Positions 1 through 64,000 of a stretch of 64,000 bases of DNA are shown here, in pieces. Numbering within the stretch: position 1 is the stretch's first letter; the number at the start of each line of letters is the position of its first letter. The stretch is taken from positions 56,792,001-56,856,000 of the forward strand of contig NC_083285.1 of the NCBI RefSeq assembly GCF_963506605.1, read 5' to 3'. Below the pieces are notes generated by a model. That model saw only the letters and a program-made list of their open reading frames with translations, had not been told where the DNA came from and did not search any database. Origin of the DNA: Zootoca vivipara. Lineage: Eukaryota. The position numbers were made by a program, and so were the translations under genes.

Positions 1-555
1 GCTGCTCCGTGCCTCCCCTCTCCCCCCTCCCTCGGGGGGCTGGGCGCTGTCTCAGAACCTGCTGCTTTCCCTGTAAGGTGACAGCAGCGACCTGTGGAAC
101 ACTGGATGCACCCTCATGTCTGCCGGAAGTTCCAACCTGAAGGCTACCGGATTGACCTGCTGCGTGACCGTGAAGGGCCCCAACCTCCTAGGTGCCAACT
201 TCTTGCACCTCCCCCTGGTTGGAAGGCCCTCAGAGGACAGCCACACCCTGTCTCCAACCCTGATGACCTCCCCCGGTCGCCTGTGGCGATCTGCCCCCTT
301 CTTGTACGCCTCCTTGGCCCTCTCCAAGTGTTCTCTGAGTTGTTGGTGCACCGTCTCCAATTCCTCCGCCCAATCTTCTGCTGCTGGGCCCTACTCCTCC
401 TCCTCCCCCTCCCTCTCTGGGAAAGATCTGAGGTCCCGCCCGTAGTTGGCCTTAAAGGGCGACACCCCTGTGGAGACGTGCACTGCATTGTTGTAGGCAA
501 ACTCTGCCAATGGCAGACGATCCACCCAGTCCGTTTGCCTCTGGCTGACGTAGTC
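1..555 (-). mobile_element. Ty3/Gypsy LTR retrotransposon fragment (integrase C-terminus/GPY-F region), disabled
   Basis: ORFs 391-582 and 52-360 share one frame, split by a [25 protein letters not shown]...SPF, then GDRVWLS...KLAPRRLGPFTV...VHPVFHRSLL. Confidence 0.85.
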
Positions 556-770
556 CAAGTCCATTCTTGGACCCCAGTCCAAGAATGCATGGGGCTTTGG
601 TACTAAGTATCCACAGGAATTCCTTTTATAATTTCACCTTATTCTCTAGGAAGAGGAGATAGATCGATGCCAGATCTTTTCTTCTTTTTGCTCCCGCAGT
701 TTGAATTCTTGTGTGAAGCACTTTTACGTATCCATATGCATACTATCCATATTACGCATCCATATGCATA

Positions 771-919
771 CAGAGGACGAGATGGTTGGACAGTGTTCTC
801 GAAGCTACGAACATGAGTTTGACCAAACTGCGGGAGGCAGTGGAAGACAGGAGTGCCTGGCGTGCTATGGTCCATGGGGTCACGAAGAGTCGGACACGAC
901 TAAACGACTAAACAACAAC
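771..919 (+). mobile_element. RTE-BovB 3' fragment
   Basis: BovB-type 3' end GGGGTCACGAAGAGTCGGACACGACT with (CAA)n tail. TSD ATGCATACTATC at 736-747 and 920-931. Absent from copy B. Confidence 0.85.
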
Positions 920-945
920 ATGCATACTATCTAAATGTGACTTAC

Positions 946-3424
946 ATTTCCGCTTTTATGAAGCTCATGTTTTTGTGAAGGCCATCAATGGATTTCATAT
1001 CCTCCTCAGACAGCTGGAAAGTAAATGCCTGTCAGGAGGAGAGAAAAATAATAATGTTGAGGTGCTTTTACCTCATGTCTTCCTTTTGCACCTCAGAGCT
1101 ATGCACCTTTTTCCAGCAACAGAGATATCAAAGCAAACTTTGCTACCACCTCCCAAAGTTTAATTCCTTCATTCAACAGGTTCAGTCCAGATGTCTTCCT
1201 ACTGAGGGAATTTTATATGCATAGTAATGTAGTTTGCAATAGAACAGGAGTGGGGAAACTGTGGCCCTCCAGATGTGGATGGATTCCAACTCCCCATCAG
1301 TCTCTGCCATCATGACCAATGGTCAGGAATGAGGGAAATCATTGTCCAGCTAATGAGGTTCTTCATGCAGTGCATAGCTAAACTACTGAACTTGCTCCCA
1401 TGGGAGACAGTGCCAGCCACCAACTTGGATGACTTCAAACATTAGACAAATTCATGGTGGATAAGAATATCAATGGAAGCTAATCATGTTGGCTGCACTC
1501 TGCCTTCACGGTCTGAGACAGTGATTCTTCTGAATGCCCACTGCTGGAGACTCCTCCAACATCTTGAGTCCCCAAACCAAGATGTGCGTCTTCCTTCCCA
1601 CACAAGTCATGTGACCTGTGAGATCACAGTGTCCAAATGATGTCGTTTTTCGGTATTGCTTTTAAATGGATTTCTATATACTGCTTTACCTGGGCATTTT
1701 CCTCAATTCGTTTTCTGGTGTAGGTCTTCACCAGGACCACCAGGCCGCGCTGCAGTTGGTAGCGAATAGCCACGAGAGCTGGGCTTTTGTTGTACTTCTT
1801 GGCGATCGCAACCAACAAAGGGTCTTCAAGCAGGACAGGAGTGTTTGTATCTATCCTGCCGGAGAGCAACGTGGAAAGAAGGTGTGTTTCTGGTGTCCAG
1901 AATATATAAATCTCACTCTGAAATTAATTCAGTATTGGCCTACTCCATCCAATATACACTAAATATTTTGTATTTAAAGCTTGGTTAGTCGATTTGACCC
2001 ACCTGTGGGACCCAGGTGGCGCTGTGGTTAAACCACTGCGCCTAGGGCAGGGGTGTCAAACTCAAATTCATCGGGGGCCGCATCAGCAGTTTGGTCACCC
2101 TCAAAGGGCCGGTTGCATCTGTAGGACTATGTGTCCACTCTTTATTATCATAAATTATTGTCACTGCATTCAATTATTACTGTTTTTTGTAATAATGTAA
2201 GTAATAACTAGCTCTGAAAGCAGAAACATAGTCAGAATAATGGCAAGTAGATATTCAAATGTACAATTATTGTACAATTTATTGAAAAATGATTTTTGGT
2301 AACAGACAGTATTTTTTTTTAACATACAAATATTGCCAAACGCTTGGAGCTGCTGTTCAGGAAGATGGATTTACAAGGGTCCCCCATCATCCCCCTGCGC
2401 CTCACAGGGTTCTCTGGGGAGAGGGGCTTGGGTGTGGGGCTGAGTGAGGAAGCCTTCAGTCCTTCCTCATTCCTGCTGGTTGGGGGGGGGGCAGAAGGGG
2501 GCTGGGTGGGGCTCCTGCTCTGGCGCTTCATGGAGCAGAGGGCAAATGTTCTCTGCACTGCAAGCCTATGTATCTTTAATACCCAATGGAGCTTAGGTTT
2601 GTATAAATGGGTGTGGAAGTGCAGCCTTGGGTTGAGCCTCATAAGTCATACGATATGCAATGTGAACACAAGGGACCATGGATCCAGTAATCAGCAAAGC
2701 ACGCAGGTATCTAGGACAAGTAAAAATGTTTTATATTCAACAAATTCTCAAACCGCTCTACTTTAGGTTACAGGTAGGTAGCCGTGTTGGTCTGGATCGA
2801 AGTAAAATAAAAAAAATTCCTTCAGTAGCACCTTAAAGACCAACTAAGTTTTTATTTTGGTATGAGCTTTCGTGTGCATGGTATCTGAAGAAGTGTGCAT
2901 GCACACGAAAGCTCATACCAAAATAAAAACTTAGTTGGTCTTTAAGGTGCTACTGAAGGAATTTTTTTTATTTTACGCTCTACTTTAGAATATTCTGTTG
3001 CAGCTAGCTGCAGCCTGCAAGTTAGTCTATTGGTCGATCCCTGCGAGGCTCTGCCCTTCTGGCCCCGCCCCCTCTCCCTGTGCGGAAGTGAAGCCGGAGT
3101 TTAACCCTTTCCGTAACGTTAGTGGCTGCTTCTGTTCGTTCCTCAGAAAACGGACCATATATCTCCCTAAAAAAAGCTCAACTCAAGCAGTCTCTCTGGA
3201 GTTGGCCACCCCTGATCTATATAAACTATCCAGGGAGGAATGGAGGGCTGCCTCCCTCCTGCCACCCCTCCCCTGCCAGATAATATGCCATTCTTCTCCG
3301 CTCCTTTGCTAGCCGCCCACCCCTTCCCCCTCCCCTTTTTCGCCAATCAATCCTTCTCCATTTGGGAAATTTACAGGAAACCCAAATTCGCTGTCCTTGT
3401 TGGGTGAAGCAGATTTTGAAAAGC

Positions 3425-3466
<42 letters not shown>

Positions 3467-6400
3467 AGTGACACCCTGTGTGTGATTAAATGTCTTGAAA
3501 TCTGATTCTGATTTCCTGGGGAATCAGGAGGAGTTGATTTTTTCCTCCCCCCCCCACTTGGATTGAAACCTTTTTAAAAAAAACTCCCATTTAAAGGCAG
3601 CCCGACCTCAGTTTCTCCACTGTTGCTTTTCTCCCACCCCTCTCCCTTCCCACACCCCTCGCTGCTCTTTTGATCCCTCCCAGTGAAGCAACCCTTCATT
3701 GGGTAGTTCAGAGCCAGCCAGCGAGAGGGAGAAGCAGCAGCAGCAGCCAGCCCTGCCTCTGCCGCTCATTCCGGCGCCTCTGGAAGCCGCGGCTGCGGCT
3801 CCAGCGCGCTTGTCTCCTCTAGCCAGAAAGGGAGAGGGGCTTTGGAGGACTTACGGAGCTTCCGGACGAACGGCGACAAGGACAGCTTCGTCGGAGGAGA
3901 CGACGCGGCAGCGGAGCGCGTTGCCACCGCCGCCACTGCCCCGCCCCACATTCAACCACCGCGCCAAAAGCGAGCGCGAAGTTGCGAGAGGTGGGGTTGG
4001 GGAAGGGAGCGGCGGCGGGCCATCTCGCGAGAGTAAGAGGCGAGAACGGTTTCCCGAAAGGAGCCCCTGGGAGCTGTAGTCTCCAAGCGGAGTGCTCCCC
4101 GCGCGCCTCCAGATAGCGGCCTGTTTGTCAGCGCGGCGCTTCAGCAGCAAGGTCCCGCTGCTGGGTCCTGCTGGCTGGGGCGCTCGGCGGGCCACATGAG
4201 GAGGTCTGGCGGGCCGCATTTGGCCCGCGGGCCTTGGGTTTGACACCTGTGTCCTAGGGCTTGCTAACCACAAGGTCGGTGGTTCGAATCCCTGTGACGG
4301 GGTGAGCTCCCGTTGCTTGGTCCCAGCTCCTGCCAACCTAGCAGTTCGAAAGCATGTCAAAATGCAAGTAGATAAATAGGAACCGCTACAGCGGGAAGGT
4401 AAACGGCGTTTCCATGTGCTGCTCTGGTTTGCCAGAAGCGGCTTTGTCATGCTGGCCACATGACCTGGAAGCTGTACGCCGGCTCCCTCGGCCAATAATG
4501 CGAGATGAGCGCGCAACCCCAGAGTCGGTCACGACTGGACCTAATGGTCAGGGGTCCCTTTATAGTCGATTTGAATTAATATAAGTCTTTAGTATCGTAC
4601 TCTCCCCCTCCAATAATAAATCACGAGCTCATACGTTGCACACGGAACATTCTGTAGCCAAAATGATAGCATCCATGCACAAAAGAGAGGTCTTTTTCTT
4701 TGCTTAAGTACAATTCATATTTGGGGGTGGGGGGAGACCTAAGGATGGAAAGAAAGGCCCAAGGAATCCCGTGTGCCTGTTGGAGAGTCGATATGGAAAA
4801 GAGGGAGGGAGTTCAAATGAAATGGAGGATCCTGGAAGAATACATAGCTCATTGACTGGAAAGAGAACTCAATATTTGTTGCTGGTCCCACTTGTAAAAA
4901 ATAAGCATTTAAGTCGTTTCCAATATAGATAAATACAATACAATTCAAAATTCTGAGAAAAAACAAAACAAGCTATGTAAAAAGAGAAATGCTATAAATG
5001 CATCTCTACCATTCTATTGCTTAAAGCAACATCTATATATATATAAATGTAAAAATCGTGAAAGTGTGTGTTCCACTTTTCTCCGTAACCGCTTGACCGA
5101 TCGTCCTGAAATTTTGACACAACGATCCAGGCCACTCCCCGAGCGTTGTTAGGGACAAAAATCCCTCAAATCACACACCTGGCCAGGTATAGACCTGGTT
5201 TTCCACCAAGTCAAACAGCACCCTCAAGTGGCGTTATACCCTCCTCCACTCCCTCCCTTCCTGTGAAATCTAAGCCACACCCACAAACCAAATGACATCA
5301 CCAACCAAGCAACTGAAACTACCAAGGCGGCCATTATCAGACCCCTAGGCTCCTGTCAGGCTACTAGGCTCCCACTAGGCCTGGGGGGGGGAGGGAAGAG
5401 GGCAAGCGCCCAGATCGCAGGTCGCAGCACTGCCTTTGTTTTATGTAGCCCCCTGCCAGGCCCCACTAGGCCCGGGGGGGGGGGGAAGAGGACAAGCGCA
5501 TGGATCACAGGCCACAGTACGACCTCTGTTTTATGTAGGCCCCTGCCAGGCCCCCACTCCCTCGGCTCCATTTTACAGACTAGGCCTCAGCTCTACAGCC
5601 CTTTAAATACTATCCCGAATGGAGCCCTGGGTGGGAGGTGGGGGGAGGAGGAGCCCAAATAGGTCATGGGCTGACATAGGGTGGGGGGGAGCAACTGTCC
5701 AACAACCACCAAAACAGCCATTCCACCCCCAAAGCCCAAGCCCAAAGCCTCTCCCAGCGGCTGCATTAATAAACGCCTGGCAGCATTAGGCAGTCGTTCA
5801 TCATTTCTCCTAACACGCACTTGGGGGCACAGCGAGGGGTTTTCACTTTATAATTTAGTGGGCGTTAAGTAAGGGCAGTCATGCCCCCTTTAACCTAGGC
5901 TTTACCGTATATACTACAACTGATTACAACCCTCTGTGTTTTTTTTATTTTAAAAAAACAACCATGCACTTTCTCTCCCCAGTTTAAGTCCTCAGATATT
6001 TGCAGTGGCCACCCCCCACCCCATTTACAATCCCCTACCTTCCCCTTGCCACTTCCTGGGGTTTTTATGGAACTGAACAACTTGGGTGCTTCAGAACACC
6101 CTTGCAGGGCCAGACAGAGGCCCTGTTTTTAAACCTTTGGTTACTTTTTTCATTTTACTGATTGTGAATATGCTGACCGAGGCCCCCTTTGGATTCGGAG
6201 GCCCGCGCCAAGTGGCCCATATGACCCCCTCCTTCTGTCTGGGTGGGCCTGTCTGTTGCTATGGGGCTGTGGGGCTTCGCTATTTGACCCCTCCATCAGG
6301 ATTCTTTAAGTAGTTCTCTGGGTCCCAGGGCACATCATCACCCCCGATCCTTAATCTAAAGGGGCCCCTGACCATCAGGTCCAGTCGTGACCGACTCTGG

Positions 6401-9400
6401 GGTTGCGGCGCTCATCTCGCTCTATAGGCCGAGGGAGCCGGCGTTTGTCCGCAGACAGCTTCCGGGTCATGTGGCCAGCATGACAAAGCTGCTTCTGGCG
6501 AACCAGAGCAGCGCACGGAAAAACCGTTTACCTTCCCGCCGCAGCGGTCCCTATTTATCTACTTGCACTTTGATGTGCTTTTGAACTGCTAGGTGGGCAG
6601 GAGCTGGGACCGAGCAATGGGAGCTCACCCCACTGCAGGGATTCGAACTGCCGACCTTCTGATCAGCAAGCCCTAGACTCTGTGGAGTAACTCACAGCGC
6701 CACCTGGGTCCCTGGCCAGACAGGGTCTGGGCCTGTCTGTTGCTACGGGGCTGTGGGGCTTCGCTATTTGACCCCCCCCCCCATCGGGATTCTTTAAGTA
6801 GTTCTCTGGGTCCCAGGGCGCATCATCACCCCTGATCCTTAATCTAAATATATAGAAATGTTCACGATGCAGGGGCCAATGTATGGAGATACAGGGGGGA
6901 GGGGACAACAGAGGGCTAAGACAAAAGTGCATGCTTGGAAATAGAACCCAGAACCTAACAGTTCCTTCTCCAAGGGTGGGGGCCAAGGTATGGAGATACA
7001 TGGGAAAGGGGCCAACACTCCCCAGGGACAACAGAGGGAAGGGTATCCTACTGAAACACAGGGATGAGCCGGGGTGGAGGGAGGAGGGGCAGGATACGTC
7101 ATGGATCAGGACGGGGGGGGGGGAATCACAGGAAAGAACCACAGCAACACGTGGCCAGGTCAGCTAGTTAAAGATAAATGTAGATATGATTTAAAAACAG
7201 CACAAAATTTCAGGAGCAGAAAATATTAAATAGCCCCCTGCCTGAAACATTTAAAAACATACGTGTCACAGATGGGTGTTGGCTACTCCCGAGTAAGCAC
7301 TCCACACCTCCTCTGGATTTTCAGAGTTTTATTGTGCATGCTATATACAGTGGTGAGATGTCTCAAATCATGTCTGCTCTGCATGGGGCAGAAGCCCGCA
7401 ATAGCCTCTGGCGGGCTCTGACCCAGCCTTTAAGACTGGTCCCCAAAATGCCCCTCCTACTGGCGCTATGGGATCCCCATTGTGTCAAACCTTTCTCCTC
7501 AACTTCCTCTGATTCTTCCCTCTCCTTTCCACCCTCTGATGCAGCTGGCTCCACCCCTTCTTCTCTGCTTCCCAACTGCAGTTGAGGCTCCAGTATGCTG
7601 CTAGAGCCCTGGAACCTCCTTCCTGCCTTGATGCTCTTGCTGCTGCTCTCCCATCTGATGGAAGTAAGCAGAGTGGGCTGCTCTCTGCAAGCCCTCTCTC
7701 TTACAATACGTTTGGGAGAAGTCAAGCAGTTATATATTTAAAAAAACTCTTTAGTAATGGAAATGTTTCTGAGAATGTCTAAAATGGGAGGGGGAGAGCT
7801 TTGTAGATCTCTCTCTGGAACAAGTCCCTCAATTGTGGGACCACTACAGAAAAGGCCCTGGTGCTGGTATTCACCACGAGGATCTTTATTAATTGTGGGA
7901 CCAAGAATGCAACCTTCAGAGCTGATGTGGATGCTGGGGAATAGTGGGCCTAGGTGGTCCCTGAGGTGGTCCCCAAAGGTTTGGCTTCATCTCTTACCAG
8001 TTTGGGTCCCTTTGGGATCCTAGGACACTATATCCTTCCAGGATGATATTGTTTGTCTTGCAGAAGGCCAGCAGCTTGCTTTGGTTCCGATAAGGATGGC
8101 ATTCAACCTGTAGATTCAAAATCCCCCAACACAACCCAAAAGTGAGAATTCAGATGAAAGAAGAATACCGTGAAATAAATGAAAGAAAGAAAAGCAGAAC
8201 CATGCTATTATTTTTTGAAATATCCAGCTGTTACCTTTCTTAAAGTGTGTTGTGTTTTCTGATGTATCAGAATCTTTAGATGAGCATTCTTGCATTTGTG
8301 GTTTCCATTGCCACACTCCTCTTCTGTGAAATGTGTGTTAGCTGGACATGGGGGACAGGGCTTATTCCCCCACAATCTCTTGTCACCCTAGCCCTGTTGA
8401 AAATATCCTGGGCACACTGTCCTGCCTGCAGTGTCTCTATTTAAACCCACTCAATCTCTGAATTTTCTATGTTGAGCAAAAGGTCTGATGGGAGATTTAC
8501 CTGGCTTTCCATCAACATGAGAAGATGCCTCTATATCAGGCTTTCTCAACCTCAGCCCTCCAGATGTTTTGAGACTACAATTCCCATCATCCCTGACCGC
8601 TGATTCTGCTAGCTAGGGATCATGGGAGTTGTAGGCCAAAAACACCTGGAGGGCCGAGGTTGAGGAAGCCTGCTTTATATCATCTGGGACTCTTCTTTAT
8701 CAGGGTCTTAAAAAAACTTTGGTCTCATTGGTTATATGATATATAGCAGTGTCCAAGTGAATCAGGGCTGCTCGGGTGCCTAACTCAAAAGCCCTTCGCT
8801 CCCCCCTTGAGAACTTCCAGAGTCCCCACAAGAGGCTGTGTGGGCCCTGATTGCTTGCAGGCCTCCTTCTACCTGAGATGCCTGTTTCAAACATTATGGA
8901 CTTCTTCACACTTCATTTTCTCTGAGGATTCAGAGGTCTTGATGAAATGGGAACCCATCACTGGTTCCAGGAATTGAGGGGAGTCCACCCCACAACTCAT
9001 AACCATATCTTCTTGTGAAAGGATCTGCAACCTTATAGACTCAAGCAAGTTTTTTCAGGGACTGGCTGTGTTCGTCAAAACAAAAGTCCTCTCACAAAAG
9101 AGCTGAAATAAAGAAGCTTTGAACAGTGCTTAGAGCAGGGGTTCCCAACAAAATTTTCTCGAGGACCCCTCATCGAGCCGCTATTGTGACAAGGACCCCC
9201 ATTAATTCCTAATCCTGAAATTAAAAAGTGAGAGCCAAATTAAGAGTCTTTTTATAAGAGTCCAGGGAGGAGGGAGGGGAATGGAGAAGACAGGGTACCT
9301 GCACAGAAGCACACATATGAAGCCGACGCGCGCGAAGCATCTTGGGGAGGTGAGCGTTAGTAGAATGCGCGTGCTGCCTCTTTGCAAAACAATAGTGTTT

Positions 9401-12400
9401 GTAAAGCGCCACCTAACGGCATACAGCAGAACTACTGCCTCATCTAATTCTAGTTTTGTGCTAGACTCTGCTCATGCAGGAAGCGGGCAAAACAAAAAAT
9501 CTGTTATCATACGAAATATATTTAATATATATTTTATTCTAATGGCATCTTGCGGACCCCTCTGGCATAGCTCGCGGACCCCTGGGGGTCCGCGGACCAC
9601 CTGTTGGGAACTACTGGCTTAGAGAACAGACCCCTAAAAAAAGCAATCACACTTGACCTGATTTATCACTGGCTTGTATTTCAGTCCTGGCTTGTTCAGG
9701 ATCATTTCCAGCTGCTTACGGGTGAAGTTAGACACTCCAATGGACCTCACCAAGCCAGCATCTTTGCACGCCTCCATTGCCTGGCAAAGAATAGACGGCA
9801 TGTTTGTTGAATGGTGTTTGTTGAATAGCTGAGGCCACACTTTATTCCCCCAGATTAAGATTGGAAGCTCACTCATTTATTCCCAAGGGTGTGCAATAAT
9901 TCACCTGCTCTCATAGGAGCCATTGTGTGAGTCATTGTTCTTGACATGTCTCCTCTGGTAGATCTGGTGCAGGTGCTCTGTATCTGAATGACTCAAGGGC
10001 TGGATTTGATTATCCCAGGCACATACCTCCCATGTCTGCCGAAGATCTACGTTGTCAATAATAAATTTTTTGTCTTCTCCAAAGGGAAATAAATCTGTTC
10101 CAGGCTGGAAAAGAAGGAGGGGGAGGGAATAAGTGCAGGCCAGGCCTAGAAGTTCTCTTATCTCTGTAATATTATCTAAGACTAATGGACAGGGATAGGA
10201 AACGGGAGTGATAGAAAACAGGAGTTCACCTTGCAGGGGCTGATACCACAGTGCAGGGATCTGTGGGAAACTCAAGTCGCAAGCCCAGGTCTGTCTCCCC
10301 ATCTCTACAACCCATTTTCTTCTTCCCTTGCTCCCTCGCCAAGTCCTGCTCTGGACACAATTTCTTATGATGCCTATGTGGTTAATGTAATCATTGTATG
10401 CAAAGGTTTTCATTAACTGGCATGTTTCTCCCCCAAAATCTGAGAGCCATCATTCTTTGATTAAGATATGATCTAGCAGAGAATTGTCAGCATCTCTAGG
10501 AAATGACAATTCCAAATGTTCCTTCAGGGAATCAAATATTTTAGCAGCCCCCCCTTCTCTCTCCCTCTCCCTCTCTCTCCCTCTTCAAATATTGTACTCA
10601 ATACTTGCGTTATGACATCAATAATTATTTACCTTCAAAGAATACGGATTGTGAATTATGAACAGATCCATGTAGTCAAACTGGAGTTTCTTCAGCGATT
10701 CTTCCAAGCATTTCCGAACCAGCTCAGGGCGGTGGAAGGTACTCCAGAGCTGCCAAAAATATATAGAGATTTATATTTTCACACAGCCATAGAGCTTTTG
10801 GATCTCAGGACAGTTTAGCTGTGGCAGGTGACTATTCTGGTGTGTATAGTGTTAAGGACACACTCAGATATTGTTCTGAGGAGTATTTTAAATTGCTGTG
10901 CTGAGGTAAAGCAATTTTAAAACAGTTATTACTAATAACCAAAAAATTTACCATTTATTTATTAAATTTATATATTGCCCTTCATCAAAAGATCTCAGTA
11001 TGATTCACAAGATAAATGCACAAGATAAAAGCACAAATAAATAGTCAGAACAGAAGCAACAAAACAGGAATCCCTCCTCCCACAAAAAGGCTGTAGAATA
11101 TTAACCAGCCCATGGCCTTGTTAAAGGGGAACATTTTCACCTGGCGCCTAGAGGTGTATAATGAACCTCCCTACAGAGAGCATTCCCCAAATGGGGAGCC
11201 ATGCAGAAAAGCCCCCGTTCTCATGTTCCCGCCGTCTGAGCCTCACATGGAGGAAGCACACAAAGAAGAGCCTCAGAGGATGAAAACAGAGTCCAGGTAG
11301 GTTCATATAGGGAGAGGCATTTCGCTCTGATTTTGTTAAATAATGTCTGTGAAATATGCAATTGCATCATGATACAGACACTATATTCTATACTTTAAAA
11401 TAAATAAATAAATACCAAACTCACTCACTTTTCCAGTGTAGAAAATGTCTTCCCTTTTTACTGTTCCATCTGAAATCTTCGCACGAATGGCCCGCCCAAC
11501 TTGCTCCTCGGTCTCGTATACATATGCGCCATCAATATGACGGAAGCCGACTTCTATTGCTATCTTTGTAGCCTCCTCACACTTACTTTTTTGAACCTAC
11601 CGGTTGAAAAAGTTAGTCATTGTCTCTGCTTCAATGGAGAAATTTATATCAAAGTAACACTGAGTGTTGGTGGACATTGTCAAACTAGACCTGAGTCCCA
11701 GGGACTAGGCACATCAAAGAAAAAGAAAGAAAAGGCATATAGAAAAAGTGATTTATATGCGTTATATGTGCGAAGTAACATTGCACCACCGAATGGCATG
11801 CAAGATTTAACATGAGTAATCAATTAAATTGCCAGTTATCATGGTTCAAACAGTGCAACACCATACAGTTTGTGGAATGCTCTTTTTAAAAATTGGTTTA
11901 AATGTTTGTGAAATAGGAGAGATATCCAAGAAGGGATTGAGAAAGTCTCTTTGTCAGCATGTATCTCTTTGTTTAAATAGATTCTACCCTCACTTTATAT
12001 GTGACTGGGGCAGACATATGAATTGGAAAAATGGAAAAAGGAAAATTCCGTTGAAAAACTGAGTGGTAGCTTTTATTTAGTAAATTCATGATGTTCCTAG
12101 AAATCAATTTAATTACAAAACAAGAATCGACACCAATCCCTTCATTTGCATTGCTGGTGATATGGACCAAATGAAGATGGTTTGGATACAGAATTGATTC
12201 TATATTTATTGTTAGTGTCCAGAATAGTTAGCTAATGCCTGGTGATTTTGGATAATATTGTTACTCCCAACAAACTAATGGGGGACACTTATAGTTCCAT
12301 AGAAAGATTTTTTTAAAATATCACTCGACATTTTGGATTGGGGACTTTGAACCCTGTAGCAGCAATTCACACTGGAAACTGTTTCTCAGCTACAAACCAT

Positions 12401-12752
12401 CCAAGTCTTGCACAAAACATTATTTGCTCCTGAATCTGCTCACTCAGGCCCTTGTTGAATGAAAAGCAGCACTTTATGTGCTGCAAAGCATCTGTTGCAT
12501 TCTTGGCTGTGGTGGCACAAGAAGTTCTCATGCACAATTGGCTTCTCAGATCAGGTGAGGTATCTCATGCTGTGCTTTGCGTTCTATGAAGCACCCAGCA
12601 GCTCCCAGGCATTTTGTTCCTCAAAAACAAGTTACCGTACTACAATCGTTAAATGTTTTACTTACAGCGTCCGGGGAATAGGTTCCAAACCCCAGTATGG
12701 GGATTTTGTTTCCATCATTCATTGTAATGCCACGGTCTTTGCTAAGTGCCAT
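946..12752 (-). CDS. Aldo-keto reductase family 1C-like gene, copy A (exons 1-8; exon 9 not in window)
   Basis: Exons 12666-12752, 11429-11596, 10633-10749, 10027-10104, 9658-9780, 7998-8107, 1690-1855, 946-1028 (87/168/117/78/123/110/166/83 nt, all GT-AG, open frame). Protein [25 protein letters not shown]...HIDGAYVY...FYTGKLW...IHNP...SIGVSNF...NQVECHPY... contains the AKR catalytic tetrad D/Y/K/H. Confidence 0.93.
2767..2975. mobile_element. Inverted pair of Penelope pseudo-LTR fragments
   Basis: 2767-2880 (minus) and 2881-2975 (plus) match the 3' end of the Penelope at 55010-55140. 13-bp TSD CGCTCTACTTTAG at 2754-2766 and 2976-2988. Confidence 0.85.
2881..2918 (+). ncRNA. Minimal type I hammerhead ribozyme motif (Penelope pLTR)
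   Basis: GTAT-CTGAAGA-A-GTGTGCATGCACAC-GAA-AGCT-C-ATAC: CUGANGA/GAAA core, helix II hairpin, palindromic helix III, stem I GUAU/AUAC. Confidence 0.75.
3428..3463. repeat. (CA)n microsatellite
   Basis: Direct reading. Confidence 0.95.
5031..5850 (+). mobile_element. Possible non-autonomous Helitron-like element containing an ~88-bp tandem repeat (about 5370-5560)
   Basis: Starts ATCTATATATATATAAA...; absent from the copy B intron; 3' end not clearly identified. Confidence 0.35.
6361..6713 (-). mobile_element. Sauria SINE flanked by a ~120-bp direct duplication
   Basis: Reverse complement of the SINE at 1998-4562. Flanks 6244-6360 and 6728-6848 are near-identical. Confidence 0.85.
7264..7705 (-). 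mobile_element. Solo LTR
   Basis: TG...CA ends; 5-bp TSD ATACG at 7259-7263 and 7706-7710; AATAAA on minus at about 7328-7333; empty site in copy B. Confidence 0.75.
8537..8672. mobile_element. hAT (URR1-like) MITE
   Basis: TIRs CAGGCTTTCTCAACCTC and GAGGTTGAGGAAGCCTG; TSD CTCTATAT/CTTTATAT. Confidence 0.8.
9136..9616. mobile_element. Non-autonomous hAT element
   Basis: TIRs CAGGGGTTCCCAACA and TGTTGGGAACTACTG; perfect 8-bp TSD GCTTAGAG; empty site in copy B (about 28098). Confidence 0.85.
10955..11320 (-). mobile_element. L2-like LINE 3' fragment (old, partly shared with copy B)
   Basis: Similar to the fragment at 37060-37435 (ATATTGCCCTTC...AGGAACATTTT...CCAGGTAGGTTCATAT). Confidence 0.5.
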
Positions 12753-12863
12753 TTTCTGCTTCTGTGCTTGCTCAGTTCTTTGCTCCAGGATGAAACTGAA
12801 CAACACTCTTGTGGTGAAAGGAAAAACTCGAGTGAGAAAAATGAAGTTCGTGTTTCCAATGAA

Positions 12864-13480
12864 ATGTCTTCTGTTGGCATGATAGGAGGGGAGTGTCTAA
12901 GCAAATGCCCTGAACAAATGAGATAGAAGGGTGGGAAAAACTATGACCTACTTTTTATCAGTAAACTTCATCAGAATGTCATTTGGTAAACCAGCTGTTT
13001 CCCTGTTGACTTATCAACATTGCTTTCACATGATAAATAATAGCTGTCTTCTGATGGGCTGAAGGGTGTTCCAAGCGCCAGAAGAACACGCAAAGGATGT
13101 AAGGAAAGAAAGGACCGTATGAATAAGATCCGAAACTGCCTCTGGCTGTGTTCACTTTGCCAGCACATGTAAAACACATTTGATGTGCATGGCATTCCCC
13201 AAAGAATCCTGGGAACTGAGATTTGTTAAAGATGCTGGGAACTGTAGCTTTGTAAAATGTCTTCTGTTGGCACAATAGGAGGGGAGTGCTTAAGTACCCT
13301 GAAGAAATGAGAGAGAAGGGCAGGGAAACCTATGGCCAACTTTTTATCAGTAACTTTCAGCAGAATGTTCTAGCATTGCTTTCAGAGGATAAATAACCTA
13401 TGGCCAACTTTTTATCAGTGATTTTCTGCAGAATGTCCTTTGGTACACCAGAAGCTTACATTGTTGACTTAGCAGCATTA
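12864..13480. repeat. Promoter-proximal duplicated/tandem unit of AKR-A containing ARE-like and GATA motifs
   Basis: Repeated CTATGGCCAACTTTTTATCAGT...CAGAATGTC...TTGACTTAGCAGCATT. 12864-12977 is duplicated at 13255-13370. TGACTTAGCA at 13465-13474. Confidence 0.7.
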
Positions 13481-13485
13481 TAGCT

Positions 13486-13486
<1 letters not shown>

Positions 13487-13528
<42 letters not shown>

Positions 13529-13541
13529 CATTATTATTATT
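13487..13541. repeat. (TAT)n microsatellite
   Basis: Direct reading. Confidence 0.95.
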
Positions 13542-14441
13542 AGCATTCCAATAAAGCAATGCAGAGGCTTATTGCAATCTTCAATCAAGAAACTTCACCT
13601 CTTTGTTAGATTAGTAAATGTTAGACATAGGAAAAGCAAACCTAAAAGCTATGCAGGCCTTTTCTTCAGGTTGTTGTGTTGAAATGAAAACATATATGTT
13701 CAGAAACAAAATAAATGAAATATGTGGAGGCATCTGTTAACCCAATGAAGCTGGGTGTTCTGAGTGGAATGTGCACAAAGCTACCCAAACCAGCCGTGGG
13801 ATCACCCTGAATGCAGATTAAAAGGAAGAGTGTCCACAGAATCAGCCCTTACTGGAGGGTTCAAGTTACACAAAGCAGTGGCTGTGTGGGAGACAGCAAG
13901 TAGCAACAAATGATTTCAGTGAGGGCGTTTTGAATATTGTTACAGATTCCAGAGGATAAATGCATGCATATAACATCATTTGCTGTGAAACAGAGTGACC
14001 AGAAAAACATAGCCAGAAGTCATTTCAGGTCGAGGTGGCAGACAATTGAAACTCTGTGCTCTTTACTCCTCACAGCCAGCACTGGTCATTCCTGCCCACC
14101 CCTTCCTCAGAAGTGGAAGCAGCGAATTTGTAATTTAGAAGTTTCCCGTCATGTCCTGCTTCCCACATGCATTTGGTTTCTAAATTTGCAATTTAGAAGC
14201 TTCCCCTCATGTCCTACTTCCCACATGCATTTGGTTGGCCACTGTGAGAACTGGATGCTGGACTAGATGGGCCACTGGCCTAATTCTGCAGGCTCTTCTT
14301 ATTTTCTGACCATCCAAGTCTTGCACAAAACATTATTTGCTCCTGAATCTGCTGACTTAGGACCCTTGTTGAATGTGCTTCAAACCATCTGTTGCATTCT
14401 TGGCTGCTGTGCCACAAGAAGTTCTCATGAAGAATTGGCTT

Positions 14442-17400
14442 GGCAATAGAGAGGGATGATAAGTAAGGTGGAACATGATGTGCGGGAGTAACGCCCATAT
14501 GCCGAGGCGAACATACCCCCCGCCCCCAACATAAGATTACATTGCAACTCTGTATCATCCAATCTCTGATTGATAATTTTTTTAGCTGCGGTAAGATCAA
14601 AATGTAAAGCTTCTAGGGGGGAGATTCCAAAAAGCAAAAGCTTGGCATGGATCTTGTTCGCCCAGGGACTGGTGAATTCGTCACACCATAAACATTGGGC
14701 TAGATAATAATCAGGTAATCTGTGTGAGAGTGTTAGCCAGTAGTTGAAAACCCGTAGAAGTGTCTCTAGCGAGGGGACCTTCAGTTCCAGATGTATAGCC
14801 GCATTGCTCACACATCAGGGAAGTTTCAACAGGCGGCGTAAAAATTGATTTTGGAGGGTCTCAAGAGGGGAAAAATTTGCCAAGGCAGCCCAAAGTGGTG
14901 CAGCATAAGCGAATATGGCAGCTATTCTCGCATTAAACACCTTCAACCCCGAAGGCACATGCAGAGCCCCATCTGTGAAATAAAACTGGAGAAGTGGAGA
15001 AAATCTCTCTTTGTTAAAAGAGAGATATTAAAAGCACAACTTCAGGCAATACCAATGAGACGGAAACATGGAAGGTGCCTAAAGAAGCCAGGGTGGCTAT
15101 CTAAAGAACTTTTGACTGAGTTAAGATTTAAAAGGGATATGTACAAAAAATGGAAAAGGGGGGAAATCACCAGAGAGGAATTCAAACATATACCCAGCAC
15201 GTGTAGAGACAAAGTCAGAAAAGCTAAAGCACAGAATGAACTCAGGCTCCCCAGAGAGGTTAAAAGCAACAAAAAGGGCTTTTATGGGTATGTCCGTAGC
15301 AAAAGGAAGAACAAGGAAACAGTGGGGTCACTTAGAGGAGAAGATGGTGAAATGCAAACAGGGGATAGAGAAAGGGCAGAACTCCTCAATGCCTTCTTTG
15401 TCTCAGTCTTCTCCAGGGCCAGAAGAACTACATCCAAGAGTATTAAAAGAACTGGCAGAGGTGATTTCAGAACCACTGGCAATAATCTTTGATAATTCCT
15501 GGAGAACAGGCGAAGTTCCAGCAGACTGGAGGAGGGCAAATGTTGTCCCTATTTTCAAAAAGGGGGAAAGAGAGGACCCAAACAATTACCGCCCAGTCAG
15601 CCTGACATCAATGCCAGGAAAGATTCTAGAGCAGATCATAAAGCAAACAGTCTGTGAGCACCTAGAAAGAAACTCTGTGATCACTAAAAGTCAGCATGGG
15701 TTTCTGACAAAGTCATGTCAGACTAATATGATCTCATTTTTTGACAGAATTACAAGCCTAGTAGATGAAGGGAACGCTGTGGATGTAGCCTATCTTGATT
15801 TCAGCAAGGCCTTTGACAAGGTGCCCCATGATATTCTTGTAAAGAAGCTGGTAAAATGCGGGCTAGACAATGCTACCATTCAGTGGATTTGTAACTGGCT
15901 TACTGACCGAACCCAAAGGGTGCTCATCAATGGCTCCTCCTCATCCTGGAGAGTAGTGACTAGTGGGGTGCCACAGGGTTCTGTCTTGGGCCCAGTCTTA
16001 TTCAACATCTTTATCAATGACTTGGATGATGGGCTTGAGGGCATCCCGAGCAAGTTTGCAGACGACACCAAATTGGGAGGGGTGGCTAATACCCCAGAGG
16101 ACAGGATCACACTTCAAAATGACCTTAACAGATTAGACAACTGGGCCAAAGCAAACAAGATGAATTTTAACAAGGAGAAATGTAAAGTACTACACTTGGG
16201 CAAAAAAAATGAAAGGCACAAATACAGGATGGGTGACACCTGGGTTGAGAGCAGTACATGTGAAAAGGACCTAGGAGTCTTGGTAGACTACAGACTTGAC
16301 ATGAGTCAGCAGTGTGATGCAGCAGCTAAAAAAGCCAATGCAATTCTGGGCTGCATCAATAGGAGTATAGCATCTAGATCAAGGGAAGTAATAGTACCAC
16401 TGTATTCTGCTCTGGTCAGACCTCACCTGGAGTACTGTGTCCAGTTCTGGGCACCACAGTTCAAGAAGGATACTGACAAGCTGGAATGTGTCCAGAAGAG
16501 GGCAACCAAAATGGTCAAGGGCCTGGAAACGATGCCTTATGAGGAACGGCTTAGGGAGCTGGGTATGTTTAGCCTGGAGAAGAGAAGGTTAAGGGGTGAT
16601 ATGATAGCCATGTTCAAATATATGAAAGGATGTCATATGGAGGAGGGAGAAAGATTGTTTTCTGCTGCTCCAGAGAAGCGGACACGGAGCAATGGATTCA
16701 CACTTCAAGAAAAAAGATTCCACCTAAACATTAGGAAGAACTTCCTGACAGTAAGAGCTGTTCGACAGTGGAATTTGCTGCCAAGGAGTGTGGTGGAGTC
16801 TCCTTCTTTGGAGGTCTTTAAGCAGAGGCTTGACAGCCACCTGTCAGGAATGCTTTGATGGTGTTTCCTGCTTGGCGGGGGTTGGACTGGATGGCCCTTG
16901 TGGTCTCTTCCAACTCTATGATTCTATGATTCTATGATTCTAAGTGCTTGGGACACGGTTTTAGCTTTATTGAGGAGATATTGAATTTGTGCTTTCCATC
17001 TCAAGTTTTGTTGAAAAAATATGCTTAAATATTGGAATTTGGAAACTTGTTCCACTGTTGCTCCATCGAGCTTCCACTTGTATTGTTTTCGGCTTCTGGA
17101 GAAAATCATTATTTTGGATTTAGAATGGTTGATGGTTAACTGATTGGTTTGACAATAGGGAACAAAGATCTTTAGTGCTCTATTTAGGCCAACTCGAGAA
17201 TAGGAAAGAATTACTGCCTCGTCTGCATACTGAAGCAGTGGGCAGCGATAATCCGCAAGGCGGGGGGCATGAATATTGACGAGCGACTCGATTAGGGGTT
17301 TTCTCATATCACTTATATACAAATTAAAGAGATAGGGAAGCTAGTATACAGCCTTGGCGGACTCCCTTATTTATAGGCACCGAATTCATGAGTTCACCTG

Positions 17401-19490
17401 CTGGAGTTAGTCTCACTCTGGCAACTGATCCCTCATGCAATTGAATCATAAGCCCTAGGAGTCTTCTGTCAATGCCCCAGGTAGCGAGTTTCACCCATAA
17501 GGTGTTTCTAGGGATGCTGTCAAAAGCTGCCCTCAAGTCGATAAAGGCAGCACATAGATGGCCCCGACTAGGGGTAGAGTATTTCAGTGCAAGATGGTAA
17601 AGAATTATAGCGTGGTCCGTTGTGGAGCGATTGGGTCTAAAACCTGCTTGTTCATGACCAATTAAGTTGGACTTTTCTGACCACTGGGTCAATTTGGACA
17701 GAAGAAAGCGGGCATAGATTTTCCCTAGGATTGAACTAATGTTACGATAGTTCGTGGGGTTAGCAGTGGATCCTTTTTTGTGAATTGGGATAATAATAGC
17801 TTCCTTCCATGACTTGGCAATGAGACCTGTGGTGTTTATAGCATCGAAAACTTTGGCCAGAATTCCAGCCCACCACTCAGGATGTGACTTAATGGCCTCC
17901 GCTGGGACCAAATCGGGCCCGGGAGCCTTACCCACTTTCAGTTGACATATCAAGTCTAGGTGGCGAAATGGGTAGATGGCAAAACAGGTGCTCCAAGCAG
18001 GCAGATGGTGCGTCCACCTGTGAGAAGCACTTCCTCAAGAACTGCTCCCAAGTAGGAGCAGGGATAACGGCCAGGGAGTATCTTCTCACTCTTCTATTAA
18101 TTAGTGACCCAAATTCACGTGATCTATGCGATTTGGATGCTGCAATTAAAGCCTGCCGGCGATACGATTGCCAGGTGCGTTTAGCCTTTGTCTGGGCCTG
18201 TTTATAGGCCGTTTTGGCTTGAAAATATGTAACTGGCAGGTTGGTAGCACCTGAGACCTTGTACTTGTTGTAAATTGAGCGCAAAAGGGTTCTAGCTTGT
18301 TTACACTGAGAATCGTACCAAGGGGCACCAGAGTTATACTGTCTGCGATTTACCGCTTGGGGAGGTATCGTAAAGAAGGCAGTAAGATCCACCATAAAAT
18401 GATTAAACAGCCCCAATAGTACATTTGGGTCATGGGAATCAGAAGCTGTATCAGTTAGCTGCACACTGATTTCTTTTTGATAAACGTCCAAATACAATTG
18501 ACCTTAGACCAATTTATTCCTCTCACTCCAGTCGGAACGTTGGAATCTATTCGGATTGGATGTCTGTGCTCGACTGAATGCCAATCCAGAGAGAATGTGG
18601 CTACTAAGGGGAGGTGATCGCTAGATTGTATATTGTCGACCTTAAATGAAGAGACATTCAGGAACAAATCCCTCAAAATCGAGAGGTAATCTACCATAAT
18701 ACACTGTTGGATTTTATGCCTAGATGGGTGTACTCCCCCGGTACATCTGGGGGGCACCTGCCATTCAAGGGGACTAGATTTAGACAGATGGCCATTTGAT
18801 AGAGAAGCACTCTAGCCTTGTTTACTCTGGAGTCTTTAGAGGTTCTCCCTATGGCTTGTTCCAGTTCATAGTTGTCAAGACATGGGTCAACCCACCATTT
18901 GGCTTTATTCAAGGATTTCCAGTTGGCTGAGGTACGGGCATTAAAATCCCCTCCAATTAAGGATTGAGTATTGGGATACTTGACGCGGCATGATAATAGA
19001 TGGTCTCCTAGTATTTCCCATCTAGAGCGAAGTTCAAGGGACAAACCTCCTGGAGGGAGGTAAACATTGGAAATTAGCCATGAAACCTTTCCCCCGGATA
19101 TCAGCCCAGATAAGACATAAGGCGAGGAAACCTGTACTAAAGTATGTTTGGTATGTAACTTAAGCGAGTTACCAATTACAAGACCACATTTGGGACAGCC
19201 TCCTTTCAAGGAGGGGAAAGCAGGGAGTGTTAGGAGGTCGAATCCATTTATGTCAATTTCCTCCTCCTTCAAAATATAGGGAGAGGTGGGCAGGTGTTCC
19301 GATGCACTGAGCCCGAAAGAGGAAGCTAAGGGACACGTGCAGCGGTTAAACAGTGGTCCTTCAATCACTTTGATTGACGTCCCTCAAGTCCAAATGCTCC
19401 CAAGATCGAGGGACCACCAATAGGGTGTTGTGGCCACTCCAATGTTCCCACCCACAACACAGGGTCTGGTTGCCAGGTCCCACCGCAACA
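14442..19490 (-). mobile_element. Degenerate APE-endonuclease/RT LINE (RTE/RTEX-like), interrupted by CR1
   Basis: Endonuclease motifs NVYLPP, GGDFNAR, SSDHLP; RT motifs KAPGPD, QAGFR, FIDLRAAFDS, GVRQGCIL, YADE. Frame rejoins across the CR1 (VSQAL|LQFYFTDG...). Truncated at both ends. Confidence 0.85.
14997..16941 (+). mobile_element. CR1 LINE, 5'-truncated, RT domain open
   Basis: ORF 15236-16858 with [35 protein letters not shown]; (ATTCTATG)n tail; TSD AAGTG at 14992-14996 and 16942-16946. Confidence 0.95.
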
Positions 19491-19604
19491 CCTTCAGCAG
19501 AATGTCCTCTGGTACACCAGCAATTTCCTTGCTGACTTAGCAGCATTGCTTTCATAGGATAAATAATAGCTGTCTTCTGAAGGGCTGAAGGGTGTTCCAA
19601 GTGC

Positions 19605-19775
19605 NNNNNNNNNNNNNNNNNNNNNNNNNNNNNNNNNNNNNNNNNNNNNNNNNNNNNNNNNNNNNNNNNNNNNNNNNNNNNNNNNNNNNNNNNNNNNNNN
19701 NNNNNNNNNNNNNNNNNNNNNNNNNNNNNNNNNNNNNNNNNNNNNNNNNNNNNNNNNNNNNNNNNNNNNNNNNNN
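19605..19775. other. Assembly gap (N)
   Basis: N run. Confidence 1.
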
Positions 19776-20629
19776 GCAGAGGCTTATTGCAATCTTCAAT
19801 CAAGAAACTTCACCTCTTTGTTAGATTAGTAAATGTTAGACATAGGAAAAGCAAACCTAAAAGCTATGCAGGCCTTTTCTTCAGGTTGTTGTGTTGAAAT
19901 GAAAACATATATGTTCAGAAACAAAATAATAAATGAAATATGTGGAGGCATCTGTTAACCCAATGAAGCTGGGTGTTCTGAGTGGAATGTGCACAACGCT
20001 TCCCAAACCAGCCGTGGGATCACCCTAAATGCAGATTTCAAGGAAGAGTGTCCACAGAATCAGCCTCTCCTGGAGGATTCAGGTTACACAAAGCAGTGGC
20101 TGTGTGGGAGACAGCAAGTAGCAACAAATGATTTCAGCGAGGGCGCTTTGAATATTGTTACAGATTCCAGAGGATAGAATGCATGCGTATAACATGGTCA
20201 GAAGTCATTTCAGGTTGAGCTGGCAGACAATCGAAACCCTGTGCTCTTTACTCCTCACAGCCAGCAATCGTTATTCCTGCCCATCCCTTCCTCAGAAGTG
20301 GAAGATGTGACTTTGTAATTTAGAAGCTTCCCCTCATGTCCTGCTTCCCACATGCATTTGGTTGGCCACTGTGAGAACCGGATGCTGGACTAGATGCGCC
20401 ACTGGCCTAATTCAGCAGGCTCTTCTTATTTTCTGAAGTTATTTCAAATCATCTTGGCAATAAATCTTAGGCTATGCAGCTGCTTCTTTTTATGAAGGTT
20501 AATCCTCTCCCCAGGCTTGTGCTATTTTCAATATACGAACCACCCCCTAGAAACTGCTATTTGACACATTAGGGAGAACTAAGGATGGAGAGGAGTTCAA
20601 TTTTGTCCACATTTTAATGAGAAACTACA

Positions 20630-20882
20630 CAGCCAACCTAGCAGTTCAAAAGCACGTCAAAGTGCAATTAGATAAATAGGTACCGCTCCAGCAGGAAGGT
20701 AAACGGTGTTTCCGTGCGCTGCTCTGGTTTTGCCAAAAGCGGCTAAGTCATGCTGGCCACATGACCCAGCAAAACTGTCTGCGGACAAACGTTTGCTCCC
20801 TCGGCCAGTAAAGCAAAATGAGCACCAAAACCCCAGAGTTGTTTGCGACTCGACTTAACTTTCAGGGGTCCTTTACCTTTAC
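20630..20882 (+). mobile_element. Sauria SINE, 5'-truncated
   Basis: GCCAACCTAGCAGTTC...GGGGTCCTTTACCTTTA; absent from the homologous flank of copy C. Confidence 0.75.
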
Positions 20883-21065
20883 TGTTACACAGCTCACACA
20901 TCTTGAAGCAATATGCAAATTAAAATGCAGTTATCGTAAGAAAGTGGCAATTCTCTGAATTCAGTGGTACAGTTGTTCAGCTATAGAATCATTAAAAAAA
21001 TGCATATAGTGGGGTAAATTATGCATTAAAGAGCATATATCAGTGAAAACACCATGCAATCATGC

Positions 21066-21071
21066 TTTATT
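21066..21071 (-). terminator. Candidate polyadenylation signal of AKR-B
   Basis: AATAAA about 225 nt past the stop codon; homologous to 35647-35652. Confidence 0.55.
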
Positions 21072-21294
21072 TTAGCCAAAAGTGCAAAGAAAAATGTGTA
21101 TGGTAGGAGAAATTTGCACTGATGAATTTTCAAGGGTTCTTTTTTTTCATCCGAAACTGATATGGAGATGTGAGGAACTGAAGAGTGGAAAATGAGATGC
21201 TGGGAGGAACTGTTATTGACAGATTTGCCCAGTGTTTTAAATGAACAAGGACCCAGGTTCAAAAGGAGATAAATGAGAGATGGAAGACGAGTCC

Positions 21295-24200
21295 TTATTC
21301 CACATCTGGTGGGTAATACTGTGGGTGACCAGCATATCTGAAACAAAAGAAAAGAGAGTCAACACCCCCAAAATTACATTTTGTCAGAAACTGGACTTTT
21401 TCAAGACTGTCTAGGATCAAATAGGACTGGGATAGCTCGGTCAGTAGAGGATGAAACTCTTAATCTCAGGGCCATGGCCACGCTGGGCAAAAGGTTCCTG
21501 CATTGCAGGGGGCTGGACTAGATGACCCCCGTGGTCCCTTCCAACTCTACAATTCTATGACATGGACACTTGTCCATACACTTGCACCCCACTCCAACCA
21601 TGCATGGGGCTTTGGAACAAAGGATCCACAGTAATTGCTTCTATAATTTCACCTTATTCTCTAGGAAGAGGAGATAGATGGATGCCAGATCTTTTCTTCC
21701 TTTTGCTCTCGCAGTTTGAATTCTTGCGTGAAGCACTTTTATGTGTTCATATGCATACTATTTAAATTTTACTTACGCGTCCCCTTTTAAATAGCTCATG
21801 CTTTTGTGAAGGCCATCAATGGATTTCATATCCTCCTCAGACAGCTGGAAAGTAAATGCCTGTCAGGAGGAGAGGGAAAAAAAATACGCTGAGGTGATTT
21901 TATCTCATGTCTTCTTTTTGCAGCTCAGAGCTATGCACCTCTTTCCAGCAAGAGAGATATCAAAGCGAACTTTGCTACCACCTTCCAAAGTTTATTTCCT
22001 TCATTCAACAGCTTCAGTCCAGATGTCCTCCCACTGAAGGAATTTTATATGCATAGTAATGTAGGTTTGCAATAGAACAGGAGTGGGGGAAACTGTGGCC
22101 CTCCAGATATGGATGGACTCCAACTCCCCATCAGTCTCCACCATCATGACCAATGGTCAGGGATGAGGGAAGTCACAACGCAGCAAATGTTGTTTAGTCC
22201 TTCAGTACTCACAGCTGTCCATGGAGGCGCAGGTCAATTCTGTGTCTAGGGCAGCTGTTTAGCAGCTCCATCTAGTATGCAGGCTGAAACCCTATCTGCC
22301 CGCAGACTGTCTGGCCAGACTGGTGCATGCTCTAGTTATCTCCTGCTTGGACTACTGCAAAGGGGCTACCTTTGAAGGTGACCCTGAAACTAAAACAAAT
22401 CCAGAATGTGGCAGCTAGACTGGTGACTGGGAGCGGCTGCCGAGATCATATAACACTGGTCCTGAAAGACCCACATAAGCTCCTAGTACGTTTCCGAGCA
22501 CAATTCAAAGTGTTGCTGCTGACCTTTAAAGCCTTAAACGGCCTCGGCCCAGTATACCTGAAGGAGCTTCTCTACCTCCATTGTTCTGTCCGGACACCGA
22601 GGTCCAGAGCCGAGGGCCTTCTGGTGGTTCCCTCCCTGCGAGAAATGAGGTTACAGGGAACCACGCAGAGTGCCTTCTTGATAGTGGCACCCACCCTGTG
22701 GAATGCCCTCCCATAAGATGTGAAGGAAATAAACAACTATCTGACTTTTAGAAGACATCTGAAGGCAGCCCTGTTTAGGGAAGTTTTTACTGTTTGATGT
22801 TTTATCGTGCTTTTAACATTCTTTTGGGAGCAACCCAGAGTAGCTGGGGAAACCCAGCCAGATGGAGGGCATATAAATAAATTTATTAATTATTATTATT
22901 ATTATTATTATTCCATGCAGTGTATAGCTAAACTACCGAACTTGCTCCCATGCGAGGCAGTGACAGCCAGCAAATTGGATGGCTTTAAACCAGGGGTAGG
23001 CAACCTAAGGCCCATGGGCTGGATGCGGCCCAATCGCCTTCTCAATCCGGCTCACGGACGGTCTGGGAATCAGCATGTTTTTACATGAGTAGAATGTGTC
23101 CTTTTATTTAAAATGCATCTCTGGGCTATTTGAGGGGCATAGGAATTCGTTCAATTTTTTTCCCCAAACTATAGTCCGCCCCCCCCCACAAGGTCTGAGG
23201 GACAGTGGACCGGCCCCCTGCTTAAAAAGTTTGCTGACCCCTGGGTTAGGCTGAGAGAATGTGAATGGACCACCAAGTTCACCCAGTGAGTTTCATGGCA
23301 GATTGGGGATTTGAACCCAGGTCCTAGTCCAACACTCTTAACTGCAAAACCCAACCATTAAGTGTAGCTGCAGGCTCCACTTAAATTTGAATCGAGTAAG
23401 ATAAACAGCGGTGGGGGGGGGGAGCTGAAGAAGCAGCTGGCAAAGTTTGTAGAGAAAGCGCAACATGGAAACTGCTTGTGCTTGCATGTTATACTCTTTG
23501 GGTGTCTTTAATCTTATTCCAGATTAGGAGTACGTGTACACACCCATGCTGTAGATTTTTGTGAGGCAGGTGGGATTCTGCCTGGCCAAACATGTTGCCT
23601 GGGCCTCAAATGAAAAAGGAGGAAATAACCTCCTTTTCTTACAAGGAGCAGCGGCAGCTTCTGTTTTGTAGAGGGCCATTTTATTTTAGTGAGGAAAAAG
23701 TGGAAAACGCCTTTGTTGGTTTGCTTGTTTTTCTTTCTTTTCCAGTGGTTTGAAGATAATCAGCTTCCTAAGGGTCAACTTAAAATGATGATGTTCTCGT
23801 GGGACAAAAAGACATAACGTGCTGGTGAATTTCTGGAAGCCAGCCTTGCAGTTCAGCCTGTGTTTTGTTTTCACTGTATTTCTTAGCAGAGGCTTAGCAT
23901 AGTTCAGCCTTTTCCATCCTGGTGTCCTCCTGATATTTTGGATGGCAGCTCCCATCAGCCCTGGGCACAAAACATCAGGAAGGACTCAGGTTGAAGGATG
24001 CTGGCGTAATGGCCAAGAGGATGAGCTTCGCACTAGGCAACCTCACCTCTACGGAGTACTTTTTTATTATCTGAGCTGCTTGGAGGTTTCCCACCTTTTA
24101 GGCCCTAGGAACCATTTTTTCCCTCACAAGCTTCTTCTGAGAGCTCTGAGCTATAGCTTCCTGCCAGTCAAGCCTTGCTGATTTGCTTCTCAGCCCCCGC

Positions 24201-27200
24201 AAGCCCTGCAGCATTACCTTTCAGGAGGTGTGCTTAGAAAGGTAACAAAGAGCTATTTCATCCCCAAGGGTGCTGGAGACTTGAAATGAAACCGCCATTT
24301 GACTCTGCAGCAAGCCACACACTCTCGACTGAGAACTGATGGATAGGCTGACACAAGCTTTCTCTCTTCCACCTCTTCCTTAGACTGAACCTGTTTCTGC
24401 TCCACCCCCCCCCCCAAAGGATTTTTGTTTCTGAAGTTTGTTTATTGTTTGTTGTTTGTTGTTGTTTTGACCATCATAGTCATATCAACCACCGGAAAAA
24501 AGAATATACATCCTTTACAGTATATACATAAATATAGCATTAAAACATACATTCGCACAAACGTGATACTAATAGTTTTTTTTATATTTCATTCCCAATT
24601 AAATCTTTACAGTCCACCACATTATCCTCAATTTTGGGGCAGCAACTGTGAACCTCACAAATTTGTCTTTCGCCACATCAGGCCTCTTGCTTAGCAAATC
24701 AAGGATAAACCTAGTTCTTGGTTCGGAATACAGAGAGCAATATAGTACATAATGTATAGATCTTCTGCTGCTTGGGTACCAAAAATTTTGGTACCGCCAA
24801 ATTTTCCTGTAGCATCCTTCTAAATCAGCAGTAGGCAACCTAAGGCCCGTGGGCCAGATGCGGCCCAATTGCCTTCTAAATCTGGCCCACGGACAGTCTT
24901 GGAATCAGCATGTGTTTACATGAGTAGAATGTGTGCTTTTCTTTAAAATGCATCTCTGGGTTATTTGTGGGGAACAGGAATTTGTTCATTTTTTATTTTC
25001 TAAATATAGTCCAGCCCACTACATGGTCTGAGGGACAGTGGACCGGCCCACGGCTGAAAAAGGTTTCTGAACCCTGCTTTAAACAATAAACAAATTCATG
25101 GTGGATAAGATGTTCATCTTCGCTCCCATAGCCCCACACCAGTTATGTGACCCGTGAGATCACAGTGTTCAAATGATGTGCTTTTTCAGTATTGTTTTTT
25201 AAAGAAGAAGAGGAGTTTGGATTTGATATCCCGCTTTATCACTACCTGGAGGAGTCTCAAAGCGGCTAACATTCTCCTTTCCCTTCCTCCCCCACAACAA
25301 ACACTCTGTGAGGTGAGTGGGGCTGAGAGACTTCAAAGAAGTGTGACCAGCCCAAGGTCATCCAACAGCTGCATGTGGAGGAGCGGAGACGCGAACCCGG
25401 TTCACCAGATTACGAGCCTACCACTCTTAACCACTACACCACACTGGCTCTCTAATGGATTTATATATACTGCTTTACCTGGATGTCTTCCTCAATTTGC
25501 TTTCTGGTGTCGGCCTTCACTAGGACCACCAGGCCGCGCTGCAGTTGGTAGCGAATAGCCACGAGAGCTGGGCTTTTGTTGTACTTCTTGGCGATCGCAA
25601 CCAACAAAGGGTCTTCAAGAAGGGGAGGAGCGTCTGGATTTAACCTGTTGGAGAGCAACAAGGAGAGAAAGTGTGTTTCTGGTGTCAAGATGCACAAATA
25701 TATACACACAACTATAGGATGGGGGGGCACTTGGGGACCCAACCTGTCCAGCAAAACAAACTTTTCAATCACAGGGGTACCTAAGAAGGGAAAGAAAGGC
25801 CCAAGGAATTCTGTGTGCCTGTTGGAGAGTCGATATGGAAAAGAGGGAGGGAATTCAAATGAAATGGAGGATCCTGGAAGAATACATAGCTCATTGTCTT
25901 GAAGGAGAACTCAGTATTTGTTGCTGGTCCCACTTGTAAAGAATAAGCATTTAAGTGGCTTCCAATACAGTGGTACCTCGACTTACGAAGGACTCGACAA
26001 CCGAATTGTTCAACTTATGAATCGGGCAAATGGCCGCACGCTTACGAATTACTCGACATCGGAACAGAAACCGTGGCGGTTTTAGACTTTTCGACTTAAG
26101 AATTTTTAAATGGGGTTGCTTCAACTTACGAATTTTTCCGTTTCCAATGCATTCCTATGGGAAATCGCGTTTCCAATGGCGCTTTTCGACTTACGAATTT
26201 TTTGACCTACGAAGGTGCCTTCGGAATGGATTAAATTTGTAAGTCGAGGCACCACTGTATAGATGAATGCAATACAATTCAAAATTCTGAGACACAAGAA
26301 ACAAGCTATGTAAAAAGAGAAATGCTATAATTATTCAAATGCAAGGCCGGGTGCAGAGTCCTTTCATCCTTGCCATTTTACTGCTTTAAGCTCCATGAAA
26401 CATTATATAAAAATGATTTAAAAACAGTACAAAATTTCAGAAGCAGAAATTATTAAATAGCCCCCTGGCCACAACATTTAAAAACATATGTTTGGGAGAA
26501 GTCAATCAGTTATATATAAAAAAACACTTTAGCAATGGAAAGGTTTCTGAGAATGTCTAAAATGGGAGGGGAAGAGCTTTGTAAATCTCTCTCTGGAATG
26601 AGTTCCCCAATAGTGGGGCCACTACAGAAAAGGTCCTGATGCTGGTATCCACCACGAGGATCTCTATTAATTGTGGGACCAAGAATGCAACCTTCAGAGC
26701 TGATGTGGATGCTGGGGAATAGTGGGCCTAGGTGGTCCCTGAGGTGGTCCCCAAATGTTTTGGCTTCATCTCTTACCATCTTGGGTCCCTTTGGGATCCT
26801 AGGACACTATATCCTTCAAGGACGATATTGTTTGACTTGCAGAAGGCCAGCAGCTTGCTTTGGTTCCTATAAGGATGGCATTCAACCTGCAGATTCAAAA
26901 TCCCCCAACACAGCCCAAAAGTGAGAATTCAGACGGAACAAAAATACCGTGAAATAAAAGAAAGAAAGAAAAGCAGAACCATGCTATTATTTTTTGAAAT
27001 ATCCAGCTGTTACCTTTTTAAAAGTATGTTGTGTTTTCTGATGTATCAGAATCTTTAGACGACCATTCTTGCATTTGTGGTTTCCATTGCCACGCTCCTC
27101 ATCCATGAAATGTGTGTTAGCTGAAGATGGGGGACAGGGCTTATTCCCCCACAATCTCTTGTCACCCCAGCCCTGTTGGAAATATCCTGGGCAGGCTGTC

Positions 27201-30200
27201 CTGCCCGCAGTGTCTCTATATCTGCCCACTCAGTCTCTGAATTTTCTATGTTGAGCAAAAAGGTCTGATTGGTTACATGATTTACACCAGTGGCCAAGTG
27301 AATCAGAGCTGCTTGGGTGGAACAGCTTTCCCCAGTTGCCTAACTCAAAAGCCCTTCGCTCCCCCCTTGAGAACTTCCAGAGTCCTCACAAGAGGCTGTG
27401 TGGGCTCTGACTGTTAGGATTCTTGCCCTGTGCTTGCAGTCATGGGATTGGTTTTATCACATGACGGTGTGGGAAGTGACGGAGACATGATGTTTCATAT
27501 TACTGTGTTCCGTGATGTAGGACTATTGTCCTTTGTTCTCTCTCTCTGCTGTTTGATGCTGAGTCAGAATGTTCTGAGTGTATTATATGTAAATAAAGTA
27601 GTTTAGCCAAAATGCTGCGCTGCTGAGTCTGTCACGCAAACTGCTAACACTCTGCTGTTCCTAAGCGTGCTGATTCCTCTTGGTATCTTGCCACTGTGAT
27701 GTTCGGGGTGGAGAAAGCTTTTGAAGATCCTGAACGACTGACCAGGAGGGAGAGAACATGCCAGTCGGGCATGTGTCTCTATCGGAGTCCTACTTGCATG
27801 TAGGATGATCCTGACACTGACTGCTTGCAAGCCTCCTTCTACCAGAGATGCCAGTTTCAAACATTATGGACTTCTCCACATTTCCTTTTGTCTGAGGATT
27901 CAGAGGTCTTGATGAAATGAGAACCCATTACTGGTTCCAGGAATTGAGGGGAGTCCACCCCACAACTCATAACCATATCTTCTTGTGACTGGATCTGCAA
28001 CCTTATAGACTTAAGCAAGTTTTTTCAGGGAATGGCTGTGTTCGTCAAAACAAAGGTCCTCTCACAAAAGAGCTTAAATAAAGAAGCTTTGAACAGTGCT
28101 TGGAACAAACCCCTAAACAAAGCAATCACACTTTACCTGATTTATCACTGGCTTGTATTTCAATCCTGGCTTGTTCAGGATCAATTCCAGCTGCTTACAG
28201 GTGAAGTTGGACACTCCAATGGACCTCACCAAGCCAGCATCTTTGCACGCCTCCATTGCCTGGCAAAGAAAACACGACAAGTTTGTTGAGTGGTGCTTGT
28301 TGAATAGCTGAAGGCACACTTTTTTTTTCCAGATTAAGATTGGAGGCTTATAGTTCACCAGCTCTCATAGGAGCCATTGTGTGAGTCATTGTTCTGGACA
28401 TGCCTCCACTGGTGGAAGGTTATTATGCTCTGTATCTGAATGAATGACTCAAGGGCTGGATTTGCTAATCCCAGGCACCTACCTCCCATGTCTTTTGAAG
28501 ATCTACAATGTCAATAATCAATTTCTTGTCTTCTCCCATGGGAAATAAATCTGATCCAGGCTGGAAAAGAAGGAGGCGGAGGGAATAAGTGCATTTCAGG
28601 CCTATGAGTTCACAAGCACCACATTTCACATTCTTGTTTATTCAAGAGGGATAAAGTGTTACTTTATCCAGGAAAAAATACTTACCGTATGTTGAAATAT
28701 TAGGTAAAGGACCCCTGAACAGTTAAGTCCAGTCAAAGGTGACTATGGGGTTACGACGCTCATCTCGCTTCCAGAACGAGAGAGCCTGCATTTGTCCTCA
28801 GACAGCTTTCTGGGTCATGTGGCCAGCATGACTAAACCACTTCTGGTGCAATGGAATACGATGACACACAGAGCACACGGAAACACCATTTACTTTCCCA
28901 CCACAGTGGTACCCATTTATCTGCTTGCATTGGCATGATTTCAAACTGCTAGGTTGTCAGAAGTTGGGACAGAGCAATGGGAGCTCACCCCATTGCAGGG
29001 ATTCGAACCACCAACCTTCTGATCGGCAAGCCCAAGAACCTCAGTGGTTAAGACTACATCTCCACCAGCAAACCCCCCCCCCTGTTTCAATATTAACTCA
29101 GTATTGTCTCTTTTAACTCAGGGGTGGGGAATTGGTGGATCTCCAGGCTTTGCTGGCCTCAAAGTCCCATCAGCTGCAGCCAGCAAGGACAATGATCAGG
29201 GATGATAGGAGTTGCAATTGAGCAACATCTGGAAGGCCACAGGTCCCCCATACATGCTTTATTTTTTTTCTGTGCCCCATAGAACAAACTGTCTTCTCTC
29301 TCTGCACAAGTCTGTCTCCCCATCTCTCAAACCCTTTTTTCCTTCCCTCGCTCCCTCGCCAAGTCCTGCTCTGCACATGATTTCTGTCTTATGATGCCCA
29401 TGTGGTTAAAGTAATCGCTATATGCAGATGTTTTCTTTAACTGGCATGGGTTCTTCTCCAAAATCTGGGAGCGATCATTCTTTGATTGAGATACGGTCTA
29501 GTAGAGAACTGTCAGCATCTCTAGGAAATGACAATTCCCAATGTTCCTTCAGGGAATCAAATATTTTAGCAGCCTCTCTCTCTCTCTTCAAATATTGTAC
29601 TCAATACTTGCATTATGACATCAATAATTCTTTACCTTCATAGAATACGGATTGTGAATTATGAACAGATCCATGTAGTCAAACTGGAGTTTCTTCAGCG
29701 ATTCTTCCAAGCATTTCCGAACCAGCTCCGGGCGGTGGAAGGTACTCCAGAGCTGTCAAAAATATATAGAGATTTATATTTTCACACAGCCATAGAGTTT
29801 TTGGATCTCAGGACAGTTTAGCTGTGGCAGATGACTATTCTGGTGTGCACAGTGTTAAGGGCAAACTCAAATATTGTTCTGAATAGTATTTTGAATTGCT
29901 GTGATGAGGTAAAGCAATTTTAAAGTCATCATTGCTAATAAACAGTATATTTTTTACCATTTATTTATTAAATTTATATATTGCCCTTCATCAAAAGATC
30001 TTGGAGGAGTTCATAAGATAAAAGCACAAGATAAAAGAACAAATAGTGAAAACAGAAGCAACAACACAGGAATCCTTCCTCCCAACAACCAGTGGCGTAG
30101 GAAGCCACACGGGCGCCTGGGGTGGCGTGCCCATGTGCGGGGCGAGCCACCCCTAGGGGCGAGGTGAGGTTGGGGCCTCCAGAGTCTGTCAGTCTCCTCC

Positions 30201-31487
30201 CACTCAGCTGCCCTACAGCTGGGGGGGGGGGAGCAGAGGGCAGACCGTTTGGGCAGCGAGGAGCCTGTGCGCGCCCAAGCCAGCACGTCACTCCCAGGAG
30301 AGATGTGTGGCTCGGGCGTGCTGAAGGCCCCATGGTGATTGCCGCCCGGCATTTTGTCACCCCTGTCACTGGTGACATCCGGGGCGGACCTCTGGAATGA
30401 ATTAAGTACAGAACCAGAGGTACCACTGTATTCAGTTTTTTTAAAAAATGCCAAACTCACTCACTTTTCCAGTGTAGAAAATATCTTCCCTTTTTATTGT
30501 TCCATCTGAAATCTTCGCACGAACGGCCCGCCCAACGTGCTCCTCTGTCTGGTATACATAAGCGCTATCAATATGCCGGAAGCCCAATTCTATTGCTATC
30601 TTTGCAGCCTCCTCACACGTACTTTTGGGAACCTGCCGAATGAAAAGGCGAAAAGGTTAGTCAAGGTCTCTGCTTCAGTGGGGGAATTAATATCAAAGGG
30701 TACCGCTGAGTAACACTGAGTGTCGGTGGACATTTTCAAACTAGACCTGAGTCCCAGGGACTCAGCTAGGCTCCATCTAGACGCATCAAATGAAAAGAAA
30801 GAAGAAGTGTAAAGAAAAAGCGATTTATATGTGTTGCATGTGCAATATAACATTGTGCCACCAGATGGCGAAACGGAGTCCTGTTTTCCTCTACCCGTTT
30901 TCCCTGTTTAAATTTACAACGCTTTGAACAAAAATGCTTCTTTGATGTGTCTAGATCCAGCCCTGCTGATGCCTGAGTCCTCTTGTGGGGTCTCTTTCAT
31001 GAGGCAAGGTGGCGTTGACCAGCCATGACAACAAGGCTCCAATCAAGGTTGCGAGGTGGTGAGTTGTCATTTTAATTTTCCATAATCCCTCCACCAGCAC
31101 ACACCAAGGCACTGTGGGAAATTAAAACGGGTGCTTCCAGATAGCTGCCAGGTGGGGAACAGGATGAAATCTTATTTTGCATTCATGGTATGTACATGTA
31201 TGAGAAATAGCAATTTCTGAGTGTTTGACCCCAAAATGCCAGATTTATTCATGGATTTATGAATGGTCAGGCAAAGAGAGACAATTTTTAGGACTTTTAA
31301 GATCACATCAAAGTCAGCAGAGTTATTGCAACCCCATATAACACATGCATCTCTATGGAGAGGACTAATTAATCAGTGAACCTATTATATACGCACAGTA
31401 CCTTACCGTTTCGTAGCTGACAATACAATAATATGTACTCCAGGGTTTGGTTTGGCTTTTATGTCATGTTGATGGTGTTATGTTATA

Positions 31488-31573
<86 letters not shown>

Positions 31574-33495
31574 CTGCATATGTAGAGACAGGGGATGGAT
31601 CAGGAAAATTCAGATTAGCCTGGGAAACAGCAGGCTTTTATTGACTGCAGGTCAGCACCAGATTTAAGGGGGTATGGGTGGGTCTACACATGGGATGCAA
31701 AGTCAAGGGGGCGCACATTAATGGTGATGTTGGTTATACCTATATTTATTTGGGTACCTACTGAGAAGATCCATAAAAAAACTGTACCAAAAGGAATTAT
31801 TGTGAAAAAATGAAATATTTAATGGTGTGTGTGTGAAATTTTGATGTAGGTGGCGTTTCGGCTCTATGCCTGATTTCCTTCTAACCCCAGGCTCCAACAA
31901 GAATCCAATTGCTGGAATAGGTATGCAGGTCTCTTGGCAATGACCACTTAAGTATGAGAGGTTAAGGTAATAAACGAAGCAGCTCTGTGCCAGAGGGCAA
32001 ATGGGTGGGTAGTTAGAAAGTCAAAAACTAGGGTGTGTGTATGAGAGAGAGCCAGGAGTTGGAAGCAGAAAGCAGGCTGGGCAGCTGAGAGATGGAGCCA
32101 GGCCTGGTTTCTGCTGCAATCCAAGGTTATGGCCATGGGAGAAGCAAGTTAATGCTGTGAACCCCTCCATCCTTCTTGCTGGCAGCTGTCTGTCTCTAGA
32201 GACAATGGAGTGTGCCTCCGGGGGAAAGTCAAACTGCTGTGTTAGCAGCACCAAAGTCACTTCCCTAGGGCGCAAGTCTGGGCAGTGGGTATGGAGGTCC
32301 TGGGCTGCCCAGATGAAAAGGCCTCCCTCTCATGTTTGCTGATGTGATCCAAAGGAAAGCAGAGTAATATATTTGGCACCAGCTTGGCTGCAGGAGTTGC
32401 CAGAAGGAGGCATGCAATGCGTCACCCAACCATCTTAGGAATGCCACCCTGAAGATATCCCACAAGGCAGCTGAGGTTCAAGAGCAGAGTTTTCCTTCTC
32501 CTAGATAGGCTACCTCCCAGGGCCGGCTCTACATAGACCCCCGGTGGCGCAGCGCACCACGGCGGGGGGCTGGTAAGGTGGGCGCCGGCCTGGCAAGGAG
32601 GGCGCCGCGCGCGCGGAAACCAATTGCGCACTGCGAGGGCGGGGCGGGCGGCGGAGCGATCTCCACCCCTCAGCACCAGGGCGCGCGATCTGCTCAAGAC
32701 GGCCCTGCTACCTCCCTAGCTGGATGAGCCCCATCCGCCCTTCATTTCCCTCTACAGCCCGTACAGAAACCGCCTTCTTGACCGTTGGATCCACTAGTAA
32801 GCTCATCTGTTCTATCTGCCAGAGCCTCTCTTCACATGCAGGATTGAAAATGAGCAATCAATTAACTTGTCAGTTATTTTGGTTCAATCAGTGGAACTCT
32901 GTTGAGACATAAAGTTTGTAGAATGCTCTTTTGAAAAATTGGTTAAAATGTTTGTGAAATAGGAGAAATATCCAAGAAAGGATGGAGAAAGTTTCTTTGT
33001 CAGCCTGTATCTCTTTGTTACTCCCAACAAAACTAATAAGGGGCACTTATAGTTCTATAGAAATATTTTTTAAAATATCACTCGACATTTTGCATTGGGG
33101 ACTTTGAACCCTGTAGCAGCAATTCACGCTGGAAACTGTTTCTCAGCTACAAACCATCCAAGTCTTGCAGAAAACAAGCCCCTTGTTGAATGTGAAGCAT
33201 CAACTAGGCAGAGGGCCTTCTTGGTGGTGGCGCCTGCCCTGTGGAACGCCCTCCCAACAGAAGTCAAAAAGGAAAACAATTACCAGACTACTCTGTTGCA
33301 TTCTTGGCAGCTGTGCTTTGCAACTGTATGAAGCACCCAGCAGTTGACAGGCATTTTGCTCTTCAAAACCAAGTTACTAAAATTGTGAGAGTTAAATGTT
33401 TTACTTACAGTGTCCGGGGTATAGGTTCCAAACCCCAATACGGGGATTTTGTTCCCATCATTCATTGTAATGCCACGGTCTTTGCTAAGTGCCAT
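21295..33495 (-). CDS. Aldo-keto reductase family 1C-like gene, copy B (complete, 324 aa)
   Basis: Exons 33409-33495, 30465-30632, 29636-29752, 28483-28560, 28137-28259, 26777-26886, 25479-25644, 21777-21859, 21295-21337. Total 975 nt, no stops, ends ...[13 protein letters not shown]. Close paralogue of copy A with alignable introns. Confidence 0.94.
21424..21560 (+). mobile_element. tRNA-derived SINE with CR1-type tail
   Basis: GGGATAGCTCGGTCAGTAGAG...CTCTTAATCTCAGGG head; GGTCCCTTCCAACTCTACAATTCTATGA tail. Related copies near 34400-34540 and 59195-59340. Confidence 0.65.
22200..22885 (+). mobile_element. L2 LINE 3' fragment
   Basis: Translation [10 protein letters not shown]...DHITLVL...[19 protein letters not shown]...WNALP; ends GGGCATATAAATAAAT(TAT)n; absent from copy A. 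Confidence 0.8.
22991..25076. mobile_element. Composite unit: two direct hAT MITE copies (22991-23243, 24826-25076) enclosing 1.6 kb of cargo
   Basis: Single 8-bp TSD CTTTAAAC at 22983-22990 and 25077-25084. Copy A has the uninterrupted site (about 1433-1440). Confidence 0.8.
25203..25452 (-). mobile_element. Squam3-like tRNA-derived SINE
   Basis: Minus-strand head GAGAGCCAGTGTGGTGTAGTGGTTAAGAG; (CTT)n tail; absent from copy A. Confidence 0.7.
25968..26257. mobile_element. Tc1/mariner (Tigger-like) MITE
   Basis: TIR CAGTGGTACCTCGACTTAC; TA TSD; empty site in copy A (about 4924). Confidence 0.85.
27412..27816 (+). mobile_element. Solo LTR
   Basis: TGTTAGGA...TCCTGACA ends; 5-bp TSD CTGAC; internal AATAAA at about 27592; empty site in copy A (about 8847). 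Confidence 0.85.
28700..29055 (-). mobile_element. Sauria SINE (diverged)
   Basis: GGTAAAGGACCCCTG...GGGATTCGAACC...CAGTGGTTTA. Confidence 0.75.
30090..30430. mobile_element. GC-rich non-autonomous DNA-transposon fragment joined to a mariner-type TIR end
   Basis: Starts CAGTGGCGTAGG; ends GAGGTACCACTGTA; absent from copy A. Confidence 0.5.
31490..31568. repeat. (CA)n(GA)n compound microsatellite
   Basis: Direct reading. Confidence 0.95.
32518..32707. mobile_element. GC-rich hAT-like MITE
   Basis: TIR CAGGGCCG/CGGCCCTG; 8-bp TSD CTACCTCC. Confidence 0.8.
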
Positions 33496-33659
33496 TTTCT
33501 GCTTCTGTGCTTCTTCAGTTCTTGGCTGCAGGCTGAAGCTGAACAACACTCTCGTGGCGAAAGGAAAAACTCGAGTGAGAAAAATGAAGTTTGTGTTTCC
33601 AATGAAATGTCTTCTGTTGGCACAATAGGAGGGGGGTGCTTAAATACTTGGAAGAAATG

Positions 33660-33878
33660 AGAGAGAAGGGCAGGGAAACCTATGGCCAACTTTTTATCAC
33701 TAACTGTTGGCAAAATGTCCTTTGCTCTACACCAGCAGTTTCCTTGTTGACTTAGCAGCATTGCTTTCACAGGATAAACAAACTGTGGCCAACTTTTTAT
33801 CAGTAACTTTCAACAGAATGTCCTTTGCTACACCAGCAGTTAGTTTTCATTGTTGTTAGCAGCATTGCTTTCATATGA
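33660..33878. promoter_or_regulatory. AKR-B upstream tandem unit with ARE-like TGACTTAGCA (33748-33757)
   Basis: Same ~105-bp unit as upstream of copy A; fits the ARE core TGACnnnGCA. Confidence 0.5.
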
Positions 33879-34275
33879 NNNNNNNNNNNNNNNNNNNNNN
33901 NNNNNNNNNNNNNNNNNNNNNNNNNNNNNNNNNNNNNNNNNNNNNNNNNNNNNNNNNNNNNNNNNNNNNNNNNNNNNNNNNNNNNNNNNNNNNNNNNNNN
34001 NNNNNNNNNNNNNNNNNNNNNNNNNNNNNNNNNNNNNNNNNNNNNNNNNNNNNNNNNNNNNNNNNNNNNNNNNNNNNNNNNNNNNNNNNNNNNNNNNNNN
34101 NNNNNNNNNNNNNNNNNNNNNNNNNNNNNNNNNNNNNNNNNNNNNNNNNNNNNNNNNNNNNNNNNNNNNNNNNNNNNNNNNNNNNNNNNNNNNNNNNNNN
34201 NNNNNNNNNNNNNNNNNNNNNNNNNNNNNNNNNNNNNNNNNNNNNNNNNNNNNNNNNNNNNNNNNNNNNNNNNNN
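33879..34275. other. Assembly gap (N)
   Basis: N run. Confidence 1.
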
Positions 34276-34926
34276 ATGCAGAGGCCTATTGCAATTTTTG
34301 TTAAAGATGCTGGGAATGGTAGCTTTGTGAGGGGTAGACTAGAGTTCCCAGAATTCTTTTCGAGAGGTCATATGCTTTAAAAGTGCTCTATATCATTGGA
34401 TCATAGAAATGTAGACTTGGACGGGACCGTGAGGATCATCTATTTCAGCCACCTGCAATGCAGGAATCTTTCGCCCAGTGTGGGGCTCAAATCCACAACG
34501 CTGAGATTAGAGTCTCAATCTGTACCAACTGAGCTATCCCTTAGGGTGAGTTTGTTTACACAGTCACCTTCGGTTTGGAGTAAACACCATCAAAACGCAA
34601 TGCACCATAAGAAATGTTAGGGTGGATAAAGGATGTGGAATGTGGCGCTGTGTGCACAACGCTTCCCAAACCAGCCGTGGGATCACCCTGAATGAAAGGA
34701 AGAGTGTCCACAGAATCAGCCTCTACTGGAGGGTTCAGGTTACGCAGAGCAGTGGCTGAGTGGGAGAAGCAAGTAGCAACAAATGATTTCAGCAAGGACA
34801 TTTTAAATACTGTTACAGATTCCAGAGGATAAAATGCATGCGTATAACATCATCTGCTGTGAAACAGAGTGACCAGAAAAACATAGTCAGAAGTCATTTC
34901 AGGTCAAGATGACAGACAATCAAAAC

Positions 34927-35055
34927 CTGAAGAAGTGTGCATGCACACGAAAGCTCATACCAATGACAAACTTAGTTGGTCTCTAAGGTGCTACTGGAAG
35001 GAATTTTTTTATTTTGTTTCGACTACGGCAGACCAACACGGCTACCTACCTGTAA
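34927..35055 (+). mobile_element. Solo Penelope pseudo-LTR carrying the hammerhead core
   Basis: CTGAAGAAGTGTGCATGCACACGAAAGCTCATAC...CTACCTACCTGTAA; TSD AATC(A/G)AAACC; empty sites in the paralogous flanks (about 14044 and 20229). Confidence 0.85.
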
Positions 35056-35646
35056 TCGAAACCCTGTGCTCTTTACTCCTCACAGCCAGCAATCGTTATT
35101 CCTGCCCATCCCTTCCTCAGAAGTGGAAGCTGTGACTTTGTAATTTAGAAGTTTCCCATCATGTCCTGGTTCCCACATGCATTTGGTTGGCCACTGTGAG
35201 AACAGGCTGCTGGACTAGATGCGCCACTGGCCTAATTCTGCAGGCTCTTCTTATTTTCTGAAGTTATTTCAAATCATCTTGGCAATAAATCTCAGGCTAT
35301 GCAGCTGCTTCCTTTTCTGAAGGTTTTCTGAAGGTTAATCCCCCCCCCCCGGCTTCTGCTATTTTCAATATACGAAACACCCCCTTGAAACTGCTCTTTG
35401 ACACATTAGGGAGAACTAGGGATGGAGGAGGAGTTCAGTTTTGTTCACATTTTTAATGAGAAACTACACAGCTCACACTTCTTGAACCAATATTCAAATC
35501 AAAATGCAGTTATCCAAAAGAAAGTGGTAATTCCCTGCATTGTGTGATGCAGTTGTTCAGCTACAGAATAATTGCAAAAATGCATATACTGGGGTAAAGT
35601 ATGCATTAAAGAGCATATATTAGGGAAAACACCATGCAAAAAATGC

Positions 35647-35652
35647 TTTATT
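35647..35652 (-). terminator. Candidate polyadenylation signal of AKR-C
   Basis: AATAAA about 85 nt after the stop; a second AATAAA overlaps the stop codon (35737-35742). Confidence 0.55.
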
Positions 35653-35737
35653 TTAGGCAAAATTGCAAAGAAAAATGTGTATGGTAGATTCATCTGTTGA
35701 AGGGAGAGAAGAACATAGAGGACAGAATCAGTCAGTT

Positions 35738-38700
35738 TTATTCATCTCCGAATGTATAGTTAGGATGGGAAGCAAATCTGAAAAATAAAAATAATTGGAG
35801 CTTCTAAATTACAAGGAGAAAGAAAGGGTGAGATTCAGGCCTCAGAAGGAATATCCAACACATTTAAAGCACATGAAGCCTAGCCACTGGAATTTACCCT
35901 CGGAGAACTACAATTCCCTTAACAAACTATCTCAGGATTGTCATCCTTGGCCCACCCACCACAATTTGCTTGCCTTAGGCAAATTGCAAGATGGCGCACA
36001 TTTCATATACAGAAGCTAGCTGTGACAACCAAAACTTACTTCTAGATTGGCAGCAACATAGTGCCCTTCACCAAACCCAAGTGTCCTTCACCACAACTGA
36101 GGGCAGCAGCAGGCTAGTTATGTGGGTGCAGGACAGCCGTGCATAGCTGCCAAGTTTTCCCTTTTCTCACGAGGAAGCCTATTCAGCATAATGGAAAATC
36201 CCTTTAAAAAAGGGATAACTTGGCAGCTATGCAGCCGTGTGATGTACACAGCTCTGTCCTCCAACACAAGGGGACGGGCAGGGTACTCAGAAGTATCAGC
36301 TGGGGAGGGGGCTGGCCTGGAGGGTGCTTCCACACTGGGCATTTGAATGTGGAATTTACTCTCTTTTCCCTGTGGAAAGTGAGGAGAAAACTGGTTGATG
36401 CACCAGCAGAAGCACACATTACCTAACAGTAGGGCCGGCCCTGGTTCTGTCTCAATAGGGGATGTGTACTTAGGCCCTTAGTCTTTAGTAGCAGAAAGGG
36501 GAAATTACAGTGTGCCATCTCTGAGTTGTTTTAACTGGCATACCAGAGTAAGCCACATGGGAGACCTTTTGGTTTGGAGGGCAATCGTTTTTGAAATGTG
36601 TTGGGTGTAATAAATTGCTTCTTTCGAGTACCAGTCTGATGTCTTGCCCCTTGTGTGCAGCTTGTGTGTGTGTGTCCCCTCCCACTTCCCCCCCCACCAA
36701 ATTGTCAGGGGTTCTACCACACCCTCCCCAATGCAACAAGGAACGAGGAGTGCTCTGGCTGCAACCACAAACACCTGATTCCCACCAGGAGCTGCCTCCA
36801 CACGTGAGCTCTCAAATGGCCACCTGTATCACTGTGTGACAATATGGATGGGGCTGAACTCTAACAACAGATTCCCTTGCCTTGCCACCTTCAACTCACC
36901 CTGTCAGTTTCATGTAGCGAACATTTCTTTTGAGGCCATTGAGTGTTTTCATATCCTCTTCAGGCAGCTGGAAATCAAACACCTAGCAGAGGAGACAGGG
37001 TTGCATATAATCAGCAAGGGCTTTATTATCATTAATTATTATTATTATTACTATTATTATTTCAATTTATATACCGCCCTGTACCTGGAGGTCTCAGAGC
37101 GGTTCACAAACAAGACCATAACATATAAAATCAAACCAAAAACAATAACCCAATAACCCCTCCCCCCAAAAAGCCACATTCTAAAAGGGTGTTGGATGTC
37201 AATAAGATCAACCAAAGGCCTGGTTAAAAAGGAACATTTTTGCCTGGTGCCTAAAGGTGTATAATGAAGGTGCCAGGCAAACTTCCCTGGGGGGAGTATT
37301 CCATAGACGGGGAGTCACTGCGGAGAAGGCCCGTTCTCGTGTTGCCACCCTCCGGACCTCTCAAGGAAGACGCACACAAAGAAAGGCCTCAGAAGATGAT
37401 CTCGGGGTCCAGGTAGGTTCATATGAAAAGAGGCTCTAGATTTTCTGAAGCTCAAGCACTGAGACAAAGTGGGCAGAAAGAGGAGACATTGGCTCCCCTA
37501 TCCTGCAGAATCTCTCACTGATCTCACCTGCATTTTCATTCTGTTGTAGATGTCAATGGCTCCCATTCAACTCAGCTTACGCAGTTGAGCTCCTGTGAGT
37601 AAGATGGACCCTGTCTTCACTATTGCTTACCCCACAACTTAACTCTGACAGTCTGTGTTCCTTATGCGGTAGGTTATTCTACTTAAAGTGCAGGGATGAA
37701 CGAACACTCAGCTCCCAAGGCCTCGCCTAAACCAGTACACATTAGACTTTGGTTCACTGCATCTGCATACTGCCGGTTTACCTGGAGGTTTTCTTTAATG
37801 TGTTTTCTGGTGAAACTCTTGGCCAGAACCACCATGCCACGCTGCAACTGGTAGCGCAAGGCAATGAGCGCTGGGCTTCGGTTGTGCTTCTTAGCAAGGT
37901 CAACCAGTACTGGTTCCTCACGCAGAACTGGTGTGCTTGTGTCCATCCTGCAAGTGGAAAGCAACCTCAGGTGTCATTAAATAGCAATATTGTGACATAT
38001 TCAAGTCAACATTTGAGCATATCTATACACTGTAAGTATGAAGCTGTTTTAGACCAGATCATCTGGTATGGAGGAACCCAACCAAAGAACCCTGCAAGGG
38101 TGCAGAGGGCAGGGAAAGCAGACCAAAAGCACAATCTTATGCTCATCAGTCTTACTGGCCATACAGTCGTACCTCGGGGTGCGAACACCTCGGGTTACGA
38201 ACAACCCGGGTTACGAACTTCGCAAACCTGGAAGTATTTTCGCCGCACGCCTTTGCGCATGCGCAAAGTGCGAAAATAGCGCTTTGCGCATGCGCAAAAC
38301 GGCGGTTCGGGCCCTTTTTGGGTTATGAACTTTTCGGGTTACGAACTGCGACCCGGAACGGATCACGTTCGTAACCCGAGGTACCACTGTATTCATATAC
38401 TGATAAACCATGGTTTGTTGTGATGGGACTGAGCCTAGCCTCCCTCTGAACTCATATGCTCCTTTCCTCCTTTGGTGCAGCTGCAAGGAGTTTAGAAGCG
38501 AATCCCGGAGGGATTTAGTCCGCACTGCTTAAAATGGTTGGGTCTGGTAGACAAAATTGCAAACAGAAATGTGTGCATTAGCAGAAATGCACACTAAAGT
38601 GCTGTCAAATTTTCATGAGAACTTAAAATAAAAAAAGTTTGCAAACTTTAAATTTGATGTGGAATGATGCGGAAACTGGAACTTAAGAAAAAGGAGAAAC

Positions 38701-41700
38701 CCAAATTGTCAGATTCATCTACGCCTGTTAAGCACACATTCCTTTCTCCTAATTTCTGTATGGCTTTGACTAGGTGCTGCTTTGGTGCCCCTTCCCCGAT
38801 CCCATACTTGCTATCTTGGATCAGATATTCTTCCTGGTTTTGATGGTGCACTTTTTCTCCTTCCTCTCTGATCCTTAATTGCTACACTAGAACAAGCATG
38901 GGGAACCTCTGGCTGAGCTGCTACTGGCCATCATCCCTGACCATTGTGCATGCTTGCTGCAGCTGTCGGGAATTGTAACTCAGCCACATCTTCAGGGCCA
39001 ATTGTTGGTTAATTATTGGCTAATCATTGAAATACTGGAATAAATGATCAAAGTTCTCCTACCAAGCCTCGTCTCTCTGTGATCCTAAAGCAGAGAAAGC
39101 TTCCAGGACAATATCCTTTGATTTGCAGAAAGACAGCAGCTTGGCTTGCTTGAGATAAGGGTGGCATTCGACCTGGTGGAGAATTTGTGCACAAGCCAAG
39201 AGTAAGAAGCACGGTCTAGAGGAGCAGTCTTTACAGTCTTGTTACAAAATAACAAAAATAAATTGGTTCTCGAACACAGAGCATTATGAATGGGCATGAA
39301 CATCTGGAATGGAATTTTTGAACAGAGCTCCATGTGGATACACTGTGGCCAGGATTCCTGCATGATCAGGGCCCTCAGTTATTGTGAATTCAGAACCCAC
39401 ACCCCCACTTTCCACTGATGCAATCTCACTCCCCTTTGTTCAGTGATTTATTTATTTTTAAAGTCTTTTACCTCCTTTTGGAAGAACAGCGTTTGCATTC
39501 TATCACTGTGTGAGCAGGGAGAAAACTAGCCTTGTCCTCTGGTGTCTAAACAGACAGAATGAAGATTTCCATGTAATGTGGATCCCTGCTCATTTGGGTT
39601 TCCAGATTGCATGGGAGCCTTCAGGCATATAGATGCGCCTGCAAAGGCTTCCTCCTGGCAGACATTCATGTTGTATGAGGAAATGTCACCGCACATTTCG
39701 CTAGCTAAAATGCAAGGTGCCAGGGAAAGAGCTAGCCAACACAGTCCTGCTCCTCATTCTAACATCGATAAAATATATGAGCCATTATTCTGAATATATC
39801 TCCTGTTGTCAGACAATCTCCCCCCGAATGTAATTCAGACAGGGAGCAAAAAGCAAGTTAATATTGTTGCACCAATCTCTGAACATTGAGATGTTTTTGG
39901 GGTTCCAATGTGTGCTTCGGGGGTTCATTTCCTTTGAATGAGGTCACTGGAGATTTGCGGAGTTTCTCTAATGTGGAGGTTTACTTACACATCATATAGA
40001 GGCTGAGCATAAGAGGGAAGATTGAGATTCCTGGATTGCAGGATACCCTTTCACACAGAGAGATACTTTTATGACAGCATCTCCACCCAGGGAAGGGGCA
40101 AGAATAAACTTGCTCTCTTTTGATCAGTGGCGGAGCTACATGCTCCAGCACCGGGAGCGGAGAACAGGCAGGGCCATGGCTGGCATGCGTCCCAGGGGCG
40201 TGGTGTGCATCCCGGGGGCTGCGCGGTGCGTGTCCTGGGGGCAGCCACGATGGCACCCTGCCAAGGATGGCACCCGGGGCAGGCCGCTCCCCCCCACACC
40301 CTTCATTTGTCAGTGCTTTTGATCCCCTTCTAGAAGTATCGACAACAATGGTTCCCAATTTGCTAATTACTGAGGACCCCCTAATTATTATTATTAAATT
40401 TTTTTAAAAAAAAAACCCTCAGGACCCTCTACTTTTGAAAAATTTGATAACTATGGTGGTTGCTTCTGCAAAGCATTTTTTTTAACAAAAAGCAAAGGAT
40501 TTTAGGTATACTAAAAAAACAGACCAGGGCTGAGCGATATCTGCTTTTCAACATCGTGATATTCTGATATATCCCAATGTCTGAAATTGGAGATCAGGCG
40601 TGGGGATGAGGGAAGGAGCAGCTGCGGAAATCGGATGGGTGGGGGGAGGAGGCAAAGTTTTGGCAGCCAGCGAAGACGCACATCCACTGTGGCTGCTGCT
40701 GCTGCTTTCCTGCTGACTGAGAAAAGCTGCTCTGCCTCGGTGCCAGGGGAAGGTAGTGCTACGGTGCCTTGAAATCGGCTGCCCTGCTCTGCCTCGCGTG
40801 AGGAGTGGTATATTGCTGCGGATTGCTGGGCCAGAATCATTATCGCAGTGTGATTTTGGCCAATCTCACAGCGCTAAAACAGACCATAAAATTTGTGATA
40901 TTCCCATGCAAAAAAATTAGTGGGGGGGGAGGCAAGGGATGGGGCTGCACACCCCCTGGGTGTATTCCGTGGACCCCTAATTAGGAACCACTGATCTACA
41001 ACTAATATGGTGACGTATTGACTCTGACTTACTTTACAAAAGTGCACAAACCTGGCCAGGGCTACTACTGACTTAACAAAGGACCTGCTCTGGCAGCCCC
41101 TTTTCACAGAGGGTCACAGAGTTGGAGGGAACTCTCAAAACCCATTTAGTTTAGCCTCAATCACAGAACAATACAAGCTATGGGGGATGAATGGATGGGT
41201 TTTCCTGGTCATGTCATGGACCAATGAGCATTTATTCAGGAAAGCCAGTGTGGTAGAGTGACGGATAGAATATCACAAATGGATTGGGAAAACCTGGCTT
41301 CAAACTCTGGCCATAAAACTGTCTGAGCCAGTCACTACCGTTCAGCCAAAACTACGACACTGGGCATGTTGTGAGGCTAAAATAGAGAAGCCCCTGGGTA
41401 GGCTGCCCTTAGGTTTTTGGAGGAGGGCTGGAATACAAATGTGACAGACAGATCAATACTCAAGATATTTCCTCCACACTCACTATTTTGTGGGAGGGAT
41501 TCAGTTGCATACCAGAAAGTTTAGGGTTGTGCTATGAAAGTGAATTTAAGCGCTCCAGTGCAACAAATAATTTTTTTAATGCAGTTTGGAAAGTGAAGAG
41601 GAAATGCACTAAAAGAAGTATGGGATAATGATCAATTGAAAGGAAGACATATAACCACTGTGCAGGCAAATCAGAATGAATTCTCACTATCATATAGCCT

Positions 41701-44700
41701 CCCTGCAAAGTAGAAGGAATGCTCAGTAATGAGTGAACATCATATAACCTCAATGCAAGCTTCCTTGTGAAAGCAAATCAGAATAAATGCTCAATAAACA
41801 AGTCATCTGGAGGATCCCAGAATTATACCTGGTTGAGAACAGGCTTGTACTTGAAGCCAGGTTTGTTCAGGATCTTTTCCAGAAGCCTCTGGTTGAAGTT
41901 GGAGACACCAATAGACTTCACCAAACCTGCATCTTTACATAATTCCATGGCCTGCAGAAGATGATGAAAGTATATAAACAAAGCAGGCTGTGTAAATTAT
42001 GCTGCTGAAATAAGTGTACAGTTTTGATTTGGGGGATTGTCCTGCTGTTGCTACACAACAGTGATGATACACACCTCCCAGGTTTGACACAAGTCAATGT
42101 CATCGAAGACCAGCTTTCCACTTTCATCTTTTGGTAGCGGATCGGCTCCTGGCTTTAAAATAATAAAAACAAAAACAAAATTTTACTCAACATAGAAACA
42201 ACAGCACCAAAAACCTATTAAAATATTTTACGTCCCATCTTTCCCCTTAATGCCTTTGAGATGGCATACAATTTTGAGCTTAGGATGATAACTATAAATA
42301 TTAGCATTAGGGCTAGACTTAACTATGCTCAGAGACCCATTGAAAGCAATGGGACTTAAGCTAGTCATTAATTTGACTCTAAGCATGACTGCTATTGCAT
42401 ACACAGTTACCTGGGAGTAAGTTGCATCAAACTCAGTGATACTTATTTCTGAGTAGACATCTGCTGGTTTGTGATGTCAGTCTGGAAACAACCCGTTATC
42501 AGGAAACAATTGTAAAAGCAGATTAAACAAAATGAAAGCTTTGACTTTTTTTTACATTTAGTTGATTATGATTATTACATTTGCAAACAAGGTTAAGATA
42601 TGTTTCCAGATGTAGATTATTTTATATGTCCTCCCCCCCTTGTGGTCCAAATGGGGCTTGTCCTGCCTGCAATTTCTAATTGGTGAGGGAATGCAACTTA
42701 TCACATATTTACGGTAAATACACTCCTCTGTTATTACAGTTATACTTCAGTGCACACTTATGACTTCATTGATCAGAGTTAGACAGAGAACCAAATTAAC
42801 TCTATTGCGATTGTTGTTACTTTTACAGTTACTAGCTCTAACTAGAGTACTGTGAGGGGTAACATTTTTCCTCTTGCACTGCAGTCTCAATGAAAATCCT
42901 ACTCTAGGTTGCTATTACTCAGAGTGGTCTTGCTCCCATTGGTACCAGTGGGAGTTCCCTCCATCCCTCAAGTTCAGTTCCCATATATCCAGCTAAAAAA
43001 GGTTTTGGTAACAGGACTTAAAGAAAGTTTTTTTAAAAAAGCCTCTGAGATTTTGGAGAACTGCTCCCCATCAGAGGAGACAACATTAGCCACTTGATAA
43101 AACAGTTGTCATGTGATCCAACTTCATCTCTACACTAAAACTTTTCCTTTTAAAGACAGCGGTCATGGGTAGGTAAATACCCTACTTATTTTTCCTTGAT
43201 TTTGAGAACATCTAAAGTGTGAAGGATAGTTGCATACGATTCAAAACTTTGCTCCCAGCATTTGAAACAGTATTGGCATCATCTCTCTCTCTCTCTCTCC
43301 CTCTCCCTCTCTCTATGTCTCTGTGTTAGTCATCTTCGGAGATCAACATGGGTATGTTTCTGATCAAAACAATTAATGTGTACGCTTAACAGTAAATCCA
43401 TCTTAATATATAGTTCTTCTTTTAAGATAAGAATTTTACAAGAAAGGAAAGTTTGGTTTTGGTTCATCAACTAGTGAGGGGGCGCACGAATTACCTTGAG
43501 AGGAAATGGCATGTGAATAAGAAAGAGATCCATATAATCAAGTTTAAGTTTCTTTAGAGATTCTTCCACACTTGTCTGGACAAGTTCTGGGCGATGAAAG
43601 GTGCCCCAAAGCTGTAAAGGGTTTCAAACAACAGAACATGGATACAGTTCACCTTCAGAATGAATGGTTCTTACTGAAGCATATAGACACACTCCAATTA
43701 ATTTCAATGGCCATTGTGTCAGATAAATTTCTGCCTATCCGTATGACTGTTATCATAGCTTCTTTTTCACAAAGGTTGTATCTTCCCAGGTAGAGTTAAA
43801 ACTAAATGAGCATACATCATGTGCTATTGGTTTATTGCCTCAAAAGAAAGGACCCTGGGTGTTTCGTTTTCCAGGTGTAAAATTATATGTGACTAAATTA
43901 TTAAGAGAATGCACTGAGGTTTTTTTTCCATATAGGTAGGGGACCAGTCAGTTGCAGTTTCCATAGTCTAACTTTCCTATAAAGAGAACATTCTTAAAAC
44001 AATGGCTTTCAAACTGGGTTCTGAGACACCTTGGCTTCGCTGGAAACTTAACAGGTGCACTTCCAGACTGCCAATATATTGTGGTTACAGGTAGGTAGCC
44101 GTGTTGGTCTGATGCAGTTGAAACAAAATTAAAAAAAATTCCTTCCAGCAGCACCTTAGAGACCAACTAAGTTTGTCATTGGTATGAGGGTGGGATATAT
44201 TGTGGGTGGGAATCAAGCACATGCCAGAACTTTGCAAACAATTATCAGTAGTATCCAAGGCAACACGTATGAGCAAGTACAACAATGCAATAATACAATG
44301 TCAAATATCAACTCTTTATGAAATCTATACAATCATAAACGAAACGAAATATATAAAATATGAACTCTCTTCAAAACCAAATAAACAGAAATCTTATAAT
44401 TCTCCGAAAGTCTCGAAATATAAACTCTTAATGGATTCTCTTCAAAACATAGAACCAAATAAGCAGAAGTCTTATAAGTCTCTGAAAGTCTCTGAAGACT
44501 ATGTAAGTCTTTGAAGGAAGCAATATATCAGATTCTTATCTGGTGCAAACGAGCTGTAAAACTTTGTTTTATGGCGTCCAACGCTGCTGAAGTAGTCCAC
44601 AAACATAACCCACTGTTTCGTAATTCTTCAGCACATAACTTTATGACCACTGATATTTTCATACATATTCATTCACAAAACGAAGCATTATAATATCCTG

Positions 44701-47700
44701 CTGTGCTGAAGAATTACGAAACAGTGGGTTATATCCAGAATCACTGTTCACTACGACTGTTTGTGGACTACTTCAGCAGCGTTGGACACCATAAAACAAA
44801 GCTTTACAGCTTGTTTGCGTCAGATAAGAATCTGATATATTGCTTCCTTCAAAGACTTACATAGTCTTCGGAGACTTTCAGAGACTTATAAGACTTCTGC
44901 TTATTTGGTTCTATGTTTTGAAGAGAATCCATTAAGAGTTTATATTTCGAGACTTTCAGAGAATTATAAGAACTCTAATTAAAGCAGATTAAAGCACTCT
45001 ATCACACTGGTGCAACAAATCTACAGTGGTACCTTGGTTCTCAAACTTAATCTGTTCCGGGAGTCCATTTGACTCCCAAAACTGTTCGAAAACCTTCTGA
45101 TTGGCTGTAAGAGCTTCCTGCACTCAAGCAGAAGCTGTGTCGAACGTTTGGCTCCCGAAAAACATTCACAAACCAGAACACTTACTTCCGGGTTTGCGGT
45201 GTTCAGGAGCCGATTTGTTCGAAAACTAAGCCGTTTGAGAACCAAGGTACCACTGTACTTTTCTTCTTTCCTTCAAAAGACTTTATGTAGTTAGGAAAGC
45301 AATGATGAACAAATACTTGACAGGAAGACTTGTAAATACCACATGAGCAAATCAGGATAAGTGCTGATTTCTTTATTACCTCACCAGAAAGACATCAGAA
45401 TGAATGCTTGGTAAAGACCAGATAATAGTCTAACCTAAGTTTTTTGCACATAGCAAAACAGGATGGATATTAATAAAAAATAGGTCAGGGGGAGCCCTAG
45501 GAGTTTCGCAAGATGATCATCAATGATGAACAACCTTCCCTAACAGGCTGCTTGCCCATCAAGAAGATTCCATTTCAATGGGAAGACATAGTATAATGTT
45601 AGGTATATCTCTAAGGGCATCTTCAGAGTTTTGCAATTGGGATTCAATGGCAAACTGCAAAATTCAGGTTGCACAATTCAAGTAGCTCTGCTGCTCTGGT
45701 GCAAATCTGCTTCTAAGAAAAACAAATCAAACTTTTTGCAGCAAGGAAAGTGCACTAGAAAGTGCGGGATATCAATTGCTTGCCCTTGATCTTGCATAAC
45801 CTCCCTGCAAACAAATCCAAATGAATGCTCAGTAAACAGATTGTCTGGAAATGACCTGAGTTATGTTCTCAGAGTAATGTTGGGCGGCCAAGTAAAAACA
45901 AAATGAAGCAGGCTCTTGCAGCTTCATTAGTTTATTATTAATTATTATTATTATTATTATTAAAGATTTTCTTGATTTACAAAGATATATGCAATGTCTC
46001 TCATAACATTTTTTACAAATCAGTTTCATTTGTTGATACATTGGGAAGAAAGGGGGAAAGAGGTAGATGGGGGAGAGATGGGTGGGGGTGGGTGACGGTG
46101 TTTCTATTTTACTTAATATATGTGGGGGGTTTTGTCAGCTTCGCTTGTGCAGGTTCTCTGCTGTTTGCTTGTGTTCTTTTGGTGGTGAGAGATGTTGGGG
46201 TTGGCCTAGGGTATGGTTGTTCCTTTGTGGTTGGCTGTGGTGGTCTTTGTTTTGTGTGTGAGTGGGGTGGGTGGGTGTTTTGGATCAGGTTAGCCATATT
46301 GATTTGTATGCTGTTGGTGTATTTTGGTCATTGTCTTGTTGGGCTTCATTAGTTGTATAGAGAAGGGATTTCATCAGTTGTTGCATGTATGACAACACAT
46401 TCTGAAATTCCTCCGTTGCACAACTGCCAAAGTTGTCCTTTTTCCTGCCTGGCAATGGTGAGGATGTCTACAATACACAGGGATTCCTCAGGAGTCAAGT
46501 CGATTCCGAAAGGAAAGAAGTAAAATTTGGAAACCACTGAGTTGAATAAATGAACTTCCATTGCCTTAAAGGTAAAGGTAAAGGGACCCCTGACCATTAG
46601 GTTCAGTCGTGACTGACTCTGGGGTTGTGGCGCTCATCTTGCTTTATTGGCCGAGGGAGTCGGGGTACAGCTTCCAGGTCATGTGGCCAGCATGACTAAG
46701 CCACTTCTGGCGAACCAGAGCAGCACACAGAAACGCCGTTTACCTTCCCGTCAGAGGAATTTATCTACTTGCACTTTGACGTGCTTTCGAACTGCTAGGT
46801 TGAGGTTGGCAGGAGCTGGGACCGAGCAACGGGAGCTCAGCCTGTCATGGGGATTCGAACCACTGACCTTCTGATCGGCAAGCCCTAGGCTCTGTGGTTT
46901 AACCCACAGCGCCACCCATGCCCCAAGCGTCCATGGCCTTAGCTGTTAGGAAAGGATGGTAGAAGCAAAGCCTGTCCACCAATCAACCAACTACTACAGG
47001 AATTAATATTTACTGACCTTTCCAGTGTAAAACAATTCATCCCTTTTCACAGTTCCATCTGCAATCTTCGCATTAATCCCTCGTCCAATTTCCTCTTCAT
47101 TCCCATAGATGAAGGCTCCATCGATAAGGCGGAAGCCAAGCTCGATGGCTACCTTTATAGCCTCCTCACACTTGCTTTTTTCAACCTGGTGGTTAAAACA
47201 ACAAATAGTGTCAGCAATTTTCACTTACACTTTGGCAGGAGGGTTACGTGAAAAAACAGGGTTTTTTCTCTCTGCTAGACCAGGATTTATTGCAGCTATA
47301 TAAACAATATTTTCACATAATTGAAAAGCATTCTGGCCACACTTTCAGAATGGTTAATACCAGTGTCAATAGGAAGGGAGTTCCAAAATGTGGGTGCTGC
47401 CACACTAAAATATTGGTTTCTTTGTCACCTTGCCAACAAAGGTTCGTATAGTTAAAGCTATGGTTTTCCCAGTAGTGATGTATGGAAGTGAGAGCTGAAG
47501 AATGCTGATTGCCGAAGAATTGATGCTTTTGAATTATGGTGCTGGAGGAGACTCTTGAGAGTCCCATGGACTGCAAGAAGATCAAACCTATCCATTCTTC
47601 AGGAAATCAGCCCTGAGTGCTCCCTGGAAGGACAGATCGTGAAGCTGAGGCTCCAAAACTTTGGCCACCTCATGAGAAGAGAAGACTCCCTGGAAAAGAC

Positions 47701-48704
47701 CCTGATGTTGGGAAAGATTGAGGGCACAAGGAGAAGGGGACGACAGAGGACGAGATGGCTGGACAGTGTTCTTGAAGCCACCAACATGAGTCTGATCAAA
47801 CTGCGGGAGGCATTGGAAGACAGGAGTGCCTGGTGTGCTCTGGTCTATGGGGTCACGAAGAGTCGGACATGACTAAACGACTAAACAACAACAACAAATG
47901 TAGAATGAGGCACCTGTAACAGTGGCCATTCTGCAAAATGTAGGGCAAACCGATGTGAAATAAAGATATCACTGCATTTAATGCAACTGATTTTTCAAAT
48001 ACAAATACCTGTCAACTTCAGGTTATATTTTAGTGAGTAAGATCTAATTTATATATTTTAATTGCTGCTATATCTGTACCCTCCCTGTTATACCGAACTG
48101 CAAATTTAAATGTATCCCTATTGCGTTCCATGACTTCCCTGATTTTGTATGTGAGCTGGAACTGGTCCATGACTGAAATAATAAATTCATTCATACAAAT
48201 ACCTGCAGACTGGGACAATAGTGGACAGGCAGGAGAAATTCACACACACATACACCCTTGTCTGCCACAGACATGACAAAAATCATCCTCTCTACACACA
48301 ATGAAATTGCTATTTGCATCAGGAGAGATACAAATAGCAACTTGGGATGGGTAAGTAGCCAGGGTCCGTGGTGTAGGGATAAGGGTTAAACTCTCATTTT
48401 CCTCCCACTGTGGCTCTGATCCTGATCAGGCTCTCTCCAACAGCAGCTATTTGTGTTGTAAAACTCAAACATCTTCATGGAATGACATGTAGATTGACCC
48501 TTGGGAGGGGTCCTGCAAAACCATCACAAAGGGTGGCCATTTATTGGCTTTCCATGTGAGAAAGCAAATTTCCTATAAAGGCGATATAAAAAGAAAACCT
48601 TAAGAAAGTTGACTTACTTCATCAGGGCAATAGGTACCAAGCCCAATCAAAGGGATTTTGTTTCCATCGCTCATCTTAAGGCAAGAATTTTTGTCCAGAG
48701 TCAT
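35738..48704 (-). CDS. Aldo-keto reductase family 1C-like gene, copy C (complete, 323 aa, more diverged)
   Basis: Exons 48618-48704, 47018-47185, 43495-43611, 42075-42152, 41829-41951, 39063-39172, 37782-37947, 36900-36982, 35738-35777. Total 972 nt; [25 protein letters not shown]...LIDGAFIY...IHMPF...LAKSF...[12 protein letters not shown]. Confidence 0.94.
37060..37435 (-). mobile_element. L2-like LINE 3' fragment with (TAT)n tail
   Basis: TTTATATACCGCCC...CAGAGCGGTTCACA...GAGAAGGCCCG. Confidence 0.6.
38164..38389. mobile_element. Tc1/mariner MITE
   Basis: TIR CAGT(C/G)GTACCTCGG; TA TSD; internal palindromes. Confidence 0.8.
40346..40993. mobile_element. Non-autonomous hAT element (related to 9136-9616) with nested insert
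   Basis: TIRs CAATGGTTCCCAATT and AATTAGGAACCACTG; TSD ATCGACAA/ATCTACAA. Confidence 0.7.
44083..44188 (-). mobile_element. Penelope pseudo-LTR fragment
   Basis: Reverse complement of about 55045-55140. Confidence 0.8.
44392..44971. repeat. Long inverted repeat (arms 44392-44635 and 44702-44971)
   Basis: Arms are reverse complements with few mismatches and one ~25-nt indel; 66-bp spacer. Confidence 0.9.
45024..45255. mobile_element. Tc1/mariner MITE
   Basis: TIR CAGTGGTACCTTGGTTCTCAAAC; TA TSD. Confidence 0.85.
46565..46918 (-). mobile_element. Sauria SINE
   Basis: (TAAAGG)n tail...GGGATTCGAACC...CACAGCGCCACC; flanked by TCCAT(T/G)GCCTTA duplication. Confidence 0.85.
47430..47897 (+). mobile_element. 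RTE-BovB 3' fragment
   Basis: ORF ...[10 protein letters not shown]...[26 protein letters not shown]; (CAA)n tail. Confidence 0.9.
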
Positions 48705-48794
48705 CTTTTTACAGCTTTGGTCTGATGTGCAAGCAAATGTACTCTGCCAGAGTTTTGGAGAAGAGAAGCGGAGTTGGCTACAATTCTCTTTTTC

Positions 48795-48801
48795 TCTTAT
48801 A
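48795..48801 (-). promoter_or_regulatory. TATA-like box of AKR-C (TATAAGA)
   Basis: About 90 nt upstream of the ATG; motif only. Confidence 0.3.
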
Positions 48802-49699
48802 GAGTTACTTCCTCAGGGGCAAGGAGAAGTGATGCTGATGTAAGGTAGATGAAAAACAACCCTCAGAACCTCGACACTATAATAGATCCCTGAGGTATCA
48901 AATACTTGGCATTGTCACACTATCAACTCAGAGGTCACATGCTGTTTTCATCCAGTCTCCACCAGTTCACTGGGCAACTAGTTAGAAGACAATGGAAAAA
49001 CACAGCTTACTTGAGTATAAACCCCCAAATTTGGAACCCCCCTCCAAACCGGTGCCAAAGTTTTGCAGTTGTTGGCAGTGTTTTGCAGGACAAATCCCAT
49101 ATTTTGCGACACCCTCACCCCAAACTGAGTAAATAATACATCAAATCAGGGTTCATAGTCAACACCCAAAAATCCATCTCAGCAGACAAATGACCAGATA
49201 TTTATGCTGAAGTTTTTCACCCTGAGCCCTGAAGTAGAGGTGTTCCCAGATGGTTTCTACGTTCAGGTCTGATTCAGAGGTCTTGTGCAACAAACTTATT
49301 AACCCAAATTTTGCAATATGGAAAGTGATGTGAAAATGTCAGGAATACTTGCTTAATGCAGCAGTGCCAGACTCATGCCTTACATTTATGCCTCACCCCA
49401 AAGAATCCTGGGAATTGCAGGATTCTGGGAGTTGTTAGGAGACTCCTATTCCCCATAGAGAGCTACAATTCCCAGAATTCCTTGGGAAGACGAATTGAAA
49501 CCACTTGGAACTGTAACTCTGTGAGAGGAATAGGGGTCTCCTAACGTCTCTCGAAGAGGTCACGAAGAGTCGGACATGACTAAACAACAACAACAACAAC
49601 GTCTCTCAGCACACTGAACAAACCACACTTCCTATAATTCTTAGTGGGGAAGTCATAACTGTAGGCCTGCCAGCCTGCATCAAATTAATGGTTCTTAGA

Positions 49700-49816
49700 C
49701 AGCACTATTTTTCTAGAAAAAGAGGTGCCGGAACTCACTGTGAACACCTCCCTTGTTCTCTTATAATGACAATGGTGTCCACCTGAGAGGTGCTGGAGCT
49801 GGGAAAAAAAGTCCTG
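49700..49816. mobile_element. Short hAT-like MITE
   Basis: CAGCACTATTTTTC...GAAAAAAAGTCCTG; TSD TTCTTAGA/TTCTTAGG. Confidence 0.55.
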
Positions 49817-51690
49817 TTCTTAGGGCAAAAGATAAATAAGGGTTAAAAATAAAAGTGTGGCATAAAATTCGCTTGAAGAATCCTGCTGAATTATCTGTGT
49901 GAGGGCCAAGCCGGGCTGTTGAGAAGTTAAACTCCAGTTCAACTCCCACTGAAAAATGCACAGGCTGCTCTAATGATCCCTGAGACCAATTAGAATTGCC
50001 CCTGCATGTTCCAGTGCGAGAGAGTTGAAAAGGTTACTCCTGCTTATGGCTCCATACAGCAGCTGGGTGGCACAGCAAGGGCGAGGCAGAGAGCAGAATC
50101 TGTATCTAGGTGAGAGTGGTGTTACGGCAAAGTTCCCGCAATGGCACACAGCTCCTGCTTAAGAACAACTTCTCACCCTGCTGTGCCAACCTTTCCACTT
50201 GGACCCATCCATCTGCCAAAAATGTCGATGCAGATGTCCACATACGAACAGCTCGGCAGCTCTGCACACCTCCCAGTGCTTCAGAGATGGAAACAGGCTC
50301 CAGAAGGGGGTCTGTGGGTTTATTTACAGCATTAATTCCCCTGCTCTTTAGCCAAAAAGAATCTCAGCATGGCTTACAAAAACCAGTTCTCAGACTCACA
50401 TTCTAAAAAGACATGACACACAAGGAAAAAGGAATAGGAGGGAGGAGGGAAAAGCAAGCTCAAACACAGGTGCTTAAAGTCACAGTTTGTAAAGTTACTG
50501 TCGATGCCAGTGCTAGTTCTGACTGCCTTCCCTTCCCTGGAGTCACTCCCTGATCAGATCCAGGAGCACAGATGGTGACAATGAGTGATGCAAGAAAGCA
50601 ACAATTTCCTTTCTGATCTGCATTCATCATAACCAGTGCTGTTTCCATTATGCTACAATGTTGTTTCCAGCAAATACTGTGCTAGTCTTCCTGTCCGTTA
50701 TTACAATGGATTTTTAAAAATTAATTATGAATTGCTTGTGGACTTAGGGTGGAATTCAACATAGCGTTAAAGAGAGCATTTCAATCTCTCCTCCTCTATC
50801 ATTCTATTCTTGGGATTATCCTGACCCGCCAGAGTGCACATGTTTTTTGGGGTGGTGGTGGCAGGGGGCATGTGGAGATGGGGGGGAAAAGCCCCATTGT
50901 GCTATTGGGAGTCCTTGCCCTGGCTTCTGCTGACAGAGCAGAGATAGAATCCAGTATCTGGAGGGCCACAGGAGTCCTACCCCTGCTTTAAAGTGTCAGG
51001 ATAAAATGGGAGAGATCTTTAATGCCAACTAAACCAAATGTTTTGGAGATTGTTGGTGTGATCCTTTTGCCTCCGACAGGCTGGAGACGAGCTTTTTCCT
51101 ACAGTTGAGAATGGGATGGCATTGCCCAGTGCCACAAATTTCCTGGGCACATGGGAGGTGAGGGGTGATATGGGAGAAGCCGTCTTTGATGTCTATGTTT
51201 GGATCCACATCTGGTGTTTTGGGGTGTGAAACCATATGCCTCTCATAGGCCATAACTCTTGTGAACTTTCCAACATCAGCAAGTTGAGATTGATGAGCAC
51301 ATTTTGTCATCTGCAACAGAGATGGGGAACCTGTGGCTCTTTGGATGCTGTTAAGAGTTCATCTCCCATGAGATCCTGCCAGCATGATCACAGTCAAGGA
51401 TGATGTTGAGTTGTAGTAAAACATTCTTGCCTTACATGATACAGTACATTGTAGTGGTAGGAATTTGAGCAAGTATGGAGTTGTTCTCATTAATTAGCTC
51501 CAATGAGTTATATCCAGACTTTGTTCCTATAAACTGTGCCCGATTGTTATTCCACACTCAAGCGCATTATTCTGCAAAATGGATACTGACTAGCTGTGAC
51601 CCTAATTTATTTATCTTTTACTTACATTCTGCCTTATAGGTTTGCCTTCTGTTGGTTGATTGCATCTCCGGTCCCATTGAGGAACTAGAG

Positions 51691-51831
51691 CAGGCACCCC
51701 CAAACTCGGCCCTCCAGTTGTTTTGGGACTACAGTACAACTCCCATCATCCCTAGCTAACAGGACCAGTGGTCAGGGATGATGGGAATTGTAGTCCTGAA
51801 ACGTCTGGAGGGCCGAGTTTGGAGATGCCTG
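51691..51831. mobile_element. hAT (URR1-like) MITE
   Basis: TIR CAGGCACCCCCAAACTCGGCCC; perfect TSD AACTAGAG. Confidence 0.85.
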
Positions 51832-52922
51832 AACTAGAGGATGCAGGCCGCGTGAATTCCATAGGTATCTTTAATTGTAAAAAGATGAGAGGCTCTGGAA
51901 TAAACAAGGATTAAAATACAACCCAGTGAATAACCAGGTAAATTGCTCTCACATTTTGGCCAAGAACCTAATTTTTGTGAGTGTCTGGATCTGCTCATGG
52001 TGCTTTGATATCCAGCAGGAGCAGTGTTTATTTATTTCTGTTTATTTAACAGAATTGGTTAAATAAACCACCCATAACCTTGCATAGAATGATATGATAA
52101 CAGTTTGCATAGAATGATATGTGCAATACTCCTAGCTACAGGGTAATCTTCAGGTTTGAGGGCTTCTTGGCAAAGTAGCCTCCATTTGTTTCCTCCTTCA
52201 ATGCTACTCCCCAGCCACAGGGCCTACTTGACAGCCAATGTGTTCAGCCACAAGCCGCCATTTTCAATTTCCCAGAACGCTCAAAGGCATTGTGGGAAAC
52301 GTGAACGGCACATGTGTGCACGCACACACATACGGTGGAGACTGCCATTTAAAATTTTATTATGTTGCCCATTTATGTATTATATTTGTTGCTTTATGTA
52401 ATGGATTAGCCCCAGGATGGAAGATTTATTACACCCTGGATTAGAAAGAGTTAATCCACCTCCAGCTTAACTGACAGCGCATCTTTAGGAGGCGGGAAGG
52501 TGCCCGGTTTAAAAAGGAGGGAATAACTGTTTTGGCAGTTGGAAGAGGGGGAGTGTGGTGACGAAGAGGGAAGAAGAAGGGTGTGGGGCCAGGATAGTGG
52601 TGGTTTAGGTTAGGCTTAGGATATAGTAACTTGAAGTTAAAGTCTGACAGAGTTAATGTATAACTGTAACCAAGCTTGTAAACTTATGCATCACTAAGAA
52701 AAACCTATGTTCTCAAGAAAATAAAATTCATCTTTTTGTGCCAAAGAGTATAGTCTTGGTCATTCCAGCAGCGTATTAAAACTCACAGAGGTGGAGACTC
52801 AGAAAAGGGCAAAACTTACCTAAGAAAAAGGGGATAGTTTGTGTCCTAGAGTCATACAAGGGCAGTATGGTGAAAACCTAGAGTGCCACAAGTTTGCCGG
52901 GGTGATATGGCAGACTGATACA

Positions 52923-55140
52923 ACCACCACCACCGAAAAGATGTTACACAAAAAGGGACTCCACGTGGACCCCTCCTGATGGACGCAATACCACACTAGA
53001 TCTGTACATCGACTGCTTCCGCCACAGAATCCAAACAGATGTGACCAGAAAACACCATCACTTACAACAAAATCTAAACCATGCTGAAAGGAGAGCCATA
53101 GAAAATCTCAGGAACAACCCAGACATTATAATTAAAGAGGCAGACAAGGGTGGAGCTGTCGTCATCATGAACAAAACTGATTACATCCAAGAGGCCCACA
53201 GACAACTTTCCAATACTGCCTTTTACATGAAATTGGACTCAGACCCCACACAAGCATACAAAAAAGAACTGAAAAAGATTGCCAAGGAGCTACCCCTACA
53301 CATCCAAGAACAGATCCTCACAAACACACCAGCGGAACCTTGACCAGGAACTTTCTACCTTCTACCTAAAATACACAAACCAGGAAATCCAGGACGCCCC
53401 ATCATCTCAGGTATTGGCACCATTACAGTGGGTGTTTCCGGCTATATGGACTCTGTTCTGAAACCATATGCTATCAGTGCTCCCAGCCACTATGGATGTG
53501 GAATCTCTATACACCAACATCCCACACAATGATGGTTTACAAGCCATAAGGAACACCATTTCAGATAAAACCACAGCGGACTTTGCTACCAAACTCTGCC
53601 ACTTTGTCCTTACCCACAACCACTTCAAATTTGGTGATGACCTGTTCCTCCAGATCAGTGGCACAGCCATGGGCACCCGCATGGCCCCACAGTATGCCAA
53701 CATCTTCATGGCAGATTTAGAACATCGTTTCCTAGACTCCTACCCACTCAAACCTCTCTTGTACCTACGATACATTGACGATATTTTTATTATCTGGACA
53801 CATGGACAACAGACCCTGGAAACCTTCCACCAGACATTCAATGACTTTCACCCCACCATCAACCTAACAATGAACCAATCCATGCAAGAAATACATTTTT
53901 TGGACACTACTATAAAAATACAGGATGGACGTATAGACACCACCTTATACAGAAAACCAACTGACCGACAAACATATCTACATGCTTCTAGCTACCATCC
54001 TAAACATACCAAACAATCCATCGTATACAGCCAGGCCCTACGTTACAACCGTATCTGTTCCAACTCTACAGACAGAGAATCTCACCTAAGAGATCTACAG
54101 CAAACCTTTTTAGAACTAAAATATCCACCTGATGAAGTTAAACAACAGATCAACAGAGCCAGACTGATACCTAGGGAGAACCTGCTGCAAGACAGACCCA
54201 AAAAAGAAAATAACAGAACACCACTAGTCATCACATACAGCTCCCAAGTTAAAACAGTACAACGCATCATCAGAGATCTACAGCCTCTCCTGGACAATGA
54301 CAGCTCCCTTTCTCAAGCTCTGGGAGGAAGACCTTTCATTGCCCACAGACAGCCACCCAATCTTAAACAACTCCTCACCCACAATAATACAACCACCAGA
54401 CTTAACATGGACACTGGTACCAGAGCCTGCAATAAACCCAGATGCCAACTTTGCTGCCACATACACCCGGACAACATCATTACTGGCCCCAACAACATCC
54501 AACATACCATCTCAGGACTATTTAATTGCTCATCTTCTAACATTGTGTATGCCATCAAATGCCAACGGTGCCCTTCAGCTCTCTATATTGGACAAACAGG
54601 CCAAACCCTACGCCAAAGGATAAATGGACATAAATCTGACATCAGGAACCATAAGACTGAAAAACCAGTAGGAGAACACTTCAATCTCCCAGGACATTCT
54701 ATACAAGATCTCAAAGCAGCTGTTTTATTACAGAGAAATTTCAGGAACAGACTGGAAAGAGAAGTTGCTGAATTGGAAATCATTACCAAGCTTAAAACCA
54801 TGGAAGCACCTGGGATGAATAGAGACATCGGATTCTTATCTCATTATGCATGATCAAGCTCTCTTTAGCACCTCAGCCCAGGACTAATTGCAGCCATCAG
54901 CAGCCATTAACAGCCATCTCCAGGTTTACCACTCCCATCAGCCCACCACCCATTCCCACCCACCCCCACCACCCTCTGTATATATATAGGGTCTGACACT
55001 TCTGTTTCTAGTGTATCTGAAGAAGTGTGCATGCACACGAAAGCTCATACCAAAATATAAACTTAGTTGGTCTTTAAGGTGCTACTGAAGGAATTTTTTT
55101 ATTTTGCTTCGACTCAGACCAACACGGCTACCTACCTGTA
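52923..55140 (+). mobile_element. Penelope-like retroelement (RT + GIY-YIG endonuclease), 5'-truncated, disabled
   Basis: ADKGGAVV, YLLPKIHK, MDVESLYTNI, GTAMG, RYIDDIF, FLD; C-terminal VYAIKC..C...YIGQT...RQR. Stop at 53341-53343 and an internal deletion near 53487. TSD ACTGATACA at 52914-52922 and 55141-55149. Confidence 0.93.
55013..55050 (+). ncRNA. Minimal hammerhead ribozyme motif in the Penelope 3' pLTR
   Basis: GTATCTGAAGAAGTGTGCATGCACACGAAAGCTCATAC. Confidence 0.75.
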
Positions 55141-56033
55141 ACTGATACAGTGGGGATCTGAGTTGAGGGAGTCCCTGTTCTGTAGGCAAGAGGTTGGTCA
55201 TTCAAATAACCCTGAGTGTTTGTGAGATCAGGCCATGAAAGCTGGAATTAGACTCTCTTTACTGAGAAGCCCAGAATTGAGGGGTTTATTTTAAGGCGCA
55301 AGGAATTGAGTGGGGATTGCTTTACCCCGTACCCTTTCGTCTCATAATCTATTGGCAATGTCGGTGAGGGGGTTCATCGCACTTACTACAAAAAAATGGC
55401 TCATAGTGATTGACAGTTGCCTAGAATGCCTGCTGCTGTAGCAGTAGCTCTGGGATATTGTGGGAAATTTTAAATGGCGCCTGATGTGGCCGTTTAAATG
55501 TGCCGTGGAGCTCCCAGGGCAGCTGTCAGCTTTCCAGGATGCCAAGGCCCCAGCAGTTGCCAACCATACCAGGTGCTGGTGGCAAGCCTCCACTACACAT
55601 TGGCTATCCTGTACAATGGGCTTGCACCTCCCACCATTAAATGCAGCCCTAGGCACTCCTGAACAAGTGCAAACAGAGCAGTGGCAGCTTAATGTTCCAA
55701 AGTGTGACTCTGCCTCTTGCTGTGACTAGCCTATGAATGTTGAGGAATGCCTACTTGCCCGTCAATTTTTGCTCTCCGCCTGCAGTAGGGCTCCCTGTTG
55801 GGGGTAGGGCGGGGAGTATGGGAGGCTGTCTATTGCCTGTAGGCCACAAGCTGGCTACCAGGATTCTACAAAAGGCCATGCCGCTAATCTTTTAGAAGAG
55901 ACCCCTCTCGTTTGTTTTATTATGTCCCAGTTTCCAGAGCACCTTACAACAGCACTTGGCAAACAAATATGGGCTTTGTTTTGTCCGCAGCAGCCAGAGA
56001 GACACTGGAGTCTGGTGTTGGAATGCAGTAGTG

Positions 56034-56039
56034 TTTATT
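56034..56039 (-). terminator. Candidate polyadenylation signal of the perilipin gene
   Basis: AATAAA about 360 nt past the stop codon. Confidence 0.5.
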
Positions 56040-56397
56040 TGGCCTTCTTATAAACACTTTCCCCCCCAAAAGCAAGACAATTCACAGGATTTGACAACTA
56101 CAAGTCATGTGTTGTTGTTCCTTTGGGGCAGCGGCAACAGGATTCCCAACTATACCAGTTTTGACCGTTATTTAATTACCACCACTTCAATATTAGCAGC
56201 TTTGCTCTACAACATTTTGAAATATTAAATAAATAAAGTGACTGTTTTGGATATTTACAATTCTGAGAGTTCAGCTGGCACAAAGACGCTCATCTTCTAC
56301 ACTGTACAGGGCTCACCTGCCACGAAGTTATCAAAATACAGTGCTGACATCTAGAGCAAAAGGAGCGAATAGCAGGGTTGTTTCAAGGGGTCTTGCC

Positions 56398-59300
56398 TTA
56401 ATCTGCTGGTTCTGAAACTTCAGCAGGCAGCTTGCCAGACAGCACGAAAGGCCCCACCAGCCAGGAGAGAGGGGTGTTGTGAGTGACATATTCCAGCAGC
56501 TCATCCATGTATTCTCGCGATTTCTGCACTGTCTGGCAGCTCTGGGCTAGGAGGCTGCCGGGGAGGTCCTGGAAGGATCTGACCGTGGAAGCGGCGGCAT
56601 GAAGTTCTCCAGTGCTTTGGCTGACTGTCTGCACCTTATCCTCCAGGCTAGAAGGGAATCCTTGGATGCTGGACACCAGGGTTTGGCTAACGGTCTGCAG
56701 GTGATGGATCAGGTACTGAAACATGGTCAGGGTTTGGCTTTCTACCTGTTGAGACAAGCAAGCCATTACTGACAACCCGTATTTCCGAACAGGGACAGAG
56801 GCAAAAGCACCATTGCAAAGACATACCTCTAGCTGTGTCATGTCTTTGCTATCCTTTGCTTCTGGGTTTGCCTTGTTCCATTCGATCAACATCTGGCTAA
56901 GCTTCCTTTCACCCTCATGAAAGGTCTGTCCCACACCTTGTTTCATGTATTCAATCTGGAGGGGAACAAGACACACTGGTTTAACTTTAAACAGGAACTA
57001 AGTTGTCAACATGGCCAAATTCAAATAAGCTCAGTAAAGTGTGTCCTCCGCCCCCCCCCCAGACAAATCTCTCTGTGTGGTGTCAGGAATGGCTTCCTTG
57101 GGCCTCTGGTTCAAAAAGCTACATGGCACTTTAAAAAAGCCAGTTATGTTACTATTGGATATTTTTTGTCCAAGCCAAAATAGGAAAAATAGAGCTCGTG
57201 AGATTTGTGGTTTTTTGGCCCCCCATTTTTTTGCTTATAGAAACAAACGGTAAGTGGTTGAAATTTGGGGATATTGCCTCCTACTATGCTGGTGACAATA
57301 TGCTAGATTATGTAACATGTCTACTTTCCCCAGGATAGGTTTACCTTAGTATGTCGGAACAAGGTTGAAGCAATACCATCTATGGAACTCCCTCTATGAT
57401 GGATGGGGAAACTGTGGCTCTCCAGGTGTTGCGGGAGCACATCTCAACTTGTCCTTGACTGTTGGGTAGTCTCGGTGGTGCGGGGCGCCAGGGCGCCGGG
57501 CCTGCAGGAGGACACTGCACGGCAAAGCCGCGCGGAAGCCGTGCTGCGCGCTGCGCCCGCCCACTAGGGCAGGGGTGCCGGAGCAATCTCCGCGCCAGGG
57601 CGCCTGACCGGCTTGAGACGGCCCTGCTGTTGGCCCTGCTGGCTGGGGCTGAAGAGAGCTGAACATCTGGAGGGCCAGAGGTTCCCCATCCCTGTTCTGC
57701 CTTGCAATTTGTCACCCATCTTTTCTGGATAAGTTATCCAAGTCAGAAGAATATCAAAAGGCATCAGATGGAAACATCACTCTAAGCTTCATATCTTCAA
57801 GGGCCCTTTAAGATTTCTAAAGAGGGGTGTGTGTGTGTGTACACAAAGCTAATGGAGCATTCCTCAGCTCAGGGATGGGGAACCCATGAATTATGGGCTT
57901 AGCCTAGTCAGGAATGATGGGAGGTGTAGTCTAAGAAACCACTGGAGGGGCTACAGGTTTCCCACACCCACACCTTAAGCCCCATATAAGAGCTTGCCAC
58001 AAAATTGCATTTGGGAAACTCTGAAAGGGTCCAGTATCACATAACCTGGACTATGCATCCCTTGCATATAAGCTTCAAAGTTCATATGGTGCAGGTGTGG
58101 AAAACCTCTAGCTTCCCAGATGCTTGCTGAACTACAATTCCCATCAGCCCCACCAAGTCATGGCCAATAGCCATGACAGGAGTTGTAGTTCAGCAACGTC
58201 TAGAGGGCCAAATCCCCCCCCCAAATACCATAAACTAAGCAAGGTTCCCCTTGGGAGTCAGATCAAGGTCAAATTCCATTCCATTTAAAGAAAATGTGGA
58301 CTCTGAAATTGCAGCTTTAAAATATTTGATTGCTCAGGTGCTTTTCTGTAATTAAAAGGGCGATTTGCAGTGGCACAGGATAGCCTTAAAAGGGGAATCC
58401 CAAAAGGCGAGACCAAGCTCATACCATGTGAATTATCTGCTGAAGCTGGGAGAGAGACTTGTGGATCCTTTGCCTGGCTCGTCTGATCTTTGCCACAGCG
58501 TGCAAGTAGGCCCTTTGGCGGAGTCTGCTTGAAAGGCAGCCCAAGCGCACCAGGTATTCCTGCCGCTCACGCTGCTGCACAGGAACCACCACACTGCCAT
58601 CCTTTGCCACTGCTTCAATCTCAGCTACGGAAGAGAGGACCACAGTGGATTCAGCAGGGGGCAGCCTTGATGCATTATGCTCCTTTAGTAGAATCTCGTG
58701 TAGGGAAGGGAAAGTTTCACTGCCCATTTGAAGGGGCAACAGGGCAGGGAATCCGGGGCCTTTTGGCATGCCTGGTGTATTGCTTGCCAAGTTCACATTG
58801 GAAGGCAAGGACTGGTGCACAAAGTGTGCTTTCCAATCGCTCTAGCATACAATACCGTATTTCGGTGCCTAGTGGAAAGCTGCATCTTTCATAGCACAGT
58901 TTCTATTGTTCAGTGCAAGGCATGCAGCTGTAGATTTGTACAACGTGGGTCCCAAGGATGTAGATATGAAAAACACAGTACTCCCCAGATAACTCCACAA
59001 TGTCTTGCGGGCTTTTACATTTGAGGTTTCCTATCCAAACGGAAGTCAGATGGGGAGAGATTGAAAAGCAACCCTGCTGCTCTCCTTCCCTCACCCCAAA
59101 CACAAGCCGTTGCACCAATGCCCTGCTCCTTGAAAGAGTCAAGGGGATTGCAGCCCATTACCGTTATGCACTGAAACAGATGCCTAACTAGTTCATAGAA
59201 TCAAATTGTAGAGTTGGAAGGGATCCCCCAAGGGTCATCTAGTCCAACCCCCTGCAATGCAATAATCCTGCTGACAGGTGTCCCTGGGTGGGTTCGAACC

Positions 59301-61462
59301 ACCATCCTTCTTGCGAACTGCCGGACACACTGACCCATTGAACAGATATCTGAGAGACTGTTTCCTTCTGTATATACCTGTCTGTGGGCTGAGATCTTCA
59401 GAGGCCTTGTTAGTGCCCTACCAACAAAAGTAGTTTGATTGAACATGAAACAGGGCCTTATCTGTGGTAACACCCCCCCCTCCCAAGGCGGCAAGACTAG
59501 TCCCTTCTCTAGTATTTTAGGCAGGTAATGAAAACATTTTTGTTTGGAATGGCTTTTTAAAACCTCTGGCAATATATTTACCTATCTGGCATTGAACTCT
59601 GCTTCTCCTTCTTGACTTTAAAAAAGTTTTAGGAAAGAGGTCATTGCTTTTTAAGTTACATACCCAGTTCTTCATCTGTTATGGGGAGATATTCGTCTAT
59701 CAGGTCTTCAGATCTGCCAAGCATTGCCTCAGCACCACTGACAGCTATCTGGCCCATTCTGGATTCCATAACAGTGGTCAGACTCTGGCCAATAGCAGAC
59801 TTGGTTGCCTCCATGCCATCCTGCACAGCTTCTTTCGTCATGCCTACAACTCCAGACAGCTTGCCGGCAATGGCGTCCTTAGCGCTTGCAACTGTGGACG
59901 ACACCATCTCCTTGGTGTCGGAAGCAACCTGTGAGGCAGCAGAAAACCACACTTCGTTTCCATACAAATACTCGCCGGCAATGTAACAGAACCATGCCAT
60001 TATCTTGTATGGAAGGATAATATTTATTTAAAGTGAAAATAGTAAGAGCAGGCACACGAAATCATGTGCATACTTGGGCTGACATGTTACTTGACCAGAA
60101 AATGTTCTTGAAATAAGAAGAGAGGATGCCCAGGTGCCAATAAGGGCCAATGGCAAACAGGCCTGACATCATCTGCCACTCAGTGGTCAGTTGATGCCCC
60201 TGATCTCTGCCTCCCTGGACTTTGGCTCCTAAGGTCCCAACCTAGCTGCACCACAGCTTACCTTGTCAGCTGACATCTGAAGAATTGGCAGCTTCTCCTC
60301 CAGGGCATCCAAGCCCCGGGAAGCATACACATTTGCTGCTGCAACTGCAAAGACAGAAGATTGCTATCTTATTGCTTTCTACTACGCCAATATGAGAATC
60401 TCAATGTATTTCCAAGTCTTCATTTTCACAAGCTTTAGCTTTCCCATCTACAAACACACCTTTTGCAGCTTTAAGAGAGTCGCAGCTTTAAGAGAGTCGC
60501 AGCTTTAAGAGAGTGGCATTATTCTAATACCTTTCTAGATTTGTAAGGGCAATTTGAAAGCCTCACCCCAGGGATGGGGAGCTGCCATGAATGCAACTGG
60601 CATGAGTAGAGAAGGCGGGTGCAGGAACCAGGGCAATGTCACCAGTTTTCAAGCACAGCTAAGAGCTTTCCGTGATGCTACACATTCATACATGCCCTAC
60701 AGGGGCAAAGTTACCAGTCCAGTAGCACAGAAGGATGTATCAAGGACACAAACTACCTGAATTTCACCATTACTCAGTTGCTAGAAATGGTAGACCAGTT
60801 CTCAAATTTCATTTTATTTTAAAGCATTTACTTTGCTCCCTTGGAAAAATTCCTGTGGACACCTATGCATGCAACCATCTCACGATATAATCTGAACATG
60901 CAAACCACCTCCACTTATTAAGCAGGAAGTTACTCCATGGACATTGCATCAATAGGCATTTTTGTCCCTGGTGTTTCGCCTACCCTGTTAGAAGTCTGCC
61001 CTTGACTTACTCTGGGGTTCAAGTTTAGTCAGGATAGGATGTGCAGTGCCAACCACCACTTCTTTCAGGGTCTTCATGCCCTTCTCAGCAGCATCACAGA
61101 AGGACTTCACATAGGGGTGGCTGCCCTTGGTAGAGTTGTAGGCGTTCGCAGCCATGTCATAGGCAGAGCTAACCAATGGCATGCCGGCTACTCTTCTCAA
61201 GACATTCTGCACAGGGAGGAAATATTTCGTCAGAGTGTGGTACGTACAACCTGCGTAGCCCTGCAAAACCAATTTGAGCTAGGACTAACCGACACGTGTC
61301 ATTTAAAACACTTTGTACAAAACAACCCGTAATAATGCATTTGGGAGGCTGTTCATTGCATAGACTTGTTCACAGCCCATTTTCTGAACTCACCTCTTCC
61401 TGTGCAGATGCCTCCTGGACCTCGTCATGGGAAGACACATTTGCTTGGCCGTTGGAAGACAT
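56398..61462 (-). CDS. PLIN3: Perilipin (PAT family), most like perilipin-3, 429 aa
   Basis: Exons 61394-61462, 61011-61206, 60262-60344, 59664-59928, 58425-58624, 56827-56955, 56398-56745 (1290 nt, phases consistent). PAT motifs NVLRRVAGMPLVSSAY..., GLDALEEKLPIL, YLPITDEEL, YLVRLGCLS and C-terminal NTPLSWLVGPF. Family is certain; PLIN3 versus another paralogue is less so. Confidence 0.88.
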
Positions 61463-62784
61463 AACTTGGCACTGCAACTAGCACGAGCTGGAAAAGGAGG
61501 TTTAATAAAAGGAGTTTATTGGCCACAGAAGAGTTGCATTGACCTAACAAGTACTGAACAAGACAAATCACTCTCATTTTACTTAGGAAGGCTATCATGT
61601 TTTGGCTCTTGTCTCCAAGAACTTAAGTGAAGCTCTTAAAACAGAAGTGTTTGTAGCTAGCAGCTCACTAAACCCATGACTACAACGCTGAAAAAGATGA
61701 CACCCCCAGTTCTCTCTTAAGTGGAGAGGACTATTCCCCAAATGGGAATAGGTCTGTGCAACTTGGAACACTGGTCCATCTCACTTAATAGTGTCTACAC
61801 CTGGGGTCACCAACCTTTTTGGGGCCTTGGGTACACCTGGAACTTTGAGAACGTGCCATGGTCCCCAATCACAAAATGGCTACTTATGGGGGCATAACGC
61901 AAAATGGCTGCTGCAAAGGTGTGGCATAACACAAAATGGCTGCTGCACCTAAAACAGCAGAAGAGACAGAATCACAAAATGATCTGTATCGGCCAATTCT
62001 AGCACCAAATGAAAAGTGGGCATGTTTAAGAGGCCGTATTTGATGTAAAAGAGACTGACCCATTGCAAAGAGGAACTACTCAGAAGTAACAAACAGCTTT
62101 ATACTGAAGATCTTTTGAGGGGATTTTTACTGACATCTTTCATTTGTGCCTTGCAGGAACAGGCACACTGATTCACACAGGAGGCCCAGTGGTACACTGA
62201 CCAGATGTCTCTGCTCTTCCTGCTTGGAACTTCTGAGGTTCAAACCTGGGATCTTGTGCATGCCAAGCAGACTGTAGGGCTAAGTGACCATACTAAGATA
62301 TTATCACCAAGCTCCAATTAACTCAGCAAGATCTATTTTTGAATAAAGGACCACATTAGCACAAGGAAGTGTTGCAACATAACCACTTATTAAGACATAT
62401 TTGCCATTTCCTAAATTTCTGTTTAAGTTCTCATTGCTAAAGACTGCCAGTTGGAAAGAAGGCCTGGCTTTCTTGCTTTGCATCTGTAGAGCAATATACA
62501 GATATGGTTATCTGAAAGCAGAAGCTGCTGCTCTCAGCTTACTTATATTTCCTTTCCTTCCCCCACAAATAAGCCAAAAAGATCAACTGCCATACAGAGC
62601 CTGGCAACAAACACCTTCACAGATAGAAAGCAAATGGGACACACTTTCAGAACAATGCACTATGCACACCTATCACAATCCCAAACCCTTTTTACTAACC
62701 CTCTTACCTGTAAGGGAAAACCACCAGAAGAACACACTAGTCACCCATACATTTCCCCTTTTAAATAACTGTGATGATGTCCTG

Positions 62785-62801
62785 GGGTCAGGGTAAGGTC
62801 A
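62785..62801 (+). promoter_or_regulatory. DR5 nuclear-receptor element (RARE-like) upstream of the perilipin ATG exon
   Basis: GGGTCA-GGGTA-AGGTCA matches RGKTCA-N5-RGKTCA exactly. Confidence 0.4.
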
Positions 62802-63512
62802 AGAATGATCTTCAGAGAACCAATGAAAATAGTAGCTTTCTTTCCCCCAATCAGTTAGGAATAGGACAGGTGGAATATGTCAAATCATGAACCCTGAGAG
62901 AGGGTGAGAATGACATTGCTTCTCACCTGTGCTCTGTTTTGCCACTGCTCTATTAGTAGCAAAGCTCTCTCACTCAGATTTAATTCTCTCTCACTCTCTC
63001 TCTCTTTTTAAAACAAGATTTTATTAAGACATTTCATAATACGGTATAATAAAAACAAACTAACAACTCTAAACAAAAACAAAGAAGAGAGAGAGAGAGA
63101 AATACCTTTTCACAGGTAGATTTACCGTAATTCTCCATTGTGGGTTATTATGGTGCTAGTCCCTGCTGTTCCTAGTTTGTGTTATTGCTTTCCTAACCTA
63201 TCCTGAGGGATCATCGAAAATCACAGTATATATTTGGCCTTTTCAAACAGAAATTATGTAAATTGGTAATAAAGCTTTAATAACTAGGAGTAACTTTTTA
63301 TATATATTTTGGACAGGATCCTCTGCTTTTGACAGCTTCAGGACAAACAGCATTTTAATGAATGAAACTTCTGAGCATGAAAATGCAATGTTAGCTTTAC
63401 CTGATGAATTCCCACCTGCTATGCTTTAGTTAAAGAAATAAGCACCCTGCCAGAAGAAAATGTGGCACCCAATCCTTATGATCTCATGAAGGCAACAAAA
63501 CATACTCCACAC

Positions 63513-63648
63513 CAGGCACCCCCAAACTTCGGCCCTCCAGATGTTTTGGCCTACAATTCCCATGATCCCTAGCTAACAGGACCAGTGGTCGGGGAAGATG
63601 GGAATTGAAGTCCAAAACATCTGGAGGGCCGAAGTTTGGGGGTGCCTG
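63513..63648. mobile_element. hAT (URR1-like) MITE
   Basis: Long TIRs; perfect TSD CTCCACAC. Confidence 0.85.
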
Positions 63649-63943
63649 CTCCACACCATCAGCCTGCATTCAAATGTCCTGCTATAGCAGGATATGGGGA
63701 AACTGTGGTCTCCCAGGTGCTGTGCGACTCCAACTCCCATCAGGCCCAGCCAGCACGGCCAGTGGTTAGGGATGATGGCTGTTGGAGTCAAACAACATCT
63801 GGAGGGCCAATTCTCCCCACCCCTGCCCTAGAGCGGGAGCCCTCTTCTCACTTTCAAAGCCAGGGGAACTGAACATGTGGAATTTGGGGCTGGAAATCAA
63901 AGCACACTTACTATGAAGTAAACTTCCTGACTTTAGTGGGGCT

Positions 63944-64000
63944 TAAAAAGGTAAAGGGACCCCTGACCATTAGGTCCAGTCATGACCGACTCTGGGGTTG
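63944..64000 (-). mobile_element. Sauria SINE 3' end (continues beyond the window)
   Basis: AAGGTAAAGGGACCCCTGACCATTAGGTCCAGTC. Confidence 0.8.

Follow-up and report, generated by a model that had tools for sequence, protein, structure and literature searches.

Reports describe the multicopy capture of genes by cut-and-paste transposons as rare in animals. In the accessible text of Tan et al. (2021, PMC8277862), the multicopy Pack-TIR cases number four (1.4%), and Pack-hAT-N8_XT is described as an animal Pack-TIR that carries the CAPSL 5′ UTR at three sites in a frog. Promoter capture is documented in Myotis bats: the promoter of NUBPL, together with its first exon, is carried by the Helitron HelibatN3 (Thomas et al. 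2014, PMC4224331). For plant Pack-TYPE elements, open chromatin has been proposed to favour acquisition, and an exon or donor is occasionally donated to host genes, according to the accessible portions of PMC5861414 and PMC8903248.

Here we analyse a 64,000-nucleotide stretch of the Zootoca vivipara genome (the window; NC_083285.1, positions 56,792,001 to 56,856,000), in which positions 2048-4251 are a non-autonomous hAT element inside intron 6 of an aldo-keto reductase gene (AKR-A). Its ends, its copies, the sources of its cargo, the terminus types that share its rotatin (RTTN) piece and the derived indels common to them make it highly probable that the element is a young member of a multicopy, non-autonomous Pack-type hAT family with an interior pieced together from host DNA. 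The RTTN promoter, exon 1 and splice donor belong to this patchwork and were likely inherited from other hAT elements; the copy is likely silent at this site. The kind of element is already known from multicopy Pack-TIRs and from promoter capture by bat Helitrons; a probable relay between families and an apparent bias towards promoters set this case apart. Our literature search, with most subscription journals and the repeat databases outside its scope, returned no report of this hAT family or of RTTN capture. The host gene and the element ends are as follows.

1690-1855, minus strand: AKR-A exon 7, 166 nt, starting in phase 2 (exon joining)
7998-8107, minus strand: AKR-A exon 6 (exon joining)
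2040-2047, no strand: left 8-bp target site duplication, 7/8 identity with 4252-4259
4252-4259, no strand: right target site duplication, partner of 2040-2047
2048-2344, minus strand: terminus with TIR 2048-2061, the hAT 3′ end, common to all 40 scored matches
4187-4251, minus strand: GC-rich terminus with TIR 4238-4251 (terminus comparison)

Joined together, AKR-A exons 1-7 give one open frame, and the introns have GT-AG ends; intron 6 therefore spans 1856-7997, and the exon 7 acceptor lies at 1855, where a preliminary description of the window had placed it. Exon 8 lies near 954-1025. The same description had proposed a 2.2-kb element bounded by TIRs and target duplications. Indeed, the TIR arms are complementary at 12/14 positions within a 25-nt inverted pair, and the 3′ terminus holds minus-strand AATAAA signals at 2283 and 2146. 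The insertion split a SINE, and reads from intact copies of that SINE bridge 2040 to 4253; the corresponding RNA joint was rejected as evidence of an empty allele at the AKR-A site, its source being those other copies.

The window element, hereafter family A, occurs in 17 copies on nine contigs with distinct target duplications, none of them on C8, the contig of the RTTN gene. All 17 have imperfect 14-bp TIRs, and 16 have an 8/8 target duplication, the window copy being the exception with 7/8. Sister elements share these ends but hold CpG-rich cargo of other kinds. Both ends with an 8/8 duplication were found in 22 of the 26 examined, and the three cargos tested all trace to gene-start-like loci. 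One of these is centlein exon 1, itself present in two terminus types; gene searches at the parent loci C2:50.31 Mb and C16:30.81 Mb gave no name. Two loci (L245 and L246) have the same 3′ terminus followed, on the minus strand, by what may be the broken C-terminus of a hAT transposase, a frame that matches PF05699 with E 0.0015 and 18.7 bits, under the 21.4 cut-off. A 218-aa frame upstream of that match had no Pfam match and no relevant PDB match, a PDB search with the transposase-like frame returned unrelated repeat proteins only, and the search for an intact transposase gene or autonomous copy found none.

The cargo outside the RTTN piece is likewise composite.

2341-2542, plus strand: cargo from C12:59312838-59313027, 83% over 206 nt
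2548-2766, resuming from 2976 to ~3025, minus strand: cargo from the BTBD6 3′ flank (C1:10172683-10172908), 93% over 226 nt
2767-2975, no strand: nested insertion of a palindromic repeat, flanked by a 13-bp duplication at 2754-2766 and 2976-2988
3026-3214, plus strand: remnant of another small hAT with its own TIR, 3199-3214, at its end (repeat matches)
3233-3464, minus strand: cargo from just upstream of BTBD6 (C1:10176604-10176837), 91.5% over 236 nt
3439-3747, plus strand: promoter/5′-UTR-like cargo from C14:37331719-37332027, 79% to source and 90% to element L020
3750-3755, plus strand: six-base remnant of the terminus abutting the RTTN piece in family D, absent from the RTTN parent
4082-4123, no strand: GC-rich filler common to families C, D and A, marking their shared breakpoint

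RTTN, BTBD6 and two further loci are identified as parents, and the source sequences are not flanked by the element. Host or other-repeat matches explain nearly all of 2341-4123, which bears out the earlier view of a Pack-type hAT with mosaic cargo and without a transposase. The C12 source belongs to a GC-rich region that resembles a gene start and lies ~600 bp within it; an Ion_trans exon (PF00520) is 3 kb away, a position that suggests a link to that gene. The palindromic repeat, which we take to be Penelope-like, is common only to the window copy and one other (L007), and the form without it is seen as a read joint from 2753 to 2976. The cargo from upstream of BTBD6 contains CCAAT and GC boxes, and its junction with the piece derived from D is a (CA)n run found in both sources. 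GC-box and ETS-like words at 3060-3120 were considered as a further captured promoter and rejected, as they are part of the different small hAT. The nearest plus-strand coding exon found near the C14 source encodes a laminin-N (netrin-like) domain 36 kb downstream, and assignment to that gene is uncertain; when 130 open frames downstream of this source were scanned against Pfam, none scored above the cut-off. A search for a host source of the 4082-4123 filler found none.

The GC-rich part of the element derives from RTTN.

3756-4081, minus strand: captured RTTN sequence from C8:52614499-52614824, covering the proximal promoter, coding exon 1 and the initial 100 bp of intron 1
3855-3927, minus strand: the 73 coding nt of RTTN exon 1, phase 1, with GTG in place of the start codon
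3849-3854, minus strand: intact RTTN exon 1 splice donor, GT at 3854-3853
3960-3969, minus strand: E2F-like 10-mer that arose by substitutions in the element lineage, absent in the parent
4023-4032, no strand: TCTCGCGAGA palindrome (CGCG motif) from the RTTN promoter (parent comparison)

The preliminary description had read the CpG-dense segment 3690-4170, with its palindrome and minus-strand donor, as a captured host promoter and first exon. All of these features are present (GC 66%; CpG observed/expected 0.91 vs 0.34 for the window), and the search for a parent gene found the 5′ end of RTTN, a single-copy gene on another contig whose first exon is followed by RTTN_N exons. The peptide encoded by parent exon 1 agrees with the start of a lizard rotatin record (P0003), an N-terminal region conserved in gecko, snakes and mammals. 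The window piece differs from the parent by 19 substitutions in 316 columns; TCTCGCGAGA has its sole window match here, against a chance expectation of 0.01. The E2F-like 10-mer is present as described, but the parent lacks it and just 6/17 copies have it intact. Only ~155 bp of promoter is kept upstream of the ATG, and the truncation removes two motifs of the parent promoter that we take to be a second CGCG motif and an ETS-like motif. Exact-motif searches over 80 kb around the parent found no element ends.

The RTTN piece recurs in at least 46 copies under four terminus types (A, B, C and D). For family B a junction pattern gave 25 short copies (control, 0); family C is represented by two copies and family D by one, L020; the 1076 candidates of a first look were not accepted as a copy number. 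From the look of their TIRs, A and B are presumably Charlie/Buster and C and D Tip100 hATs. Such repetition is what would be expected if the GC-rich segment were ordinary element backbone merely resembling a promoter, an account that we regard as having almost no chance of being right, for the segment encodes the rotatin N-terminus and sits at the head of a single RTTN gene. A second alternative is that each family took the promoter from the gene independently, the locus being a capture hotspot. Family B, which is 2.8-3.4% from the parent and parent-like at the diagnostic indels, is an independent capture, which brings the captures from this locus to at least two; two terminus types likewise hold centlein exon 1. 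Against this account, families C, D and A all show a deletion of 7 bp next to the donor, an insertion of 5 bp and the same upstream breakpoint with filler, and the tree splits the parent and B from C, D and A at 100/99. Moreover, D and A have a common intron-side junction with the terminus remnant, and A retains neighbouring cargo of D that originates on other contigs, the long A copies having more of it. D stands beside A in the tree with support of 91/86, a node that is not starred, and the C copies have ~1.1 kb of additional RTTN intron 1. Independent capture by C, D and A is, as judged from these sequences, largely refuted, and an absence of any relay strikes us as very improbable. The shared indels and breakpoints instead indicate two RTTN captures, one likely relayed from element to element. 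The RTTN piece of the window copy was thus likely inherited from other hAT families and not taken directly from the gene, and the C14 cargo likely came in with it from a D-type element. L020 was rejected as a host parent because its own TIRs and 8-bp duplication mark it as an element; A retains bases that L020 lost, so the donor would be a D-like ancestor, of which our search found none. We envisage that RTTN was copied first into a C-type element, trimmed in a D-type one and then moved into A-type ends, family B capturing it separately and later. Copying could have occurred during excision-gap repair or fork restart, with open CpG-island DNA or other elements as template; template switching between hAT elements would provide the route of inheritance, and each mosaic would then have spread by cut-and-paste with transposase in trans.

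Whether the captured promoter acts on AKR-A was also considered, since the preliminary description had it oriented so that it could splice to exon 7. The cargo does lie in the same sense as AKR-A, but splicing is unsupported: the junction 3855 to 1855 is not among the joints listed for three RNA runs (~6 in 100 of each run read; 242 further joints fall outside the list), in which AKR-A exon 7 has a depth of at most 2 and the normal exon 6-7 joint is also absent among the joints listed, marking a low-power test. The captured exon has depths of 0.15, 0 and 3.0 in these runs, the few reads carrying non-window letters. The animals sampled for RNA may lack the AKR-A insertion. An active RTTN promoter, giving an internal, non-coding transcript spliced to exon 7, or else a disturbance of AKR-A by early polyadenylation or cryptic splicing, would fit the sense orientation, the intact donor and CGCG motif, the island-like CpG density still seen in the window copy, the presence of several polyA signals and acceptor-like sites on the minus strand from the donor to exon 7, and the transcription of a sister copy on contig C2, which may start elsewhere in its cargo. 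That start would lie in the BTBD6-derived piece, near the equivalent of window position 3284, although the transcript may instead come by splicing or read-through from a zinc-finger gene 1.3 kb upstream of the sister copy. Against an active RTTN promoter at AKR-A stand the absence of the joint among those listed, the near-zero depth of the captured exon and the truncated promoter. In addition, the ATG is lost and the phases disagree (exon 1 ends in phase 1, exon 7 begins in phase 2), so that translation of a chimera would end immediately: a frame opened by an upstream ATG runs into a stop at the second codon of exon 7. There is no Met in exon 7 in the AKR frame, and translating the chimera gave no frame-compatible coding fusion with a start codon. 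Taken jointly, these two forms of activity appear improbable, and an AKR fusion, even if real, would be of little consequence since it could not make protein. CpG transitions exceed other C/G transitions in family A (50/1349 vs 27/2351) and in family B (27/720 vs 3/1269), the excess in A being only ~3-fold and shared changes being counted repeatedly; this decay suggests that the element copies are methylated. We favour silence as set out above only as a likely state, in which the copies would carry germ-line methylation and the insertion in AKR-A would be a neutral intronic passenger.

A broader proposal is that wall-lizard hATs form a promoter-trading network, in which selection favours non-autonomous elements that hold a host CpG-island promoter by the 5′ end, directed towards the polyA signals of the element, families with different ends trade these promoters, and working start sites are seeded genome-wide. 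The last point is hinted at by the transcribed sister copy; we hold the proposal as a whole to be unlikely. Independently of it, one promoter can here be traced base by base from its gene into several element types, and sister elements repeatedly carry gene-start-like CpG cargo. This is young, divergence-dated material in which to ask whether capture follows open chromatin, and whether CpG islands, once copied to a new site, remain free of methylation or ever create start sites. In lacertid methylation, ATAC and RNA data, reads from the RTTN, centlein and BTBD6 promoters can mis-map.

Compared with known systems, as far as the accessible texts describe them, the lizard element resembles the animal multicopy Pack-TIRs in being a non-autonomous TIR element with host 5′ sequence and GC-rich cargo, a distant parent and several copies with distinct target duplications (PMC8277862). 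It departs from Pack-hAT-N8_XT in the copy number and the four terminus types of its RTTN cargo, and from the Pack-TIRs of that report in that each lizard element is a mosaic of several loci. The Myotis Helitrons share the bias to promoters, first exons and first introns, sequential capture and amplification, whereas they are rolling-circle elements without TIRs or target duplications and reach far higher copy numbers than this cut-and-paste hAT (PMC4224331). The non-autonomous hobo_AC families of Anolis carolinensis are lizard hATs as well, with uptake of extraneous DNA and recombination between elements whose TIRs differ, but in the available account their cargo is described as genomic DNA with TE fragments, not as promoters or first exons (Novick et al. 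2011, PMC3014272). In plants, the Pack-MULEs and other Pack-TYPE elements, Pack-hAT among them, likewise have GC-rich, lowly methylated and broadly expressed parents; they inhabit plant genomes, and in contrast to their occasional donations, donation by the lizard element to AKR-A is a candidate only (PMC5861414, PMC8903248).

The element (2048-4251) has inverted arms at 2048-2061 and 4238-4251 and flanking 8-mers that are 7/8 identical, and lies within intron 6 (1856-7997) of AKR-A, identified by Pfam Aldo_ket_red, whose minus-strand exons 1-7 form one open reading frame; exon 8 follows exon 7 near 954-1025. It disrupts a SINE, presumably Sauria-type, intact copies of which show up as RNA reads linking 2040 with 4253. 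This agrees with the preliminary description, which had placed a TIR/TSD-bounded element in this intron. The AKR paralogues form a tandem cluster with at least three full minus-strand members (window 12752-1690, 33495-21785 and 48704-36900), and a further AKR exon 1 is located 17 kb left of the window. Retrotransposon-like reverse-transcriptase stretches, which we take to be CR1-like and another LINE-like, lie upstream of AKR-A exon 1 (15000-16940 and ~17300-19000).

The piece at 3756-4081 matches a CpG island at C8:52614499-52614824, where an exact-motif scan of 80 kb found no element ends. Minus-strand exons downstream of this island match RTTN_N (E 1.4e-21 and 1.6e-06), and the parent exon's 24 codons agree with a Podarcis muralis rotatin record at the N-terminus, gecko and snake proteins having similar starts. 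The proposed capture of a host promoter, exon 1 and splice donor is therefore right, and the search for the parent gene's 5' end identifies the source gene as rotatin (RTTN). The rest of the cargo is mosaic, as had been noted, and sequence matching assigns these pieces:

2341-2542: C12 cargo, source near an ion-channel exon
2548-2766, resuming past a nested insertion: BTBD6 3' flank (match on C1)
about 3026-3214: end of another small hAT
3233-3464: BTBD6 upstream promoter region (match on C1)
3439-3747: C14 cargo, source stretch promoter/5'-UTR-like

The two BTBD6 source sites are 3.7 kb apart on C1.

The CpG-dense segment and the palindrome singled out beforehand are both distinctive, with a CpG observed/expected ratio of 0.91 in 3690-4170 versus 0.34 in the whole window, and a sole window match to the palindrome at 4023-4032 (0.01 expected). 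CGCG motifs, when unmethylated, are bound by BANP, as reported in PMC11472053. The CGCG palindrome is inherited from the RTTN parent. A minus-strand 10-mer, labelled by us as an E2F-like site, is absent from the parent and complete in 6/17 copies with the window element's termini (type A). The RTTN piece is present in three further terminus types, B, C and D; farther upstream, the parent island (L021:1860-1920) has what we take to be an ETS-like motif and another CGCG motif, both retained in B and lost in A, C and D.

Genome copies with the same TIRs, whose count had been proposed as a check, were sought with 3480-4190, and 40 of 1076 candidates were scored. Among these 40 are 17 near-full matches of 1.6-4.4 kb, with the same TIRs in 17/17, perfect and distinct 8-bp duplications in 16/17 and substitution distances of 0.14-3.2% from the window copy. 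One copy (L007, 0.14%) is the only other holder of a nested 209-bp palindromic insertion, and the element therefore transposed with the insertion already in place. Two relatives (L245, C6:34.61 Mb; L246, C10:64.63 Mb) carry behind the same left end a broken minus-strand transposase-like frame with a sub-threshold hAT dimerisation match; the left end thus probably corresponds to the 3' end of the element, and the GC-rich right end to the 5' end. Both relatives are candidates for the 3' half of the autonomous ancestor.

Across terminus types the RTTN piece totals at least 46 copies, including 25 junction matches to a 622-bp form of B (≤1 mismatch; control 0), one 1486-bp form of B, two copies of C, with RTTN intron 1 longer by about 1.1 kb, and one of D. 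In an alignment of all 30 loci from the 3480-4190 search, C, D and A have in common a 7-bp deletion next to the donor, an insertion of 5 bp and several substitutions; on the upstream side they also break off at one point, beyond which the same filler follows. The intron-side junction is common to D and A, A retains six bases of the terminus abutting the piece in D, and D's neighbouring cargo is more extensive in long A copies. B is parent-like, at 2.8-3.4% from the RTTN parent versus 5.7-8.1% for C, D and A, and a midpoint-rooted tree with rough bootstrap splits parent plus B from C, D and A (support 100/99) and sets D beside A (91/86). We infer from these comparisons that RTTN was captured twice, with good support for a relay from C-like to D-like to A elements. 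The donor would be an ancestor of the D-type element L020, since A keeps bases lost in L020. The join between the BTBD6 piece and the D-derived piece falls in a (CA)n run found in both sources; template switching at microhomology would yield such a join, in keeping with models of capture by gap filling or fork switching (PMC8277862).

A left-end search gave 107 candidates, and the best 40, the top-scoring part of the family, include 26 non-RTTN relatives, 22 with both ends. A 300-bp stretch with GC ≥55% and CpG ratio ≥0.75 occurs in 20/22 two-ended relatives, which represent about five cargo types and are not independent, in 23/196 pieces of fetched flanking DNA and in 2/42 in the window. Each of the three traced cargo types leads to a single, gene-start-like locus without element ends. 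In one case this is centlein exon 1 and the adjoining donor; the promoter, exon 1 and donor are in same-ended L188, L190, L192, L200, L251 and L253 (parent L206, C16:3260075). This cargo also resides on C18 in an element with other ends (L209/L211), likely a second relay between terminus types. The parents of the cargo in L186, L197, L249 and L250 (C2:50310620-50312001) and in L191 and L230 (C16:30813185-30814466) are each a single CpG-island locus with donor-like and CCAAT sites. Other same-ended elements hold additional promoter-like cargo types (L195, L196, L247, L248 and L255-L261; L114; L252 and L254), one of which has 11 copies in the left-end sample. Three Pack-type hAT copies with differing cargo, one with family-B ends, lie within about 9 kb at G000:C1:32758148-32766500 (L003, L215) in this genome.

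Minus-strand reads cover about 2400-3300 in two RNA runs, up to 48 deep, and bear five letters found together only in L011, a copy between two C2H2 zinc-finger genes (G000:C2:14825208-14827198). The RTTN part of L011 has almost no reads, although a 95% filter would have let its sequence through, and five molecules have an end at 3284, within the BTBD6-derived piece; the transcription is apparently not from the RTTN piece. There are hints of a transcript starting in the BTBD6-derived cargo and running to the element's polyA signals, but on that strand a zinc-finger gene ends 1.3 kb upstream, and read-through from it may be the origin instead.

Splicing of the captured exon to AKR-A exon 7, as the preliminary description envisaged, was not seen in a weak test with about 6% of each of three RNA runs, mapped to 1500-8300: the 15 joints listed (242 more exist) include neither 3855->1855 nor the normal exon 6-7 joint. 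Sense depth over 3770-3996 is 0.15, 0 and 3.0 in the three runs, exon 7 depth is at most 2, and the few RNA reads over 3770-3996 bear letters of other copies or the RTTN parent. At 2460, 3937 and 4093, the contigs of a DNA run hold solely letters that differ from the window's, so the window copy may be absent from other animals. The sequence itself argues against a protein from an RTTN-AKR-A chimera, because the RTTN start codon is GTG in the window copy (5/17 copies), RTTN exon 1 ends in phase 1 and AKR-A exon 7 requires phase 2, and translation from an upstream ATG would halt at codon 2 of exon 7, which itself holds no in-frame Met. The window copy retains only about 155 bp upstream of the RTTN start codon. 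The excess of CpG transitions over other C/G transitions, about 3-fold in A and about 15-fold in B (the cells count copies and not events), suggests germ-line methylation. A function of the element at the AKR site is unlikely.

In the features tested, the element is a multicopy Pack-TIR, a class with four cases (1.4%) in the survey of PMC8277862. A literature search, with repeat databases and most subscription journals outside it, found no report of the element family, of RTTN capture or of promoter relay across hAT terminus types. Our analysis demonstrates the capture and its parent and supports the relay well. The element behaves like the bat Helitrons that carry promoters (PMC4224331), and the lizard relay is consistent with recombination between elements as reported for hATs of anoles (PMC3014272).

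Follow-up and report, generated by a model that had tools for sequence, protein, structure and literature searches.

Aldo-keto reductases (AKRs) of the AKR1C subfamily, for which the membership threshold is over 60% identity and a nine-exon gene layout is typical, include several NAD-preferring enzymes, namely rat AKR1C17, mouse AKR1C12 and AKR1C13, and the rabbit morphine 6-dehydrogenase AKR1C26. The NAD-preferring rodent members are substituted at positions 270/276. Studies of AKR1C9 by Ratnam in 1999 and by Papari-Zareei in 2006 reportedly name R276 in their titles as the anchor of NADP(H) and as a control of reaction direction.

Cofactor selectivity has also been examined in the xylose reductases of the AKR2B group. 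In the yeast enzyme, the 2'-phosphate is held by N272 and R276 and the adenine by E279/N280 (PMC6261992), and K270, S271, N272, and R276 have been picked for mutagenesis as phosphate contacts (PMC2213684). With Asp at 272, K(NADPH) went from 3 to 17 uM in Candida tenuis N276D and from 1.6 to 24 uM in Pichia stipitis N272D; these single 272 mutants showed a partial shift with mixed use (Rsel 0.23 and 0.84), and R276H took kcat(NADPH) from 10.5 to 0.3 per s, a drop of about 35-fold (PMC3334502). The double change K274R-N276D in C. tenuis shifted the preference about 170-fold (PMC2315639). A modelling paper has reported that loss of the arginine abolishes adenine stacking (PMC6337131). No description of the biochemistry of reptile AKR1C clusters was found in the literature searched.

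Structure and classification of gene B

The window, i.e., the whole stretch of 64,000 nucleotides of Zootoca vivipara DNA that was analysed, holds three genes, A, B, and C, on the minus strand. Gene B has nine coding exons running from 33495 to 21295 (minus strand), with GT-AG introns and without an internal stop, and these exons match the Zootoca vivipara RefSeq model XP_034982592.2 (P0071). In exon order, the coding bases number 87, 168, 117, 78, 123, 110, 166, 83, and 43. Exon 1 (33409..33495) begins with the ATG at 33495, and the coding part of exon 9 (21295..21337) closes with the stop TAA; both agree with the RefSeq model. Exon 2 (30465..30632) has AG/GT ends and carries D50 and Y55, with the K84 codon at its end, and exon 3 (29636..29752) carries the catalytic H117. 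Exon 4 lies at 28483..28560 and exon 8 at 21777..21859. Exon 5 (28137..28259) holds S166, N167, and Q190, which we take to form the nicotinamide pocket, exon 6 (26777..26886) holds Y216, S217, L219, and S221, and exon 7 (25479..25644) contains the cofactor loop and helix. The translations of A, B, and C all have the complete catalytic tetrad D50/Y55/K84/H117, as the first-pass annotation of this DNA had stated, and in B it was also located by alignment column. The alignment further shows that B retains all the residues named for exons 5 and 6 as well as A253, L268, and E279.

B belongs to the AKR superfamily and, within it, to the AKR1C-like group. Its translation scores 191 bits against PF00248 (curated cut-off 24), and its best structural matches are AKR1C enzymes. 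Identity is 62–64% to human AKR1C3 and the rabbit enzymes and 50% to AKR1D1, and the exon layout conforms to that of AKR1C. An AlphaFold model built from an alignment (pLDDT 92) predicts an (alpha/beta)8 barrel with a TM of 0.94 and an rmsd of 1.2 to AKR1C3. Reptile AKR1Cs branch apart from the mammalian ones in the tree, and B has no one-to-one orthology with AKR1C3 or rabbit 20alpha-HSD.

The cofactor pocket of B

The peptides that had been placed near the end of exon 7 were located in the window for all three genes, at 25523-25485 in B, 1734-1696 in A, and 37826-37788 in C (minus strand throughout). Residues are numbered as in AKR1C from an alignment to human and rabbit AKR1C chains of solved structures, and this numbering supports the earlier placement of the B changes in the 2'-phosphate/adenine pocket. 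B keeps K270 (codon AAG, 25515..25517) and carries A271 (GCC, 25512..25514), D272 (GAC, 25509..25511), Q276 (CAA, 25497..25499), and D280 (GAC, 25485..25487). At these four positions the A-type genes have T, Y, R, and N, so that gene A keeps K, T, R, and N as first noted, and its motif is K-T-Y-R-N. The first-pass annotation had listed the changes in B as S271A, Y272D, R276Q, and N280D. The last three hold; the first reads T271A when B is set against its own sister genes, serine being the residue of most AKR1Cs. The codon changes are ACC to GCC (271), TAC to GAC (272), CGA to CAA (276), and AAT to GAC (280). Set against A5, its closest exon 7 relative, B differs in this exon at five amino acids, namely 271, 272, 276, 280, and one other, and at four silent codons. 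The net charge of segment 270–280, counted from the sequences, is +2 in A, -1 in B, and -3 in Podarcis.

Of the NADP(H)-type pocket residues (K270, S/T271, R276, N280), K270 alone is retained in B. Human AKR1C3 and rabbit 20alpha-HSD share with B the fold, the tetrad, the nicotinamide-pocket residues, and K270 at roughly 62–64% identity, but have S271, Y/F272, R276, and N280 where B has A, D, Q, and D. The NAD-preferring AKR1C dehydrogenases are duplicated copies marked by the absence of R276, and B, with Q276, shares this loss. These mammalian enzymes have E276, with or without a changed K270, whereas B combines K270 with a neutral Q276, has acids at 272 and 280, and lies on a separate branch. 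The rabbit protein named morphine-6-dehydrogenase (P0218), presumably AKR1C26, is K270/E276, with its acid at 276 and with S271, F272, and N280 kept. Judged by its residues, B most likely works like the NAD-preferring rodent and rabbit AKR1Cs by means of a different residue set. The engineered xylose reductases (P. stipitis N272D, R276H, and K270S/S271G/N272P/R276F; C. tenuis K274R-N276D) are altered at the same positions as B, including Asp at 272, and the K270-S271-x272-R276-E279-N280 spacing is common to both, the equivalence being drawn from motif spacing and not from alignment. Unlike B, they are laboratory mutants of a fungal enzyme with Asn as the wild-type residue 272, and the mutants listed leave 280 unchanged.

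Conservation and origin of the pocket changes

The motif K-A-D-Q-D is present in five species of three genera: Zootoca vivipara (in two assembly versions), Lacerta agilis, Podarcis muralis, P. raffonei, and P. lilfordi. Conservation of A-D-Q-D in other lacertids, which the first-pass annotation had set as a check, is thus found in L. agilis and three Podarcis, and in both genera the motif apparently occurs in two paralogues each. A private sequencing error was rejected as the source of a state seen in five species and two Zootoca assemblies. Exon 7 is present in 57 of the 59 lacertid records examined; 20 of the 57 show K-A-D-Q-D in full, the other 37 show K-T-Y-R-N, and no intermediate state occurs. 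The records are redundant in that different isoforms and different versions are among them, some resemble mosaics of adjacent genes, and the set covers 15 of the 40 members of the largest cluster. In a comparison of 9 B rows with 13 A rows, chosen by us from these records with the B group defined by the motif, 112 of 324 positions vary and fixed differences occur only at 271/272/276/280; residues 273–275 and 277–279 are not diagnostic between the groups. The four fixed sites show co-inheritance and are not four independent tests, because the group is motif-defined and the codons are linked within 30 bases. A site-clustering P of 4.7e-7, obtained post hoc with a contact set drawn in part from general background on AKR1C enzymes, is not relied on. 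R276 is invariant in the 13 A rows and in 12 outgroup rows. The dN/dS of B against A copies is 0.39–0.60 (dS 0.11–0.17), similar to the 0.50 of A against A5.

Of the 106 AKR1C-like proteins in the alignment, 9 have A271, 9 have D272, and 9 have D280, in every case lacertid B-types. In a wider comparison of 159 AKR domains, taken from the 150 best representatives of the family, an acid at 272 occurs in none, Q276 in 3, D280 in 5, and H276 in 29. On these counts, D272 in the B-types is more than chance. A search scored on residues 250–300 returned 15 proteins from 20 candidates, 14 from lacertids and 1 from a gecko. The sequence and literature searches turned up no further instance in which a retained K270 accompanies acids at 272 and 280.

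In a tree of 60 rows, 8 B rows form a clade (96/95) nested in the lacertid A-types, which places the origin of the four residues inside the lacertid A/B expansion. When the four columns were removed, the B clade was not recovered, yet it was not rejected (p-AU 0.39), and this loss fits gene conversion or mosaic models. A grouping of B with Tiliqua P0062 (Q270/Q276) and Elgaria P0117 (N272/Q276) was rejected (p-AU 4.7e-5) in a topology test for which the last 324 residues of Tiliqua P0062 were taken; in the 60-row tree the Tiliqua row was 33% filled. The changes at residue 276 in the skink Tiliqua and the alligator lizard Elgaria are therefore separate from that of B. Lagomorph E276 proteins, one of them named morphine-6-dehydrogenase, are placed among mammals. 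The tree and the topology test thus set B apart from similar changes in other lineages, which bears out the independent origin proposed for the pocket changes.

Single changed paralogues were also seen in other reptiles: Elgaria P0117 (N272 and Q276), Tiliqua P0062 (Q270 and Q276), Pogona P0124 (H276 and I280), and Gopherus P0045 (H276). The distribution of these residues suggests repeated cofactor-pocket changes in reptile AKR1C clusters, and points to such changes having been independent. No description of a cofactor change in a lizard AKR1C was found in the literature searched, which was chiefly that outside subscription journals.

Expression evidence

In one contig set, the A-type exon 7–8 junction has a depth of 3321, and the exact junction common to B and A5 a depth of 87. 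Three raw RNA runs, about 6% of each being read, gave a depth of 0.4 to 4 in the exon 7 bin, with one junction read in each of two runs, too few to separate B from A5. A high-copy repeat at 25290-25455 of the window, immediately downstream of exon 7 of B, takes most of the RNA reads there. In the femoral-gland proteome of L. agilis, an A-type group is at rank 28 (PMC9000839). Another group, which takes its name from two B-type Podarcis entries, stands at rank 92 of 667, with 9 peptides, 5 of them unique, and 34 spectra. Among 14 candidate peptides derived here for that group, 1 is B-specific in the L. agilis models and 13 are also present in L. agilis A-type models, so the group is a lead and not proof. 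Expression of gene B specifically is only suggested.

Cofactor use and rival explanations

We consider B to be an intact lacertid AKR1C-like paralogue that has likely given up its selectivity for NADPH and uses NAD(H) for the most part, and from its sequence and the analogies above we give this reading a probability of roughly 0.6. The loss of NADPH selectivity, taken by itself, is very probable by analogy, because an acid at 272, the loss of R276, and the loss of the hydroxyl at 271 are combined in one protein. With R276Q, the guanidinium group, which otherwise forms a salt bridge to the 2'-phosphate and a stacking contact with adenine, would be lost, and T271A would abolish a hydroxyl contact with the phosphate. 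In Y272D, a carboxylate next to the phosphate site would repel NADP(H) and could bond the ribose 2'-OH of NAD(H). N280D would change an adenine contact; it is the least predictable of the four and may loosen the binding of both cofactors. The analogy has its limits in that the mutants were made in a distantly related enzyme, of the AKR2B group, and that B retains K270. Of the cofactor switch first proposed for the cluster, the pocket sites, the conservation, the intact gene, and the separate origin hold up, and the picture of a single A copy does not.

Because cytosolic NAD is mostly oxidised, B would carry out NAD+-linked oxidation and serve as a hydroxysteroid/alcohol dehydrogenase beside NADPH-reducing A copies. 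This direction, for which cellular NAD+/NADH ratios are the basis (PMC4290723), may apply to B and follows only if the preference for NAD(H) is strong. Its candidate substrates most likely belong to the lipophilic compounds, steroids among them. A fuller version, in which B is a fully NAD+-linked lacertid AKR1C dehydrogenase reached by a non-mammalian route, paired with NADPH-using sisters, possibly acting in femoral-gland signal chemistry, and with the loss of R276 repeated in other lizard families, is put forward tentatively and is somewhat doubtful.

B could instead be a relaxed dual-cofactor enzyme that binds NADPH more weakly, releases it faster, turns over at a higher rate, and is still mainly a reductase in cells. 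The retained K270 fits such an enzyme, N280D would weaken both cofactors, and in xylose reductase a change at 272 alone costs the enzyme its selectivity but does not fully reverse it; kcat(NADPH) of C. tenuis N276D rose from 13 to 37 per s (PMC3334502). In B, however, R276 and the 271 hydroxyl are lost together with the gain of an acid at 272, and the preference of xylose reductase was reversed by changes made in pairs (PMC2213684, PMC2315639), so we regard a mainly reductive, dual-cofactor B as rather unlikely. That the pocket was rebuilt for a different adenine nucleotide, after the pattern of mouse RECON (AKR1C13), or that B has become a binding or structural protein, is distinctly improbable. 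RECON, which has an AKR1C fold like B and holds other adenine nucleotides in its pocket, is described in PMC5954220 as a cytosolic sensor (CDN sensor) of bacterial cyclic dinucleotides. AKR1C13 has been solved with c-di-AMP and cAAG, the predicted model of B matches it with a Z of 47.7 and an rmsd of 1.1 over 314 residues, and a more acidic, phosphate-free pocket would be common to both. That fold match is common to all AKR1Cs, though, the tetrad and the nicotinamide pocket are conserved in B, and RECON, at 54% identity to B, is the only one of the two for which cyclic dinucleotide binding is known.

Decay, neutral drift, or assembly error is a further rival explanation of the four changes. 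R276Q is a CpG transition (CGA to CAA), the cluster is unstable, with a 2-base loss in exon 8 of one copy, and expression points to B itself only by suggestion. Against this, the same four-residue state is found across the five species and both Zootoca assemblies, the reading frame and splice sites are intact, and dN/dS is below 1. Private errors or decay, which the first-pass annotation had named as grounds for dropping its proposal, are on account of this conservation and dN/dS very improbable.

A mainly NAD(H)-dependent B would mean that the lacertid route parallels the changes made by protein engineers in xylose reductase, and that B and its sister copies may form an oxidase/reductase pair. 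A and B are a natural enzyme pair, about 87% identical, with fixed differences limited to four cofactor-pocket residues; what governs the choice between NADP and NAD, and the direction of the reaction, in AKR1C enzymes is therefore directly testable with 16 mutant combinations. The residue set of B is also a suggestion for engineering NADH-using AKRs. The case of B is real, conserved, and easily testable, yet it holds no new principle. Cofactor-switched AKR1Cs are already known in mammals.

The surrounding gene cluster

The genes of the window belong to a more extensive tandem AKR cluster. When exon 7 was used to search the genome, eight matches were obtained: B, five A-type genes, C, and one gene 6 Mb away that we read from its sequence as AKR1D1-like. 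The five A-type genes are all K-T-Y-R-N, and with B they make the setting that of a single altered copy among conventional ones. Gene A lies inside the window and the other four to its left. The earlier picture of A beside B is right in that both are present and falls short in that the A-type copies number five, not one. Exons 1–8 of gene A occupy 946..12752 (minus strand), with exon 7 at 1855-1690, and exon 9 falls outside the window, about 1.15 kb to its left. In A4, another A-type gene, exon 8 lacks 2 bases (G000:C10:56735335-56735253, locus L014), and exons 1–7 are equal to those of A3; A4 is either a very recent duplicate or an assembly duplicate. There is also an orphan A-type exon 1 (G000:C10:56774554-56774652, locus L010), with no later exons found before exon 1 of the next gene.

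Gene C has nine exons at 35738..48704 (minus strand), with exon 7 at 37947-37782 and the motif K-S-F-H-N. With a dS of 1.8 to B, it is an older and more distant paralogue. The first-pass annotation had listed R276H in C alongside the changes in B, and H276 is indeed present. It also occurs in the Podarcis, Lacerta, and Rhineura orthologues and in a turtle lineage, and is therefore an old state, common in AKRs (29 of the 159 wider domains), that was rejected as part of the switch in B. The RefSeq model of gene C (P0194) ends at 228 aa after exon 6, although 48704-35738 (minus strand) holds nine exons, and this is probably a shortfall of annotation.

Other features were noted in and near the window. 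A degraded AKR exon 5-like fragment lies at 51837-51946 on the plus strand, opposite to the genes. Long open frames at 15125-16855 (plus), 53462-54850 (plus), and 19383-17327 (minus) have, by eye from their translations, the look of LINE-type reverse transcriptase. At 9–25 kb to the right of the window (loci L020-L022), a further AKR gene is found on the same strand, AKR1B/AKR1E-like by eye.
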